Part shown: positions 1 to 55,231 of the stretch, in pieces | Numbering within the stretch: position 1 is the first letter of the stretch | Layout: every line of letters begins with the position of its first letter | Notes under the pieces: generated by a model | What the model saw: the letters and a program-made list of their open reading frames with translations, nothing else | What the model was told of the DNA's origin: nothing | Database searches by the model: none | Source: an uncultured virus (IMG/VR IMGVR_UViG_3300008267_000028) | Lineage: Duplodnaviria; Heunggongvirae; Uroviricota; Caudoviricetes | Direction: 5' to 3' (one strand) | IMG/VR virus record: IMGVR_UViG_3300008267_000028 | DNA length: 55,231 bases | Position numbers and translations under genes: made by a program

Positions 1-267
1 GCCCTGACCTTCCACTACAAGCCGTGCGGCTGGGGGTTCGGCAAGTCCGACGCTCCCCACGAGGCGACCCTCGCCCGCATCCAGAAGGGTTGGGACGGCC
101 AGACCCCCGACCTCATCGTGGTCGGAGAGTGGAAGGAAGGCGCTGCCGTGCAGGGCGCTTGGCCGAAGGGCAAGGCTGTCTGGACGGACTGCAACGAACT
201 GCCTGGCCAGACGGTCGGCCACCTGCGCCGCCTCGGTCGCGGTTGGGAAATCATCAAGGCCGGTTGA
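1..267 (+). CDS. hypothetical protein, 5' partial
   Basis: Frame 1 open from base 1 to TGA 265-267 (ALTFHYKPCGWGF...WEIIKAG), strong GC3 bias; absent from ORF track. Confidence 0.75.
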   Translation, partial: ALTFHYKPCGWGFGKSDAPHEATLARIQKGWDGQTPDLIVVGEWKEGAAVQGAWPKGKAVWTDCNELPGQTVGHLRRLGRGWEIIKAG

Positions 268-293
268 TTCGGCCACCCCTCACTTCCTAGTAG
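264..293 (+). promoter_or_regulatory. class I promoter motif TTGATT-N18-TAGTAG
   Basis: One of 7 copies with identical 18-nt spacing, all facing downstream genes. Confidence 0.75.
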
Positions 294-332
294 GGGCAGG
301 ACGGAAAAACAACCGTAGGTTTTTCGCTCCCC

Positions 333-342
333 GGTGTAAGAG
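333..342 (+). promoter_or_regulatory. class II promoter motif GGTGTAAGAG
   Basis: Recurrent intergenic motif, in tandem with the class I copy. Confidence 0.7.
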
Positions 343-392
343 GGGGGCAGCCACTCAAACTGCACCACACACGCACTACACGGAGGTCTGCT

Positions 393-1370
393 ATGGCACA
401 CGAGATCGAGATTCAGAACGGCAAGGCCAACGCCTTCTTCGTCGGGGAGCCTGCTTGGCACAAGCTGGGCAAGGTGTTCGCGGAGGGGACCGTGCTGGAC
501 ATCCCCACCGCCATCGAGGCGGCGGGCCTCAACTGGAACGTGCGGCTCCAGCCCCTCCACATGGTGTACGACGGCGAGAATCTGCCGGTGCCGGGCTACG
601 CCACCGTCCGCGACTCGGACAAGTCGGTGCTGGGCGTCGTCGGCCCCACCTACAAGCCCCTCCAGAACGCCGATGCGTTCAACTGGTTCCAGCCCTTCCT
701 CGACGCCAACGAGGCGACCCTTGAGGCGGCTGGCAGCCTGCGGGGCGGCAAGCGGGTCTGGGTGCTGGCCCGCCTCAACCGTGACCCCATCGAGGTTGTG
801 AAGGGCGATGAGGTCCGCAAGTACGTCCTGCTCTCCAACGGCCACGACGGCACGCTGGCGATCAGGGCGGGCTTCTCGGGTATCCGTGTGGTGTGTGCGA
901 ACACCCTCGCGGAGGCTCACGGCTCCTCGGCCTCGAAGCTCCTGCGGGTCCGTCACACGGCGAACGCCGTCCGCACCCTCGACGAGGTTCGGGAAGTGAT
1001 GAACCTCGCTGACCGTGAGTTCGCGGCCACCGCAGAACAGTACCGCTCGCTGGCCCGCAAGCAGGTCAACGCCTCCGACCTCAAGGCTTTCGTCCGCAAG
1101 GTCTTTGAGCCGAAGGTGCTGCTCACCGAGACGCCCGAGGAGGAGCGTAACCAGACGCTCATCAACAACATCATCCCGCTCTTTGAGAAGGGCCGTGGCA
1201 ACGACCTGCCTGGGGTCGCGGGTACCATGTGGGCCGCCTACAACGCCGTCAACGAGTACCTCGGGTACGAGCGTGGCCAGGAGGCCAACCGGCTGGACTC
1301 CATGTGGTTCGGTGACTCGGCCCGCCTCAACCAAAAGGCGTTCCAGACGGCTCTCCGCATGGCCGCCTAA
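393..1370 (+). CDS. DUF932/TIGR03299-type phage/plasmid protein
   Basis: MAHEIE, PAWHKLG, YKPLQN, NGHDGT, RVVCANT, WAAYNAVNEY motifs; GGAGG RBS. Confidence 0.85.
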   Translation: MAHEIEIQNGKANAFFVGEPAWHKLGKVFAEGTVLDIPTAIEAAGLNWNVRLQPLHMVYDGENLPVPGYATVRDSDKSVLGVVGPTYKPLQNADAFNWFQPFLDANEATLEAAGSLRGGKRVWVLARLNRDPIEVVKGDEVRKYVLLSNGHDGTLAIRAGFSGIRVVCANTLAEAHGSSASKLLRVRHTANAVRTLDEVREVMNLADREFAATAEQYRSLARKQVNASDLKAFVRKVFEPKVLLTETPEEERNQTLINNIIPLFEKGRGNDLPGVAGTMWAAYNAVNEYLGYERGQEANRLDSMWFGDSARLNQKAFQTALRMAA

Positions 1371-1389
1371 GCGGTCGGTCGCACCAGAG

Positions 1390-1424
1390 GGGGCGGCGGG
1401 GAAAACCCGTCGCCCCTTTTGTTT
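1390..1424 (+). terminator. intrinsic terminator
   Basis: GGGGCGGCGGG-GAAAA-CCCGTCGCCCC followed by TTTTGTTT. Confidence 0.85.
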
Positions 1425-1475
1425 CACCAGCACACTTTTTACTGCTAGGTTGCAGCCCCCTCGCTCGGAGCCGGT

Positions 1476-2297
1476 ATGCGCCTCAAAGTTGTCGAGAAGC
1501 CCGTCGTCGCCAAACTCATCGCCCGCTCAAGGCCCATCGGCCTCACAGAGGGCTTGCTCAAGGAAGGCGAACGCATCCTCTCCAACAACTCCATCGCGGG
1601 TGCCACCCTAGACGTGCCCATCGAGGGCACCTGTCGGCCCTCCAAGACCTGCACGAAGGACTGCTACGCGGCGTACTCTCGGCAGGCCATGCCCCGTATG
1701 CTGGCCCATCAGTACAGGGTTCAGCACTCGATGGAGGCCGATCCCGTGGCGTTCGCCCAACGGGTCATGGAGGAGTATGACAGGCTCGGCCTCACCTACC
1801 TGCGTTGGAACGGTGTGGGGGACCTCTCGGAAGCCGCCGTCCAGACTATCAACTGGATCGGGCAGAACCGCCCCGATGCCACGCTGTGGGTGGTGACTCG
1901 CAAGCCCGAACTCGCCGCCAAGGTACAGCACTTCCAGAACGTCTATGTCCACTTCTCGCTCGACTCATCGAGCCTCGACAGGCGTGAGAAGTTCTTGGCC
2001 CTCCAACCCCTGTCCCGCAACTACTTCTTCTCCTATCAATGCGAACGGGACGAGATTCCCCCTGCCAACGTACAGGCCAGCGTGGTGTTTCATCGCAAGT
2101 ACAAGCTGGTCGAAGGGTCGGACCCATCCAACCCCGCCCTCTGCCCCCTCAACCTGCTGACCGACTGCACGGGTGCCTGTGCGAACTGCCGCCGATGCTT
2201 CAACGGCAAGGCCGTCGAGATGAGCGACCTTCCCGCTGGGCTGTCCGTCCGCACCGCCTTCGACCTCGCTGACCTAGATCGACTTTTGCAGGAGTGA
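1476..2297 (+). CDS. GP88-like (radical-SAM-related, Cys-rich) protein
   Basis: TCx5Cx3CYA, RWNGVGD, C-terminal CxxCxxC. Confidence 0.65.
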   Translation: MRLKVVEKPVVAKLIARSRPIGLTEGLLKEGERILSNNSIAGATLDVPIEGTCRPSKTCTKDCYAAYSRQAMPRMLAHQYRVQHSMEADPVAFAQRVMEEYDRLGLTYLRWNGVGDLSEAAVQTINWIGQNRPDATLWVVTRKPELAAKVQHFQNVYVHFSLDSSSLDRREKFLALQPLSRNYFFSYQCERDEIPPANVQASVVFHRKYKLVEGSDPSNPALCPLNLLTDCTGACANCRRCFNGKAVEMSDLPAGLSVRTAFDLADLDRLLQE

Positions 2298-2309
2298 TGC
2301 TATCGTTCT

Positions 2310-2319
2310 GGTGTAAGAA
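2310..2319 (+). promoter_or_regulatory. class II promoter upstream of tRNA
   Basis: GGTGTAAGAA ends 10 nt before the tRNA 5' end. Confidence 0.7.
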
Positions 2320-2329
2320 GGGATCATGG

Positions 2330-2415
2330 ACGCGAGTGACGGAACCGGCAGACGTAGCGGACTCAAAATCCGCCGCCCCCAAGGCGTGTGGGTTCGACTC
2401 CCACCTCGCGCACCA
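2330..2415 (+). tRNA. tRNA-Leu(CAA)
   Basis: Anticodon arm GCGGA-CTCAAAA-TCCGC, long variable arm, T arm GTGGG-TTCGACT-CCCAC, encoded CCA; A1-C72 mismatch. Confidence 0.93.
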
Positions 2416-2419
2416 ACCC

Positions 2420-2623
2420 TTGAACTGCCCCGAGTGTGCGGCGTCGATGACTTTCGGCCCCCGCCACGACATCATCTTTGCCGGTATCGCCGTCTGGAGT
2501 TGCCCTGCCTGTGGGGAAGTTGTCATGGACGGCCCCGCTCTCAGGGCCGTTCAGCAACAGTACCTTCAATCCCAAGAGTCCCCTGGGTCATCGAGTTCGA
2601 CGACGCCCAACGACAACCCCTGA
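2420..2623 (+). CDS. YgiT/MqsA-type zinc-finger microprotein
   Basis: CPEC...CPACGE; TTG start just after the tRNA, start uncertain. Confidence 0.5.
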   Translation: MNCPECAASMTFGPRHDIIFAGIAVWSCPACGEVVMDGPALRAVQQQYLQSQESPGSSSSTTPNDNP

Positions 2624-2907
2624 CGGTCATCGTCATAGTGGGTGAGGAACCGTGGGTGCAAACCCTCGTGGACCTCTCGGTGGCATCTGCTGCATAGCAG
2701 GACGCACTTATCGAGTTCACGTCGGATGGCGTCAAAGGACGACATCCGCTGCGAGATCGTGAAGTCCTTGATGGACGGGTCAACGTGGTGGAAGTCGAAG
2801 GCCGCCGCGCACTTGTCGTAGCCGCAGACCTCGCACCGCCCGCCCTTGTAGGCGATGGCCCGCTCTCGCAAAGCCCTGCGCCGCCTTGCAGCTTCAAATC
2901 TGTCCAC
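2566..2907 (-). CDS. HNH endonuclease (free-standing)
   Basis: CEVCGY...DFHHVDP...LLCSRCHREVH. Confidence 0.85.
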   Translation of the reverse strand: MDRFEAARRRRALRERAIAYKGGRCEVCGYDKCAAAFDFHHVDPSIKDFTISQRMSSFDAIRRELDKCVLLCSRCHREVHEGLHPRFLTHYDDDRQGLSLGVVELDDPGDSWD

Positions 2908-2966
2908 GCTCGGAACCTATACGAAAACGCTCGCCTTCGGGGTAGGATTCTGCGAGAGGTAGTGTC

Positions 2967-3143
2967 GTGTCGAAACGTATCGTCCAGATTGAACTTCGTC
3001 TGCCCGAGGAAACCACCGTCCACTCCGTCATGGAGTTCATCCAGGCTTGGGAGTGGGTGATGCAGAAGTGCATCCCTGGCTCGTCGATGCGTGCCAAGAT
3101 GCCGATGCCTCCTCCCCCGAAACCCCACCCGACGTTGATGTGA
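2967..3143 (+). CDS. 58-aa hypothetical protein
   Basis: GTG start after GAGGT RBS; MSKRIVQIELRLPEE...; TGATG coupling to next gene; below ORF-track cutoff. Confidence 0.65.
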   Translation: MSKRIVQIELRLPEETTVHSVMEFIQAWEWVMQKCIPGSSMRAKMPMPPPPKPHPTLM

Positions 3144-3457
3144 TGCAGACCTTCTGGATCAAAGCGATCAGCATGATCGTCGGCTCGTGCCTGCTGGGCG
3201 CGTGGGTGAGCCGTCTCGTCAACCAAGGGAAGGCCGCTTGGTGGTGGGCCGCCTTCCCCGCCATCCTCTCTGGGGCGATCTGGGGCTGGATGGCTCGCCA
3301 GAAGGTCAGCCTCGTCCACGCCAGCGTCATCTACGATGTGACGATGGCCTCCACCTACGTTGTGAGCCTCTGGCTGCTCGGTGAAGCCGTGACGCCCATG
3401 CAGGTGCTTGGCATCGTGCTGGCCGTCGCTGGCGTGGGGATCATGGGATGGACCTAG
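3143..3457 (+). CDS. small 4-TM DMT/SMR-like membrane protein
   Basis: About 104 aa, four hydrophobic segments, GEAVTPMQVLGIVL motif. Confidence 0.65.
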   Translation: MQTFWIKAISMIVGSCLLGAWVSRLVNQGKAAWWWAAFPAILSGAIWGWMARQKVSLVHASVIYDVTMASTYVVSLWLLGEAVTPMQVLGIVLAVAGVGIMGWT

Positions 3458-4074
3458 CATACACGTTCACGGCAGGGACCGACGAGGCTGGCTACGGAGC
3501 ATGGGCTGGCCCGCTCTGTGTGGCGGGTGTACGGACCCCCGTGGCGTGGAAGCCGCCTCTGGGCCTCACGGACTCCAAGAAACTCTCGGAAGCCCAACGT
3601 GAGACGCTCTATGTGGCGTTGACGAGCGACCCCAGCATCGTCTGGATGGTCAGGTTGGTGTCTGCCCAGCAGGTCGATAAGCAGGGCGTCCACACCTGCC
3701 TACGGGAAGCCCACGAGACAATCCACCGCGACCTCTCGTGGGACATCTCGGGCGTCCGCTGCGTGGCAGACGGCACTCTCGCGCTACAGGGCGGGATCGA
3801 GTCGATCCCCAAGGCCGACCTCACCATCCCAGCGGTGTCAGCGGCCTCCATCATCGCCAAGGTCACACGGGACCGCGAGATGGTCAGGCTGGCCGAACAG
3901 TTCCCAGACTATGCGTTCGAGCGTCACAAGGGCTACGGGGTACCCGTCCACGAGGCAGCCCTACGGCTCCACGGGCCGTGTGCGTTGCATCGGATGAGTT
4001 ACGCCCCCCTGCGTGCCTTCGAGAAGAAGCCCGTCAACCTACTCGATCTCCTGAGTGAACTCCCCCAAGAGTAG
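3448..4074 (+). CDS. rnhB: ribonuclease HII
   Basis: GTDEAGYGAWAGP, DSKKL, SAASIIAKVTRD, HKGYG. Confidence 0.93.
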   Translation: MDLAYTFTAGTDEAGYGAWAGPLCVAGVRTPVAWKPPLGLTDSKKLSEAQRETLYVALTSDPSIVWMVRLVSAQQVDKQGVHTCLREAHETIHRDLSWDISGVRCVADGTLALQGGIESIPKADLTIPAVSAASIIAKVTRDREMVRLAEQFPDYAFERHKGYGVPVHEAALRLHGPCALHRMSYAPLRAFEKKPVNLLDLLSELPQE

Positions 4075-5571
4075 GTTCTCGTCGCTTGCGATCCGCATAA
4101 CGTGCTTGAACGAGTCCGCTTGGTCCCGTGTCATGTCCTTGTCCATGACGTAGTGTGCGAACGCCTCCGCGAACGCCTCGTCGATGTTGGACTTGCCGTA
4201 CCGACTGACCGGCGTGGGCCGAGTCAAACGGAACCGCGCAGACAAGCCGTTCAAGGCGGCATCGTTTTCCCGTACCCAAGCGTCAACCTTCTGGTCGATT
4301 GACCGCAGGTACGGTTCTCGCATCTCGGGCGTCTGCAACTCGGCCGGGAACAGGTCGTCCAGTATCTCCCGCTCCCGCGCAAGCGCCTTCGTGGCCGGTC
4401 CGACGGCCTTGTTGTACGCTTGGAGCAGGGAATCAGCCTCGGCCTTCGGCAACTCAATGTTCTTAAACGCCGCAATCAACACCCGCTCAATGCTGGTTGG
4501 CAGCAGCTTCATGTGAAAAGTCACGGCGCTCTTTTTTGCCAACACTTCTTCAACTGGACACTTGGCGAAGATGTCTGCCGTCGCGGCGATGTACTTGAGC
4601 CGGGCCGCTACCGATTCTCGTGCCTCAAGGAGGTCGGGTTCAATGTCCTTGCCGGTCAGGTCAACGAGGTCCGTGAACTGGTCGCGTTGGGCTTTCCCCA
4701 TTTGCTTGAACCAATAGCGGTGTCCCAACTCGTGGATCATCAGGTAGGTGACGAATGTACTCGGGCGACTGAACACCGACACGGTATCGGGACCAATCAC
4801 AAAGTGACCCCCGACACCAAAATCTTTCCCGTTCTGGTTGACGCCTCCGCACTCCTCGCATCGGATGAACGTCGTGCCGTACCACGCCTTGTCCAGCTTC
4901 TTGGCCTTCAAGCGGTGGTACGCATCTTTTAGGTACTCGACGTACTGGTTGACCTGCTGGGGTGTCACGGTACGGTCATCCACGACAACCTTCATGCCGT
5001 ACAGGTCGAACTCGGACTCGGCCTCCTGCCCCCACGCTTCCTGTGTACCCTCGGGGTCAGTCTGCTCGGACTTCTCGACCTGTGCGGCGCTGTCTCGCAA
5101 TATCTTGAGGATACGGTCGAGAAGTTCAGTCGGGTCGCCCTTCCGGGTCCCCATGCCCATCCCACCACGCCCGCTGACAACCCCCGACATCGCGCTCTGA
5201 AAGTCCGTCTTGAACGCCTCCAACACCCCTTGCGCGTGGTCGGCGTCCTGCGGTGACGAGGAACCCGCGAAACTGGCGTCTATCTTTGCCCGTTTGTACT
5301 TGGCATCCAAAAACTGCCGTAGTTCGTCGAACTTCTTGAGCAGGGAGGGCCGCGTGCTGGGCATCATGGCGGGCGAGCGCCGCTGTAAGGTAATCTGCTT
5401 TTCCAAGTTCTCGACGAACTCGGCCAGCCCACCGATAGCGCGAAGAACGTCGGGCCACCCGGTGATGCGTGGCTTCATCAGCGACAACCAACCGCGCCGC
5501 ACCCCGACTAACCATTCCTTGTCGAGCAAGGCGGCCGTGAACCGGCGAACCACCACATCTGCGCGGACCAT
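4039..5571 (-). CDS. zincin-type metallopeptidase domain protein (putative virion cargo)
   Basis: IHELGH followed by PVSRYG...EAFAEAF; terminal VVRRFTAA and RIAS motifs. Confidence 0.7.
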   Translation of the reverse strand: MVRADVVVRRFTAALLDKEWLVGVRRGWLSLMKPRITGWPDVLRAIGGLAEFVENLEKQITLQRRSPAMMPSTRPSLLKKFDELRQFLDAKYKRAKIDASFAGSSSPQDADHAQGVLEAFKTDFQSAMSGVVSGRGGMGMGTRKGDPTELLDRILKILRDSAAQVEKSEQTDPEGTQEAWGQEAESEFDLYGMKVVVDDRTVTPQQVNQYVEYLKDAYHRLKAKKLDKAWYGTTFIRCEECGGVNQNGKDFGVGGHFVIGPDTVSVFSRPSTFVTYLMIHELGHRYWFKQMGKAQRDQFTDLVDLTGKDIEPDLLEARESVAARLKYIAATADIFAKCPVEEVLAKKSAVTFHMKLLPTSIERVLIAAFKNIELPKAEADSLLQAYNKAVGPATKALAREREILDDLFPAELQTPEMREPYLRSIDQKVDAWVRENDAALNGLSARFRLTRPTPVSRYGKSNIDEAFAEAFAHYVMDKDMTRDQADSFKHVMRIASDENLLLGEFTQEIE

Positions 5572-5580
5572 CCGTGCCTC

Positions 5581-5940
5581 CTATCCACCCACATAGACGA
5601 CGAACTGCCCGTCACCCTTGGCTCTCGCACCCCAGAGGTCGAGCGTCTCCTGACACCACTTCTGGAACTCCTCCGTGCTGGCCCAAGTGTCGCGGGTCGG
5701 CAGCGGCTTGAAGTGGAGTTCCCCCTCGGCGCTATCGGGGTCGCTACGCCCCGTTCGGAACCCGATGTAGGACCGCGTGGGGTCGAGTTCGTACTTGAAG
5801 GGTTTGGCAGCCTTGCTGATCTTTGCCAGAATGGCGGTGACGCCCGTTTGCTCGATAGTCATGGCCTTGCGGTGAACATCCATGAGGGCCGAGTGAACGT
5901 CGAGCGTGGCAGCGGCGGTTCGTTCGTAGGTGTAGGGCAC
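5581..5940 (-). CDS. hypothetical protein with N-terminal RTAA motif
   Basis: GAGGAGG RBS, operonic. Confidence 0.7.
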   Translation of the reverse strand: MPYTYERTAAATLDVHSALMDVHRKAMTIEQTGVTAILAKISKAAKPFKYELDPTRSYIGFRTGRSDPDSAEGELHFKPLPTRDTWASTEEFQKWCQETLDLWGARAKGDGQFVVYVGG

Positions 5941-5951
5941 GGGGAGCCTCC

Positions 5952-8900
5952 TCAGAGTCCAAGTAGGTAACGGGTGACGACACGGCTGGGCGCGTCCGCA
6001 CCCACGCTCGCCACCTTGTCGATGATGGAGCCGTCCTTGAGGTACTGGTCCTCAAGACCGACGACGAGGTACTGATTCTTGAGCGTGCTGGCCTCGTGAC
6101 CAACCGCCTCGGCGGTCGCCTCCAGAGCCTTCTTGAACTCGGCCTTCAACGCCTTCGTCTTACCCTTCTTGTCGCTCGGGAGTTCGCCACCGGCCTTCCG
6201 CTCCTCCCGCAGCTTCTCGGCCATCACTCGGTTGGCGTGGAAGCCCCGCAGGTCCTTGGCGGTCACGTCGAAGGGTTCAAGGTAGGCGTTGACCTTCTCG
6301 GCGGTCACTCGGCCACCCTCCCACTCGAAGATGGAGGCGTCCTCGCCCTCAACGGCCTCGTAGGCGTCCCGCAGGGCGTTCTTGATGGAGGTGTCCGACA
6401 CCTTCTTCTTGTGCTTGACGCCAGACTTCCCCGTGTACGAGATGGTGACGCCCCCCTTGCCGAACGACAGGTGACCTCGCTGCCAGCCCGTCACCCCAAA
6501 GTGGCCCCGCTCCTCCGCAGAGGTATCGTTACCGACCCGCTCGTAGGTGTGGTCGATGAGGGCAACCGCCAGAGCCGTCAGCTTCTTCTCAGGGTCGTCG
6601 CTCCGCAGGTCCTTCTTGACCTTCGACCGCAGCTTCCCGATGCTGGTTTTCATCTTCTCGACCTTGCGGGCCTTCTCGGCGTTCCGTAGGGCGATCTGAC
6701 GCTCGCTGTAAACATAGACGGTACGTTCCTCACCGTCCTTGTTGGTGACCTTCTTCTTTTCCTTGTACCTGGCTGCCACCCTGGTTGTCATGCGGGCGTG
6801 CTGCCAGCCGCGATCTCCAGAGAGGACAACGATGCTTTCGGGCTTGTCCGCACGCTCCAGCAGCTTCCGCAGGTGAGGGGGCAGTTCACGGGGTTCCGTC
6901 GTGGGGATTTTGCCAGTTTCCATGAACTCCTCGAACCGCGCCAAAACGGCATCCTTGCCCGATACGGGCAGGCCGAAGTTCGTGAGCGCGAACAACTCCG
7001 CAAACGCTTCCTCGCCCGACGTGGAACTGTATTGCGTGGTCTGCCACTCGAACTTGTCCCAATCGGCCTTCGGCCTAAACTTGTGGTCGAACCGATGCCC
7101 CAACTCGTGGACGATGATGTAGTCGAAGGCACCATACGTCCCGCGTGTCCGCTTCAACACCGCAGGGGTCGCCCGAACCAGCAGGATGTCCTCCTCTGAC
7201 TTGTACTTGCCACCCGCCGTACCGCCGAACGACTTGGGCGATGCCAGCACAACCTTCAAGCCCCCCGTCAACGCCTTCTTGCGCCAGCCCTTCAACTCTC
7301 GGAACACCTTTTCGAGGTTCTCGGCGTACTCGGCCAACTTGGCCTCGTTGAACCCGACCTCGTTCTCGTAGGTGTTCTGGCCGACCCGCAGTTCCTTGGG
7401 AATCTTCTTGCCGCCCTCGTCACTCAGCAGGCGAACGGCCTCGTCAATCTTGCCCTCTAGGACTCCCCACTTTATCTCAATGGACGCCCGGTAAGATTCT
7501 GCGGGGTTTCCGTTCCGCAGATACCAATGCAGGGCGTCGAGCGTGTCCTTGTACGCCTTGGCCCCCTTGGGGGTCCTCGACACTTGGAAGTGGAAGTTCT
7601 CGGCCAACCACTCCGCGAGCGCCTTGGCCTTGCGTTCGTCAATGGGCTGGTCCCGCAGCACGTCGTCGAACTTCCGCTTGGCCTCCTGCGCGAGCCCGGC
7701 CAGCATGACCCGTGAGGCCACTCTGTCCCGCATCGAAGATGTCCGCAGCATTTGCTTGAAGGACTCCAACTGGTCACGGTCGAGGTTTCGGCCCAAAACG
7801 TAGTCGGCAAAGACCTCTGCGAAAGACTCGAAGATGTGGACGCCACCGTACTCGCTGACGGGCGTTACAGGCTTGTCGAGGCCGTCCTCGGTCTTGCGGC
7901 TCGGCACATAGTCCATGACCTCCCTGACCTTGGCCTTGTCAACGTCCTCGGCGGGGTCCCGCGTCTGCACCATGTCGTTGAACCACGCACGCTGCGATGG
8001 CTTCACAACTCGGAACCAGTAGCGGTGACCCAACTCGTGGACGATGGTGTGGAGCAGGGTGGCTGGATCGTAGCCCGTCAACTCCACGGTGTCCGTGCCA
8101 GGGCTGTAGGTGCCGCCGAACTTCCGCGATACGGCGTACCCCACCTCCTTCATGGCCTCCCACTCCTCGTCGGTGACGTCGCGGGCCTCCTTGGACAGAT
8201 AGATGAGAGGGCCGTACCAGACGTTATCGACCCCCGCACGTTGCAGTAGCCCATACGCCTTGCGGAACGTCTGGATCACCCATTGGTCGGTGTCGAGGTC
8301 GCCCCCTGGATCGAGGATGATGACCTTCGCCTTCCCGATGGAGAGTTCTCGGGCGATGCCTCGGTCCTCGTATAACGAGGGGTCCAGATACTTCGACCTC
8401 CCGATGTCGAGGAAGAAGCGGTCCAAGACCTTCAAGGTGTTGACGGCAGGCCGCTTCTCCACGGCGTTCGCCAACACCTTCTCACGGGCCTTCGTCTCCT
8501 TCATGTAGGCGAGGAACTCGGGCGTCGGAGGCATCACGTCCCATGACATCGACACAGCCGAGGGAGCCTTGCCGCGAAGGCGGCTCTCAAGGTCCCGCAG
8601 CGGACGCCAACTGATTTCCGGCTCGTTCTCGATGGCGTTCGCCAGCGTCTTTACGGTGCGGTCATAGTTGTCGAGGACGGCCTTGGCCGCGAAGGTCCCG
8701 AAGGGAGTCTCACTCCGCAGAGCGGATACGGCGCTTTTGTAGCGGGTCGCACACCAACGGAGTTTCTGCTCGGCGTCCCAGAACTTCCATTGACGCTCGA
8801 TCTCCTTGGCGAAGTACGGGTTGTACCGCGAGAAGTCCACGGCCTCCTTGACGACACTCGCCAGCCACTCAGCAAACTCCTCGATCTTCGATGCCACCCC

Positions 8901-9026
8901 CTCGAAGTCGCTGCCCTTCACAGGGGTAGCAAGCCAATCCGAGAGGGTCCGCTTCTTTGCCTCGAACCACTCGGCAGGCATCTCGATGTCGGCGGCCTTC
9001 TTAGCCGTCCACATGGACGGCCTCAA
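5952..9026 (-). CDS. polyprotein: two zincin metallopeptidase domains plus DNA topoisomerase IB
   Basis: HELGH near 8030 and 7100, each followed by E.FAE; TopIB catalytic set RVGN, GKSG, KDLR, GH...QY in about 5990-6790. Confidence 0.8.
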   Translation of the reverse strand: MRPSMWTAKKAADIEMPAEWFEAKKRTLSDWLATPVKGSDFEGVASKIEEFAEWLASVVKEAVDFSRYNPYFAKEIERQWKFWDAEQKLRWCATRYKSAVSALRSETPFGTFAAKAVLDNYDRTVKTLANAIENEPEISWRPLRDLESRLRGKAPSAVSMSWDVMPPTPEFLAYMKETKAREKVLANAVEKRPAVNTLKVLDRFFLDIGRSKYLDPSLYEDRGIARELSIGKAKVIILDPGGDLDTDQWVIQTFRKAYGLLQRAGVDNVWYGPLIYLSKEARDVTDEEWEAMKEVGYAVSRKFGGTYSPGTDTVELTGYDPATLLHTIVHELGHRYWFRVVKPSQRAWFNDMVQTRDPAEDVDKAKVREVMDYVPSRKTEDGLDKPVTPVSEYGGVHIFESFAEVFADYVLGRNLDRDQLESFKQMLRTSSMRDRVASRVMLAGLAQEAKRKFDDVLRDQPIDERKAKALAEWLAENFHFQVSRTPKGAKAYKDTLDALHWYLRNGNPAESYRASIEIKWGVLEGKIDEAVRLLSDEGGKKIPKELRVGQNTYENEVGFNEAKLAEYAENLEKVFRELKGWRKKALTGGLKVVLASPKSFGGTAGGKYKSEEDILLVRATPAVLKRTRGTYGAFDYIIVHELGHRFDHKFRPKADWDKFEWQTTQYSSTSGEEAFAELFALTNFGLPVSGKDAVLARFEEFMETGKIPTTEPRELPPHLRKLLERADKPESIVVLSGDRGWQHARMTTRVAARYKEKKKVTNKDGEERTVYVYSERQIALRNAEKARKVEKMKTSIGKLRSKVKKDLRSDDPEKKLTALAVALIDHTYERVGNDTSAEERGHFGVTGWQRGHLSFGKGGVTISYTGKSGVKHKKKVSDTSIKNALRDAYEAVEGEDASIFEWEGGRVTAEKVNAYLEPFDVTAKDLRGFHANRVMAEKLREERKAGGELPSDKKGKTKALKAEFKKALEATAEAVGHEASTLKNQYLVVGLEDQYLKDGSIIDKVASVGADAPSRVVTRYLLGL

Positions 9027-10245
9027 GGTAGCGGGCTGCCACGCGGGTCGTCATGTCGCCAGCCGTTCGACCTTCCGTGTACCAGTTGATGGCCTTACCG
9101 CCGAGTTCGGGCAGGGGGCGGGGCTTCCAATGACTGACGAGTGCTTTCAGCGGAGCGATGGTTTTTTCAATATGTTCGATTTGCCGTTCCAACGTCGTGC
9201 CGTACTCTTTGACCGCGTAATCCCATTGTTTGGAGTCTGGCGTCAGTATGACGGACTCGCGGAAACCATACCATGCCGAGTCAATCTTTGTGGTCTTTCC
9301 GGCCTTTAGGTCGCGTAACTTGTCCTTGTAGTCGTCGATTTTCGACAGACTGACGCTCAAGGCAACCTTGGTGGCGTGGTCGGATAACTCAAAGGGGGGT
9401 AATCCGGCCCCCGTACACTCCCGCTCAACGTACCCTCCACCGGGGCGCTCGTATCCGTGCATGACCATCACAAGACTGCCGCCTTTTGATCGAGTCTTAT
9501 AGACGCCGAAACACACGCCGCACGTCCCCAACCCGCCGCTGCCCCTTGCTTTGCTAGGCTTGTCCGTACCTTTCTCGACGCCCAGCGCGTTGGCCGCGAG
9601 GTCGTCCCAATGGACCTTATCCCGCAACCACTTTTTCGCAGCGGAGGCGTCGTAAAACTTTTCTGTATGCCCCGCCAATGACACGATAAAGTACGGGTAC
9701 GCTCGCCACCCGTGGTGTATGAGTCGGAACCCCTGCCGTTCTTTTCTAAGCTCGATGTGAGAGTTTGCACCGTCGTATGGCCTGATGTCAGGGGGCGGTC
9801 GGTCATAAAACTTTATGTTGTATTCTCTAACGTAATCGTCTGCCTCGGCCTGAGCCTCCTCTTTGGTGGGGTAGTGTGTGTTGTTGGCAGAAGCAGATTC
9901 CCGTATCTCTAATTTTTCATCAAATGTCCCACCAAGGTGCGAGACGATTGCCTCGATTTCGGGCAACTTTATCCCGGTTGTGGCCCCTTCAACGACCTTG
10001 AGTAACAAGTCCTCAATTTTTTTGGGCTTCGCCGCGTGCCTGTTGTCCATCATGGCTTTCTTCTCCCAATGTGAAAACTGGCCGTTCCCGTACCACACGG
10101 GGCGGCCACGCTTGGCCTTGAGGTCGGAGATCAGCGTACCCGCGTCGATGGAGGTCAGCTTGTCCCAATCCGGCTCGTCCGCACCCACCTGCCCGAGGAG
10201 GTGCTTCAAGTAACTGACCTGCGAGGGGGTGGCTGGCTTACTCAT
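9001..10245 (-). CDS. modular hypothetical protein (ATPSQ N-domain, CxxC/H/C Zn-binding C-domain)
   Basis: GTCGVC...MHGY...CTG; ends RTAGDMTTRVAARYL; alternative start 10257. Confidence 0.7.
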   Translation of the reverse strand: MSKPATPSQVSYLKHLLGQVGADEPDWDKLTSIDAGTLISDLKAKRGRPVWYGNGQFSHWEKKAMMDNRHAAKPKKIEDLLLKVVEGATTGIKLPEIEAIVSHLGGTFDEKLEIRESASANNTHYPTKEEAQAEADDYVREYNIKFYDRPPPDIRPYDGANSHIELRKERQGFRLIHHGWRAYPYFIVSLAGHTEKFYDASAAKKWLRDKVHWDDLAANALGVEKGTDKPSKARGSGGLGTCGVCFGVYKTRSKGGSLVMVMHGYERPGGGYVERECTGAGLPPFELSDHATKVALSVSLSKIDDYKDKLRDLKAGKTTKIDSAWYGFRESVILTPDSKQWDYAVKEYGTTLERQIEHIEKTIAPLKALVSHWKPRPLPELGGKAINWYTEGRTAGDMTTRVAARYLEAVHVDG

Positions 10246-10552
10246 CGTCGTCACCATCGGGATCGAACGCTAGGACGGCCCCGCCAGCGGGTGCCTTGGC
10301 GGCCTCCTGCTCCGCGAGCGCCTTGTCCTTCACGTCCTTACGCCAAATCTTGAACAGACCGAACACCTTGTTCTGCTTGCGGCCCTTGGGGATCGGCTCG
10401 ACCTCGACGGTCGGGTTCCCCCACTTGTCCTGGCCGAACGCCACAACTTTCCCAACGTGGTTCTTGTACTTGCCATACAGGATCACGTCGCCCACGTTGA
10501 AGTAGGCGGCACGCAGGAACCGTGCGGCGACTCGTAGGGCTGTGAGGCTCAT
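10238..10552 (-). CDS. small SH3/KOW-like protein with RVAARF leader
   Basis: FNVGDVILYGKYKNHVGKVV beta-barrel pattern. Confidence 0.65.
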   Translation of the reverse strand: MSLTALRVAARFLRAAYFNVGDVILYGKYKNHVGKVVAFGQDKWGNPTVEVEPIPKGRKQNKVFGLFKIWRKDVKDKALAEQEAAKAPAGGAVLAFDPDGDDDE

Positions 10553-10575
10553 GCAGAGGACTTCCTAACAGGACT

Positions 10576-11832
10576 TTACCTGTCGGCGTTGAGGTTGCCC
10601 TGCACGGACCAAGCGAAGTCCAACTGAACGTCGTTGACGAACATCGTCGAGTTCATGTCGATGTACTGGTCAGTCGTGTAGCCCAGCCGCCCAGAACTCG
10701 TCGCCAAGGCGTGGCACGCCATGCAGTTGGTCTGCACACCGTACTGGAAGTCAGGTTGGAACTGGTTGGGCTGCTGAAAAACCTTCGGGCCGAACCCCGC
10801 CTCAAGGTACGGGTTGTAGGCGATGACGGGCGTTGCACCCCTGTCGGTACCGCCCGTGACGGGCTGGTTGGGCCACACCATCGTGTAGGCCGCCGACACC
10901 GCGTAGTGGCGAGCCGCGCCCTTGACGGCCTCGGGCATCAACGAGGCATCCCGCCACGAACTCGGCAGGCCAGGGTTCGCGGGGTCAGCCGCCCAATAGA
11001 ACGTCTGCCAAGTCCAGTTCTTCATCTCCTTCGAGGTAACGTGCATGGCGACGAGTAGCGCGTAGTCACCGGCCTCGAAGTTATTGGTGTGGCCTCGGTC
11101 CTGTGCGTCGTTCAAGTAGTCGGCGGCCCGCTGGTCGAGTCGGAAGTGAATGAAGTCAGAGGCGTTGCAGGTCGCGGCCTCGACCTGCTGGGGGGTCGGG
11201 TTGTCGCCCGTGACCGGCACGATCCCCTTGCCGCTCGGCTGTCCGTTGTCGAGGTCAACATACACGAACGTCGTCCACGCATCGTACTTCCACGCCTTCG
11301 CGGGGTTGGGCGTCGTCGTCCAACTCGGGAGCCGCACCAGCCCGTGCTGCTTACCCACGACGTAGTAGGTGGGCTTGGTGGTGATGGCTCGAACGGGGAA
11401 CTCGGGAACCTTCCCAATGTCACCCGCCACGAGGTACCGATCCAGCACACTCTGGTTGAACAGGAGGTTCGACGTTGCAAAGCACGCAGCGTCGGGACTG
11501 TAGGCGACCGTCTCCATGATGTGGAAGTCGGCACCCGCCAACGCCAAAAGCCCGCCGTGTGCGAACTGGCGGGGCTGCTTCATCTTCGGGGTACCGCCGT
11601 GTGAGGTACGGCAGCCAGCCTCTCGGTCCCCAAGGGCTGCCGCGTTAGCGAGGTCGCCCACACCCATCCACGTCTGGTAGGTCAGAAGGGTCTGACCCTC
11701 GTAGGTCTGGGGGGTCGGCATCGTCAGCCCCGCCCAGATACCCCACGCATGGCGCGTGACGGAGTTGGTATCCTTCTGGTCGAGCCACCCGTAGATGGTC
11801 TTTTGGCTCTCGGGGAACTGGAAGCCCTCCAT
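10576..11832 (-). CDS. c-type cytochrome-like protein (single C-terminal CxxCH)
   Basis: TNCMACH; LVAMHVTSKE..WTWQTFYW; no signal peptide visible. Confidence 0.6.
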   Translation of the reverse strand: MEGFQFPESQKTIYGWLDQKDTNSVTRHAWGIWAGLTMPTPQTYEGQTLLTYQTWMGVGDLANAAALGDREAGCRTSHGGTPKMKQPRQFAHGGLLALAGADFHIMETVAYSPDAACFATSNLLFNQSVLDRYLVAGDIGKVPEFPVRAITTKPTYYVVGKQHGLVRLPSWTTTPNPAKAWKYDAWTTFVYVDLDNGQPSGKGIVPVTGDNPTPQQVEAATCNASDFIHFRLDQRAADYLNDAQDRGHTNNFEAGDYALLVAMHVTSKEMKNWTWQTFYWAADPANPGLPSSWRDASLMPEAVKGAARHYAVSAAYTMVWPNQPVTGGTDRGATPVIAYNPYLEAGFGPKVFQQPNQFQPDFQYGVQTNCMACHALATSSGRLGYTTDQYIDMNSTMFVNDVQLDFAWSVQGNLNADR

Positions 11833-11925
11833 GCCGACAACAGGAAAGTCGGCAGCCTTTTGTGGTTGTGGCGACAGGAAAACCGCCGCTAAACTACCAC
11901 TAGGACATCAAAAGTAGAAAGACTA

Positions 11926-12073
11926 GCCGTTCCCTGTCTGGGGGTTGTTCTACCGACACGGACGCCGAGGGCAAACCTGGCGGTGCTGCCGCCCTCGACG
12001 ATAGGCCGTAAGGGCTACCGCCCCTCATCATGCTTACCCGGACAAGCATGGTCGGGGTCTAAGAACCGGGGAA
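11926..12073 (+). ncRNA. candidate structured ncRNA
   Basis: Nested pairings, three internal hairpins, plus-strand terminator with no plus-strand CDS upstream. Confidence 0.4.
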
Positions 12074-12112
12074 GGCCCGAGGGGTTGCCCACCCTCGGGC
12101 CTCTCGCTTTTT
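12073..12112 (+). terminator. intrinsic terminator (possibly bidirectional)
   Basis: AGGCCCGAGGG...CCCTCGGGCCT 11-bp stem then CTCGCTTTTT. Confidence 0.7.
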
Positions 12113-13055
12113 AGCGGGTCGCCTCATAGGCGTCGAGCAACCGCATGAACGTCTGGTAGGGGCCAGCCGAACCATCGTCCGTGATCGAGAACCCCGCCGC
12201 CGCCGTGTGGCCGCCGCCCCCGTGAGCCTTGCAGAAGGTCGCGCAGTTGAAGTCGGCGTGCGACCGCAGCGAGTAGATCAGCTTCTCGGTCCCGTTCTCG
12301 ACCTCATACGAGAACCCCACGATGACATCGACCTCGCGGCCCAGAACCTCTGCGGCGTCCGAGGTGTTGGAGAGGCTGTTGAAGATGATGGCCCGCGTAC
12401 CCTTTGAGGACTCGGCCCGCTTGCCGCCCTTGATGGACCGCTGCACGCCCTTGGCCTGACGGTCCACCAGCACAGGACCCAGCCACCCGTACCGCTCCGT
12501 CCACGAGGTAGCGAGGTCGGCCAGCGAGTTCTGCATCCACGCCGTCTGGGGCAGCATGAACATGACCTGCGCCTGCTCGATGGCCGCCGCCCACGACTCG
12601 TGCTTGTTCTGCCAAGTGTCGCGGATGCCCGTCAGCGTGGCGAACTTCTCGACCCACTCACGGAAGGCAGGGCTGCCCGTGGTGAGGGCCGACCAGACTC
12701 GGTAGGCCAACACGGCCCCGCTAACGCCAGGCTCCGCAGCCTCGTCCGCGAAGATGCCGTTGGGGCCGAAAGCCTCCACGGTCGCCTTGGCGGTCTTGTG
12801 GTGATCCAGCACCACCGCACCAGCGGCGACAAACTCCTCGACGCGGGCAGCGGGCGGCACGATGTCACAGAACAGCATATGCGGCTCGGCCCGCAGGTCC
12901 CTGAGAGCGTCCGTGCCATGCTGCACGAACACCACCTTGGCGTTGGGCAGGGCGTCCTTGAGCAGCATCGCAGACACGGTGCCGTCCGCACAGTTCTCGT
13001 GCGAGACGATCACGCGGGTCTGACGGATGGTGTCGAGCAGGGCAGGGGTCAGCAT
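12111..13055 (-). CDS. DHH/DHHA1 phosphoesterase (NrnB-like)
   Basis: HENCADG, DHH, SLRS, GGGGH..AAGF; start chosen from GAGG RBS and promoter position. Confidence 0.88.
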   Translation of the reverse strand: MLTPALLDTIRQTRVIVSHENCADGTVSAMLLKDALPNAKVVFVQHGTDALRDLRAEPHMLFCDIVPPAARVEEFVAAGAVVLDHHKTAKATVEAFGPNGIFADEAAEPGVSGAVLAYRVWSALTTGSPAFREWVEKFATLTGIRDTWQNKHESWAAAIEQAQVMFMLPQTAWMQNSLADLATSWTERYGWLGPVLVDRQAKGVQRSIKGGKRAESSKGTRAIIFNSLSNTSDAAEVLGREVDVIVGFSYEVENGTEKLIYSLRSHADFNCATFCKAHGGGGHTAAAGFSITDDGSAGPYQTFMRLLDAYEATR

Positions 13056-13085
13056 GGGGGTCCTCATCTGGGTGTGGTTGCCTCC

Positions 13086-13115
13086 CTCGTAGGAAGGGAG
13101 GCTCGTAGAAATCAA
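13086..13115 (-). promoter_or_regulatory. class I promoter TTGATT-N18-TACGAG
   Basis: Same motif and spacing as other copies. Confidence 0.7.
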
Positions 13116-13273
13116 CCGCCCGTCTGACTAGGGCCATCCTTGATGGGATGCTCGATGCCAAACGCCTTCTGGGCGGTGGCGTCGTGGATGATGGCTCCCC
13201 AATGCGGGGGCAGCACCTCCATGAGCGGGTGTGCAAACACGTTGTGGACGAACCGCCAAAGTCGAGCCTTCAT
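13112..13273 (-). CDS. 53-aa hypothetical protein
   Basis: MKARLWRFVHNVFAHPLME...; AGGAG RBS; fills the gap between genes. Confidence 0.7.
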   Translation of the reverse strand: MKARLWRFVHNVFAHPLMEVLPPHWGAIIHDATAQKAFGIEHPIKDGPSQTGG

Positions 13274-13284
13274 GATGCTGTCTC

Positions 13285-14010
13285 CTAGACGCCGGAAGTA
13301 AGGGCGTCCTTCTTTGCCCTTACAGCGTCGATCAGAGGATTCCTAAGCATGGGCGACCGCACCTCGTCGATGCGTTGTCGGTTCGATGTCCACCACGCCG
13401 TCAACATCTGGAGGTTGTCGAGGGCCGCCAACTCGCTCATGAGTTGCCTCTGGAGGTCATACTCCCCAAACTGGCGGGGAGGCTTCTTGAACTCCTCGGC
13501 CAACTTGGATTCGGATGCCTCTGGGACCTCGTGCAGCTTGTCGGTGATCTCGGTGACTTTCTTGGCCGCCTCGAAGGAACCCTCAAGGGCAGACTTGAAC
13601 TTGGTGGTCGCGGCCTCGTCCATCGAGAAGATGCCGTTCATGACGCCACGCAGGGCATCGAAGGCCGCCATGAAAGCCGTGAACTGAGCCTGGCTCCGCA
13701 TCGCGGGGATGGACTGCTGGAGAACACGCAGGAACCCTTGATCGCCCTCTAGGGGGGATGCCTTGGCGTTGTTGAGCCTCTCGGCCGTATCGGTGTTCTT
13801 CTGGTTTCGAGGGTCGGTCGCTTGGCGGTAGGCGTCCTCCTCTTTCTTGAGGGTGTCCACAAAGATCGACCCGATCCCCGCCAAGTCCTCCTTGTTGCCG
13901 CTCTCCACGATGGTCGCCACATACGCCTTGACGGCCTCGTTGAAGGCTTCCTCGCCCTTCTCAACGCGGATACGGTGGAACTCCTGTGCCTTCCTGACAA
14001 ACTCCTGCAT
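13285..14010 (-). CDS. hypothetical helical protein
   Basis: 241-aa ORF, operonic, GC3 bias. Confidence 0.75.
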   Translation of the reverse strand: MQEFVRKAQEFHRIRVEKGEEAFNEAVKAYVATIVESGNKEDLAGIGSIFVDTLKKEEDAYRQATDPRNQKNTDTAERLNNAKASPLEGDQGFLRVLQQSIPAMRSQAQFTAFMAAFDALRGVMNGIFSMDEAATTKFKSALEGSFEAAKKVTEITDKLHEVPEASESKLAEEFKKPPRQFGEYDLQRQLMSELAALDNLQMLTAWWTSNRQRIDEVRSPMLRNPLIDAVRAKKDALTSGV

Positions 14011-14013
14011 GAC

Positions 14014-14313
14014 TTACCCCTTGGGTTTTCTAGGTAGGCCCACGAGCCGCTTGTAGAATAGCTGGCTCAACACCTCGGCCTGCGGAACGTTGTTCGCCAT
14101 GAGGTGACTCTGGACGGTACCTCTGATGAGTTGTGCGCCCATGATCGGGTCGGACAGCACCTTCCAGCACGGGCCGCAGTAGTGGTAGGTGTCGGGCACC
14201 GTTGCGCCGCTCTTGCGGATGTGATCCTTCTCCTCATTCGTCAAGGTCACGGTGTGGCACTTTGCGTCGGGCCACTCACGATTACAGACACAGCACCGCA
14301 TGGTGGTCCTCAC
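14014..14313 (-). CDS. hypothetical Zn-finger protein
   Basis: CCVC...CGPC; 4-nt overlap with upstream gene. Confidence 0.7.
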   Translation of the reverse strand: MRTTMRCCVCNREWPDAKCHTVTLTNEEKDHIRKSGATVPDTYHYCGPCWKVLSDPIMGAQLIRGTVQSHLMANNVPQAEVLSQLFYKRLVGLPRKPKG

Positions 14314-14915
14314 AGGTCCTTGACGATCTCTCGGATGACGTCATTGGGGTCGATGCTGCCCTGCACGATCTTCTCAGCGATCAGTAAGGCTCGGCTGACG
14401 GGGAACGTGTAGGACGCGATCCCTGCCTGCTTGGCAAGCAACTCGACGTACCCAAGGTAATCCTTCATGACCTCATCCTTCGGGACCAACGTGGTCTTGG
14501 AACCCCAATTTGGCCCGTCGCAGTAGAACGGGTCACCCGTCGCCCACATCGTCCGACAATGGAACGGCCGCACCGAATAGACGGTGCATCGACGGTCCTG
14601 CAAGAGCGGGCACGGTAGGCCCATCAGCACCCAGACGGCGGGGGACAACAGGGTGGTCTTGTCGGCGTGTTCCTGTAGGGACTTCACAAAGGCGGGCGTC
14701 CACCGCCCCTTCTGGACGATCTCCCGATAGATCGGGATGGCTTCCATCAGATTGATCTCAATGGGGAGGTAGCAACAGTTGCTACACCCTGTGTGGCAGG
14801 ATACCTTCTTGTCTCGGCGCACAAGGCGTTCAAACGCCGCCCCTCGGCTGGCCGACTCGGCCTGCACGGAGCCGATGGCTTGTTCGGTGAGGACGGGCAG
14901 CTTGCGGCGACTCAT
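14310..14915 (-). CDS. YkgJ-family cysteine-cluster protein
   Basis: CHTGCSNCC...CPLL...CTVYSVRPFHCR. Confidence 0.85.
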   Translation of the reverse strand: MSRRKLPVLTEQAIGSVQAESASRGAAFERLVRRDKKVSCHTGCSNCCYLPIEINLMEAIPIYREIVQKGRWTPAFVKSLQEHADKTTLLSPAVWVLMGLPCPLLQDRRCTVYSVRPFHCRTMWATGDPFYCDGPNWGSKTTLVPKDEVMKDYLGYVELLAKQAGIASYTFPVSRALLIAEKIVQGSIDPNDVIREIVKDL

Positions 14916-15430
14916 CCCTCGTCCTCGTCAAACCGATCCCGTAGGAGTTGGTCATAGCCGGTCGGCGGGGCCGCCTTCTTGCGCGTCTGACGGGCAACCT
15001 TCTCGCCCATCGTCCCAAACGTCACGGGTATCTGGAGGGGCGTATCGGGGCCGTTCGACCAACTGACCAGTAGCGTCTCGGCTGGGACGATACCAAGGTT
15101 GGGATTCAAGTACACAGGACCGCCTGGACGAGCGGGATCGTTCGGCAACCACTCACTCAACAACGTGAGCGGCACCTTGCGGCCCCTGACGACGCGGGTG
15201 ATCCCCACCATGAAGCGACCCTTGGGGGAGTCCTTCACGATGGCGTAAGGCCACTCGGTCGCAGGGTGGCCCAGCACCTTGCAGGTGGGGTCCGTGGTGT
15301 CGAGGTCATGCGGGACCTCTATGACAGAAGCCTTGCCGTCCCAGAGGGTCGCAATCCGCAGATGGGCGTCGTCATACTGACGCACACACCATACTTGGTC
15401 TTGGACTTGAACGATGTCGCCTAGTTTCAA
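14912..15430 (-). CDS. hypothetical protein
   Basis: 4-nt overlaps on both sides. Confidence 0.7.
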   Translation of the reverse strand: MKLGDIVQVQDQVWCVRQYDDAHLRIATLWDGKASVIEVPHDLDTTDPTCKVLGHPATEWPYAIVKDSPKGRFMVGITRVVRGRKVPLTLLSEWLPNDPARPGGPVYLNPNLGIVPAETLLVSWSNGPDTPLQIPVTFGTMGEKVARQTRKKAAPPTGYDQLLRDRFDEDEG

Positions 15431-15762
15431 TGGAGGGTACCCTTCGGCAGGTAATCGTGAGGGTTGAAGGCCGCGTAGAACTCGGCCAGTTCCTCCTCCG
15501 CTCTTACACCGAGTCCCTCACAGGAAGCCTCGACAACTTTCATGGCTTCCGGCAACGCTGCCAACAGCAACATGAGGGCGTTCTCCCGTGACACGCCTCC
15601 CATGCCTTCGTCCCACTCCTGCGAGGCACCCCGCAGGAGGTCTGTCGTGGAGGACACCCCCTCGTAGGCGGGGTCCTTCTTGATCTTCTCGCAGTAAATG
15701 TGATGCCACAGAGAACTCTTGAGAAGGTTCTCTGCCAACAAGAGCAAGTCTTTGGCCGCCAT
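15427..15762 (-). CDS. hypothetical protein
   Basis: MAAKDLLL start preferred over 15804. Confidence 0.65.
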   Translation of the reverse strand: MAAKDLLLLAENLLKSSLWHHIYCEKIKKDPAYEGVSSTTDLLRGASQEWDEGMGGVSRENALMLLLAALPEAMKVVEASCEGLGVRAEEELAEFYAAFNPHDYLPKGTLH

Positions 15763-15772
15763 CGGAACCCCC

Positions 15773-15807
15773 ACCGTGTCCCGTCGAGGCGTCCGACGGG
15801 ACACGGT
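15773..15807. other. perfect 14-bp hairpin without U-tract
   Basis: ACCGTGTCCCGTCG-AGGCGTC-CGACGGGACACGGT just 3' of the histone-like gene. Confidence 0.8.
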
Positions 15808-15816
15808 AAGAGGCGA

Positions 15817-16827
15817 CTAGCCGCCGAAGGTAGCCCCGCCAAGGATGCCCGCGCTGCTGAGAATCTCATCAGCCGACATACTCTTGACGATCTCATCCGC
15901 AGTCATCTTGGGGGCGTCGGCCTTGACCTCGATCACCTTGGCGGCCTCGGGAGCGTCGGCCTTGACCTCAATCACCTTGGTGACACTGGCCTTGGCAGCA
16001 CCAGCCTTGCAGCGGTACACACCACGGCCCGCCTCCTTGACCCGCTCGAAGCGATCCTTCGCGCTCGACAACAGGTAGGCGATGTAGGGGAGCGGGTTGC
16101 TGGAGTTCGGCAGCCACCCCTTGGCCTTCAACTCCGTGAAGATGTCGGCAGCGTTCATCTGGCGGCTTCCCATCACCGTCTGCATCGCATCACGGATGGG
16201 GGGACGCTTGCCCGACGCCACCGCCTGCTGTCCAGCCTTGCGGGGGTTGCTGACCTTCGTGACCTTCGCGCCAGCCTTGGCGGTCTTGGCGGTCTTGGCG
16301 GCAGCCTTCTTAACCTTGGAGCCAGCGGTCTTGGCAGCCTTGGCAGCCTTCTTGGCCTCAAGGGCAGCCGCCTTCTTGGCAGCCTTCTCAGCCTTCTCGG
16401 CGGCCAGACGCGCAGCACGCTCGGCGTTCGTGGGGCGGCCCATCTTGCGACGGACCTTCACCTCGTCGGGGCGCATCGTCGTGGGCTTGGCCGCCACCTT
16501 CGTAGCCGCCTTTGCATCGGCCTTCGCAGCCTTGGTAGCCTTCGCAGAACGGCCACCCTTCTTGGCGGGCTTGATGACAACCGGCTTGGAGGCAACCGGC
16601 TTGGCCGCTGCACTCTGCTGACCCACCAAAGCCTGCTCGGCCTCACGCTGGATCGCATCGAGGCTCGCCAAGAAACGAACCTTCGCGGCAACCGTGGCCT
16701 CCGTAGCCTTGAGGTTGGCGACCAACGTGCGGAGGCTGTCGGCCATCTGCTGCTGCGACTTCTGCGCGGTAACGATGTCGCGGGCCAGATCGTCGCGGAT
16801 GCCCTTGATTGCCTTCATGGTACTCAT
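15817..16827 (-). CDS. histone H1-like Lys/Ala-rich DNA-binding protein with AT-hook and winged-HTH
   Basis: KAAK repeats, KMGRP, MNAADIFTELKAKGW...GRGVY; GAGG RBS before 16827. Confidence 0.75.
   Translation of the reverse strand: MSTMKAIKGIRDDLARDIVTAQKSQQQMADSLRTLVANLKATEATVAAKVRFLASLDAIQREAEQALVGQQSAAAKPVASKPVVIKPAKKGGRSAKATKAAKADAKAATKVAAKPTTMRPDEVKVRRKMGRPTNAERAARLAAEKAEKAAKKAAALEAKKAAKAAKTAGSKVKKAAAKTAKTAKAGAKVTKVSNPRKAGQQAVASGKRPPIRDAMQTVMGSRQMNAADIFTELKAKGWLPNSSNPLPYIAYLLSSAKDRFERVKEAGRGVYRCKAGAAKASVTKVIEVKADAPEAAKVIEVKADAPKMTADEIVKSMSADEILSSAGILGGATFGG
15914..15980. repeat. 28-nt direct repeat x2 (39-nt period) encoding KVIEVKADAP
   Basis: 15914-15941 and 15953-15980, one mismatch. 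Confidence 0.9.
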
Positions 16828-16913
16828 CTTGATCCTCGTCTGGGCCTTGTCGGGTGGTCCATCCACCCTCATCTCATTGACCCTCTGGGCAACAATCACC
16901 CTGTCACAAACTC

Positions 16914-17201
16914 TTAGCCATCATTTGTCAAATGGGCAAGCACCCTTTGCTGCTTAGAGGTAGCCCGCTTGACGTTGGTGTACCGACATTCACCCACTTG
17001 GTAACAAGTGGCCTGCACGTCGGGGCCAGCCCGTAACCCCTCGCAACTCCTGCACGTTTCCGTTCCGAAGTTGACTCGAAAGCGTAGCTGGGCGGCTTCA
17101 CGTTCGAGTTCTTGGTAGGCCGCCACAAACTTCCGCGCCTCTCCAAAAACAACGACGGGCGAGCCTGACCTAAAGGACTCCAAGAGGTCATCGGGGTTCA
17201 A
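16914..17201 (-). CDS. hypothetical Cys-containing protein
   Basis: TTG start overlapping upstream TGA; CRSC...C...C. Confidence 0.55.
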   Translation of the reverse strand: MNPDDLLESFRSGSPVVVFGEARKFVAAYQELEREAAQLRFRVNFGTETCRSCEGLRAGPDVQATCYQVGECRYTNVKRATSKQQRVLAHLTNDG

Positions 17202-17428
17202 CGCAGGGGGAACTCTCGGTCGATGTCCGTCTGGCAGATGATCCCCATGCGTCGGAGGGTCTGCTCGGACCTGCCGTTCGCGTAGGCGTCCTGCATCGCC
17301 GCTGTCGGACGCCCCAACTGTGTGAGCCTCCTGATAACGGCGTTCATGAGAACCCCCCACGCCTGCGAGGTCTGGGGGACGCGGCTGACCGTCTGGCCTG
17401 GCAACAGGTTGCGTGTTTTTTCGCTCAT
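17198..17428 (-). CDS. hypothetical protein
   Basis: 76 aa, tiles the operon. Confidence 0.6.
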   Translation of the reverse strand: MSEKTRNLLPGQTVSRVPQTSQAWGVLMNAVIRRLTQLGRPTAAMQDAYANGRSEQTLRRMGIICQTDIDREFPLR

Positions 17429-17431
17429 CCA

Positions 17432-17785
17432 TTACGTCCCTTGCCGGTTGATGGTTTCGAGGTACTGCTCGTCGAGTTGTCGGGCGCGGTCGAGGAACTG
17501 TGCCATTGGCATGGACGTTCCCGACACCTCATGGATGAGGACCAACAACGTCGAGCGGGTCTGCTCGGCTCGCTGCTGAACGTCCTTGATGCTGGCTTCC
17601 AATCCATGCAGGACGTGTTCCCACTCCGCATAGACCTGCTCCATCGCGGGGGCAACGTCTGCAACCTTCTGGAGGCGACCTTCGACCTCCTGTAGGCCAG
17701 GCGCCAACTGATTGAGCAACCCGATCATCTGGGCGGCCTGCTGCTTCTTGGACTGACGTGCAATCTTGCGGGCGAGGTTGCTCAT
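17432..17785 (-). CDS. hypothetical coiled-coil protein
   Basis: ATGA overlap with upstream gene. Confidence 0.7.
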   Translation of the reverse strand: MSNLARKIARQSKKQQAAQMIGLLNQLAPGLQEVEGRLQKVADVAPAMEQVYAEWEHVLHGLEASIKDVQQRAEQTRSTLLVLIHEVSGTSMPMAQFLDRARQLDEQYLETINRQGT

Positions 17786-18147
17786 TGGGCGAAGGGCGGC
17801 TGGCCTCGAAAGAGGCCGTAGAAGGGCGAGGAGGCGGGAGCCTCGTTCTTGTTGACCCACTTCTGCTGGAGGTCAGCCTCCTCGGCAGTTGTCAGCCGCT
17901 TGGTCTTGTTGGCGATGGCGAGCAGTTCGGGGTCGCTCGTGACCCGCAGGAGATCGGCACGCGCCTTCTCGTCCCGCTCCACAACGTCGATGACCTGCTC
18001 CCGCTTCAAGGTGTCGAGCAGGCAGATACCTGGGGCGTTCTCACCCCCATAGCCGCGCTCCACCCACACGTTGTTCACGGTGTCTCGGTCACACTTGGTA
18101 CGAACAGGCGCACACTCACAGGGCATCTGGTTACATCCACAACTCAT
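17782..18147 (-). CDS. hypothetical protein, Cys-rich N-terminus
   Basis: MSCGCNQMPCEC; GGAGGG RBS. Confidence 0.7.
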   Translation of the reverse strand: MSCGCNQMPCECAPVRTKCDRDTVNNVWVERGYGGENAPGICLLDTLKREQVIDVVERDEKARADLLRVTSDPELLAIANKTKRLTTAEEADLQQKWVNKNEAPASSPFYGLFRGQPPFAQ

Positions 18148-18440
18148 GGCCTTCCCTCCTTCATCCAGTTGACTCGGAAGGTCACGCCTTCAACGTGGCC
18201 CGCCTTGCACTTGAACGTAACACGCCAAAACAAGTTCGGGTTTCGACGGCGCAAAGCGTGTTCCGTGACGCCCATGCGTTCCCTATCCCCAACGCACTCG
18301 GGACATCCCTCACAGAACGCACTCACCACTTCAATGACCGTCTGGATGCCCCTCGTCATGATGGCCCCAGCGATCTCGTCGTCGGTGAGGTCCTCGGAGT
18401 CCTCCTCGGGGGGCAGGTCTGGGTTTCCACCATCCATCAT
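18144..18440 (-). CDS. hypothetical Zn-ribbon protein
   Basis: CPEC...CKAGH. Confidence 0.65.
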   Translation of the reverse strand: MMDGGNPDLPPEEDSEDLTDDEIAGAIMTRGIQTVIEVVSAFCEGCPECVGDRERMGVTEHALRRRNPNLFWRVTFKCKAGHVEGVTFRVNWMKEGRP

Positions 18441-19273
18441 GGGATCACCGGCAGGCTAAGGGTTGTGTTGCGTTTCTTGGGTGAGAGCGTCTGGTCTGCC
18501 GCATAGCAGTAACGGCACCCCATCGTGCAAGACTCATTGATGGTAAAGGGATCGACCATCAGCACACACCCACAACCCTCGGAGGGTGCAGCGTCTCTGC
18601 CCACCACACCAAAGTCAGAGGGTGGCGCACATACGCCCGCCGACAGGTTGGCGGCAAGTCCAACCCTTCCAGCCAACAGCCTGTCCTCGTTACAAAGCCG
18701 TACCTTGGCCTCCCCGTAGCGAGCGGCGACCTCGGCAAGCCCTCTCAGGATGTCGAGCCGCTCGTCCTCGGTGCGAGACTCGCCCATGAGATCGTTCGTC
18801 TGGAGGAACGACACATAGACGTCCCTGACACCAACGTAGCCAGCATCCCTCATGATGGCTGCAAATCGCTCCACCACGTCTCCGACCATCGGGACAGGGC
18901 TGAAACGCCAAGTCACGTTCGCTGGCCCCAGATGCTCGGCGGCCCTCTGTAGCAGGTAGGCTGACCGCTGGCCGTTCGGCGCACCCTTCTCGACCTCATG
19001 CCACCCCGTAGCGGTCACATGGACCTTGTAGCGGTACTCTCGGAGCCACGGTGCATCGTCGATGAGGTTGGTTGGGTCCTTCGTCCAGAACACCAACCCC
19101 AGCGTGTCACAGGGGTCAAGCGACCACACGCTCGGGATCGCGGTGCGGGGATCGAAGGCCAGCATCCGCTGGTCCCTGACCGATTGCTTCATCCACTCCC
19201 ACTTGGCAGCGGGTACGTCGGTCCACCGCGACAGGGAGTAGGGCAGGTTCTCGTGTGTGCCTCGGTTGGTCAT
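18437..19273 (-). CDS. DUF1848-family protein
   Basis: SRWTDVPA, VFWTKDP, WRFSP, CGC...CTMGCRYCYA. Confidence 0.8.
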   Translation of the reverse strand: MTNRGTHENLPYSLSRWTDVPAAKWEWMKQSVRDQRMLAFDPRTAIPSVWSLDPCDTLGLVFWTKDPTNLIDDAPWLREYRYKVHVTATGWHEVEKGAPNGQRSAYLLQRAAEHLGPANVTWRFSPVPMVGDVVERFAAIMRDAGYVGVRDVYVSFLQTNDLMGESRTEDERLDILRGLAEVAARYGEAKVRLCNEDRLLAGRVGLAANLSAGVCAPPSDFGVVGRDAAPSEGCGCVLMVDPFTINESCTMGCRYCYAADQTLSPKKRNTTLSLPVIP

Positions 19274-19279
19274 GATGCC

Positions 19280-19289
19280 TTCTTACACC
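19280..19289 (-). promoter_or_regulatory. class II promoter GGTGTAAGAA
   Basis: 6 nt before ATG. Confidence 0.7.
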
Positions 19290-19549
19290 GAGTACCAGAC
19301 GAACCCGTGGTAACGGCACTCTGCGACCCCGAGATTCTCTGTGAGGACAAGGTGCCTGACGTCAGCACCCTCCTTGCAGGACGGGCAGACTGCCATGTGT
19401 GATCCGAGGACCTCGACGGTCCGCTCACCAAGCTGCGGGGGAGTGCGGACGTACTTCGGCAGGTGGTCGCCCACCAAGTACAGGCCCGGCTCTGTCTGAT
19501 GGGCGTGCAGGTCGCTACCAACTTTCTTGTCGAACCACTCAATAGCCAT
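19283..19549 (-). CDS. hypothetical protein
   Basis: GGAGGT RBS; CPSC...C..H. Confidence 0.75.
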   Translation of the reverse strand: MAIEWFDKKVGSDLHAHQTEPGLYLVGDHLPKYVRTPPQLGERTVEVLGSHMAVCPSCKEGADVRHLVLTENLGVAECRYHGFVWYSV

Positions 19550-19564
19550 GCGGACCTCCTGCCC

Positions 19565-19594
19565 CATCTAGGCTGGCAAGGGGTCTGAAATCAA
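19565..19594 (-). promoter_or_regulatory. class I promoter TTGATT-N18-TAGATG
   Basis: Divergent partner of 19605-19634. Confidence 0.7.
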
Positions 19595-19604
19595 CTCGCC
19601 TCGG

Positions 19605-19634
19605 TTGATTTCGGGACCCCTCACTTCCTAGACA
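19605..19634 (+). promoter_or_regulatory. class I promoter TTGATT-N18-TAGACA
   Basis: Shares ACCCCTCACTTCCTAG with the copy at 264-293. Confidence 0.75.
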
Positions 19635-19652
19635 GCACAGGAGGTAAGTGTC

Positions 19653-20045
19653 ATGGGAATGTTCTCTTGGGATTGTCCAGCCTGCCAGCACAGCGTCCGC
19701 GCCCCTTGCGCGACCAACACCACCAGCGAGTGGTTGTCGGAGGCCGTCGTTCTTCTCGACAACGGCTCACGTCTCGTCGGTACCTATGACGGCTACGGCT
19801 CCGTGGCTGGCGGCGAACTCGACTTCGGGGACAGCTTCACCCTGTACCACAAGGCGTGCTGGCACCTGTGGGGCAAGCCGGAATACACCACGCAGTCGCG
19901 GTCGGCGCACGATCAGGGCTACTTCGTCGGGGAGTACGATCCCTCGGAACCCAAGTCGGAGGCCGACCTTGAGAGCCTTCGGAAGGTCGGGACCGAAAAG
20001 CGAGAAGCCTCCCGCCGTATGTGGCAGAAGGTCCTCGGGGGCTAG
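19653..20045 (+). CDS. phage hypothetical protein (MGxFSWxC type)
   Basis: GGAGGT RBS; MGMFSWDC, YDGYG, DQGYF. Confidence 0.8.
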   Translation: MGMFSWDCPACQHSVRAPCATNTTSEWLSEAVVLLDNGSRLVGTYDGYGSVAGGELDFGDSFTLYHKACWHLWGKPEYTTQSRSAHDQGYFVGEYDPSEPKSEADLESLRKVGTEKREASRRMWQKVLGG

Positions 20046-20800
20046 GGGAGGTACTTGGCGGCGGCCTCGTAGGCGTCGTCCATCGCCCACCCCACGGCCT
20101 GCGAGTCCACCAGCGAGGTGTCGAAGCCCTTTGAGGCCAACCACCCCTCGACATCATCCCGCGACATCAACTGCTTGAAGGTCTGCGAGAGGATGCTGCC
20201 TGCCATCTGCCGCTCGACGATCTCGGGCGGCGTACCAGGCCGTGCCTTGAAGTCAAAGGGCACCACCCCTCGCTCCAAGTCACCCAGCCTTCGCAACAGG
20301 ACGGGCACCACCTTCTCGTCCGCGTAGTCGGCCACGAGTTTGTCGAGCCTGCGGGTCGCCTCGTCCTTCATGGTTTCGAGGTAGTCCTGCATGGACGCCA
20401 GAGAGGCATCCTCTCGCCGCATCATCTCAGCCGAGATGATGCGGAACTCGGCGTTGCTGACGCGGTTCAACTGCTGCTTGCGGTCCAAGGCCACAATCTT
20501 GCTGGACATCTGGCTGGCGGTCCCCCACACCTTCTCGTTGCCGTCGCTGACCCGCCACATCGCCACGATGTTCTTGTCGGTGTCATACGCCCACAGGTAC
20601 CGCCACTTGTTGGCACCTTGGGGCGGCCCGATGAACCGACCGTCACCTTCCAGAGTCTCGTCCTCGGTACGGTCACCCAGAGGGCCACCATCCGTGGAGA
20701 GAGCGTACTTCCGACCCCGAATCGCCAAGACGGGCTGGCCGGAACGTGGTCGCATTGGCACCACATCGCCAGCCGTCCGTGGGGGTCGGAAGTACGTCAT
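20042..20800 (-). CDS. hypothetical protein with N-terminal RTAG motif
   Basis: AGGAG RBS, 252 aa. Confidence 0.75.
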   Translation of the reverse strand: MTYFRPPRTAGDVVPMRPRSGQPVLAIRGRKYALSTDGGPLGDRTEDETLEGDGRFIGPPQGANKWRYLWAYDTDKNIVAMWRVSDGNEKVWGTASQMSSKIVALDRKQQLNRVSNAEFRIISAEMMRREDASLASMQDYLETMKDEATRRLDKLVADYADEKVVPVLLRRLGDLERGVVPFDFKARPGTPPEIVERQMAGSILSQTFKQLMSRDDVEGWLASKGFDTSLVDSQAVGWAMDDAYEAAAKYLP

Positions 20801-20809
20801 AGGCCGCTC

Positions 20810-22399
20810 CTAGCGCCAGACCGAGAACTGCAACTCGTAGTTGACCTTGTTGGCCTTCAACCACTCGTCGAACTTGCCGAACGGGATAGACTTGAGGGCG
20901 TTCGGGTCGGCCTTGAGAATCTGATACAACTTGCGGGCAGACGCCGCCGCCGTTGAGACAATCATCGTGTAGGACGGGTCCATGCTCTGGAAGTCAGAGT
21001 CGGGCGAGTACGCCTTGAACTTGGTCCAACTGCACGACACCGTGAAGTCCTTACCCTCGGCCTCGAAAGGCTCGACGTTCTCGGGCGTCACCTGGAGGAA
21101 GTGGACGGACTCCTCGTACCACTTGTTGGCGCGGATGTAGTCGAGTTTCGGGTCGCCTCCCGTCACGATCTCGGCGGCAGCCGCGAACGCATCCTGCAAC
21201 TTGTTCTTCACCGCGTCATACGAGTCGCCGGTCCCGATATGCGCGTCACGGAGCAAGTTCTCGTGGATGAACGGACCAGTGTTTTTCAGATACGTCATGC
21301 CAAGGTACGTCTGTAGGGTCGCCACACGCAGCTTCCGCTTCCCCTTGGCGGGCAGTTCTTCCAGCTTCCAGTTGTGGATGCCCCACGTTAGCCGAAACTC
21401 CTTGCCGACCATCTTGCCTTCCCAACCCGCCGTCTTGCCCGTGCTGGCCGCGAGGAACCGCTCCATCACCTTCCCTGCCAAGGTGCCGCTGGTTCGAGCC
21501 TCCTTGGTCCACCACAGCGTCTTGGCGGTCGGCAGGACGTTCGACAAGTCCTCGGGCTTCATCATCCGATTCGCCTTGGAGTCGCCCTCGAACCGCAGCG
21601 CGAAGGACTTGCGGGCCGGATAGACGATCAACTCGGCCTTGAAAGGTGCGCCGCGATTGTCCAAGCCCTTGACGTCCAACGTCACCGAACGATCATCCAG
21701 AGCCTCAACCTCGTGGTCGAAACGACGGTACTCGTCCTTGACGGCCTCGATGAGGTCGCGGAGGTCACCGCTACTGGTTCGCTGCATGGCTGCTGTCCTT
21801 ACCCCCAGCGTCTCAAGCTGGTCGAGAGTTGTCCCACGGTTGATGTCGAGGATGGTGAACACTTCGTTGGCGAGTTTCTCGGCCTTTTCCTGCTCTTTAC
21901 GAGGCAGACCCGCGAAGTTGATCTCCCCCAACAGGGTTCGTGTGGTCTGTAGGGCTTGACGGGTCCGTTTCAAGATCGACTGTAGTTCTCGCTCCCGCTG
22001 CTCCCGCGCCACTTCGTCATAGTGGCTGGGCGCGACGGTATGCGGCCCGGAGGCGTACTTGCTGACCGACTCCAACATCGCCTTTGCCTTCTTGCGGGCG
22101 TCTGCCATGCTCTTGGCGGCCTGTTCTTCCTTGTCGCCTCGATAGTTCATCTGCACGATGAGGCTGCCCCCGTCGTCAAAGATGTACGCCTTGCGCCCGC
22201 CGTCGGATACCTCCTCGACGAGTTTGGCACCGGCCGTCTTGCCCTTTAGGTACTCGGAGGTCGGCAGGTGGCACGAGTCGGAGTCGGGCTTGACGTGCTT
22301 GCAGTAGATGGACCACGCGGTGGCCCACGCCTGCTCGTCCGTGTAGTTCGGGTTCGTGCTTTTCACTTCGTCGAACAACTCGTCAACCTTGGCGGGCAT
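20810..22399 (-). CDS. modular protein with multiple [KR]xA linkers; ChaB-like N-terminus
   Basis: EQAWATAWS; KTAG, KYAS, RTAA, RTSS, RTSG, KVMERFLAA, KTAG. Confidence 0.7.
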   Translation of the reverse strand: MPAKVDELFDEVKSTNPNYTDEQAWATAWSIYCKHVKPDSDSCHLPTSEYLKGKTAGAKLVEEVSDGGRKAYIFDDGGSLIVQMNYRGDKEEQAAKSMADARKKAKAMLESVSKYASGPHTVAPSHYDEVAREQRERELQSILKRTRQALQTTRTLLGEINFAGLPRKEQEKAEKLANEVFTILDINRGTTLDQLETLGVRTAAMQRTSSGDLRDLIEAVKDEYRRFDHEVEALDDRSVTLDVKGLDNRGAPFKAELIVYPARKSFALRFEGDSKANRMMKPEDLSNVLPTAKTLWWTKEARTSGTLAGKVMERFLAASTGKTAGWEGKMVGKEFRLTWGIHNWKLEELPAKGKRKLRVATLQTYLGMTYLKNTGPFIHENLLRDAHIGTGDSYDAVKNKLQDAFAAAAEIVTGGDPKLDYIRANKWYEESVHFLQVTPENVEPFEAEGKDFTVSCSWTKFKAYSPDSDFQSMDPSYTMIVSTAAASARKLYQILKADPNALKSIPFGKFDEWLKANKVNYELQFSVWR

Positions 22400-22435
22400 C
22401 CCGAGACTCCTTCGAGGTACGTCACCATCATCTGC

Positions 22436-22960
22436 CTATAGACAAAAAACAAGCCCTCGGCCCACAGAGACGAGGGCTTCCTTGTTGCCCCCAGCGAGGT
22501 TGGCAACCAGCCGGAACGGCGACAGCGGAGCCGTCGGCCCAGCGAACCCCAGCACCGCGACGAGAACGTGAGTGGCCTCGCTGGACTCGATACGGGTCCG
22601 CTCGGCGTCGTCCCGCTGCACGTCGGGGTCAGCCAGATAGGCCGCCCGAGTGTAAACGATGATGGCAGCCCCCTCGCAGGAAACCGCGCACTCACGCCGC
22701 AGGTAGGCATCGACCCGCCCACGGTGCAGCCGCACCACATAGTCCTCGGGGTTGGTGGACCGGCGACCCACTCCCGCCGACAGGAAGGGGATCAGTTCCT
22801 TGCACGGGATAAACCCCTGCCCAGGTATCGTCTGTGCGTCGAAGTCGAAGGCCGCGATAGCCTTGTGGGCCTCGGCCATGAAACCGCCCGCGTCCACCAC
22901 CTTGGTGCCAATGGCCGAGTTGTCGAACGCCGTCACGATGTTGGATGCGATAAGGGCCAT
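22436..22960 (-). CDS. hypothetical protein, possibly 3'-truncated
   Basis: AAGGAG RBS, class I promoter; terminator lies inside its last codons. Confidence 0.65.
   Translation of the reverse strand: MALIASNIVTAFDNSAIGTKVVDAGGFMAEAHKAIAAFDFDAQTIPGQGFIPCKELIPFLSAGVGRRSTNPEDYVVRLHRGRVDAYLRRECAVSCEGAAIIVYTRAAYLADPDVQRDDAERTRIESSEATHVLVAVLGFAGPTAPLSPFRLVANLAGGNKEALVSVGRGLVFCL
22444..22479 (-). terminator. intrinsic terminator
   Basis: AAGCCCTCG...CGAGGGCTT then GTTTTTT on minus strand. Confidence 0.7.
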
Positions 22961-22988
22961 GATTCTCCTTGGGGGTAATGGACCTGAC

Positions 22989-23018
22989 CTACTAGGAAAT
23001 GGATGCCCCGAAGATCAA
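22989..23018 (-). promoter_or_regulatory. class I promoter TTGATC-N18-TAGTAG
   Basis: Same motif and spacing. Confidence 0.7.
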
Positions 23019-23035
23019 CTGTCTGACAGCCACGT

Positions 23036-24289
23036 TTAGCCGACCGCCTGCTCGTGACGCACCAGCACAGCCTGTCCCTTGCCCGTCACCGTGTCGGCCG
23101 TGACGCGGATCGCCTTGATGGTCTGGTCCGAGGGGGCGTCGAACGAGTAGGGTCGCAGGATCGTCTCCACGATGCCCCGCAAGGCACGCGCCCCCGTGGG
23201 CCGCTTCCGTGCCTCTGCCGCGATAGCCCGCAGGGCTTCCTCGTCGAACTGGAGGTCAATGCCGTCCATGCTAAAGAGCGCCTGGAACTGCTTGACGATG
23301 GCGTTCTTCGGCTCCGTCAGGATGCGGACCATTTCCTGCTCGGTGAGTTCCAGCGTGGTGGTCAGGACCGGCAGACGCCCCATGAGTTCGGGGATGAGGC
23401 CGAACTCCAGAACGTCGTCCTCCGTCGCCTGTAGATAGACGTCGGTACGAGACAGCTTCTTGGCCTCACGCGCTCCGAAGCCGATGCCCGCCCCACGGTT
23501 GACCCGCTTCTCGATGACCTCCTCAAGGCCCGCAAACGATCCCGCACACACGAACAGAACGTTCGTGGTGTCGAAGGCATCCCCGTACATAGACATCCCG
23601 CCCCGTGAACCCATGCCACGCGGGACAACCATCTTGGAGCCTTCCAGAAGTTTGAGGAGCGCCTGCTGGACCCCCTCGCCGCTGACGTCGCGGTACCCCG
23701 TGGCCCCACGCCCAGACTTGCGGGCCAGCTTGTCGAACTCGTCGATGAAGATGATGCCCCATTGGGCACGCTCCACTTCACCGTCGGCGTCCTGCACCAA
23801 CCCTTGCAGGAGGCTCTCAACGTCGTCGCCAACGTATCCGGCCTGCGTGAGACGGGTGGCATCCCCGACGAAGAACGGGACCTTGAGCATACGGGCGATG
23901 CTGCGAGCCAACTCCGTCTTGCCGGTTCCGCTCGGACCCATCAACAGGATGTTGGACTTCTGAACCTCCACCCCGAGGTCGAGTCCGTTCTTGACTGCTT
24001 CCCGCCGCTTGTAGTGGTTATAGACCGCGATGGCCAGGTCTGTCTTGGCCTTGTCCTGCGCGATAACGTGCCCGTCGAGGATCGCCTTGATCTCTCGTGG
24101 CTTGCGGAGAGGTTCTTCCTTGGCGGCCGTCTGTACGTCGGCCTTCTGGGACTGCGTGTACGCCTTGTGCCCGTCCTCCAGACAGCGGTTGCAGATGTAG
24201 GGGCCACCGTCGTTGCCAATCAGAGCCTTGACCTCGTTACGGGGCCGGTTGCAGAAGCCACACTTGGCGGTTGTCTTGGTGGTCGTCAT
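23036..24289 (-). CDS. clpX: ATP-dependent Clp protease ATP-binding subunit ClpX
   Basis: C4 Zn domain, GPSGTGKT, AGYVGDDVE, RDVSGEGVQQALLK, IGF loop. Confidence 0.97.
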   Translation of the reverse strand: MTTTKTTAKCGFCNRPRNEVKALIGNDGGPYICNRCLEDGHKAYTQSQKADVQTAAKEEPLRKPREIKAILDGHVIAQDKAKTDLAIAVYNHYKRREAVKNGLDLGVEVQKSNILLMGPSGTGKTELARSIARMLKVPFFVGDATRLTQAGYVGDDVESLLQGLVQDADGEVERAQWGIIFIDEFDKLARKSGRGATGYRDVSGEGVQQALLKLLEGSKMVVPRGMGSRGGMSMYGDAFDTTNVLFVCAGSFAGLEEVIEKRVNRGAGIGFGAREAKKLSRTDVYLQATEDDVLEFGLIPELMGRLPVLTTTLELTEQEMVRILTEPKNAIVKQFQALFSMDGIDLQFDEEALRAIAAEARKRPTGARALRGIVETILRPYSFDAPSDQTIKAIRVTADTVTGKGQAVLVRHEQAVG

Positions 24290-24295
24290 GATCCC

Positions 24296-24305
24296 CTCTT
24301 ACACC
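24296..24305 (-). promoter_or_regulatory. class II promoter GGTGTAAGAG
   Basis: 6 nt before clpX ATG. Confidence 0.7.
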
Positions 24306-24365
24306 GACGAGCGATAAGGCCCGTATGGTTTTGGCTCCGATGCCTCGAACGGACCATCGGCACAC

Positions 24366-24395
24366 CCACTAGGCAGAGCGTTCGCGGACAATCAA
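24366..24395 (-). promoter_or_regulatory. class I promoter TTGATT-N18-TAGTGG
   Basis: Immediately after a terminator, facing clpX. Confidence 0.7.
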
Positions 24396-24405
24396 CCGAG
24401 GCAAC

Positions 24406-24440
24406 AAAAAAGCCGCCTGACCCGAAGGCCAGACGGCTTT
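24406..24440 (-). terminator. intrinsic terminator
   Basis: AAAGCCGTCTGGCC-TTCG-GGTCAGGCGGCTTT then TTT. Confidence 0.85.
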
Positions 24441-24458
24441 AGCCTGCAAGCACGCCCC

Positions 24459-25205
24459 TTAGACGTCCGCGTACACGATGCAGTCGGCGTCCCAGACAAG
24501 CCCATCGCACTTGATCTCGAAGGGGTTGGCTGTAATCGCACAGACGCCACCATGCCCGAAATCGTTGTGGGACTCCTTGCCGTAGCGGTTCGACACCAAC
24601 AGGGTGATGTTGTTGTCCCGCACAAAGTCGATCCATGCGATGGCGGGAAACCCGCCGTTCCCCCAATTTGACGAGAACGCAACGAGGTCCGCATCGCCCG
24701 ACTCGTAGAAGTCAGACCACTTATCGTTCTTGCGGTCCCTGACGTCACGGCAGATGAGTAGCCCGACCTTCTTGGTGCCATGCTCGCCAAAGTCACACGA
24801 TAGGATCGGGGGGTTGGCTCGGCCTTCATCGGCCCATAGCCAATCGTTACCCCACGGGTTCACCTTCTGGTAACTGACCCACTGACCGTTCGGTGCGACC
24901 AACACCTGCGAGTTGTGAACCTTGCCGGTCTGCGGGACCTTCTCGACCATCCCCCAGACGACGTGGACGCCCAGCCGCTCCGACAAGGCTTTCATGACCT
25001 TGAAGGTCTGGCCTTCCGGGATAGGCTCCGCACACTCGGCGGCCTCGGCCTTCGACATGAAGGAGTATCCCGTGGTTGCCAGTTCCGGCAGCACCACCAG
25101 CTTGGCCCCGTTCTGGGCCGCTTCCTTCACAAAGCCCGCGAGCTTCCGCAGGTTGTCCTGCATGGCCTTGAAAACGGGGGCGAACTGGACGACGGCAACC
25201 TTCAT
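24459..25205 (-). CDS. carbon-nitrogen hydrolase (nitrilase superfamily)
   Basis: E-K-C triad: LPELATTGY, YQK, LLICRD. Confidence 0.9.
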   Translation of the reverse strand: MKVAVVQFAPVFKAMQDNLRKLAGFVKEAAQNGAKLVVLPELATTGYSFMSKAEAAECAEPIPEGQTFKVMKALSERLGVHVVWGMVEKVPQTGKVHNSQVLVAPNGQWVSYQKVNPWGNDWLWADEGRANPPILSCDFGEHGTKKVGLLICRDVRDRKNDKWSDFYESGDADLVAFSSNWGNGGFPAIAWIDFVRDNNITLLVSNRYGKESHNDFGHGGVCAITANPFEIKCDGLVWDADCIVYADV

Positions 25206-25243
25206 GGTGGGTATCTCCTATGGGGGGCGTCCCATCAAAAGAA

Positions 25244-25648
25244 CTACGGGGTCGCCATAAACTGCCGTTCCCAGAGTTTCACCTTCGGGCCTCGCCACGT
25301 CATCGGGTTCCGCACAGGGCTGCCCACCATGAGGCTCGTGCTGACCTTGCCGGTCCGCTCCCCTCGCTGAAAGACAAAGCCTTCGGTCGAGCGATACACC
25401 ACACCGTGACCCCGCTCCTGCAAAGCACGCAGCCCAGCCAGAGGGTCTGCGACATCGGATCGGAACCGCATAAACTTCGTAGCGTTCACCTCGATGATGC
25501 CGAGGCTCTCAAGGCCAAAGAAAAGAGTCTTGGCCTTCTTGGCCGCCTCGCAGAACATCCCTGCGATCTGGTGGGGCGTCACCGTCGTCATCATCTCGAC
25601 GGCGAAGAAGGTGGTCATCGGGGGCGGCTTGGTGGTCGGTGTCGTCAT
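25244..25648 (-). CDS. hypothetical protein
   Basis: TGATG coupling to thyX. Confidence 0.6.
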   Translation of the reverse strand: MTTPTTKPPPMTTFFAVEMMTTVTPHQIAGMFCEAAKKAKTLFFGLESLGIIEVNATKFMRFRSDVADPLAGLRALQERGHGVVYRSTEGFVFQRGERTGKVSTSLMVGSPVRNPMTWRGPKVKLWERQFMATP

Positions 25649-26475
25649 CAGAGGGCCGGTTCGTAGATGGCCTCGTTGGCCTGTAGTTTGCGGAACTGCT
25701 GCCAGCCCGTGAAGTTGCCGCTGATCTCGGGGGATTCCAACGCTTGGGCAACGTGTTCAAAGGGACTCATGTGGCCGCTCGCCTGCAACCGCTGGCAGAG
25801 GTCGATGTCGGCCTTCGGGTCACGCTTGCCGTCATGGGTCAGGTAGGAGACTCGGGCGCACCGCCCCACGGAGATGAGTCGAATCTGCTCCTCCGTGTAA
25901 CCATCGGCTCGAAGCTGATCGGCGTCGTCCGTCAACGGCATATGCCAATGACCCACGGGCACGACGGTAGGGGCATGGGCATCGTAGAGCGCCTTCATGA
26001 GAACGGCGATCTCACGAATCTCGGGCTGCGCGTCCTTGTGCGCCCGCAGGGCAAAGAAGTTCTTGAACTCGGTGGCCGTCACGATCACGGTCTGCCACAT
26101 GAACGGCTCAAGGAGACGGTTCACCAACTGCTTGTGAACGCCAAGGTCGAGGAGGCGGCGAGCGTTGAGGACCGCATCCAACTTGGCCCCTTCCCACAGG
26201 CCGTCCGCGATGCGGCGCTCCTTGTCGCTGAGTTCCTCGTCGGCCTGCATCCCCTTCTGGTTCTTCCCCCAATAGGTCGGCACGAACGGATCAGCCTCCA
26301 CACGGGCCAGCATCTTCTCGACGGGGATGGCGCGGGACGACGCGGAGTTGCGTGAAAACTGGCGGTGCGTGTTGAACTCGGCCAACACGATGCGAGGAAA
26401 CGTCACCTCGAAGGTGGTGAGCCGTTGGCCCGAGGGGGCCATATGGTCAGCGAGAATCTTCGCAGAGTACGCCAC
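25648..26475 (-). CDS. thyX: flavin-dependent thymidylate synthase ThyX-like
   Basis: AEFNTHRQFSRNSASSR, AQPEIR, HMSPFEH. Confidence 0.85.
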   Translation of the reverse strand: MAYSAKILADHMAPSGQRLTTFEVTFPRIVLAEFNTHRQFSRNSASSRAIPVEKMLARVEADPFVPTYWGKNQKGMQADEELSDKERRIADGLWEGAKLDAVLNARRLLDLGVHKQLVNRLLEPFMWQTVIVTATEFKNFFALRAHKDAQPEIREIAVLMKALYDAHAPTVVPVGHWHMPLTDDADQLRADGYTEEQIRLISVGRCARVSYLTHDGKRDPKADIDLCQRLQASGHMSPFEHVAQALESPEISGNFTGWQQFRKLQANEAIYEPAL

Positions 26476-27046
26476 GGTCGATCCTTTCGGTTTGGAGGCG
26501 CACCGCTTCTACCACGTCGTCCCATGAGGTCGCACGAGTTAGTCCACGGTCTAGCCTGTTGTAGGGCGCTTCCCATAACAGCCCTATGCCGTCTGGGTTC
26601 TCCTTCGTCCAAGCCATGACGTTCTCGGGCTTGTCGTCCACGAACACGTCGCCCCTGCACAGGTGCTTGGCCTCCGTATAGACAAGGTGCGTATCGGGGA
26701 TGCCAACCTGTCGAGACAGCCAGCCTGCTCGGTCGGTGTACCAAAAGGGTGAGTTCCTCATCGGAGCCGTCACCGCGTACACCTCGGCCACCCCTTGGAG
26801 GCGAGACACTCCCTCCGAGACACCCTCGTAGCGGGCGAGCCTGGCCGCTACACCAGGTCTCGCACACTCGTAGAAGAACTCGTGCTTCCACGCTGGATCG
26901 AAGGTCTGGAACAGGTCCCAATCCGTGAACTGCTCACGGGTGTAGGTCCTGCCGCTCAACTCCTCCATCGTCTGGATGGCGAAGCCAAGGAAGTCGGCCA
27001 GCACCCCATCAACGTCCAGCAACACCCTCGGCCTTCTCTGCGCCAC
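26447..27046 (-). CDS. 5'(3')-deoxyribonucleotidase (HAD, NT5C-like)
   Basis: DVDGVLADF, VTAP, VDDKPEN. Confidence 0.88.
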   Translation of the reverse strand: MAQRRPRVLLDVDGVLADFLGFAIQTMEELSGRTYTREQFTDWDLFQTFDPAWKHEFFYECARPGVAARLARYEGVSEGVSRLQGVAEVYAVTAPMRNSPFWYTDRAGWLSRQVGIPDTHLVYTEAKHLCRGDVFVDDKPENVMAWTKENPDGIGLLWEAPYNRLDRGLTRATSWDDVVEAVRLQTERIDRGVLCEDSR

Positions 27047-27761
27047 GGTAAATCTCCAACTTCTTGAGCCAGTAGATGATCGACATGGGCTGAGTTCCGA
27101 ATCGGGCGGCGATCTTATGGGGCGACAGCCCCTCCCCGTACAGGCGAATCACCTCATCGACGTCAACTCGGCCGTGTGTGGGCGCTCCCATGACCTCGCT
27201 GACGAGGTTCCCACAGACCTGTTCTCGGAGGTCGGGGTCCGCATAGACGTAGTTGCGGAGTGTATACATCGAGACGCCACAGACCTCGGCCAACTCCCGC
27301 CATGTCCTCCCCACCGCGAGCCGGATGATCTCATCGTCGGGGGGCTTCTTGTGGGACTTGTCCTTCAAGACCACCCCGTGCTTGTCCGCGATCAGTTTGA
27401 CCTCGGCGGGAGTGGTGCCAATCTCGGTGGCGATCTCCTTGGCGGTACGCTCGGGTGACAAAGCCGCCTGTATGCGGGCGTGCCGCTCCTCTCGCTTCGC
27501 ATCCGAGAGCCGTGGCAGGTCGGCTCCAGCCTTCTTGCGCCATTGGGAAACCGCCTGCCGCGACACTCCAAGGCGGGCCTGGACCTCATCGGTGGTCAGT
27601 TCGTACAACTTCTCGGTCAGCCAGTAGTGTCGCAACTCGTCGGGATCAGGGTAACGGGCATCCGGCCCCAACCCCCGCACAGCCTCGGCCTTGTTGGGGA
27701 ACATCCCGTACCGCACAGGCGCACTCCCCTGCTGAGAGCAGAACAGCTTGAGGCCACTCAT
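27009..27761 (-). CDS. multi-HTH DNA-binding protein
   Basis: Four HTH-like repeats (LGVSRQAV, IGTTPAEV, CGVSMYTL, FGTQPMSI). Confidence 0.75.
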   Translation of the reverse strand: MSGLKLFCSQQGSAPVRYGMFPNKAEAVRGLGPDARYPDPDELRHYWLTEKLYELTTDEVQARLGVSRQAVSQWRKKAGADLPRLSDAKREERHARIQAALSPERTAKEIATEIGTTPAEVKLIADKHGVVLKDKSHKKPPDDEIIRLAVGRTWRELAEVCGVSMYTLRNYVYADPDLREQVCGNLVSEVMGAPTHGRVDVDEVIRLYGEGLSPHKIAARFGTQPMSIIYWLKKLEIYRGAEKAEGVAGR

Positions 27762-28186
27762 AGCGTCTCCTTGATCTGGAGGGACAGCCGCTCCATCTCC
27801 GCGATCAGTTCCCGCTGCCGCTCCATGAGAGCCAACACCTTCTCCTCCTTGGTCGGCTCGGGCGGCTTAGGCGGGGGCGGCGGCTCCACCTTGACCCACA
27901 GGGGAAGCTGCGGCGCTCCAAGGAACAGACCGAGTTCCTCCAGGTAGAACTCGATGATCTCCACGGTCTGGCGTCCGAGATTCTGGATTTTCAGCAACTC
28001 GAACCTTGACATCTTAGCAAGGTCGGCAAGTGTCTTGATGGCCCGACGGTCAAACACCCCCTGTGCGCGGTTGCCGAACGGCACCACATGAACGGGCGTC
28101 TCCAGCAACTTCTCTCGCGGCAACGCCTTCAAGTGAGCAAATAGAGGCTTGTCCTTGGTGTAAATCTTCATCGCTCTAGCGGCCAT
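27758..28186 (-). CDS. RNA polymerase alpha-subunit CTD-like protein
   Basis: NRAQGVF..AIKTLADL...ELLKIQNLGRQTVEII; GGAGGT RBS. Confidence 0.82.
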   Translation of the reverse strand: MAARAMKIYTKDKPLFAHLKALPREKLLETPVHVVPFGNRAQGVFDRRAIKTLADLAKMSRFELLKIQNLGRQTVEIIEFYLEELGLFLGAPQLPLWVKVEPPPPPKPPEPTKEEKVLALMERQRELIAEMERLSLQIKETL

Positions 28187-28228
28187 GTGTACCTCCTGCG
28201 CCGCTATCAGAGCGGCAGCATGGGGTAA

Positions 28229-28258
28229 CAGGTAACACAGCGTAAGAGCAACTGTCAA
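28229..28258 (-). promoter_or_regulatory. sigma70-like promoter TTGACA-N18-TACCTG
   Basis: Perfect -35, intergenic, upstream of the alpha-CTD gene. Confidence 0.45.
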
Positions 28259-28268
28259 GCGTTGTCGA

Positions 28269-28577
28269 TCAATCTTTTGACAAATCCACACTGGCCCGCT
28301 GGATGGCGGCTTCCAGCGAGGCGGGCAGGGCGTCATCGTCGAGGAAGTCATCGACGTCGAAGGCAGACCGCATGAGGCGTGAGAAGGCGTCATCGGAGTC
28401 CCGCCAGCCGTCGATGAAGTGCCGCAGGGCAGCGGTCACTTGATCCTGCTCCTCTTGCGTGCGGGCACGACGGTACATGGCCTCGAAGCGGGCCACCTCG
28501 TCGGGTTTCATGTTGGTGGTGAGTCCTCGGAACCGAAGGACGTCGATGAGCAGGTTCTTCCGCTTCCGCTTGTTCAT
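28269..28577 (-). CDS. hypothetical protein
   Basis: Class II motif 6 nt upstream. Confidence 0.75.
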   Translation of the reverse strand: MNKRKRKNLLIDVLRFRGLTTNMKPDEVARFEAMYRRARTQEEQDQVTAALRHFIDGWRDSDDAFSRLMRSAFDVDDFLDDDALPASLEAAIQRASVDLSKD

Positions 28578-28583
28578 ACCCCC

Positions 28584-28593
28584 CTCTTACACC
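28584..28593 (-). promoter_or_regulatory. class II promoter GGTGTAAGAG
   Basis: 6 nt before ATG. Confidence 0.7.
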
Positions 28594-28808
28594 GGGGCAG
28601 GTAGCGACTCGGGCGTTTCTTCGGAGCCGTCCAGCCGATTGACCTCCTCGACCACACAGCCCTGCTGGGCAAGCCACTCCATGAAAGCGGGGGCTTCCTC
28701 GTCGGTGAGTGTCGTGGTGAAGAGGTTGACGCCTGGGAATAGAACGAGCCGTTGGTCGGGCATCGCCACTTCCTCGTTCGTGCGAACAACCATCGAGTAG
28801 TAACCCAT
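28587..28808 (-). CDS. hypothetical protein
   Basis: 73 aa, fills gap between genes. Confidence 0.65.
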   Translation of the reverse strand: MGYYSMVVRTNEEVAMPDQRLVLFPGVNLFTTTLTDEEAPAFMEWLAQQGCVVEEVNRLDGSEETPESLPAPV

Positions 28809-28819
28809 GCCCTGCACCC

Positions 28820-29956
28820 CTAGTCGAGAACAGTGACGGTCGCTTCTCGGGGAAGCCGTAGTCCGACGGCCTTCGACCAATCCACCCACAGCGTGTACTC
28901 GACAGAGGCCACAACCTCCCAGCGATCTAGTACCTCTCGGGAAGCCACCCGATAGGTGTCGGAGTGGACTTCCAAGACGCCTACGCTGCCCCGCAGGCCC
29001 ACGGCAAGGTCACCATCGAGCGCGAGGTACGGCCAATCCTGCCGCCGACACTCCTCGACGACGGCTGCGGGGCCAGCCCAGAAGGTCGCCTCGTCAATGT
29101 CCTCGGGAGTCACTTCGTCGATGTCTCGGATGTCGGGACACGCAAGCGCCAGCGTGCGAGCCATCTCGATGACCCATTGGGTGCCGATCACGCTCTGCTG
29201 GTGGGTCAGCACGTCGAACCGCAGGTTGAGGCTCTTGAAGTCTGCCAACCCCATGCTGGTCCGCACAAAGGCCGTCGCCCTCGGCAACGGTGTCGCCCAC
29301 GAGGGCGGGCCATCCTCCAGCGTGAAGCCGCCAGTACCGTCGGCGTCGAAAGCGTCCAAGAAGTCTCGGGCGTTACCCTTCACACCGGCCAGCAGTTGGT
29401 CGGCGTTCGCCCGTAGGCGCTCCACGATGCCCTTGCGGCCCTCGTGGGTGATAACCTTTGCCATCGACGTTTGAGCCTGCGTGGCCGTCAGCGTAGCCAA
29501 CGCATCGCTCTCGCGGGAGCGGTCAAACGTCCATTGAAGCAGGAAGCCTTCGAGGTCGGGCCTCAGACGGGGAAGCGGCTTGACGAGCGTGCCGTCCTCC
29601 CGCTTCACGGGGGCCGGTTGCCAAACGTCCTCCTCGGTGATGCGAGCCAGCACCTTGCCTGTCTCACGGCTCACCAGCAGGATGCCCTCTCCGTCCTGTA
29701 GGAACTCGTCCGACAGGTAGAGGGCGGCCTCCCGCAACTCGGCGGCCTCACCTTCCAGTTGCTCTTGGAAGGTCGGACAGAGGGCGTCGGCAAGTTTGTC
29801 AGCCGACCAGCCTTCGGCCTTCGCGGTCAGGAAGGCTGCCTGTAGGGAAGCATCCCGCTGCACGAGGCCACGGGCTGCCAAAAGAGAACCCGAGGCGGGA
29901 CGCGCCAGCGTCCTCACCTCGGAGGCCAAACGGGTCAGAGCGTTTTCAGTCGTCAT
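28820..29956 (-). CDS. hypothetical protein (possible divergent capsid-fold paralog)
   Basis: About 378-aa ORF overlapping the AAA gene end; fold suggestion is weak. Confidence 0.6.
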   Translation of the reverse strand: MTTENALTRLASEVRTLARPASGSLLAARGLVQRDASLQAAFLTAKAEGWSADKLADALCPTFQEQLEGEAAELREAALYLSDEFLQDGEGILLVSRETGKVLARITEEDVWQPAPVKREDGTLVKPLPRLRPDLEGFLLQWTFDRSRESDALATLTATQAQTSMAKVITHEGRKGIVERLRANADQLLAGVKGNARDFLDAFDADGTGGFTLEDGPPSWATPLPRATAFVRTSMGLADFKSLNLRFDVLTHQQSVIGTQWVIEMARTLALACPDIRDIDEVTPEDIDEATFWAGPAAVVEECRRQDWPYLALDGDLAVGLRGSVGVLEVHSDTYRVASREVLDRWEVVASVEYTLWVDWSKAVGLRLPREATVTVLD

Positions 29957-31526
29957 TGGCAATCAGTTTGAGTGCGCCTGTCTTACGGTCAGGGGCCGAT
30001 GCGAACTTCGCACGGATGCCGTCATTGGCATCCTCATCATAGCCCACCCACTCCAGAATCTCACGAACGTCGTCTGTCATGGTGCGGATAATGCGGGGCT
30101 TGTAGGCCAACTCGGTAGCCAACACTTCCTCGTCGAGCGACGGCTTGCCTTGGTCGAAAGACTCGATCATGGCGGCCCCGATAGCCTGCTCCATCTCGCG
30201 CCCCACCATGCCACCAGCCTTTTCAGCCAGCAAGGCCAGATTGAAGTCCTCGACGTTCTGCCCCGCCTTTCGCAGGTGAATCTTGAGGATGTCAACCCGA
30301 TCTTCTTCGGCAGGCATATCGAAGAAGAACCGCTCGTCCATGCGGTTCACGAACTCGATGGGCAGGGTCTTGAGGGAGTTCGCGGTCATGGCGAGACAGA
30401 CCGGCGCATCCGTCTCCTGCAACCACGTTGACAGGATGCCGATGGTGCGGCTTGTCGTGCCAGCATCCGACTGCGCGGACGACGCCCCACCCGACAGCGA
30501 CTTCTCGGCCTCGTCAATCCACACGATGCAGGGAGCCGCCGCCTCGATCATGCGGGTCACTCGGTAGATGTTGGCCTCGGACTCACCGACGCCACTCGAC
30601 CGCAACTTGCCCATCTCGACCTGCACGACAGGCAAGCCCCAAGCGTGGCCCATCGCCTTGACGGACAGGCTCTTACCACAACCCCACACGCCAGCCAGCA
30701 ACACACCCTTGGGAGGACGCAGGCCGAACTTCTGCCCCTGCTCCGTCCATGCTGCCCGCGTCTTACGCGCCCACGCCTTGAAGCGTCCCGCACCACCAAC
30801 GTCGTCGAAGTTGAACGCCGAGGTGTCGATGTACTGCACGAGGTCCGACTTGCGGAGTTGCTTCTGGCGGTAGTCCGAGACGATCTTGGGGTCGATGCGG
30901 CGAGGGTTCTTGGCATCCTTCTTGGTAGCGATGATGCTCTGCGAGATCGCCATTTTGATCTCGTAGGAGGTCATGCCCTTGAACACCTTGGGAGTGTTGT
31001 CGGGAACGGGCGTGTGGAGTTGACGGGCCGCATCCTCCACGATGGCGAGAATCTCCTCGCTGGTCAGCCCCTTGTCCTGCACGACATCAATGTAGCGGGA
31101 CAGCTTCTCGGGAATGACTCGCCGCGAGCCGACGAAAATGACGATCTTGACGACCGTGTTATCCTGGTGCAACTGGTGGGCGATGTTGAGGAACCGCCGC
31201 TGAACGTGCGGGTCCACCAGCCAACGCTCGGGGTCCGTCACGACGTAGATGTTCTGCTCACGCTTGGGATCATCCCGATACATCTGGATGAGAGCCTGAT
31301 GGATGCCCAGCGTGTTGGGGTCCTCCGTGTGGGTCCGCTGCTTCCAATCGTTCACGAGATTGTCGAGCGGCACCAACCCCATCGCAGCGTTGTAAACCCA
31401 CGTCCGCTTCGAGAAGTCCTTGAGGGTCTGCTGTAGGTTGACAAGGAAGCGGTCCTCCTCGTCGGTCACGAAGTAGATGAAGCGGGCCAGACTGCGAAGG
31501 TGGAATGTCAACTCTGGGTTCGTCAT
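29946..31526 (-). CDS. AAA+ ATPase, Ycf46-like
   Basis: Inactive N-domain; PKGVLLAGVWGCGKS, VGESE, WIDEAEK. Confidence 0.88.
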   Translation of the reverse strand: MTNPELTFHLRSLARFIYFVTDEEDRFLVNLQQTLKDFSKRTWVYNAAMGLVPLDNLVNDWKQRTHTEDPNTLGIHQALIQMYRDDPKREQNIYVVTDPERWLVDPHVQRRFLNIAHQLHQDNTVVKIVIFVGSRRVIPEKLSRYIDVVQDKGLTSEEILAIVEDAARQLHTPVPDNTPKVFKGMTSYEIKMAISQSIIATKKDAKNPRRIDPKIVSDYRQKQLRKSDLVQYIDTSAFNFDDVGGAGRFKAWARKTRAAWTEQGQKFGLRPPKGVLLAGVWGCGKSLSVKAMGHAWGLPVVQVEMGKLRSSGVGESEANIYRVTRMIEAAAPCIVWIDEAEKSLSGGASSAQSDAGTTSRTIGILSTWLQETDAPVCLAMTANSLKTLPIEFVNRMDERFFFDMPAEEDRVDILKIHLRKAGQNVEDFNLALLAEKAGGMVGREMEQAIGAAMIESFDQGKPSLDEEVLATELAYKPRIIRTMTDDVREILEWVGYDEDANDGIRAKFASAPDRKTGALKLIANDD

Positions 31527-31532
31527 AATCCC

Positions 31533-31542
31533 CTCTTACACC
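31533..31542 (-). promoter_or_regulatory. class II promoter GGTGTAAGAG
   Basis: 6 nt before ATG, right after a terminator. Confidence 0.7.
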
Positions 31543-31548
31543 GACTCG

Positions 31549-31582
31549 AAAAGAAACGGCCCACCTTTTTAGGGTGGGCCGT
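31549..31582 (-). terminator. intrinsic terminator
   Basis: ACGGCCCACC...GGTGGGCCGT then TTCTTTT. Confidence 0.8.
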
Positions 31583-31607
31583 CACGCCGCAAACGTGTTG
31601 CGAGGGA

Positions 31608-31934
31608 CTAGCCCACCGCAATAATCATCTCGACCTCGCCATCGCGGTTCATCTGGCGAGACTCGATCATGATGCCCTGACGGGCGCACTCCAACTTGTA
31701 CTTGGCCTCTCCGTAGTGCATACGGAACAGACCCAGCTTGTCGGTGGTGTGGCCGTAGTCGGTGTCGCCTGTGATGTCACCCGTCTTGAGGTTGAGGGTG
31801 GCGTTCTTCATGGTCCCGCTCGTGAAGCGGAGTCCGTTGACATCCTCGACGAACGAGATGCCAGCGGCGGTTGCAGCCTGCTTGGCGAGCGCCAAGTCCT
31901 TGATCTCGGTCTGCGTGGTAACTCGGTGGGACAT
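31608..31934 (-). CDS. DUF1257 (Ycf35)-like protein
   Basis: MSHxxTxQTEIKD N-terminus, ARQG...DGEVEM C-terminus; context. Confidence 0.7.
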   Translation of the reverse strand: MSHRVTTQTEIKDLALAKQAATAAGISFVEDVNGLRFTSGTMKNATLNLKTGDITGDTDYGHTTDKLGLFRMHYGEAKYKLECARQGIMIESRQMNRDGEVEMIIAVG

Positions 31935-31953
31935 AGTGTGTTCCTCTCTGAGC

Positions 31954-32136
31954 CTAGCGGCCCTGGGTTTCGTGAACGGTGTCGCACTCGGGTCCAATCT
32001 CCTCGTCGGAAAGCTGCTTGCCGACTGCGTTGGTGACCCGGTAAATCTCGCTGCAAAGGTGCGAACCACGGTCCAGCACCTCCGTGACAACCTTACCGTC
32101 CTTCTTGATAACAACCTTGACTCGCATCGCGGGCAT
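31954..32136 (-). CDS. DUF2997-like protein
   Basis: VVIKKDGKVVTEV...C; GAGGAGG RBS; context. Confidence 0.65.
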   Translation of the reverse strand: MPAMRVKVVIKKDGKVVTEVLDRGSHLCSEIYRVTNAVGKQLSDEEIGPECDTVHETQGR

Positions 32137-32154
32137 CGTGTCCTCCTCTACCCC

Positions 32155-32164
32155 TTCATACACC
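32155..32164 (-). promoter_or_regulatory. class II promoter variant GGTGTATGAA
   Basis: A second perfect copy lies at 32257-32266 inside the upstream CDS. Confidence 0.55.
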
Positions 32165-32776
32165 AGAACCCTTGAACTTCACTCGCCCGCCAACCGGGAC
32201 GACGTTTGTGGCTGGCTCTGGTGCCGCCCACGCATCTCGTGGCGGTGTCTGATCCCCTCTTACACCGGCCAACATCCGGCCCCCTTGAAAAGGTGAGTTG
32301 ATAGGGAAAGATTCTGGTCGCACGGCTGGCTCCCTCGCCACAACAGGCTCGACGGGCTGCGTCGGAGGAACCTCGACGGGCGCAGGGGTGACAACAGGCT
32401 CCGCTGCGATAGGCCTGGTCACAACGGGCGGTCGCCGTACCTCTGCGACAGGCTCGGCCCGCACGGGTGCCTCGATGACCGGCGTGGCATCGGGGTCAAC
32501 CCACGATCTGATGTCGGGCGGCCTGCTGGCATCGAGGGACAGGAACTTCTTGCCCGCGATGATCTTGAAAAGGGGGTCGGCAGGGTCCATGCGAGGAGTG
32601 TTCTTGAAAAGCCGGTCCTCCCATGTGTTGACCCGCATATCAAACCGACTCTGGCCGAACAGGCTACGAGTACAGTCGGGGTTGATGCACCGCTTGCACC
32701 ACCCCTCTTGAAAGGTCGCCAACGGCTCCCCAGCGGTGTTGCACTCGGACAGTTGATCTCGTCGCGGGACCGTCAT
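32156..32776 (-). CDS. hypothetical protein (Cys N-domain, Pro-rich tail)
   Basis: GAGAGGGG RBS and ATGA overlap with the shifted polymerase tail; appears fused to the polymerase in the ORF track. Confidence 0.7.
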   Translation of the reverse strand: MTVPRRDQLSECNTAGEPLATFQEGWCKRCINPDCTRSLFGQSRFDMRVNTWEDRLFKNTPRMDPADPLFKIIAGKKFLSLDASRPPDIRSWVDPDATPVIEAPVRAEPVAEVRRPPVVTRPIAAEPVVTPAPVEVPPTQPVEPVVAREPAVRPESFPINSPFQGGRMLAGVRGDQTPPRDAWAAPEPATNVVPVGGRVKFKGSGV

Positions 32777-35503
32777 GCACCCCTCTCCTCCCCTACCTTG
32801 CCGTCCGATAGGTTCTTCTCCAGTAGTTGCTCTGCGAACCGTCCCGCGTTGACCCGTATCTTGAGGTTGGGGTCGATCAGTACGTTGCCAAACCCGTCGA
32901 TGAGCCGCAGGTAGTGGCCCGTGTCCACCGTCATCCAACGCCCGATGGCCTCCCTGACCTGTGCGACCGAGAGCGCCGTCGTGGTCTTGAGCCGTACCGT
33001 GGCGGTCCTCACCTTCTCGGTACCCTGCTGGGCAGGTGCGGAGGGCGGCGGGGGAGAGGGCGGCCGGTACCTTCTTGTAAACGTACCCGTGAGAGATGAA
33101 ACCACCCTCGGGAGGCTGCTCGCCTTCCTTGGCCCTGTGGCACCCGAACTCGGCACCCCAAGACTCTCCCAGCAGCGGGTCCGTCACCAACGGGACCAGC
33201 CACTTGGGCGAGTAGGGCGGCCTCGCCATGATGGTGGGCTTTTCCATCTCGCGGGTCAACACGGGGATGACCTCGAACACGAGATCATGCCGCACCTCAA
33301 AGACCAACTCATCGTGGACGGTCAGGAGCATCCTGACCGCATCCGCTGCGTCCTTGAGCCAGCCTTGGCGGTACAGTTCCTTGTGGATCAGCACCATGCT
33401 GATCTTCATGATGTCGGCACCGCTACCCTGGATCGGGTAGTTCGTCGCATGACGCTCGCCAGACGCCCGTAGGCTCCGAACGTCCTCCTCGGTCTGGACA
33501 ATCTTGCCCCATGAGTCCTTCTGGCCCTTCTGGAGGTTGGCGTCGGGAATCGCAATCCATCGCCCGAACGCCGTCCACACCCCAAGGTCACGCTTGACCT
33601 TCTCGTGCTGACCTTTGACCCAGTTGGCGAACGTGGACACGGCCTTGTCGAACGCCTGCTTGCGCCGCTGGGCCTCCAGCCGGTTGCAGCCGGTCGCCCG
33701 CATGATGGAGGCGGGGCCGCCGCCGTACACAAGGGCGAAGTTCGCCACCTTGCCCATCTTGCGTTCGTCCTTGGTGACCTCCTTCTTGTTGAAGAACGCC
33801 CTCGCCGTGATGCTGTGGAGGTCGCCGTCGCCGTTCTGGAACTCCTTGATCCAGACAGGCTCGTTGGAGAGGTTCGTGACGATACGGAGTTCCTCGGCGG
33901 CGTAGTCGCACTTGACCATCGTGTATCCCGGCCGGGCCACGAAACTCGTGCGGACGTCCGAGGTGCCAGGGATGCCGTGGATCGGGATGCCGCTGAACCC
34001 GTCCTCCGCGTTGCCTGCGGGGGCCGAGAAACGTCCCGTCGCTGCACCCGTCTGTTTGAACGAGAACCGCAGTTCATCGTTACGGTCAGGGTTCGCGGAC
34101 AGGCTCTCCAGATAGGTACCCAGCATCTTATCTTCTTCGCGGTACCCGTCCACCCACTCCAGCACCTCGGGGGCGTTGACGCCCAACTCCTCCCTGATGG
34201 CCTTGAGGCTCTCGTAGTCCGTCTTGTACTGCTGGGACTTCTCGTTCAAGGGAGGCTTGGGGTTGATGTTCAACCCCCGCTCGCCAAAGAGGAACTCGCC
34301 AAGTTGCTTGGTGGAGCCAGGCTCGAACGCCTCAAAGCCCTTGGAGGTCGCCAATGCAACGATCTTGTCGCGGTACTCCTGCCACTTGGCCCTGTGGGCG
34401 TTCCGCAGCCCCTCCAGACGGCTCCGATCCACCCTGACCTTGTTACGCTCCATGACGCGGACGACCTGCGTGACCTGCTTCTCCAGCCGGTAGATGAACT
34501 TTCGACCCGTCGGGTCCCTGTCGATGACAGGCAGGAGGTCGGGTCTGGCACACAGGAGCCGCGTACAGATGGCGTCGGAGCCAGCGTACTTGACGACACC
34601 TGGCTCGTCAGGGGAGAGGCTCGGGAAACTGATCTTCCGCGATGTCGGGAACAGTTCCTTGAGCTTTATCATCTCGTAGGGCGACCCGTCGGGGGCGCGT
34701 AGCAACTGTGCGGCCTTGTCCTTGAGGGACAGGTTGTGGTCGCCCGAGTACAACGTGAAGTAGGCGAGCATCCCGTCCTCGAAGGAGTCGGGGTGCCAGA
34801 AGTCAATGCCCGTCACAGGGTACAGGAACTCTTGGTCGAACTTGGCGTGCCAGAAGTCGATCACCACCCTCGGGGGCGTCTCGAAGTCCTTGAAGGCCAG
34901 CGGGTCTGTCTGGCCGGGCTTGGGGGTCGGCTGCGCTGCCCGACAGAGCCGTGTGATGGCGGCCTCGACACGCTCGACGGGTTTCACATTGAGGTCAGGG
35001 CCACCGTCCAGCGCCTTGTGTCGGACGGGGATGTAGTAACCCGTCTTGGCCTCACCGACCGCGATACAGAAGCCGACGATCTGATGGTGGGTGCGGGGCC
35101 GTCCCTGTGCGTCCCACTCGATGCGGTTGTCCAGCCCTTCCGTCTCAAGGTCCAGCGAACACTTGCCGTTCGCCAACGCCTCATCGACGATACGCTCAAC
35201 CTCGTCCGAGGTACGCACCAGCACGAACTCGTGGTACTTCATCCACGGCTTCGTGATGTCGGGCACCTCCCGCTCGGCCTTGATGCCGGTGGCACTCAGG
35301 AACGATTCGAGATCGTCGCCCTCGTCCTCATCCACCTTGAAAAGGCTGGTCTGTTTCGTTGTCTCGGAGGCGACAGCTTCCCGCAACTCGGACACGAGGT
35401 CCAAGTCATCGGGTTCCTCGGCGGGTGGGGTGGGTACCTTCGCGGGTGCGGCTTCCTCGTCCAACAGGGCTGCGATGTCATCCAAATCGTCGATTTCAGT
35501 CAT
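32773..35503 (-). CDS. polA: DNA polymerase family A (3'-5' exo + pol), apparent frameshift near 33070
   Basis: DLETEG, HAKFD, YAGSD; DYAAEELR, K..NFALVYG, VHDE; C-terminus lies in the frame ending at 32773. Confidence 0.9.
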
Positions 35504-35505
35504 GG

Positions 35506-35922
35506 TTACGGCTCCTCCACGATCACCACATACACCGACTCCCGCCACAGCCGGATGAGTTCCTGCCCGATTTCTGGAGGCACCCCGACGGGTTCAAAAC
35601 AGGTAGGCATCTTGGGGGCTTTCGGGATGCAGTCGGCCTTACGGTAGAAAATGCACTTGCCCGACAACGCGCATTGGCGCGAGTCGGGCGACAGTCGGTG
35701 CAGGATGAGTTGTGGGGATGGCCCCAGAGCCTTTACGAGCGGACTCGTCCAGCCATGCAGCGCGTGATCGACCATCTCCTTGGTGGTGACCAGCAGGTAC
35801 TCGGCGTAGCGGCTGGTCCTCAGAGGCTCCCAAGCGGCTTCCCAGACGCCAGCCTTGCTGCGAACCAGCATGAGGTGGAGGTCGCCCATCTCACGGGTCT
35901 GGAGTTTGATCTGTCGAGCCAT
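35506..35922 (-). CDS. hypothetical Cys-cluster protein
   Basis: TGATG coupling; C-x4-C-x6-C-x8-C. Confidence 0.7.
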   Translation of the reverse strand: MARQIKLQTREMGDLHLMLVRSKAGVWEAAWEPLRTSRYAEYLLVTTKEMVDHALHGWTSPLVKALGPSPQLILHRLSPDSRQCALSGKCIFYRKADCIPKAPKMPTCFEPVGVPPEIGQELIRLWRESVYVVIVEEP

Positions 35923-36851
35923 CAGTCTTGCTCGTCGTCGTCGCCGTAGCCCTCCTCAACGACGGGAGCGGGTCCAACTCGACCCTGCTGACGGTCAGCC
36001 AGCACCATCCCGAAGTTGTTGACCCCCTGCGGGATCACGAGGCCCGCCTTGCGGCGCAGCACGTTGGTACGAAAGGGGCGGTAGTCCACATGGTGGTGCC
36101 ACCGTCGGAACTTCCAGACCACCTCCGCAACGTCGGGGTGCATGGCGGCGAGCATCCTGCTCTTGTTGAGCGTACCCTCGATCTCGTAGAACTCTCGGGT
36201 GTTGCCGCCCGTCATCCGCTGGGTCGCCACCTTCCCACACAGGAAGGCGTTGAACTGCACGGTCACCCACTTGTCCTTCAAAACCCGCAGGGACAGGTCG
36301 GTGTCCTCGTTGTAGCGCCCCCGCCAACGGTACTGGATGTCGTTGCGGATCAGTAGGCACGAGTAGATACGGGTGTTCAGCACATAGGGGGGCAGAGCAT
36401 CGACGGCCTTGGCGAACCCTTGGTAGTTGAAGCCCGCGACCGCGACATTCTCGTACCGTTCCACAAAGTCCTCGGCGGCTCGAAAGACGCTGCCCGTCTC
36501 ACAGACGATGCGGGTGTTGCGGTTCATCCTGTAGAAATGCTCGAAGTTGTCGTCCATCACCCAATGCCACGCGGCCCCCTCCGAGATCGCATGATCCCAA
36601 GCGAAGTTGCGTGCGGGGCCTGGCCCCTTGCTCTTGGTGGTCCCAAGATCATCGAAGGCGTCGTACTCCTCGATGTACCGTGGGGGTAGGATGAGTAGCT
36701 TGTCGGCTCCGACCTCGGCGGCGTACAGGTCGAACTCGGGTTCCTCGACGATGATGCGGTACGGGGTCCGCATCCGATCCAGCGCCTTGCTGGTCAGCCG
36801 CGACTCCCATCGGCCCTTCGACACCACATAGATGGGGTGGCTAGGATTCAT
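35922..36851 (-). CDS. GREB1/TET-associated-type glycosyltransferase (putative DNA modifier)
   Basis: PIYVVSKGR, HWVMDDN, YSCLLI, GRYNEDTDLSLR, GGNT. Confidence 0.8.
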   Translation of the reverse strand: MNPSHPIYVVSKGRWESRLTSKALDRMRTPYRIIVEEPEFDLYAAEVGADKLLILPPRYIEEYDAFDDLGTTKSKGPGPARNFAWDHAISEGAAWHWVMDDNFEHFYRMNRNTRIVCETGSVFRAAEDFVERYENVAVAGFNYQGFAKAVDALPPYVLNTRIYSCLLIRNDIQYRWRGRYNEDTDLSLRVLKDKWVTVQFNAFLCGKVATQRMTGGNTREFYEIEGTLNKSRMLAAMHPDVAEVVWKFRRWHHHVDYRPFRTNVLRRKAGLVIPQGVNNFGMVLADRQQGRVGPAPVVEEGYGDDDEQD

Positions 36852-37152
36852 CGACGTACCGCTTGTCGGTGCCAGGCCCACCCCAATGAGACTTGTAGGG
36901 ATGCCAGATGCTCTTGGTCTTGGCGTTCAACTTCTGGCCGATGCGGGCCGCGAAGTCGTCGAGGTCCTCCTGCGAGTTGAAGCGGACCACGATGGTCGCA
37001 TAGGCCACCTGCTTGTCCTGCACGAACTCGGGCATATTCTGCCACTCACGCCGCCACACAGGCTCGCCCTCGGGGTCACCAAGGCCCGTGGCCTCCAAAA
37101 ACGAGTCAATGTCGTCGCCGTCGTCATCTTCCCAACGCCTGTCCTGACTCAT
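36841..37152 (-). CDS. small acidic protein adjacent to the glycosyltransferase
   Basis: WQNMPEF...VRFNSQEDLDDFA..IGQ...TKSIWHP. Confidence 0.7.
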   Translation of the reverse strand: MSQDRRWEDDDGDDIDSFLEATGLGDPEGEPVWRREWQNMPEFVQDKQVAYATIVVRFNSQEDLDDFAARIGQKLNAKTKSIWHPYKSHWGGPGTDKRYVDES

Positions 37153-37772
37153 CGCTGCCTCTCCTTGGCCCCTATCTTGTCGAGGACCTGCCGCATCACC
37201 ACGACAGCCTCGGCGTTCGTCTGCTTGCCGTTCGTGAGCCGCCAGCGGAGCCGATCCAGCACGCTGCCGACCCGCAGGTATCCGTCCATCGTGAAGCTGG
37301 GTTTAGCGGCACGCAGCCGCCTCTCACAGACACCCAACAACTGCTCGGCCTCCGTCGAGATAGGACCTTCCTCGAAGGTCACAACCTCTCGGGGCAACTC
37401 GGGGGTCGGTAACCCGAAGGCCCGCTCCATGAGCGCCAGTAGCCGTGTGAAGGGAACGTCGAGTTGCTCGAACTTCTTGAACAGGGCGATGCAGTCCCAC
37501 TTCTCCTGACAGACAAAGCACCACACGCCCGCTGGCTTGCCATCCGTCGCCGGATAGTACCTGGTGGACGGCTTGTTGTCCTTGCCGTGGAAGGGGCACG
37601 AGAACTGCTCGGGCTTGTGGCCGTTGTAGCGTAGGGCCGACCCGTAACGGGCCAACACGTCCCCGACCTCTACCCTGTCCCGCAAGGTGGCAACCCGCTG
37701 CCGCACCCATTGACGGGCGGCCTCGGACTGCCGTGCCTCCTGTGTCGCTTCGGCGTGGAAGTCCCTTGCCAC
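37149..37772 (-). CDS. primase-type CHC2 zinc-finger protein (no TOPRIM)
   Basis: CPFH..DNKPS...CFVC...DCI. Confidence 0.82.
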   Translation of the reverse strand: MARDFHAEATQEARQSEAARQWVRQRVATLRDRVEVGDVLARYGSALRYNGHKPEQFSCPFHGKDNKPSTRYYPATDGKPAGVWCFVCQEKWDCIALFKKFEQLDVPFTRLLALMERAFGLPTPELPREVVTFEEGPISTEAEQLLGVCERRLRAAKPSFTMDGYLRVGSVLDRLRWRLTNGKQTNAEAVVVMRQVLDKIGAKERQR

Positions 37773-37779
37773 TGTGACC

Positions 37780-39252
37780 TCACACGTTGTTCATGGCGTC
37801 CAAGACCGCCTGATGATCCTCGACACCCATGCCGCGACCGTCGCTGCCCTGCCATGTGTCGAGGTTGTAGATGCGGCGGCAGGCGAACTCGACCTTCGCC
37901 ATGAACGGCTCAATCAGCGGGTTGTCTCGGTTCTTCATGTTGCAGAACAGGGTGGTGCCGTTCTTGCGATGCTCGTCGTCGAGGAACGTGGTCGTGATGA
38001 CGTCCGCTGACTTCTCGACCTCGTTCGCATAGGCAAGAGCCGACATCTTGTAGCGGCCCTGATTCTTGACGGCCTCCTCCTTGCCCTGACGGTTGATCTG
38101 GAACAGAAGCAGGGTGGGGATTTTCTCACCGTTGTTGAAATGCAGGCAGAACTTCTTGGTGTCGCGGATGATGCTGTTGAGTTCGACCGTGTAATCCTTG
38201 GCCCGCTTCTCTTTCCGCGCCTCCATAAGCTGCCCGTGGTCAATGACCACCAGCCCAATCTCCATCTGCTTGTGGGTGAGTTCGGCGTCCATGCGGATGT
38301 CCGTGATCGTCATGTCACGGTCGGGGGCGCGAATCTCGAACGAGCAGTAGTCTTGGTTGTTGCAAAAATCGTCGATGACCGTCTGGTAGAAGGCTTCATC
38401 CTCGGGCGTCAGTTCGCCGTCGCGCACCTTGCGGTAGTCGAGGGGGCGATACCCCTGCGCCCGAAACTTCGCATGGCTGCTGTGGAGGACGTAAATCTGG
38501 AGCCGCAACTGCTCGTAAGGCATCTCCAGCGAGTAGTAGAGGACGTTCGTGCGGTAGCGGGTGACGAGGTTGTAGCACCAGTTGAGAGCGAAGGTGGTCT
38601 TGAGTTCGCCAGGGAACGCCGCGTGAACCCAGAGTTCGCCCTTCTTGATGCCGTGGCTCACCGAGTCGATGTTGTTGAGGCCGGTGAACCGACCCCACAC
38701 CTTGTCCTTGTTGACCTTGGCATCCTTGTAGGAGTCCCACATGGCCTGCCCGTCTAGCCGGATGTCGCCAGCCGTTCGGGCATTGAAGTCCGAGATCACA
38801 AGGTCATGGGCCTTCTGCTGGAAGTAAACAAGCCCTTCCCTGACGCCCTGCTTGCGTATCTTCTCGCGCCCCTCCTGCACCACCAGACCCTTGTTGATGA
38901 TCTCGTGGGCCTCCTTCAAGAGGGCCGACGCCTTGATGCGGTTCTGGTCCTCCTGTAGGGTCTGGATGAGGTGCGTGTAGTTGGTTCGGATGTACCACGG
39001 GGCGGCCTCAACGTCCTTGAGACGCTCCGTTACCTCGATGTCGCCGGTCTTGTCGAAGTAGTCAGCGACCGTCTGCCCGCTGGGCATTTCGAGACGCTGC
39101 TGGAAGTATTGCTTGAGGAAGTCAAAGAGCCGCCCGTCGTCGGGGCGCGTCCACTCCAGATGCGACTGCACGAGCTTCTGGAAGTTCTGGACGAGGTTCT
39201 CGGGCGCGATGTTGCTGTCGAAGTCAATGCACGAGCGTAGGAGCCTTTTCAT
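37780..39252 (-). CDS. DnaB-like replicative helicase
   Basis: KGEL...PGELKT, SLEM, VVIDH, QINR, EKSAD, KNRD. Confidence 0.88.
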   Translation of the reverse strand: MKRLLRSCIDFDSNIAPENLVQNFQKLVQSHLEWTRPDDGRLFDFLKQYFQQRLEMPSGQTVADYFDKTGDIEVTERLKDVEAAPWYIRTNYTHLIQTLQEDQNRIKASALLKEAHEIINKGLVVQEGREKIRKQGVREGLVYFQQKAHDLVISDFNARTAGDIRLDGQAMWDSYKDAKVNKDKVWGRFTGLNNIDSVSHGIKKGELWVHAAFPGELKTTFALNWCYNLVTRYRTNVLYYSLEMPYEQLRLQIYVLHSSHAKFRAQGYRPLDYRKVRDGELTPEDEAFYQTVIDDFCNNQDYCSFEIRAPDRDMTITDIRMDAELTHKQMEIGLVVIDHGQLMEARKEKRAKDYTVELNSIIRDTKKFCLHFNNGEKIPTLLLFQINRQGKEEAVKNQGRYKMSALAYANEVEKSADVITTTFLDDEHRKNGTTLFCNMKNRDNPLIEPFMAKVEFACRRIYNLDTWQGSDGRGMGVEDHQAVLDAMNNV

Positions 39253-40115
39253 ACCGGCCCTCCCCCACCACGCTTCTTGCCACCCTTCTTGAAGCGAGGA
39301 GCGTCGTCGCCAAAGATTGCCCCCATCTCCACGGCGGGTGCCGTGAACTGCGAGGCAGGGGCGTGGGTGGGCCTCGGAGCCGGTTCTGGGCTTGGCGTTC
39401 GGACCCCCATGCCAACGTCCTCGTCGTCCTCCGTCCCGTCAAAGCCGTGGAGGGCATCCGTGGGGCGTTGCTCGATGACGAGGTTGATGACCTCAAAGAG
39501 CCGGTGGATGTAGCCGCCGACGTCCTCGTTGTACGAAAAGTGGCCGTAGCCAAACGGGCTGCTGGGCACCTCGACGAGCCACGTTGGCTTATCAGCCGCC
39601 TCCCGCAGCATGAGGGCTTCCTTGAGGACGCCAGGCATGGCGACGTTCTTGTATCCGAGGAAACCCAGCCGCAGGATCACGAGGTCGATCTCGGGGCCGA
39701 CCAAATCCCCGATGCTGTTGTAGGTCACCACGTCGTCCCGCGTGTCGCGGGAGCGCGTCTTGTAGGACTCGTTCCCCAGATAGACGGTCTTGAGTTTCTC
39801 GTCCGTCACGATGCGGTAGCGGAACATCGGCCCCTTGCAGGCCAGCGTCCACTTGAGGTGGGGCAGCAGGTCCGACCAGTAGGACTTGATGAACAGGTTG
39901 TCGCCGGTTCGGTCCACCTTCGGCGGCAGCCCCTTGCCCGCCAACTCGTAGAGAGGGCTGCGCGTCATGGTGGGCGCGGAAGCGATCTCGGGTCCGAGGT
40001 ACGCCTTCAAGGTCTTGGCGTAACTACAGATACATTGGGTGACACGGCCCTCGTCGCCATCGACGTGGGTGAACCCCGTGTAGTTGCACTTGGAGCAGCC
40101 CTTTTGCTCGGTCAT
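39249..40115 (-). CDS. DnaC/DnaI-like helicase-loader-related protein (degenerate)
   Basis: CSKC..G...CIC N-terminus; adjacent to helicase; no clear Walker A. Confidence 0.5.
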   Translation of the reverse strand: MTEQKGCSKCNYTGFTHVDGDEGRVTQCICSYAKTLKAYLGPEIASAPTMTRSPLYELAGKGLPPKVDRTGDNLFIKSYWSDLLPHLKWTLACKGPMFRYRIVTDEKLKTVYLGNESYKTRSRDTRDDVVTYNSIGDLVGPEIDLVILRLGFLGYKNVAMPGVLKEALMLREAADKPTWLVEVPSSPFGYGHFSYNEDVGGYIHRLFEVINLVIEQRPTDALHGFDGTEDDEDVGMGVRTPSPEPAPRPTHAPASQFTAPAVEMGAIFGDDAPRFKKGGKKRGGGGPV

Positions 40116-40121
40116 GTGCGC

Positions 40122-40131
40122 CTCATACACC
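40122..40131 (-). promoter_or_regulatory. class II promoter variant GGTGTATGAG
   Basis: 6 nt before ATG 40115. Confidence 0.6.
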
Positions 40132-40139
40132 GGCAAGGG

Positions 40140-41891
40140 TCATTCATCGGAGGAATCCTTGCCCTGTAGGCGTCGGATGAGGTCCTTGGTACCTGACCCC
40201 TCACGCTCGAAGTCGAGAGCGCCCACCGCCGCCTCGCCCAGCACTCGGTCGATGAGGTTCTTCTTGGACTGCAAGAGAGCCAGAACGTGATGGTCAATCG
40301 TCTTGCGGTCCTTCTTCTTCTCGCGGGGCCGCTCTGCGATGAGGTGGTAGCAGACGATGTGCTGATGGGGGCTGCCAATACGGATAGGCCGCCCGAGAAG
40401 CTGGACGTAGTTACCCCATGACCACGGGGCATCGTAGAAGATCATCGCGGACGCAGCCTGTAGGTTGATGGCCTCGCTGCCAGCGTCCGTGATGAAGATG
40501 ACCTTGACATCCGACTCAAGGTTCTGAAAGACCTCCTGATGGCGGCGACGAGTCTTGTCGTCCTCCCGCCCCGTGATCCGCACGCTCTTGATGCTGGCCT
40601 CTGCGAGGATGTGCTGGAGGCGCGTCACAACCTTCTCAAACCGCGTATAGACGATCACCTTGTCGTTCTCTAGTTCGTCCGTGATGAGGTCGAGGAGCGC
40701 CTGCTCCTTGGCCCCCAACTTGTCGATCTTGAGTAACTCGTCCCTGTAGATGCCCGTCTCGATCTCGGACTCGGCCTCGAACTTGAGGATCGACAGGGAA
40801 TCCACAACCTGCTGGCAGTAGATGAGGGACACGAACGCCTTGTGTTCCTCGTAGTCCTTCACGGTCCCGTCGCCCATCTCAAAGACGCCCGACAGCGCCT
40901 CACCGTACTTGGAGTCCTCGGCGGGGCTGAGTTCGCAGGTGATCTCCTTGGTGATGAGGGTCGGCAGTTCGTCCGAGACGACGTGCTTGGGACGCCCGAG
41001 GAAGAACGGGTCGATCTTGTCACGGAAGTGCTGGAGGTTCCGATACCCGACGACGAGCGGTACCTGTCGGCCCCCTGCCACACGGGTCAGCCGCGTCACG
41101 CAGTAGTCGTTCATGAACGCCGTCTTGGTGGTGAACAGGTCGGGTACGAGCGCCTTGTAGATGGAGAACCCCTCCATGAGGTTGTTCTTGAGCAGCGTGG
41201 CGGTCAGCCCGTAGGCCCGATGGGCCAGCCCCGAGAGTTGGGCGCAGACCTGCCAGGTCTTGGTCGAGTTGGTCTTGAAGGCCGTCGCCTCGTCAAAGAC
41301 CACCACGACGTTCTGGGTGTTCTGCACGATGCCGTGGACCATGCCCGGCTTGACGGGAGACTTCGGGTCCTTGGGGTCGGCGCGACCAGCCCCCTCCGTC
41401 CAATCCTTCACCAGCAGGTGATAGTTGACGAGCAGGACGGCCTTCTCGTCCGTGTTGGTGGGGTGCTTGGCCCACGCCTCATAGACCTTGCGGCGCTCTT
41501 TGGGGGTCGAGGTAGTCACCACGAACGTCTTGACGTTGTGGGCAAACCTGTGAATCTCCCCCTCCCATTGACGCAGGGCTGACTTCGGGGTGACGACGAT
41601 GACCTTGTTGGCCGGTTCCTTGGGCCACAGGTAGCAGAGGGTGCCGATCACCTGAGCCGTTTTCCCCAGGCCAGTTCCGTCACCCAGCACCATCCGCTTC
41701 ATCATCAGAAGGTGGTAGATGCCCTGCGACTGATAGTACCGCAGCCGCAACGGTTGGGGCTTGCCGTCCAGCCCCTTGATCTCCGTGCGGAGCATTGGAG
41801 TCGGCTTGAGCGCCACCGTCTTGGAAGCCCGTATCTTCTTGAGGTTGTCGTAAGCGGCTTGGATTTCTGGGGCGAGCGGTTTGTCTGCCAT
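40140..41891 (-). CDS. SNF2-family helicase/ATPase
   Basis: LGDGTGLGKT, DEAT, LTATL..N, AGSEAINLQ, QLLGRPIRIG; start at MADK. Confidence 0.9.
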   Translation of the reverse strand: MADKPLAPEIQAAYDNLKKIRASKTVALKPTPMLRTEIKGLDGKPQPLRLRYYQSQGIYHLLMMKRMVLGDGTGLGKTAQVIGTLCYLWPKEPANKVIVVTPKSALRQWEGEIHRFAHNVKTFVVTTSTPKERRKVYEAWAKHPTNTDEKAVLLVNYHLLVKDWTEGAGRADPKDPKSPVKPGMVHGIVQNTQNVVVVFDEATAFKTNSTKTWQVCAQLSGLAHRAYGLTATLLKNNLMEGFSIYKALVPDLFTTKTAFMNDYCVTRLTRVAGGRQVPLVVGYRNLQHFRDKIDPFFLGRPKHVVSDELPTLITKEITCELSPAEDSKYGEALSGVFEMGDGTVKDYEEHKAFVSLIYCQQVVDSLSILKFEAESEIETGIYRDELLKIDKLGAKEQALLDLITDELENDKVIVYTRFEKVVTRLQHILAEASIKSVRITGREDDKTRRRHQEVFQNLESDVKVIFITDAGSEAINLQAASAMIFYDAPWSWGNYVQLLGRPIRIGSPHQHIVCYHLIAERPREKKKDRKTIDHHVLALLQSKKNLIDRVLGEAAVGALDFEREGSGTKDLIRRLQGKDSSDE

Positions 41892-41898
41892 GCCCCCT

Positions 41899-41908
41899 CT
41901 CTTACACC
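41899..41908 (-). promoter_or_regulatory. class II promoter GGTGTAAGAG
   Basis: 7 nt before ATG; heads the replication operon. Confidence 0.7.
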
Positions 41909-41944
41909 AACCCGAGAAGCCACCGGGGCTTTTTTTGGTGGCGG

Positions 41945-41974
41945 TTGATTTCCGCTGGGGTCGCTTCCTAGTGG
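41945..41974 (+). promoter_or_regulatory. class I promoter TTGATT-N18-TAGTGG
   Basis: Same motif and spacing. Confidence 0.75.
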
Positions 41975-42002
41975 GTACAGAACGCCAACCACGGAGACTC
42001 AA

Positions 42003-42164
42003 ATGACCATCGACCCGACCGACTTTGGCAGCATCGAGGACAGCGCGGAGTTCGCAGAGTTCGAGCGTGACGAGGAGGCTCTCGCCCAACTGATCGCAGA
42101 GGGCTTCATCGGACGCCCCGTGGTCGCCCAGACCCCCGTGGTCGAGGACGACATCAACTTCTAA
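42003..42164 (+). CDS. 53-aa acidic microprotein ending EDDINF
   Basis: Own promoter, GGAG RBS, GC3 bias; not in ORF track. Confidence 0.75.
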   Translation: MTIDPTDFGSIEDSAEFAEFERDEEALAQLIAEGFIGRPVVAQTPVVEDDINF

Positions 42165-42185
42165 AAAAACGAGGCCCACGGCCTC
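42163..42185 (-). terminator. intrinsic terminator
   Basis: GAGGC-CGTGG-GCCTC then GTTTTTTT on minus strand. Confidence 0.6.
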
Positions 42186-42214
42186 ATACGGACGAGCCGG
42201 TGTAGCAGCCGGAT

Positions 42215-42440
42215 AGTCGGGTGGCCCCCGATGAAGCGAAGCGGGGTTGCTCCCCGTAAAAAAGCCGCAACGCCTACGCAAAGCAGGCCGGTGCTGGACG
42301 GCACCGCATGGATGGAGTGGTGGAGGGCGCAAGCCCGATGAAGCCCCCCGACCAACCGTCCCTACCCATACACCCACAGCCCACCAAAGCATCGGCCCGC
42401 CGCTTCCTGCCATGTGGTCAGGGAGGGCGGGCCGACGTCT
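42215..42440 (+). ncRNA. candidate K-turn-containing structured ncRNA
   Basis: Class II-like GGTGTAGCAG at 42199-42208; closing stem; K-turn with GCAA loop; long 3' hairpin. Confidence 0.5.
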
Positions 42441-42452
42441 TTCGAGCGAACG

Positions 42453-43379
42453 CTAGGCAACCGCCTCGCTGTCCACGGTGCGACCGTGACAAACGAAGGG
42501 CGTGGCTAGGTCCCACTTACCAGCGGCGATCAGCTTGCTAAGGGCATCCTGCCGGTACACGCACTTCTGGACGAGCGGGTTGCTGTTCGCGGCCAACCAA
42601 GCCCGACGAACCGCGATGTACTCCTTGACCCACTCCTTTTCGTCACCCCCAGCGGCGGGGGTCGGTTCCTTGACGGCAGCCTTGTGGGTCGCCACACGGC
42701 CAGGGCCCGAATGGATGCAGGTGTCGTAGATGGTCAACAGCCCCAACGCCGACGTGAGGCCAAAGGACTCCGCGTGCTTGACGGCGGGCGAGAAGTACAC
42801 CTCGTCGAACACCTCGTCCTGCGCCCGCTGCATGAACGCATCCTTGCCCGCCTTCTTGAGCAGCGCGATCAGATCGTTCAACCACGCCGGATAGGGACCG
42901 CCTGGCGTCACCTTGGTGGACTCATTGGAGGCGATCTGGGGGAGGTACTTCTGGAGGTCGCCCGCCAACGGGCCGCCCAGAGCGATGTACCGCTTCACCA
43001 CGAGGTCCAGCGACCCCGCCTTGTCGGTACACTGGTGCTTGCCATACGAGATGCCAGCCCCATCCTTCAAGATCGTACACGTTGCGTAACTCTCGGGGGT
43101 CGGGACCTTACCCGTCTCGAAGATGGCGAGAACCGCATCAATCGCCTTCTTCTGCGCCGCCGTGTAGGCCAGCTTGCCCGACTTGGCCGCAGGAGCCGCC
43201 TTCGCAGGGGCCGCCCCCTGCTTCAACGACGCCTCATAGGCTAGGCTCTGCTTCTCGGTACCAGCACCGTGGATGCCGTCGGCCTTACCGACGTTGAATC
43301 CATGCTCGTTCAAGAACTCCTGCCACGCCTTGACGGCCTCGCCCTTGTCGCCTTGCTTGGTTCTGATTGGTGTCGTCAC
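42453..43379 (-). CDS. endolysin: PG-binding domain + GH46/lysozyme-like domain
   Basis: GDKGEAVKAWQ..L...ADGIHG..T; FETG...DGAGISYG..Q, YDTCIHSG. Confidence 0.8.
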   Translation of the reverse strand: MTTPIRTKQGDKGEAVKAWQEFLNEHGFNVGKADGIHGAGTEKQSLAYEASLKQGAAPAKAAPAAKSGKLAYTAAQKKAIDAVLAIFETGKVPTPESYATCTILKDGAGISYGKHQCTDKAGSLDLVVKRYIALGGPLAGDLQKYLPQIASNESTKVTPGGPYPAWLNDLIALLKKAGKDAFMQRAQDEVFDEVYFSPAVKHAESFGLTSALGLLTIYDTCIHSGPGRVATHKAAVKEPTPAAGGDEKEWVKEYIAVRRAWLAANSNPLVQKCVYRQDALSKLIAAGKWDLATPFVCHGRTVDSEAVA

Positions 43380-43451
43380 GTTTGACCTCTACCCTGGTTA
43401 GATAATGAACAATGAGGTTCATCTGGGTATGGGTCTGGGTAGGGGTCTGGT

Positions 43452-44300
43452 CTAGGTCTTGGCCTTGCCGCGAGGAGGCTTGAGAGCCTTCTCGATCTTC
43501 TTGAGGCGGTCCTCTAGGTCATCGAAACCCTCGGGAAGTTCGGGCGACTCGACCTTGGACTCCAACTTCGCCACCCGCTCGGATACCTCGGAGATCGAGG
43601 TGTGGAGAGAGGACAGCGACGACACCGCGCCATGCAGCTTCTTCAACTCCTCATGGATAGCGGCGTTCTCGGCCTTGCAGGAGGGGTGCTGGTTCTGCGG
43701 CTGTGAGGCTTGCAGTTCCATCTCCTTGAGCTTCTCCTCGTGTTTCTCCTTCGACCGCTGAGAGTAGAACTTCCACGCCGCACCACCGCCGAGGACCGCG
43801 ATGGCGGCAATCACAACGGTCATGCCACCGATCTGGCCGTTCGCAGGGATGAGTTTGGACAGTTCATCCGTCGCGGTAGTCGGCACACCCACGCTCGCCA
43901 CCGTGTTGGCAGGCGGGGTAGGCATCGGAAGTTGCTGGGGCATCGGGTACTGCGGAGTGGCGTCAGCCAACAGGACCGGCAACTCCTCGTGGGCCACCAC
44001 AACGTCGGCCTCATCGGCCTGCGCGACCTCGGCGTGGTGCTTCACCTTGGCGTGCTTCACCTTGGCGGCGTGGTGAATCTCGTGCTTCTCGCCCTCGTGG
44101 GCTTGGACCCCTTCGTGCTGCTCCATCTGACCGTCCTCTCTTTCGAGTGATTGTTCCACCGATGTTGTTGTCTCATCCGATCCATCTGATTCTTGATAGT
44201 GAAGTATGATAGTGGTGCCCGGCGGGATTAGGCAGTTTTGCAGCCGGGGATCGGTGAGACTGATCGGCTCGGTCGGAAAGATGCAGTTTTCCGTGGTCAC
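43452..44300 (-). CDS. single-TM coiled-coil membrane protein
   Basis: His/Pro-rich N-region, TM VIAAIAVLGGGAAW, C-terminal heptads. Confidence 0.65.
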   Translation of the reverse strand: MTTENCIFPTEPISLTDPRLQNCLIPPGTTIILHYQESDGSDETTTSVEQSLEREDGQMEQHEGVQAHEGEKHEIHHAAKVKHAKVKHHAEVAQADEADVVVAHEELPVLLADATPQYPMPQQLPMPTPPANTVASVGVPTTATDELSKLIPANGQIGGMTVVIAAIAVLGGGAAWKFYSQRSKEKHEEKLKEMELQASQPQNQHPSCKAENAAIHEELKKLHGAVSSLSSLHTSISEVSERVAKLESKVESPELPEGFDDLEDRLKKIEKALKPPRGKAKT

Positions 44301-44308
44301 TCACCCCC

Positions 44309-45418
44309 TTATTTCATCTGAGCGAGGGTCGCCTCCAAGATGGCGCGAGTCGCACCAGACAAGGAAAAGTTGTTGAGAATCGTTTGTATGAGTTGTTTCC
44401 CCTCCTTCATACGGGTCAGACTCTTTTTCTCACCCCCGTAGGTGTAGTCACCAAAGACCCGACGCACCAACCCCGCCTTCACGAACTTGGTGAGGTCACG
44501 CTCGTTCAGATACTCTGGCTTCCCGTTGCACACGATGGCGACCGCCTCGTAGTCCCCCGAGTACCCGCCTCGATCCACCTTGTAGTGGTCGGGCTTGGCG
44601 TCGTAGGACTTGCCGTAGGTGATCTCGACGACGTTCTTACGCCCCGCCACGCTCGCCGCATCCCCAGCCACCTGCCCCGACTCCACCAACCAATGCTTGA
44701 TGGAGATGCCCGTCCCTCGGGGCATCTTGTCGTCGTCCAGTTTCCAGCCCTGTGCGTCCACGACCTTCGAGTTGAACTTGCCGTCGAAGTCCACGAGCTT
44801 CATGGCCTTCACGACGTTCCCATAGAGCCACGCGGGCTGGGAACCCTCGTCGGCTTTGATGGGGAACTCGAAGGAACGGATCGTCCAGATGTCTTGGTCG
44901 GCCCCCGCGCCAATGAACATCTGCTCGTAAACGAAGTGCCGCATCGCCACAAAGACGTGCTTTGCGTCGGTTCGACCGTAGGCGACTCGGCAGGTGTCGG
45001 AACGGCTGTACTCATCGGACGAGTACCCCGTGCCCCGCTGGAGGTCCGTCACAAACAGCCACCCGACGCCTGCCGGAATACCGGCTTTCCCCTTGGCGTC
45101 GTTGAAACTGACCTCCTTGGCTCTCGGCTTATCGTACCGTACCTGACCGCCAGAGGGCGGCGGGGGCGACGAGGGACCCGTCGAGGGGCTGCTCCGATCA
45201 TAGGTGGGCCGCTGCCGTCCCGTCAGAACGTCACGGGCGACGTTGACCTGTACCATCTGATCTTCGCTACCACCCCGATCAGGGTGCGCCTCGAACGCCT
45301 TGGCTCGGTACGCCTTGGTGATCTCAGCCTCGCTGGGGTTGTCAGACGGCGAGAAGCCAAGCAGGGACTTGGCCTCGTCGAGCGTCATGGCGATTCGCAG
45401 GAATGAGTAACGGTCCAT
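44309..45418 (-). CDS. J-domain (DnaJ-like) protein
   Basis: ITKAYR..A..AHPDRGG...M..VN.ARDVL; preceded by LRIA leader. Confidence 0.85.
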   Translation of the reverse strand: MDRYSFLRIAMTLDEAKSLLGFSPSDNPSEAEITKAYRAKAFEAHPDRGGSEDQMVQVNVARDVLTGRQRPTYDRSSPSTGPSSPPPPSGGQVRYDKPRAKEVSFNDAKGKAGIPAGVGWLFVTDLQRGTGYSSDEYSRSDTCRVAYGRTDAKHVFVAMRHFVYEQMFIGAGADQDIWTIRSFEFPIKADEGSQPAWLYGNVVKAMKLVDFDGKFNSKVVDAQGWKLDDDKMPRGTGISIKHWLVESGQVAGDAASVAGRKNVVEITYGKSYDAKPDHYKVDRGGYSGDYEAVAIVCNGKPEYLNERDLTKFVKAGLVRRVFGDYTYGGEKKSLTRMKEGKQLIQTILNNFSLSGATRAILEATLAQMK

Positions 45419-45422
45419 CGTG

Positions 45423-46013
45423 TCACCAGAGGGAAAACGAGAGAGCGACGTGTGGCCCGCCGACCGACCCGAAGGCCAGCGCGTAGCCCGCGTGAACGCC
45501 GACGTTGCGGGTCAGGTCCAACCCCACGTTCACGCCAATCGACCTTACACCGACGTACCCGTTCAAGTTGAAGGAACGGTAGAAAAACGGCTCCAGCATG
45601 AGGCCGATGTCCACACCGGCCCCCGCGTCACGCGCCTGTAGGGCATCGAGCGGCAAGTACCCAGGGGCCACCTTGACGCGCCACCTCATCCCCCACTCGG
45701 GTTCGACGTAGCGGGCGACCTGCATGGCAAGGTTCGCCGTCACGTCCACCGTGTAGGTACACCAATCGAGGCGCACCTTGTAGGAGTTGCCCCCGCTCAC
45801 GAACATCCGACCCGCCTTGTCCTCGGTGATCTGGATGGGGTCGAGTTTGACGGTAGGCTTGTTCTCCAGCAGGCACCGCTTCTCGTCCATGACCGTCAGG
45901 AAGGTCGCTAGGTCGGCATCCTCCACACAGGTATTCCCTGCGGGACACTCTGCGGCCCCAGCGACCCCCGCCGACAGGATGACGGGCAGCACCGTACAGA
46001 TGAAGCGCCTCAT
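45423..46013 (-). CDS. exported protein with beta-strand-rich C-terminus (outer membrane candidate)
   Basis: Signal peptide ending AGA; amphipathic strands; terminal SFSLW. Confidence 0.6.
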   Translation of the reverse strand: MRRFICTVLPVILSAGVAGAAECPAGNTCVEDADLATFLTVMDEKRCLLENKPTVKLDPIQITEDKAGRMFVSGGNSYKVRLDWCTYTVDVTANLAMQVARYVEPEWGMRWRVKVAPGYLPLDALQARDAGAGVDIGLMLEPFFYRSFNLNGYVGVRSIGVNVGLDLTRNVGVHAGYALAFGSVGGPHVALSFSLW

Positions 46014-46017
46014 CGGC

Positions 46018-46542
46018 CTACCCCTTCCTGTACTTGTCGGACAGGCTCTTGATGTCCTTGACGGTCACCTTCGAGGAGTCCTTGACGGACACCGCGATGA
46101 CCTCGGGCGACACCACGACGATCTCTTTGACGTCGGTGTTGCGAACGCCCTCTGGCAGCTTCACCTTGACAGGCTCGGTCTGGCCGACCGGCACATACTC
46201 AACGGTTGTCGGGTCCGAGAACAGCCCAGGAGGCTTGATCGCTACAACGCCAACCTGCGTGTGACCCCCAGCGTCGGGCGTCCCAATGGGGATCGGCTTG
46301 CCATCGGGACCCACGCGGTCAGGCGGCACCGTATCGACCGTGGGGAGGCTCTCCTCCTTCTTGCCCAACAGCTTCCCGAGGATGCCTCCGATCTGTAGGT
46401 TCTTGAACCCTGCCTTGAAAAGGATGAACGCACCCACGACGAGCAGTAGGGCGACCCCAGGGGCCGCCAGATACTTGAGGCACCAGCGGCCAATCGACTT
46501 CAAGCGTTCCCAGACCAACTTCATGAACTCGCGGATCGTCAT
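46018..46542 (-). CDS. N-terminally anchored membrane protein (spanin-like position)
   Basis: One N-terminal TM; overlaps holin stop. Confidence 0.55.
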   Translation of the reverse strand: MTIREFMKLVWERLKSIGRWCLKYLAAPGVALLLVVGAFILFKAGFKNLQIGGILGKLLGKKEESLPTVDTVPPDRVGPDGKPIPIGTPDAGGHTQVGVVAIKPPGLFSDPTTVEYVPVGQTEPVKVKLPEGVRNTDVKEIVVVSPEVIAVSVKDSSKVTVKDIKSLSDKYRKG

Positions 46543-46961
46543 AGCTTCTCCTCAACCACGTCCGTCGTGGGGCTGGATAGGTCAGCGGGCGGGCTGTCCA
46601 GCGGGATCACATCGCTGGCATCCGTCTTGGTGGTGCCGTCCTTCTTCATGAAGCCTCGGAACCGCCCGTACAGCCAGCCGCAGCCAAGGCCACAGACCAG
46701 CGCGTACATGACACGGCCCGACAGGCTGCCCGCGACCTGTTCGGGCCACGGAAAGGCTCTCATGCAAACGGCCAGAATGATGCCGTTGCCAACCGGCCCC
46801 AGCGGCAAAAAGACCTCCCGCCACCACTTGCTCTGCCTAATGGCGGGGCGGTACGTCTCGATGACTCGACGGATGCCAGCCGTCATCACATAGATGGTCA
46901 GGCCCAGCGCGACCGTCTGCCAGTTCGTGAAAAGTTCCAGCCCAGACTCCATAGAAGCCAT
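46539..46961 (-). CDS. putative holin (3 TM)
   Basis: Three TM segments, charged C-tail, Met1/Met4, lysis-region context. Confidence 0.55.
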   Translation of the reverse strand: MASMESGLELFTNWQTVALGLTIYVMTAGIRRVIETYRPAIRQSKWWREVFLPLGPVGNGIILAVCMRAFPWPEQVAGSLSGRVMYALVCGLGCGWLYGRFRGFMKKDGTTKTDASDVIPLDSPPADLSSPTTDVVEEKL

Positions 46962-46991
46962 GAGGGGTTCCTCCTTACAGAGAAACCCCTC
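46962..46991 (-). promoter_or_regulatory. hairpin occluding the holin Shine-Dalgarno
   Basis: GAGGGGTTTCTCT-GTAA-GGAGGAACCCCTC immediately before ATG. Confidence 0.75.
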
Positions 46992-47016
46992 ATCGAAGCA
47001 TTAGGTCCTGCGAGTG

Positions 47017-47256
47017 CTAGGCGTCGGCTGGACCGTCCTCGGTGGTTGTCACCTCGGGTGACTCAGCGGACAGGACGGGGAGTTCCCCCGCCTCCCATGA
47101 CGCCAAGTGGCGTACACGCTCCTCAAGCAACACACGCTGCTCGGGAGTCAGGGACGGGTCCATCATCATGCCCCGCATACGCTCCTTGGCGTCCTTGGCG
47201 GCCTTGTGGCGCACCTCGGGGTCGATGTCGAGATAGGTGTAGTGTCGGATTGCCAT
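47017..47256 (-). CDS. hypothetical protein
   Basis: ATG 1 nt after upstream stop. Confidence 0.7.
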   Translation of the reverse strand: MAIRHYTYLDIDPEVRHKAAKDAKERMRGMMMDPSLTPEQRVLLEERVRHLASWEAGELPVLSAESPEVTTTEDGPADA

Positions 47257-47257
47257 G

Positions 47258-50200
47258 TTACGGCCCCGCAAGCTGGATGGTGGACGGATCGAGGTCGGCC
47301 TTCACGTTGTCGCGGATCAGCGGGTGTCCCTCGATGCGGTAGTAGTCGAGGGCAGCGTTACCCTCGCCAACGCCCACGGTCGAGAACGCCACGACGGCGG
47401 GCGCATATCCCAACACAGTAGGCCGCTGGACCTGTGTGGCTACCATCATCATCAGTTCGTCGCCAGCCGAACCCTCATAGACCCCCTTGGGAGTCACGGT
47501 GTTGCGAACCAAGTAGGCGACACCAGCCAATACCTTCGTCTCGTCGTTGAAGGGCAGCATGGTACCCACGATGCCAGGGGCCACCCACCCACCCGGGTTG
47601 TCGCCACTCACCGTATAGCCTGACCCGCCTCGGTTGGTACGGAAGTTCGTGAAGGGTGCCGCAGCATCGGGGGTCGAGCCGTCCACATGGACAATCATGT
47701 TTCCGGCTGCGCCGGAACTGTCGGCCAACCGCACAACGCTCGTGACCTCTAGGCTGGACGAGGGGGCCATACCGGCAAACTCACCGACAAGGCTGGGGTT
47801 CCCCATCACGGTCTGACCAAGCTGATGCTGCGCGAAGTAAGTGCCGGTGAAGTCCTTGTCACGCCACAGGGCACCCAAGGGCAACCGCTCCGTCAGGCCG
47901 TTGTACCGCGACACATAGGTGTGCGGGAAGTCAGCGGAGAGGAAGGTGTTGCCATAGAAGTTCGGGCGATCAGCCGACGGGTTGGTTGGGGGATAGTTGG
48001 TGAGGTCCTCTTGACCAAGGTTTCCGAGTGGGTTGACGTCACTCACCTGCCCCGCGATGCGCCCCGTACCAGCCGTCGTCATGAAGGGCAACGACGCCAG
48101 CACCTCAAAGACCTTCTCGTTCGGCCTCGTCAGCGCCGAGACGTCGGGCTTCGTTGTCGCAAGCTGGTTGGCGGTACCCGAGTCCAACGGACCCACTAGC
48201 TGGCCGATGTCCAAGTTGGAGGTCTGCGTACCCCACGCATCGCCACCATAGGGCGTCCTGCTGTAGTTGAAGAGAGCCGTGTCGCTGGCAGGTAGCGGGG
48301 CCGGAAGTACGCTGACAGGACCAGCCACCATCGCCGTAGTGCCCGCAGCGATGGGGTTGATGTTGTTGGTGTAGCGGTTGGCAACGTTCGTATCGGCTGC
48401 CTGCGTCCGCATCGTCGTGCTGCCCGACGACACATAGCGGGTCAACACGATACGGACCTCCCGCTTCGTCATGGACGCGATGTTGAACGGAGCCTCCTCG
48501 GGCGGCTCCGAGAACGCATCACGGTCAAACCCGAAGATGCTCGCCTCGATGACGTAATCGCCAGCCGAGAAGTTGGCGAGGGGGTTGGGCGACCGCGACA
48601 CGTCCAAGCAGGCAGAGTTCAAGATGAACGTCGCATCGCCGTCCTCGTCCACCTCGATCCAAAAGGTCGGTCCCTGCACGTCCTGCCGCAGCAGGTTGAC
48701 GGCACCCGTCGGCGGGTCGATGAGTTGGCGGGTCAACGAGTTGAAGGGCGACCCGTTGTCGCGGTAATCCGCTGCCTCATAGACACCAAAGAGGCGAGCA
48801 ATACCGTAGAAGGGCGGCAGTTCAAGGCCGGTCCGACCCATCCCTCGGGGGTCCGAGAAGTGCCGGATGCCCGCGTAGTTCTGCCCCGACCGCGAGAAAC
48901 TGCCGTTGTAGACAGCGGGCGGGTAGGGCGTATTGAGATTCAGGGTCGAGAAGATCGCATAGCTGACGTTGTTGAGGTACGGGACAAAGTTCCGCTCGGA
49001 GTCCGCGAAGGACGAAGCCGTGCCCGAGTAGAACATGAAGTTGATGCCCCGTCCGAACGTCGCTCCATCCGAAGGCTGGATGGGAACGTGGACGGCACCG
49101 GCCTTCGGGATCAGGTGGGCAGGCAGGCTGACGTACATATTCTTGGAGGACGTCTGCCCGTCCGTCGAACCAGAGAACAGGCCCAGCGGGTCTGTCGTCG
49201 TCCACTTGGAGGATAGGCCGTCACGCTTGAACCTCGGCATCAACCCTTGCGCGGTACGGATTTCGTAACTGAGTCCCGTTTGCGTGACATGGATGGGCCG
49301 ATCCAACGTCACCGACGCCGTTGCGACGGCCGTGATCGTGTACCGCCCCTGCTGGAAGCCATCCTTGATGATAAGCGCCATGCCGACTGTCACGCCCGAC
49401 AGCGTAAAGTTCTGGGTGGCGTCCGTAAACCCTCTGAAACCAGATGACGTTTGGCCTGCCGTGCCCGCCAGGAAAACGGTGCCCGTCGAGACGTTCGCAG
49501 CGGTACCGTCCATCGTCTTGAGGGTAGTGGGCCACGAGAACCGACGGAACGGCTGCACCACCAAGGTCTTGGAGCCAGCGTCAACGTAGGACTCGGCGGT
49601 GACAGGCAGCGGGCCTGGAACCCCAGCGGGCGGCAAGTCCGCGTACTTGCTCCACGAGGGCGCAAAAGCCGTGTCCATCCGATAGTTGTCGGCGGGGTAG
49701 GAAGCGGCTCGCCGCAGAACCGTTGTGGATGGTCCCTGTAGGTTGACGGAGTGGATCGCATCAGAGACGCGAGCCGTACCACGCCCCGCCCCGTAGAGCG
49801 CCCAGACCTTGATGAACATTCGGCGGTTTGCCACGGTCGGGAAGCTGTTGACCCCATCGCCCAACGTGATGAGCATATCGTCGTTGGCCGTAAACTCCGT
49901 CGGAACGGCGTTCGTGGAGGTCACCGTGTAGTACAGGGGCGAGATCGGGTAGGTGTCGCCGTCGAGCCGCAGTTCAACCGTGAAGTTGACGTCGTTGACC
50001 CACCGCACTTGATCGAGGTCCGATCCCAAGCCAGCCTTGAGTTGAGCGATCTCCAACTTCAAGACGTCGCCGTTGTCAAACTGCGCGGCTCCAATCGTCG
50101 AGGGAGCGATCCGCTTGACCTCTAGGTTGAGATCGAACGCCGAGTTGTAGTTGACGGGCGCGGTGCCCGTGACCGGCTCGATGACCACCTCAAAGGGCTG

Positions 50201-51661
50201 GGCAACGATAGCATCCGAGAAGATCAGACGGTTTCCGTCGGGCTGATCCAACTCCGAAACCGCCAGCGAGGTTCCCGTCGAAACCATGTCCTGATAGGCA
50301 ACGAGGGTACCCTGCGTACCACCGTTGGACCGCTTCCAGTTGGCCCGCAACTCGCCCTTCAACAGCTTGTCGAAGTTGTAGCGGAGCAGGGACTCGTAGT
50401 TGAAGCCGTTGGGGTTCACGACGTGCCGCAGGTCGAGGATGTCCGTGGACGCCACCTGATCTGCAAAGAGTCCATCGGGACGGCTCGACAGCACACGGAC
50501 CACCGACCCCACAGGATGGGCCTCGGGGATCGTCCCAGCCTGACCCCGAAGGACGTTGTTGAGCGTGTTGCCGGTGGTCCCTTGGTAGGTCAGAATCTCA
50601 TCGCCAATCTGGATGGTGATGGGCGACAACGAGGCCAACGGGAGCGGGGTGTTGGCGATGTTGGTCAACGTGACATTGGTGGCAACCGCGCTGCCCGTGA
50701 GTGCTACCGAAAGCGTCGGAGTGACCGAGAACGTCTTGACACCCGTGCGGTCAACCGCCGTGGGGTTCCTGTTGATGGCCCCGTTCAAGTTGGGGCTGGG
50801 ATGACCCAACCACACCACGGAGTTGCGACGGAACACCGCGCACAGGGGGATCGCATAGACGTACCCATCGACGGTGCCGAGGGCGTTCTGGGTGCCGTCG
50901 CCAGCCCGCCAGAGGCCAGCGTCACCCAACTCCTGCCTCATGTTCTGGAAGGTGTAGAGGGTGGGCGATGTAGCCGCGCCCTGTCCCTTCACATAGGAGG
51001 TGTCGAACCCGTCGGGGAAGTTCGAGAGTCCCACAGGACCCTTCACGACGCGGATTCGGTACTGTAGCTGGACTCGCTGGCTCGACTCAAAGCCGAGGCT
51101 GGGGTCCAAGAGATCGTCGGGCAGGAACGTGTAGCCTCCCTCGACGTTGCCGTAGCGGTACAGGTTGGACGACGTAGGCTTGTTGGCCGTCGAAGGGTTG
51201 GGGGCCACGCGGGCTTGCCAAACCTCAAGAAACACGAAGTCGGCCCGCTGGTCCCCCGCATTGGCAGGGGGCGGGTCAAGTGCGATGATGTTGGTGGTGT
51301 CGAGATCGTTGGCGGCACCCGGCGGGGTGCCCGTGCGGGTGCCCATCACGGGGACAAGCCACCCATTGACGTTCGCCCACATCACAGACTGATTCTCGCC
51401 AAGCCGCTGACGCCCAAAACGGAACCAGTTGGACCACATGGGGTTCGTCTGGAAGTCCGCAAGAAGGCTCGTCTCGTTGCCAAGCCAACCCGACGGCACA
51501 CCGCTCAATACTCCCTTGCGGGAGACGTCCAGCATCATCTCCTGCAACAGGTTGAACTCCGCGTCCATCGGAGGCTTACCCTGTTGCAGGATGACCTCAC
51601 GGAACTCACGCGCCGTGGGATCGAGAACTCGTGAAACGCCGGGGCCCAGATTCGTCGCCAT
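47258..51661 (-). CDS. large virion structural protein (baseplate wedge-like)
   Basis: 1467 aa; VILQQGKPPMDAEFNLLQ and RADFVFLEVW motifs typical of phage baseplate proteins. Confidence 0.7.
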   Translation of the reverse strand: MATNLGPGVSRVLDPTAREFREVILQQGKPPMDAEFNLLQEMMLDVSRKGVLSGVPSGWLGNETSLLADFQTNPMWSNWFRFGRQRLGENQSVMWANVNGWLVPVMGTRTGTPPGAANDLDTTNIIALDPPPANAGDQRADFVFLEVWQARVAPNPSTANKPTSSNLYRYGNVEGGYTFLPDDLLDPSLGFESSQRVQLQYRIRVVKGPVGLSNFPDGFDTSYVKGQGAATSPTLYTFQNMRQELGDAGLWRAGDGTQNALGTVDGYVYAIPLCAVFRRNSVVWLGHPSPNLNGAINRNPTAVDRTGVKTFSVTPTLSVALTGSAVATNVTLTNIANTPLPLASLSPITIQIGDEILTYQGTTGNTLNNVLRGQAGTIPEAHPVGSVVRVLSSRPDGLFADQVASTDILDLRHVVNPNGFNYESLLRYNFDKLLKGELRANWKRSNGGTQGTLVAYQDMVSTGTSLAVSELDQPDGNRLIFSDAIVAQPFEVVIEPVTGTAPVNYNSAFDLNLEVKRIAPSTIGAAQFDNGDVLKLEIAQLKAGLGSDLDQVRWVNDVNFTVELRLDGDTYPISPLYYTVTSTNAVPTEFTANDDMLITLGDGVNSFPTVANRRMFIKVWALYGAGRGTARVSDAIHSVNLQGPSTTVLRRAASYPADNYRMDTAFAPSWSKYADLPPAGVPGPLPVTAESYVDAGSKTLVVQPFRRFSWPTTLKTMDGTAANVSTGTVFLAGTAGQTSSGFRGFTDATQNFTLSGVTVGMALIIKDGFQQGRYTITAVATASVTLDRPIHVTQTGLSYEIRTAQGLMPRFKRDGLSSKWTTTDPLGLFSGSTDGQTSSKNMYVSLPAHLIPKAGAVHVPIQPSDGATFGRGINFMFYSGTASSFADSERNFVPYLNNVSYAIFSTLNLNTPYPPAVYNGSFSRSGQNYAGIRHFSDPRGMGRTGLELPPFYGIARLFGVYEAADYRDNGSPFNSLTRQLIDPPTGAVNLLRQDVQGPTFWIEVDEDGDATFILNSACLDVSRSPNPLANFSAGDYVIEASIFGFDRDAFSEPPEEAPFNIASMTKREVRIVLTRYVSSGSTTMRTQAADTNVANRYTNNINPIAAGTTAMVAGPVSVLPAPLPASDTALFNYSRTPYGGDAWGTQTSNLDIGQLVGPLDSGTANQLATTKPDVSALTRPNEKVFEVLASLPFMTTAGTGRIAGQVSDVNPLGNLGQEDLTNYPPTNPSADRPNFYGNTFLSADFPHTYVSRYNGLTERLPLGALWRDKDFTGTYFAQHQLGQTVMGNPSLVGEFAGMAPSSSLEVTSVVRLADSSGAAGNMIVHVDGSTPDAAAPFTNFRTNRGGSGYTVSGDNPGGWVAPGIVGTMLPFNDETKVLAGVAYLVRNTVTPKGVYEGSAGDELMMMVATQVQRPTVLGYAPAVVAFSTVGVGEGNAALDYYRIEGHPLIRDNVKADLDPSTIQLAGP

Positions 51662-51693
51662 GTCGTGTCCCTACCTTACCGATGTGGGTCTGA

Positions 51694-52350
51694 TTAGTAG
51701 ATGACCGCCCAACCACCAAGTCCACGGGGGGTCGATAGACTGCCCGTCCCTGTGAACTCAAGGATCAGTTGCGTACCTTGGTTGATGACCGGCACAGTCA
51801 ACACCCCTCCAGAGGTAGCGGTCAACCACGAGCCGCCGTTGTCGAACGACACGTTGCAGGTGAGGTCCGATGGCGACCTCTCCGTGTAGGTCAGGGCGGT
51901 CTGGCTCGTCGAAGTGGATGTCGTCCGCGTCGTCTCGAACGCCTCCCACACGATCACACAGGTGGATGGAGCGGGGGCTGTCAAAGTCTGCATGACCGTC
52001 CGAACGGTCTGGGTGGCCCGCAGCCGACACTTGCCTCGATCCCCAAACGCCCCCTTGGGCGTGTATGCGCCAGCCGCCACAAGGTTGAGGTCCGTGATGT
52101 CCAGCAGGTCATCGGTGGCGATACGGGTGAAGCCTGGGTAGGCGGCCAGCATCGCCGTGGCCTTCTGGGTGATGAGGCCCGTCTGTGCCGTGTAGAGGCC
52201 CACAGGGTCCCGCACCGTCAGGTAGTCGGGGACGTTGACGATGCAGCCCCCTGGGTACTGCACGGGAGCGGAGCCACCCACGAGAACGTCCACGATCTTG
52301 GAGTTCGCAAAGGTCGCCGTGTGGTAGTCGATGACGTAGAGACTGCTCAT
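51694..52350 (-). CDS. putative structural protein
   Basis: Thr/Gly-rich beta protein, VSFDNGGSW (Asp-box-like). Confidence 0.65.
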   Translation of the reverse strand: MSSLYVIDYHTATFANSKIVDVLVGGSAPVQYPGGCIVNVPDYLTVRDPVGLYTAQTGLITQKATAMLAAYPGFTRIATDDLLDITDLNLVAAGAYTPKGAFGDRGKCRLRATQTVRTVMQTLTAPAPSTCVIVWEAFETTRTTSTSTSQTALTYTERSPSDLTCNVSFDNGGSWLTATSGGVLTVPVINQGTQLILEFTGTGSLSTPRGLGGWAVIY

Positions 52351-52604
52351 GGCGTGTCACTCGCGGGGGCGTCGGGTGTAGCCGTACCCGAAGATGCCTG
52401 TTCAAGTGCTGGTCGTTGTGGTTTGTAGCGTTCTTTCCAGTCAAACCCAACCTCCAAGTCGTAGCCCATTGGAGGGTGCTTGTTCTCGTCGTACTGCTCT
52501 CTGGTATAGGGGGCTTCGCCTATCGGGCGAACGCCGTCCCACCAAAAAATCTCTACGATTTTGTTTGTCTCGGGGTCGATGCTCACCCATTCCGTCGCAG
52601 GCAT
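52347..52604 (-). CDS. small tail-fibre-associated protein
   Basis: GGAGG RBS directly after the fibre gene. Confidence 0.6.
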   Translation of the reverse strand: MPATEWVSIDPETNKIVEIFWWDGVRPIGEAPYTREQYDENKHPPMGYDLEVGFDWKERYKPQRPALEQASSGTATPDAPASDTP

Positions 52605-52612
52605 ACACCCTC

Positions 52613-55231
52613 CTAGTACAGAAAGACAATGACGGTGCCAGACGAACCCCTGCCGCCGGTTCCACCGTCGCTGGCTACCAAGTTGAAGCCCGCTGAACTC
52701 CCGCTGACGTAACATCCAGCGCCGCCACCGCCGCCACCGCCGCCGCCTCGACCAACGCCGCCCGCCCCGGGTGACTGTAGATAAAAGGTGGTCTGAAACG
52801 GGCCAGAGAAGTAAGTGGCACCACCACCGCCACCACCACCACCACCCGCACTACGAATCCAACTCGGACCACTATCCCCGCCACCCGTGCCACCAGCCCC
52901 GCCGGGGTTACCCGATGGAGTACCACCGCTGGTAGAAGCAAAAAGGGATGTGCCTCCCTGCCCACCGTCGCCGCCGTAGCGTTCTGCGGTGAGGGAATAA
53001 GCGGGGGACACTCCACTAAACGTGGGGTCGTTGATACTGCCGCCACCGCCACCGCCGCCAGCACCATAGGAAGCGCCAGAGCCGTCCGAGCCTGCTCCTG
53101 TCGTCTGTGACCCGCCTCCCGCAGCCCCAGCGCCTTCGTAATCGTGGGGTTCGCCATAAACAGCCCCACCAGAACCTCCTGCGGCAGAGGCGGTGTTGGC
53201 GGGTGCTGCAACAGCCCCACCCGCGCCACCGTTACCGGGACGCGCTTGGGCTATCCTCTTGTAGCCCGTTCCGTCGGCTTCACCATAGTTCCGAGTGGAA
53301 CCGTCATGCACAAGAACGTAAGTATCCCCTCCACCCGCACCGCCGGGGTTACCCGTATCGTAATCATTTTCGGGTAGGCTACCACCCGAACCACCAGTAC
53401 CACCAGCAGGCACCTTGAAGTAGAACTTGGTAATATCGGATAGAGGAACAACATCTAAACGAGGCGTACCCCAGCTACCACCACCACCGCCACCACCACC
53501 GCTGGCTTTCGCGTAAGAATAAAAGACAGGGCCGGGAAAGGCCGTGGTCTGGGCCGTCCCTTTACCGCCGCCGCCGCCACCGCCACCAGCCCCGCAAACA
53601 TAGACGCGGGCAAAGTTGTACCTAGAGTCCCAAGCCGTGCCTTTGACGTATTCGCCGGAACCGTCCGTGCTTGTGATAATCCAAACTTTTGTCGGAGCGA
53701 ACGCCGTCCAACCCGTCCCGTTGTGCGACAGCACGTCACCAGCCACACCGGCAACGCCCGTCACGACCTCCGAACTATTCAAAACTAGGGCTTCGTTGGG
53801 GCCGGTGCTTGACGTATCTAGCCAAACAATCCGGCTCCCATTACCAATCTTGATCCTCTGGATAATGGCAGCAGAAGTACCAATGTCGATTCCTTCCGTG
53901 CCTTCTATGTAGGTCGTGGTCAATGACCCGTTCGGCCCTAGTTCTCCGATTCTGATGGTAGTATCTTCGGAGCGGTTTCCAATAACTATGTCTGTGCCAG
54001 AGATTGTCGTTTTAGTAGCGACCTTTTCGCCGGGGTTTGCCCAATCGCTTCCTACCCAGACTTGCTTTCCCCGCAGGTAGGTATTTGTGCCTGTCGCGTC
54101 ATAGTTGCCGACGTAGGTTGAAGCGTTGTTCGCCAGCGTGGTGCCAATCAAAATCTGGGCGGTCGAGGTACTGGCCCCGACAAAGACGTTGTTGCCGCGC
54201 AGGTAGGTGTTGGTGGTCTGGTTGGCCGCCCCCGTCGAGGCGTTCTTGGCCCCGAGGTACAGGTCGGTCGTAGCCTCCACCCACGTCGTCGTTGCGTTCG
54301 TGGGCGTCGGGGAAGCATCGTCGCCACCCACAAAGACCGTCGTGCCTCGCAGGTACGCCTTCGTGGTCGTCGCCACCGTGCCAAGGTACAGAGTGGTCGA
54401 GTCCGTACCAACCGAAAGAGTTACGCCTTGCAGCGACACGGTGGTGCCGTTTTCCCCTACCGTGACCGTCTGCCCTCTGATCTGGGTAATCACGCCTGAG
54501 TTGGCTTGGCCTATGTAGATGTCAGCCTTTGCGCCAGGCGAACTCCCAATCCTGACCATCTGAGCGTCATCATCGAACCCAATGTTTATAAAAGTCCCTC
54601 TCAAAAAGGTGTTGAGGGAGGTGCCGATGGGGGGTGAGTGGCCCAAGAACAGAGAACCACCGTCGGTGATTTGTGATCCGACCGAAACCGTAGTGGTTGT
54701 GTTGTTACCTACCACAATCTGCACACCCTTGACGTAGGTGTTGGCAGACACCTCGGCGTTATCGCCACCGACATAGACTTTCTCGCCTCGCACGGAAGTC
54801 TCGACTCCCGTGGTGGCCGTGACAGGCCCGACCGTCACGATACCGTTGGCCGCCATCACCGTGCCGACGGATGTGATCGTAGTGTTTAGGGACGATCCAA
54901 AACTGGCTGTATTTCCGTCAATCTCAACATCGACCGCACCCCCAGACGGAGCGTAGCCCATCTTGATATTGGCAAGAGTGGGGTTCGTGAGAGTGCCAAT
55001 GTTGATGTAGCCGGTATTGGCGCTGACCCCGATGTTGACCGTAGAACCACGCAGCCAAGTGGTGGTGGTCTGGTCGGCGTCACCGACAGAAGCGTTCTTG
55101 GCTCCAAGGTACAGAGTGGTAGCCGCCTCAACCCACGTCGTCGTTGCGTTCGTGGGAGTCGGGGAAGCATCATCGCCACCCACAAAGACCGTCGTGCCTC
55201 GCAGGTACGCCTTTGTGGTCGTCGCCACCGT
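52613..55231 (-). CDS. tail fibre/spike with beta-helix-like repeats and Gly-rich C-terminus, 5' partial
   Basis: Open to window end; repeated TYLRG..V.VG units; GAGGGGGGG domain. Confidence 0.8.
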   Translation of the reverse strand, partial: TVATTTKAYLRGTTVFVGGDDASPTPTNATTTWVEAATTLYLGAKNASVGDADQTTTTWLRGSTVNIGVSANTGYINIGTLTNPTLANIKMGYAPSGGAVDVEIDGNTASFGSSLNTTITSVGTVMAANGIVTVGPVTATTGVETSVRGEKVYVGGDNAEVSANTYVKGVQIVVGNNTTTTVSVGSQITDGGSLFLGHSPPIGTSLNTFLRGTFINIGFDDDAQMVRIGSSPGAKADIYIGQANSGVITQIRGQTVTVGENGTTVSLQGVTLSVGTDSTTLYLGTVATTTKAYLRGTTVFVGGDDASPTPTNATTTWVEATTDLYLGAKNASTGAANQTTNTYLRGNNVFVGASTSTAQILIGTTLANNASTYVGNYDATGTNTYLRGKQVWVGSDWANPGEKVATKTTISGTDIVIGNRSEDTTIRIGELGPNGSLTTTYIEGTEGIDIGTSAAIIQRIKIGNGSRIVWLDTSSTGPNEALVLNSSEVVTGVAGVAGDVLSHNGTGWTAFAPTKVWIITSTDGSGEYVKGTAWDSRYNFARVYVCGAGGGGGGGGKGTAQTTAFPGPVFYSYAKASGGGGGGGGSWGTPRLDVVPLSDITKFYFKVPAGGTGGSGGSLPENDYDTGNPGGAGGGDTYVLVHDGSTRNYGEADGTGYKRIAQARPGNGGAGGAVAAPANTASAAGGSGGAVYGEPHDYEGAGAAGGGSQTTGAGSDGSGASYGAGGGGGGGSINDPTFSGVSPAYSLTAERYGGDGGQGGTSLFASTSGGTPSGNPGGAGGTGGGDSGPSWIRSAGGGGGGGGGATYFSGPFQTTFYLQSPGAGGVGRGGGGGGGGGAGCYVSGSSAGFNLVASDGGTGGRGSSGTVIVFLY
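54279..54379. repeat. 101-nt direct repeat, copy 1
   Basis: Matches 55131-55231 with 3 mismatches. Confidence 0.9.
55131..55231. repeat. 101-nt direct repeat, copy 2 (runs off window)
   Basis: 852-nt in-frame offset from copy 1. Confidence 0.9.

Follow-up and report, generated by a model that had tools for sequence, protein, structure and literature searches.

Two predicted metallopeptidases and a topoisomerase IB (TopIB) share one gene of an uncultured virus, which raises the question of what holds such different enzymes together in a single chain. The gene lies in a stretch of 55,231 nucleotides, analyzed in full (the window).

One minus-strand gene encodes three modules

The frame runs on the minus strand from TTG 9026 to a stop at 5952, giving 1024 codons without an internal stop. 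A first, sequence-only reading had joined two zincins to TopIB in a single frame; this part was confirmed, but the strand was missing from it. We rejected the same coordinates read on the plus strand, which is full of stops. Residues are numbered from TTG 9026 (protein P0001). ATG 9014, which overlaps the upstream gene by 14 nt, is the likelier start codon, and the resulting 1020-aa version is recorded by NCBI and JGI for two contigs. The main features are as follows.

5952..9014, minus strand: whole gene, 1020 aa from ATG 9014 (1024 aa from TTG 9026)
7734..9014, minus strand: module 1, aa 5-431; helical domain (8382-8987) and predicted gluzincin (7734-8354)
8025..8039, minus strand: HELGH of module 1 (330-334); partner E400-x-F-A-E404 at 7815-7829; Tyr393
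6792..7733, minus strand: module 2, aa 432-745; four-helix bundle (7407-7733) and predicted gluzincin (6888-7409)
7095..7109, minus strand: HELGH of module 2 (640-644); partner E673-x-F-A-E677 at 6996-7010; Tyr666
6018..6791, minus strand: TopIB module by sequence assignment, aa 746-1003; last hairpin of the N-terminal domain and catalytic domain
R830 6537-6539, K867 6426-6428, R927 6246-6248, H977 6096-6098, Y986 6069-6071, minus strand: predicted TopIB catalytic residues

GC3 was in the same range (0.83-0.85) for all three modules. A contig from run X1, possibly the window's source, covers 5600-7991 without gaps or differences and thus spans both module junctions, including the region 6790-6900 that the earlier reading had singled out for checking. 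Run X2 had no piece over 6703-6898; uncovered stretches of runs X2, X3, and X8 count neither way. Among the 21 differences listed between X2 and the window, 18 were synonymous and 3 non-synonymous, spread over all three modules. In an X1 contig, 239 letters also link position 7730 to position 6548, consistent with an inferred loss of module 2. An internal restart at Met746 was rejected: as first noted, no Shine-Dalgarno-like run precedes position 6791, whereas such runs stand before several other genes of the window. In addition, close relatives with other partners keep the preceding 20 residues.

Both N-terminal modules are predicted gluzincins

The proposed pair of HELGH/E-x-F-A-E metallopeptidases was borne out, with HELGH at 330 and 640 and E-x-F-A-E at 400 and 673. 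Each module has the HExxH motif, downstream Glu helix, and Tyr of gluzincins. In module 1, both His, the HELGH Glu, E400, E404, and Y393 are invariant in 27/27 aligned rows; in module 2, the corresponding H, E, and H, with E677 and Y666, are invariant in 72/72 rows and E673 is present in at least 90%. The AlphaFold model of module 1 (pLDDT 87.2) gave a best structural match of Z 11.0 (rmsd 3.9 over 170 aa), and the predicted structure of module 2 (pLDDT 90.9) one of Z 10.2 (rmsd 3.8 over 164 aa). The two catalytic domains resemble lethal factor (1yqy; Z 10.2 and 11.0) and the Pro-Pro endopeptidase PPEP-3 (Z 8.7 and 9.9), a likeness at 14-18% identity that is confined to the catalytic domain and whose fold is uninformative on substrate. 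Foldseek against the PDB returned no match with E <0.001, although zinc peptidases filled the top rows; searching zincin profiles against solved structures by sequence yielded nothing useful. Matches in the ESM Atlas were viral clusters without names; in two of these, 12-20% of members carried lethal-factor-like families. PF18818 (MPTase-PolyVal) matched 8/72 module-2 relatives weakly (best E 0.0017) and not the window's own module. Collectively, sequence and models indicate intact enzyme folds with predicted peptidase activity; calling the zincins "anti-host", as first proposed, is a guess.

A helical N-terminal domain is added in each protease module, so that the three modules comprise five domains. 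Module 1 starts after K-K-A and ends in R-T-S-S; modules about 50% identical to it (in P0022, P0032, and P0229) end at 431-432. Among the 120 shorter relatives listed, 61 are ≤330 aa long; relatives often encode module 2 as a separate gene. We rejected a tandem duplication of one zincin as the origin of the pair, the modules aligning over 43 residues only (E 0.005).

The C-terminal module is assigned to topoisomerase IB

PF01028 matched residues 781-984 (E 3.3e-27, 95.8 bits against a cut-off of 23.7), solved TopIB chains matched at E 1.5e-8 to 5e-5, and integrase families gave no match in the profile search of the chain. The R, K, R, H, Y set noticed at first holds up and is complete in 168/169 non-redundant relatives. 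By sequence, we assign the module to TopIB, with relaxation activity predicted. It aligns with poxvirus TopIB at the catalytic residues and at the Y70/Y72/R80 positions; unlike that enzyme, the module lacks about 60 N-terminal residues, is embedded in a chain, and belongs to a bacterial virus. Alignments begin at residue 61 or 68 of solved chains, so the N-terminal domain is incomplete, and stand-alone relatives (272-290 aa) start 3-8 residues ahead of the match. The module matched 535 clusters (50% identity) at E <1e-30. A single-sequence search of viral contigs found no relative; an alignment-based search did. The only cultured phages on record to match were five Xanthomonas/Erwinia phages (25% identity, E 1e-3).

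The sequence-only reading took the architecture to be unusual; it is less special than that. HExxH motifs are absent from 89 of the 169 TopIB relatives, present in 80, and present at least twice in 26, so TopIB and zincins are not coupled partners. Other chains pair TopIB with nucleotidyltransferase, 2H, NUDIX, GNAT, and other domains, and LPD1 and InPase also occur in relatives. Partial architectures include module 1 with TopIB (P0022, P0032), module 2 with TopIB (P0003, P0050), and module 2 alone. Fusions of module 2 to TopIB occur in independent proteins at 87% and 53% identity. The exact triple occurred in this protein alone among 377 fetched proteins.

A short peptide tag marks the module borders

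The RVAxR linkers of the first reading are present at 435 and 749, but they are more than linkers: the peptide also stands at the N- and C-termini of unrelated proteins, and a copy at residue 1015 had been missed.

7707..7724, minus strand: tag copy 1, RVASRV (435-440), module 2 start; profile score 13.0
6765..6782, minus strand: tag copy 2, RVAARY (749-754), TopIB module start; profile score 20.3
5967..6017, minus strand: C-terminal tail; K-V-A-S (6006-6017), then tag copy 3, RVVTRY (5967-5984), score 18.8

The consensus, A-x-R-V-A-x-R-(Y/F), is helix-like and occurs on unrelated clade proteins at starts, ends, and joints. Strong alignments to relatives often begin at the borders (96/361 at 430-439 and 132/361 at 740-749). 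The tag precedes TopIB in 99/169 relatives, which are not independent because it is shared by descent, and lies within the last 30 aa in 23/169. The tag's codons vary synonymously, which indicates selection on the peptide; a DNA repeat was therefore rejected.

In a complete 529-kb genome (G004), each of the three modules is matched by a tagged gene of its own, at about 10, 85, and 336 kb. The tag occurs there in 20/521 called genes, with 23 matches compared with 1.3 per shuffle, and 15 of these lie no more than 40 aa from an end; this pattern, like K/R-x-A below, was derived from the very data in which it was counted. All four gluzincin-pattern genes of this genome are tagged, and the pattern occurs in 0/501 untagged genes. 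Seven of eight tag-profile matches in the window fall in the 4039-10552 cluster or the gene at 20810-22399; the eighth, in an HTH protein (27009-27761), is probably chance. Portal, protease, scaffold, capsid, and decoration proteins lack the tag. Sequence comparison identifies the tag as the organizing feature, at which modules are exchanged between genes, and the triple as one draw from a mix-and-match system rather than a fixed machine.

Neighboring genes and head-gene context

Four neighboring genes are of note.

10238..10552, minus strand: 104-aa gene, N-terminal RVAARF tag, score 26.6
9001..10257, minus strand: upstream gene, DUF3072-like and a second module; ends R-T-A-G, then RVAARY (9028-9045)
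5581..5940, minus strand: 119-aa gene between zincin genes, R-T-A-A at residue 7; no Pfam family
4039..5571, minus strand: third gluzincin by sequence, 510 aa, weak N-terminal tag, C-terminal R-I-A-S

Both upstream-gene modules are fused to TopIB or module 1 in relatives (P0004, P0032, P0122, P0229). The 104-aa gene's module recurs inside many TopIB chains and matches 28 fetched proteins. The third gluzincin is a distant paralogue of module 1, and the 119-aa product is possibly cargo.

The clade consists of uncultured jumbo phages with records up to 619 kb and a Bxz1-like capsid; 26/43 window genes match G004, which has capsid and protease genes, and it is on genes other than head genes that the window's place in the clade rests. 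A head maturation protease was identified in the clade (phrog_18299, E 1.9e-10). The nearest record (G001) had no match to the TopIB chain, capsid protein, or protease, which at 21% completeness counts neither way. The MAG labels of L082-L084 may reflect binning.

Virion delivery of TopIB, as first suggested, gains indirect support from the clade, where 44/69 distinct loci have TopIB no more than 10 kb from a terminase, portal, protease, scaffold, or capsid gene, but none from the window, which is rich in replication genes and has no head genes, its copy lying outside the head module as at 25/69 loci. In a quick tree, the window's TopIB groups with P0003, P0122, P0123, and P0004 (support 98), and head-locus position requires 7 changes compared with 20.5 when shuffled; we claim no direction of movement.

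A K/R-x-A motif is a candidate cleavage site

K/R-x-A stands ahead of the core in 24/32 portals, compared with 49/589 core windows and 19% of shuffles. Its density per 1000 aa is 2.1 in the protease, 3.0 in the scaffold, and 0.2 in the decoration protein. In G004 its density in tagged genes (10 occurrences in 6737 aa) is 3.3 times that in untagged genes (59 in 131768 aa), a difference partly due to the motif's presence in the tag itself. No separate K/R-x-A[SAG] lies between module 2 and TopIB. We dropped the idea of capsid protein cleavage at a K-T-A-A close to its N-terminus (seen in L001) because K-T-A-A is not conserved. The herpes assemblin, a related protease, cuts after Ala. The Bxz1 capsid protein is 27% identical to the clade's, and gp94 and gp95 hold five K/R-x-A sites each (counted without a shuffle control); cleavage at K/R-x-A may thus be checkable now in cultured Bxz1.

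Proposed loading, cleavage, and ejection

In the model that we somewhat favor, the chain enters the prohead through its tag, is cleaved after K/R-x-A by the prohead protease, and yields enzymes that are ejected along with the DNA. Docking of the late-made chain by its tag into the assembling prohead is likely. Cleavage freeing the separate enzymes is a little more probable than its absence; candidate cuts are K-K-A before module 1, K-V-A after TopIB, and R-V-A within each tag. Ejected TopIB would relax supercoils during entry or early transcription. The zincins could cut host proteins, although host targets are slightly less likely than not. The fusion would then mean common loading, not a joint reaction. 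There are precedents: the SPN3US prohead protease strips portal and ejection proteins of their propeptides at a motif of three residues (PMC10052503), and vaccinia TopIB has a role in early transcription (PMC12188299).

The chain might instead be packaged with its joints uncut, the tag serving as a docking helix only, genes fusing and splitting freely, and delivery being whole. We consider this unlikely, although in the predicted structure of module 2 the tag forms part of the bundle's first helix, an awkward cut site that counts against our proposal. The upstream gene's tagged end also overlaps the chain gene's start in another frame, such parts are fused in relatives, and the N4 virion RNA polymerase is packaged unprocessed (PMC5512222). 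Conservation of K/R-x-A ahead of the portal core, its higher density in tagged G004 genes (with the reservation given above), and its position between enzyme and C-terminal tags argue for cutting.

Alternatively, the tag would target an intracellular site and TopIB would serve late replication or DNA packaging. The distance of the window's TopIB from head genes, the abundant replication genes there, and the many partner domains that are RNA- or nucleotide-repair enzymes, able to act at any time, are consistent with this. However, the window's DNA polymerase, helicase, SNF2, ClpX, and Thy1 genes lack the tag, and many relatives place TopIB between the portal and protease genes, the position of MuF cargo in other phages (PMC5576092, in the text available), which makes this improbable.

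Equally the zincins could be processing enzymes that cut the chain at the tag, as autoproteolysis was proposed for polyvalent-protein MPTases (Iyer et al. 2017, PMC5512222, in the text available), and HExxH does occur in 80/169 TopIB chains. This is quite improbable: the tag is as common without HExxH (71/89) as with it (66/80), module 2 was found in 2/5 genomes searched (three <90% complete), and the zincins are diverse and themselves tagged like cargo. The zincins might still cut in trans.

Finally, it is very improbable that the chain is a misassembly or a nonfunctional fusion of three neighboring genes, for although only X1 spans both joints, one database call begins at Met352, and the triple was seen once, the contigs are gapless, module 2 is fused to TopIB in independent proteins, and the listed changes are mostly synonymous.

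Comparison with known systems

The suggested link to phage polyvalent proteins holds: unrelated enzymatic domains share one chain, in what is by clade a portal-terminase phage. By the account available in Iyer et al. (2017, PMC5512222), polyvalent proteins join unrelated enzymes around a zincin metallopeptidase hub, with packaging and release proposed; relatives here likewise carry LPD1, InPase, 2H, and GNAT. In contrast, TopIB is constant and zincins optional in our clade. The available text of that paper has "topoisomerase" in the reference list only and describes no border tag. Jumbo phages of subgroup 2.2 (RSL1, Lu11, PaBG, Motura, NCTB) have TopIB, grouped with DNA-handling genes and without a fusion or virion role in the text available (Iyer et al. 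2021, PMC7824862).

The tag recalls the T4 capsid-targeting sequence and the SPN3US/phiKZ propeptides, short head-protein signals that include a portal propeptide. T4/SPN3US-type sites end in Glu (AXE), whereas the border motifs here end in Ala, with a cut proposed after K/R-x-A; 13/14 SPN3US sites remove N-terminal propeptides, whereas clade tags also occur inside chains and at C-termini and label enzymes that are exchangeable (PMC10052503 for SPN3US). MuF polymorphic toxins are variable enzymes, 20% of them metallopeptidases, adjoining the portal gene (Jamet et al. 2017, PMC5576092, in the text available). Unlike them, the chain is filled by its three modules, and profile searches of the window and clade head loci gave no MuF family; the place of a MuF domain seems to be taken here by a peptide of about 10 residues. 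Poxvirus TopIB is encapsidated and acts in early transcription.

Phage TopIB and polyvalent proteins are already published; the TopIB fusion and the tag were not found in print. Our literature search returned neither a TopIB-peptidase fusion nor this tag, though the supplements of both Iyer papers could list such fusions, and the available text of the Myrna preprint and of a 2026 jumbo-phage review does not address them.

Implications

To our knowledge, how large phages choose the enzymes they pack is understood for few systems. A short tag would let sequence reveal what hundreds of uncultured phages inject, so that candidate counter-defense enzymes could be listed, and it could serve as a tool for loading proteins into capsids. 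TopIB of bacteria and phages would gain a role at the onset of infection that can be tested. More tentatively, a clade-wide peptide address and a K/R-x-A code might run a combinatorial set of ejected enzymes, with trimmed TopIB as the injected core and zincins as fast-changing anti-host proteases. If true, this would be the bacterial-virus counterpart of encapsidated poxvirus TopIB and of viral polyprotein processing.

Domain architecture and reading frame of the chain

The chain (P0001) is a single open frame, as the sequence-only reading had claimed, though it lies on the minus strand of the window. Both HELGH and both E-x-F-A-E motifs named in that reading are present, and the topoisomerase IB (TopIB) core that it called is confirmed by Pfam and by solved structures, with all five catalytic residues in place. 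Numbered from TTG 9026, the modules are:

Residues 5-431, minus strand: module 1, helical domain plus gluzincin (pLDDT 87.2; Z 11.0)
Residues 432-745, minus strand: module 2, four-helix bundle plus gluzincin (pLDDT 90.9; Z 10.2)
Residues 746-1003, minus strand: module 3, TopIB (PF01028, E 3.3e-27; matches to solved TopIB chains)

ATG 9014 is a likelier start than TTG 9026, because the 1020-aa protein from this ATG is a database record on two contigs and the 673-aa call from Met352 is on one. Residues 1-431 match three related proteins (P0022, P0032 and P0229) at 48-51%; therefore, the long form is correct. One contig of sequencing run X1, possibly the window's own source, crosses 5600-7991, and thus both module joints, with 0 differences. 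Run X2 covers 20 of 30 bins at ≥95% but not the joint at 6703-6898; 18 of the 21 listed differences between X2 and the window are synonymous.

For both zincin modules, the closest structures are gluzincins, namely, the lethal-factor catalytic domain and Pro-Pro endopeptidases (14-18% identity), and Foldseek searches against the PDB gave no match under E 0.001. By the usual assignment of roles in gluzincins, the zinc ligands, the catalytic Glu, and the Tyr that follows show no or almost no variation across the aligned rows of module 1 (27) and module 2 (72). Modules 1 and 2 are no more than distant relatives of each other.

Among 50% clusters, 535 match the TopIB module at E < 1e-30, and a close TopIB occurs in one of 50,697 GenBank phage records, itself uncultured. 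Reducing 228 proteins at 80% identity left 169 relatives, 168 of which keep all five catalytic residues. Positions equivalent to poxvirus Y70, Y72, and R80, residues with a DNA-binding role, are retained; unlike the poxvirus enzyme, the module lacks ~60 N-terminal residues. Across the non-redundant set (n = 169), TopIB-containing chains span 297 to 3381 aa (median 1002), and TopIB sits inside the chain in 89, at its N-terminus in 50, and at its C-terminus in 30. Scans of 35 and of 16 TopIB chains identified partners including nucleotidyltransferase, 2H, PAP2, NUDIX, GNAT, HD, SOD, InPase, RNA ligase, LPD1, and DUF5661. One TopIB chain contains an intein or LAGLIDADG domain.

Modules are exchanged between genes at a recurrent tag

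The tag, A-x-R-V-A-x-R-(Y/F), marks the positions at which modules are exchanged between genes. Among 361 strong alignments to the chain, 96 begin at residues 430-439 and 132 at 740-749, both tag positions. Among the 120 shorter module 2 relatives that were listed out of 274, 61 are ≤330 aa, and 33 of these 61 start with the tag. One X1 contig fits a relative without module 2. None of 1525 TopIB core windows and 15 of 8342 shuffled windows contain the tag pattern; of the 169 TopIB chains, 60 have it within their first 30 residues and 23 within their last 30.

In the complete 529-kb phage genome G004, modules 1, 2, and 3 match three separate tagged genes. With a profile trained on all fetched proteins, possibly including G004's own, 20 of 521 genes called by a simple gene finder are tagged, versus 1.3 hits per shuffle. 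These include all four gluzincin-pattern genes, and 17 of them matched no Pfam family. Trained without P0001-P0003, a profile run on the window's 57 genes hit the chain three times, as well as neighboring genes, gene 20810-22399, and one HTH protein.

The window and its clade

Window genes include DNA polymerase A, Thy1, AAA, SNF2-like, helicase-like, lysin, and tail genes, some named by reading the sequence. Matches in G004 were found for 26 of 43 genes, and the tail protein is 49-54% identical to its counterparts in G002-G005. The capsid protein of G003-G006 is 82-83% identical to that of locus L061, a type that shares 27-28% identity with the Bxz1 and Skog capsid proteins. The largest records of the clade reach 619 kb.

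A possible link to the phage head

The earlier interpretation, a virion-delivered topoisomerase with anti-host proteases, is supported in part: its domain calls and its link to polyvalent proteins hold. The window's TopIB is not near head genes, unlike that of 44 of 69 distinct loci, where head genes lie within 10 kb. In relatives, TopIB often has terminase or portal on one side and the protease on the other.

From sequence, we somewhat favor a mechanism in which the tag would load the chain into the head and the prohead protease would cut it. The enzymes would then leave together with the DNA, TopIB would relieve supercoils early, and the zincins would cut host proteins. The proposed cut motif, K/R-x-A, is shorter than the tag. 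In 24 of 32 portals it lies ahead of the core (versus 8% of core windows and 19% of shuffles), and it occurs at high density in protease and scaffold. The chain's module borders carry K-K-A before module 1, R-T-S-S after it, and K-V-A-S after TopIB, and the tags themselves contain R-V-A. In 13 Bxz1 genes (raw counts without a control), there are five strict sites in gp94, five in gp95, and none in the capsid and portal proteins.

The head link is weakened because K/R-x-A is not conserved in the clade capsid protein, core head proteins contain no long tag, and the module 2 tag is modeled as part of a helix in the predicted structure. A chain that is packaged but stays uncut is an unlikely alternative, and one that is never packaged is more doubtful still. 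Marginally less probable again is self-cutting by the zincins, against which the tag is no rarer in chains without HExxH (71 of 89) than in those with it (66 of 80). We regard an artefactual chain as extremely improbable.

Head-region proteins showed further features. Bxz1 gp94, gp95, gp104, and gp87 (locus L087) are long, low-complexity proteins with repeated R/K-x-A-(A/G/S/N), and gp95 joins a protease to a long C-terminal part. Prohead protease genes (L036, L058, and L055) and portal genes (L012 and L051) contain inteins or LAGLIDADG domains.

Neighboring and other genes

Other genes of the window were as follows.

9001-9045: tagged end of the gene upstream of the chain; 14-nt overlap with the chain ATG, different frame
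10238-10552: small tagged module, common in TopIB chains
10576-11832: 418-aa gene, two CxxCH-like or heme-type motifs (by eye)
15817-16899: Lys/Ala-rich histone-like protein; C-terminal part conserved (53% to G004)
20042-20800: 252-aa gene starting R-T-A-G
20810-22399: 529-aa gene, six K/R-x-A/S sites and one tag
27758-28393: RNA polymerase alpha C-terminal-like domain, adjoining a multi-HTH gene
44309-45418: DnaJ-domain protein without a tag, unlike its counterpart in G004, which is tagged at the C-terminus

P0022, P0032, and P0229 keep the tag and module 1 in a single frame, so the upstream overlap could be what is left of an old fusion that one base has split. At 9001-9045, the X1 contig is gapless and carries one substitution (9020). 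The C-terminal half of 20810-22399 matches a tagged G004 gene, and this gene is likely another cargo chain. The module of 20042-20800 occurs inside nine fetched proteins, mostly TopIB chains. The 10238-10552 module is weakly KOW-like (ESM Atlas score 0.85, a lead only). Gene 10576-11832, with no Pfam family or G004 match, looks cellular in origin, and the 27758-28393 protein is a possible host-transcription mimic.

A second recurrent N-terminal leader, of the L-R-S-K-L-I-R-L-A-H type and terminating in K-E-A or K-S-G, is on unrelated proteins (L001:26619-27023 and 34246-35301, and P0232). In P0232, it is followed by pentapeptide repeats and module 2.

Relation to known systems

By analogy, the chain would work like the polyvalent proteins (PMC5512222), and its proposed address and processing step would resemble those of T4 and SPN3US (PMC10052503). 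The TopIB chains of relatives occupy the position of MuF genes (PMC5576092). TopIB has been published for phages of another jumbo group (PMC7824862). Literature searches, which covered listings and main-text passages, turned up neither TopIB in polyvalent-type chains nor the tag. What this locus adds is that near relatives display gain and loss of a whole module at the tags and that zincins are a tagged cargo class.

Follow-up and report, generated by a model that had tools for sequence, protein, structure and literature searches.

Flaviviral xrRNAs are three-way junctions closed by P1, with a ring around the 5΄ end, HDV-like ribozymes share a nested double pseudoknot (P1-P1.1-P2-P3-P4), and SAM-I riboswitches carry an AUC-AAGA signature for SAM binding in P1/J1-2. 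Folds that combine several pseudoknots with invariant junctions are typical of aptamers, and K-turns are bound by L7Ae-type proteins. Known small ribozymes need less than ~170 nt with a 3΄ pseudoknot, and the minimal HDV-like ribozyme is about one third of that size. Among the RNAs of phages, GOLLD and ROOL are described in PMC12286853 as ornate molecules near tRNA islands, and the account in PMC9697503 gives the function of rnaC and rnaD of phage T4 (species 1 and 2 RNAs) as unknown. Theta ribozymes trim phage tRNAs, and their tRNA-associated members have been defined by a distance of ±5 nt (PMC10879173). Flaviviral xrRNAs were reported to block bacterial RNase J1 in vitro (PMC5760640), so that an exonuclease block of this kind is possible in principle.

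We analyzed a DNA stretch of 55,231 nt from an uncultured virus (hereafter, the window). Comparison across homologous copies gives good support to the interpretation that positions 42192-42361 of the plus strand (~170 nt) encode a folded, phage-borne non-coding RNA with three pseudoknots, located between phage genes. The RNA lies between a 53-aa plus-strand micro-gene and the end of a minus-strand gene for a GH46 lysin, upstream of a gene for an SNF2 helicase. Viral contigs that carry relatives of this helicase reach 529 kb, so that the window phage is a jumbo phage. The initial annotation, made from the letters of the window, had placed a structured RNA at 42199-42440; this extent is replaced here by the comparative boundaries. 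The structure was segmented by hand, in the order 4-nt lead, P1, UA, P2, GA..GAA junction, P3, A-rich linker, P4, P5 and P6 arm, and the features of the region are as follows.

41945-41972, plus strand: putative promoter of the micro-gene (TTGATT ... CCTAGT), read as such from one of six spaced-motif matches.
42003-42164, plus strand: acidic 53-aa micro-gene ending in EDDINF, counter to the flanking genes and with its own promoter-like site.
42165-42187, minus strand: terminator-like hairpin and T run, for the lysin transcript.
42192-42195, plus strand: conserved, single-stranded 5΄ lead (N-C-G-N), which sets the 5΄ boundary.
42196-42213, plus strand: P1 hairpin (78 of 80 cells paired, with changes on both sides); the loop at 42204-42208 enters the PK1 kiss.
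42214-42232, plus strand: invariant UA and P2 hairpin (96/96 cells paired); the loop at 42223-42225 forms PK2.
42233-42240, plus strand: GA...GAA junction, partly fixed by the search patterns.
42241-42257, plus strand: P3 hairpin (64/64 cells paired); the loop at 42247-42251 kisses loop 1 (PK1).
42258-42266, plus strand: A-rich linker together with GCC, which supplies the 3΄ strand of PK2 (47/48 cells paired).
42272-42288, plus strand: P4 hairpin (63/64 cells paired), diverged in the window; most members are of the ACCCC-GGA-GGGGU type.
42289-42306, plus strand: P5 hairpin, of which 42296-42301 pairs with the 3΄ end (PK3).
42309-42354, plus strand: P6 arm, with a K-turn and GCAA tetraloop at 42319-42345.
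42356-42361, plus strand: 3΄ strand of PK3 and 3΄ boundary of the conserved RNA.
42392-42435, no strand assigned: long hairpin separating the RNA from the lysin stop codon (approximately –40 kcal/mol on both strands).

The resemblance to SAM-I riboswitches had been noted first, on account of a 27-nt hairpin at 42319-42345. This hairpin is exact and occurs once in the window, lies near the P2 consensus of SAM-I (RF00162) and, like P2, contains a K-turn, with C-stem, 3-nt bulge, tandem G-A/A-G pairs and NC stem all present. However, the match to RF00162 (42303-42418) reached only 17.4 bits (E 0.61) against a gathering score of 44.4, the P1/J1-2 signature was found in 0 of 16 copies, and Rfam searches with the other family members gave no SAM match. 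The earlier statement that the SAM-I core is absent is therefore upheld, and derivation from SAM-I was rejected on the score and the missing SAM-binding core. Moreover, the tip of the arm is of GNRA type and not the pseudoknot loop of SAM-I, and no sulfur or methionine gene lies downstream; the next gene is the convergent lysin gene in the window, in agreement with the earlier view that no credible plus-strand coding sequence follows, and unrelated genes elsewhere. A ligand-sensing element that controls a neighbouring gene, whether derived from SAM-I or a new riboswitch, would account for the weak match and for the aptamer-like pseudoknots and invariant junctions, but the K-turn arm is dispensable and there is no consistent downstream gene, a convergent gene being next in 4 of 15 copies; we regard this explanation as very improbable.

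We assembled 16 copies, carried by several unrelated phages and by mobile elements, 15 initially and the last by means of a covariance model made from these 15. Carriers detected by BLAST include four cultured phages of Rhodobacteraceae (RpAliso, DSS3_MAL1, MD18 and RcXuper), in all of which the locus is without RNA annotation. Pattern scans of viral contigs yielded new copies in 2 of 23, 0 of 38, 2 of 33 and 5 of 30 rows (the last with three known copies in addition); of two patterns applied to genome contigs, the first returned 0 rows and the second one member in 20 rows, on a 10.5-kb contig of a bin. No member was present among the 120 matches listed in a metagenome scan. Rows were retained or discarded by eye, according to whether helices outside the search pattern formed. 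The set is small, and the seeding patterns fixed some letters. Plasmids queried by BLAST with three members yielded no homolog, and neither did phages queried with the copies of the window, L066, L252, L294 and L313. The 15 cores have a mean identity of 65%, with the window at 51-68% to the others. The covariance model gave the 15 copies 54.6-116.9 bits, and no other among 99 sources scored above 14.5 bits; a second copy within one record (L328, 69.5 bits) was found by this model alone, and a profile made without the window copy detected the window at E 2.6e-8. The model found no match in 151 genomes of one Rhodobacteraceae-centred family, in a search that scored only 24 candidates per listed genome, had no positive control and hence carries no weight. 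No RNA library was among the sequencing runs listed as containing the sequence; in four DNA runs, short identical pieces cover the RNA, with no variants within it. A short look-alike from an AT-rich phage (L102) was excluded from the family at 14.5 bits; it resembles the P2 region (at 1182-1260, plus strand), here closed into a small junction RNA that lies between a promoter-like site, which we take to be of the Bacteroidetes type, and a Cys-rich gene.

Common to the copies are five hairpins, a loop-loop kiss and two more pseudoknots, usually accompanied by the K-turn arm. For the kiss between L1 and L3 (PK1), 71 of 80 cells are paired in 16 copies, in a single register across 11 letter sets, and the observed pairing was reached by 0 of 100000 partner permutations (15 copies). 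The first pair of PK2 is G-C in nine copies, U-A in four and C-G in two. For PK3, the score was 5.57 with the own partner versus 3.53 with crossed partners (0 of 100000 permutations), in hand-placed windows of 15 of the 16 copies, L313 being omitted as no clear partner was seen and L299 having three pairs. At the base of P5, 31 of 32 cells are paired (16 copies). The lead has C in 16/16 and CG in 15/16 copies, and the similarity of MAL1 and MD18 begins there. In a MAFFT alignment of 15 copies, not fitted to a model, 90.5% of 475 cells pair and both partners vary in 19 of the 32 pairs, a result matched by none of 500 shuffles; slid controls dropped to 37-48%, although these controls ignore kinship and four of the 15 copies come from related roseophages. 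L328, which lay outside the sample, forms five of five kiss pairs with a new letter set, three of three PK2 pairs and seven PK3 pairs, and has the K-turn. The search patterns contained UAGU, GAAG, the P4 hairpin and the loop of P2, and thus these parts appear more conserved than they are; none of the patterns included P1, the kiss, the lead or PK3.

The helices contain 31 G-U pairs versus 4 C-A, which fixes the plus strand. Folding energy alone cannot assign the strand because both strands fold well: the plus strand at 42199-42440 gave z = –2.75 (0 of 200 shuffles as good) and the minus strand at 42165-42452 z = –3.32. This equality, together with an open frame on the minus strand (42413-41892) that covers the RNA and a patchy distribution suggestive of mobility, is what could be said for a DNA-level element, a missed reading frame or chance folding of a GC-rich spacer. 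Such a non-RNA origin is extremely unlikely in view of the compensatory changes in three pseudoknots, the G-U bias to one strand, the K-turn and GNRA-type loops, the insertions of any length in loops, and the fit of the out-of-sample copy and of the window itself to models made without them. At the level of sequence comparison, the fold, the plus strand, both boundaries and gain and loss as a unit are established.

The defining core, i.e. the kissing loops and two further pseudoknots, is absent from the initial annotation. That reading had centred on the K-turn, which is peripheral, since its signature was detected by script in 12 of 16 copies, including the window, and the P6 arm is shrunk to a short hairpin in L295. 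In the other three copies without a script match, L066 was missed through a 1-nt insertion, L270 is atypical and L313 unclear. The arm is capped by either a GNRA-type loop or a variable insertion. Two further pairings had been annotated. GTCGGG (42216) had been paired over a long distance with CCCGAC (42347); this segment pairs locally in P2 in 16/16 copies, and only 2 of 15 have an exact complement at long range. CGGTGC and GCACCG are exactly at 42289 and 42301, as annotated. CCCGATGAAGC does occur twice, at 42227 and 42334, but the doubling is confined to the window copy (1/16) and the two structural roles differ. The long 3΄ hairpin folds strongly on either strand, but lies outside the conserved RNA; it has no counterpart by eye in the homologous sequences and is probably a terminator or end structure. 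In L294, GGCTGGAGG is present twice in the P6 arm (~1605-1665, plus strand), which may represent tandem K-turns. The SAM-I-like wording of the K-turn also recurs in L003 (~1501-1532, minus strand) within an apparent group I intron, which shows that the K-turn is a shared module in repeated use.

A promoter immediately before the RNA, as formerly proposed, was not recovered: a sigma-70 scan gave 0 sites in 41700-42700, and 42158-42187 matches the recurrent promoter-like motif at 6 of 12 positions, a level reached by 1986 of 2000 random stretches. The putative promoter at 41945 instead probably drives the RNA as well as the micro-gene. The earlier designation of a free-standing non-coding RNA is retained as regards a structured, plus-strand, covariation-supported RNA distinct from SAM-I, and not supported as regards a promoter of its own. 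The micro-gene is an upstream neighbour and no conserved partner of the RNA; it matched no Pfam family, and among viral contigs its own record alone. The promoter-like motif TTGAT-N17-19-CCTAG, inferred from intergenic repeats, occurs in the window at 264, 19605 and 41945 (plus) and at 24395, 23018 and 19594 (minus), five of the six sites falling in intergenic gaps. A second motif, GTGTAAGA, precedes a G-rich ribosome-binding site at 2311 (plus) and at 41907, 31541 and 24304 (minus).

The position of the RNA relative to genes was compared among 15 copies. It starts within ~6 nt of a stop codon in seven copies, overlaps one in two, and lies 30-45 nt behind one in three, including the window; the remaining three follow a tRNA or non-coding sequence. 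The genes upstream bear no relation to one another (DUF932, DUF2786, a Hint domain, unknown genes and tRNA-Ser). The RNA is not the leader of a fixed gene, because downstream genes can be convergent (4/15) and sigma-70-like hexamers, identified by eye, lie behind the RNA in L278, L295 and L308. It is present in four of six related roseophages; at the RNA site of MD18, and behind the same upstream gene, the two relatives without it (DSS3P8 and V10) have a plain bidirectional terminator hairpin. The RNA was found in 0 of 6 CbK-like phages of Caulobacter and Brevundimonas. Among 44 helicase- or lysin-related records, the covariance model detected the window's own alone, the other 43 being mostly fragments; of eight related records with a completeness of 90% or more, none yielded the RNA (with only 85 candidates scored for the largest), and no copy lay near the helicase or lysin of relatives. 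To judge from this distribution, the RNA behaves like an accessory gene that is patchy among close relatives.

The terminator hairpins of DSS3P8 and V10 raise the question of whether the RNA is a 3΄-end element acting in cis, which terminates or stabilizes the upstream transcript by means of a pseudoknot and U run or as an exonuclease barrier, with no role as a free RNA. Consistent with this, the RNA occupies the entire gap between convergent genes in MAL1 and MD18, and a T run of at least four follows PK3 in 5 of 15 copies. On the other hand, a 35-nt hairpin suffices in the relatives, three conserved pseudoknots with invariant junction letters surpass the need, the RNA is flanked in the window by terminator-like hairpins that are separate from it, and such an element would be odd between two tRNAs or where a pair of diverged copies shares a region of RNA genes, so that we consider a purely cis-acting element quite unlikely. 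Two other readings were rejected, a readthrough signal because its spacing to the stop codon is not fixed, and a tmRNA-like tag frame because indels break the frame.

Three of the 16 copies are in tRNA or tmRNA regions. In L294, the RNA fills the gap between tRNA-Ser (ending at 1481) and tRNA-Val (starting at 1683), spaced like the tRNAs, and its lead begins 1 nt after tRNA-Ser. L313 and L328 are two diverged copies in one record, within a 19.5-kb region containing a tmRNA and eight tRNAs, and the L328 RNA ends ~3 nt before tRNA-Ser. A called tRNA directly abuts the RNA in 2 of 16 copies. Like GOLLD and ROOL as described in PMC12286853, the RNA is phage-borne and has kissing loops and several pseudoknots, and it may resemble them in its occasional location among tRNAs; unlike them, it has ~170 nt instead of many hundreds, has no Rfam match and mostly lies behind stop codons. 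The T4 RNAs rnaC and rnaD, small stable phage RNAs from a tRNA cluster according to PMC9697503, are contextual analogues. Although the opening hairpin of rnaD superficially resembles P1 of L295, homology was rejected, as the T4 region scored at best 5.8 bits with filters off versus 54-117 for members; in contrast to the present RNA, rnaD ends in CCA and rnaC has a T-arm-like hairpin.

Theta ribozymes are also pseudoknotted phage RNAs whose 5΄ end can abut the 3΄ end of a tRNA, and the L294 lead is inside the ±5 nt of their definition (PMC10879173). A self-cleaving ribozyme of a new class, which would cut at or near the 5΄ lead to free itself or to trim the upstream mRNA or tRNA, would fit a compact core that combines several pseudoknots with invariant unpaired letters, as well as the invariance of the lead C in 16/16 copies even though it was in no search pattern, and the unrelated neighbours. 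We nevertheless consider it unlikely: the RNA has no likeness to any ribozyme family of Rfam, its ~170 nt and conserved 3΄ pseudoknot exceed the needs of small ribozymes, a called tRNA lies directly upstream in only 1 of 16 copies, and the distance to the stop codon ranges from overlap to ~45 nt. The theta class in particular differs in fold, with five hairpins and three pseudoknots covarying here in place of the nested double pseudoknot, and in size, the family RNA being about three times as long as the minimal HDV-like ribozyme. The xrRNAs offer another comparison, being pseudoknotted, located in a 3΄ untranslated region and provided with conserved single-stranded letters at the 5΄ side as described in PMC5760640; here, unlike in xrRNAs, P1 is a hairpin in all copies that closes no three-way junction, there is no sequence likeness, and the carriers are DNA phages of bacteria. 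By analogy, we tentatively suggest that the RNA may make its own 5΄ end, either as a new self-cleaving ribozyme or as a knot that halts host RNase J at the lead, a putative bacterial-virus counterpart of the xrRNAs; we consider this less likely than not. If it is true, a phage could place a promoterless stable RNA behind any gene.

The reading that we prefer, to which we give an even chance, is that of a stable, trans-acting phage RNA of ~170 nt that has no promoter of its own and is cut from a longer transcript. The RNA would be transcribed as the tail of an upstream unit, which in the window would be the micro-gene transcribed from the promoter at 41945. Host nucleases may free it by trimming the upstream mRNA or, beside tRNAs, the cuts of tRNA processing may do so, and the 3΄ end would be set by a U run or by the next tRNA. 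Both ends appear to be tucked into the fold, and we propose that the RNA would accumulate as a stable species for this reason. This reading is favoured by the covariation, the unrelated upstream neighbours, the placement of L294 and L328 beside tRNAs, the T run behind PK3 and the presence in some but not all of the related roseophages. Most speculatively, it might act in trans, its shape serving to bind a host protein or complex or to mimic its target as a decoy; given the company of tRNAs and tmRNA, translation or RNA decay would be the most plausible side. The target is a guess, because no partner gene is conserved. An L7Ae-type protein might dock on the K-turn arm where this optional arm is present. 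Three observations run against the stable trans-acting RNA: only 2 of 16 copies directly adjoin a called tRNA, the upstream reading frame that extends into P1 in MAL1 and MD18 fits poorly with a clean release, and the nine of 15 starts near or overlapping a stop codon would also fit a cis or catalytic role.

With respect to Rfam, the RNA is uncatalogued, as no member reaches the gathering score of any family, while its three-pseudoknot fold is well supported by the alignments; in the window, the gathering score is reached by a tRNA-Leu alone. A literature search, mostly of open-access papers, found no description of the RNA, and the MD18 genome paper (PMC7643831) uses neither the word noncoding nor ncRNA. 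Six member motifs were not found in those supplementary files of the Fremin 2023 catalogue (10,006 viral candidate RNAs) that were searched; the catalogue could hold part of the family. New ribozymes, riboswitches and RNA machines usually start out as intricate uncatalogued folds, and this RNA is small enough for synthesis and comes with a covariation-supported model of three pseudoknots. Since four cultured phages carry the RNA and two close relatives are without it, a natural with/without comparison is available, so that the long-open question of what stable non-tRNA phage RNAs do becomes directly testable.

Several other observations were made in the same records. A gene for a TET-associated glycosyltransferase (PF20691) at 35922-36881 of the window (minus strand) suggests DNA base modification in the phage, and a 278-nt intergenic gap at 11833-12110, in which several segments are GC-rich and hairpin-like, may contain a further structured RNA. 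In L295, a second folded non-coding stretch (~1670-1595, minus strand), for which neither a tRNA nor an Rfam call was obtained, lies directly upstream of the RNA and behind a TTGACG hexamer. Directly 3΄ of the RNA in L312 (minus strand) is a tRNA-like piece with a T-arm-like hairpin and a CCA end, not called by ARAGORN or Rfam. Finally, in L313 (312-2300) and L347 (2870-5000), a 622-nt tmRNA match is followed by ~1.5 kb without an ORF of 120 aa, which is probably a string of uncatalogued RNAs.
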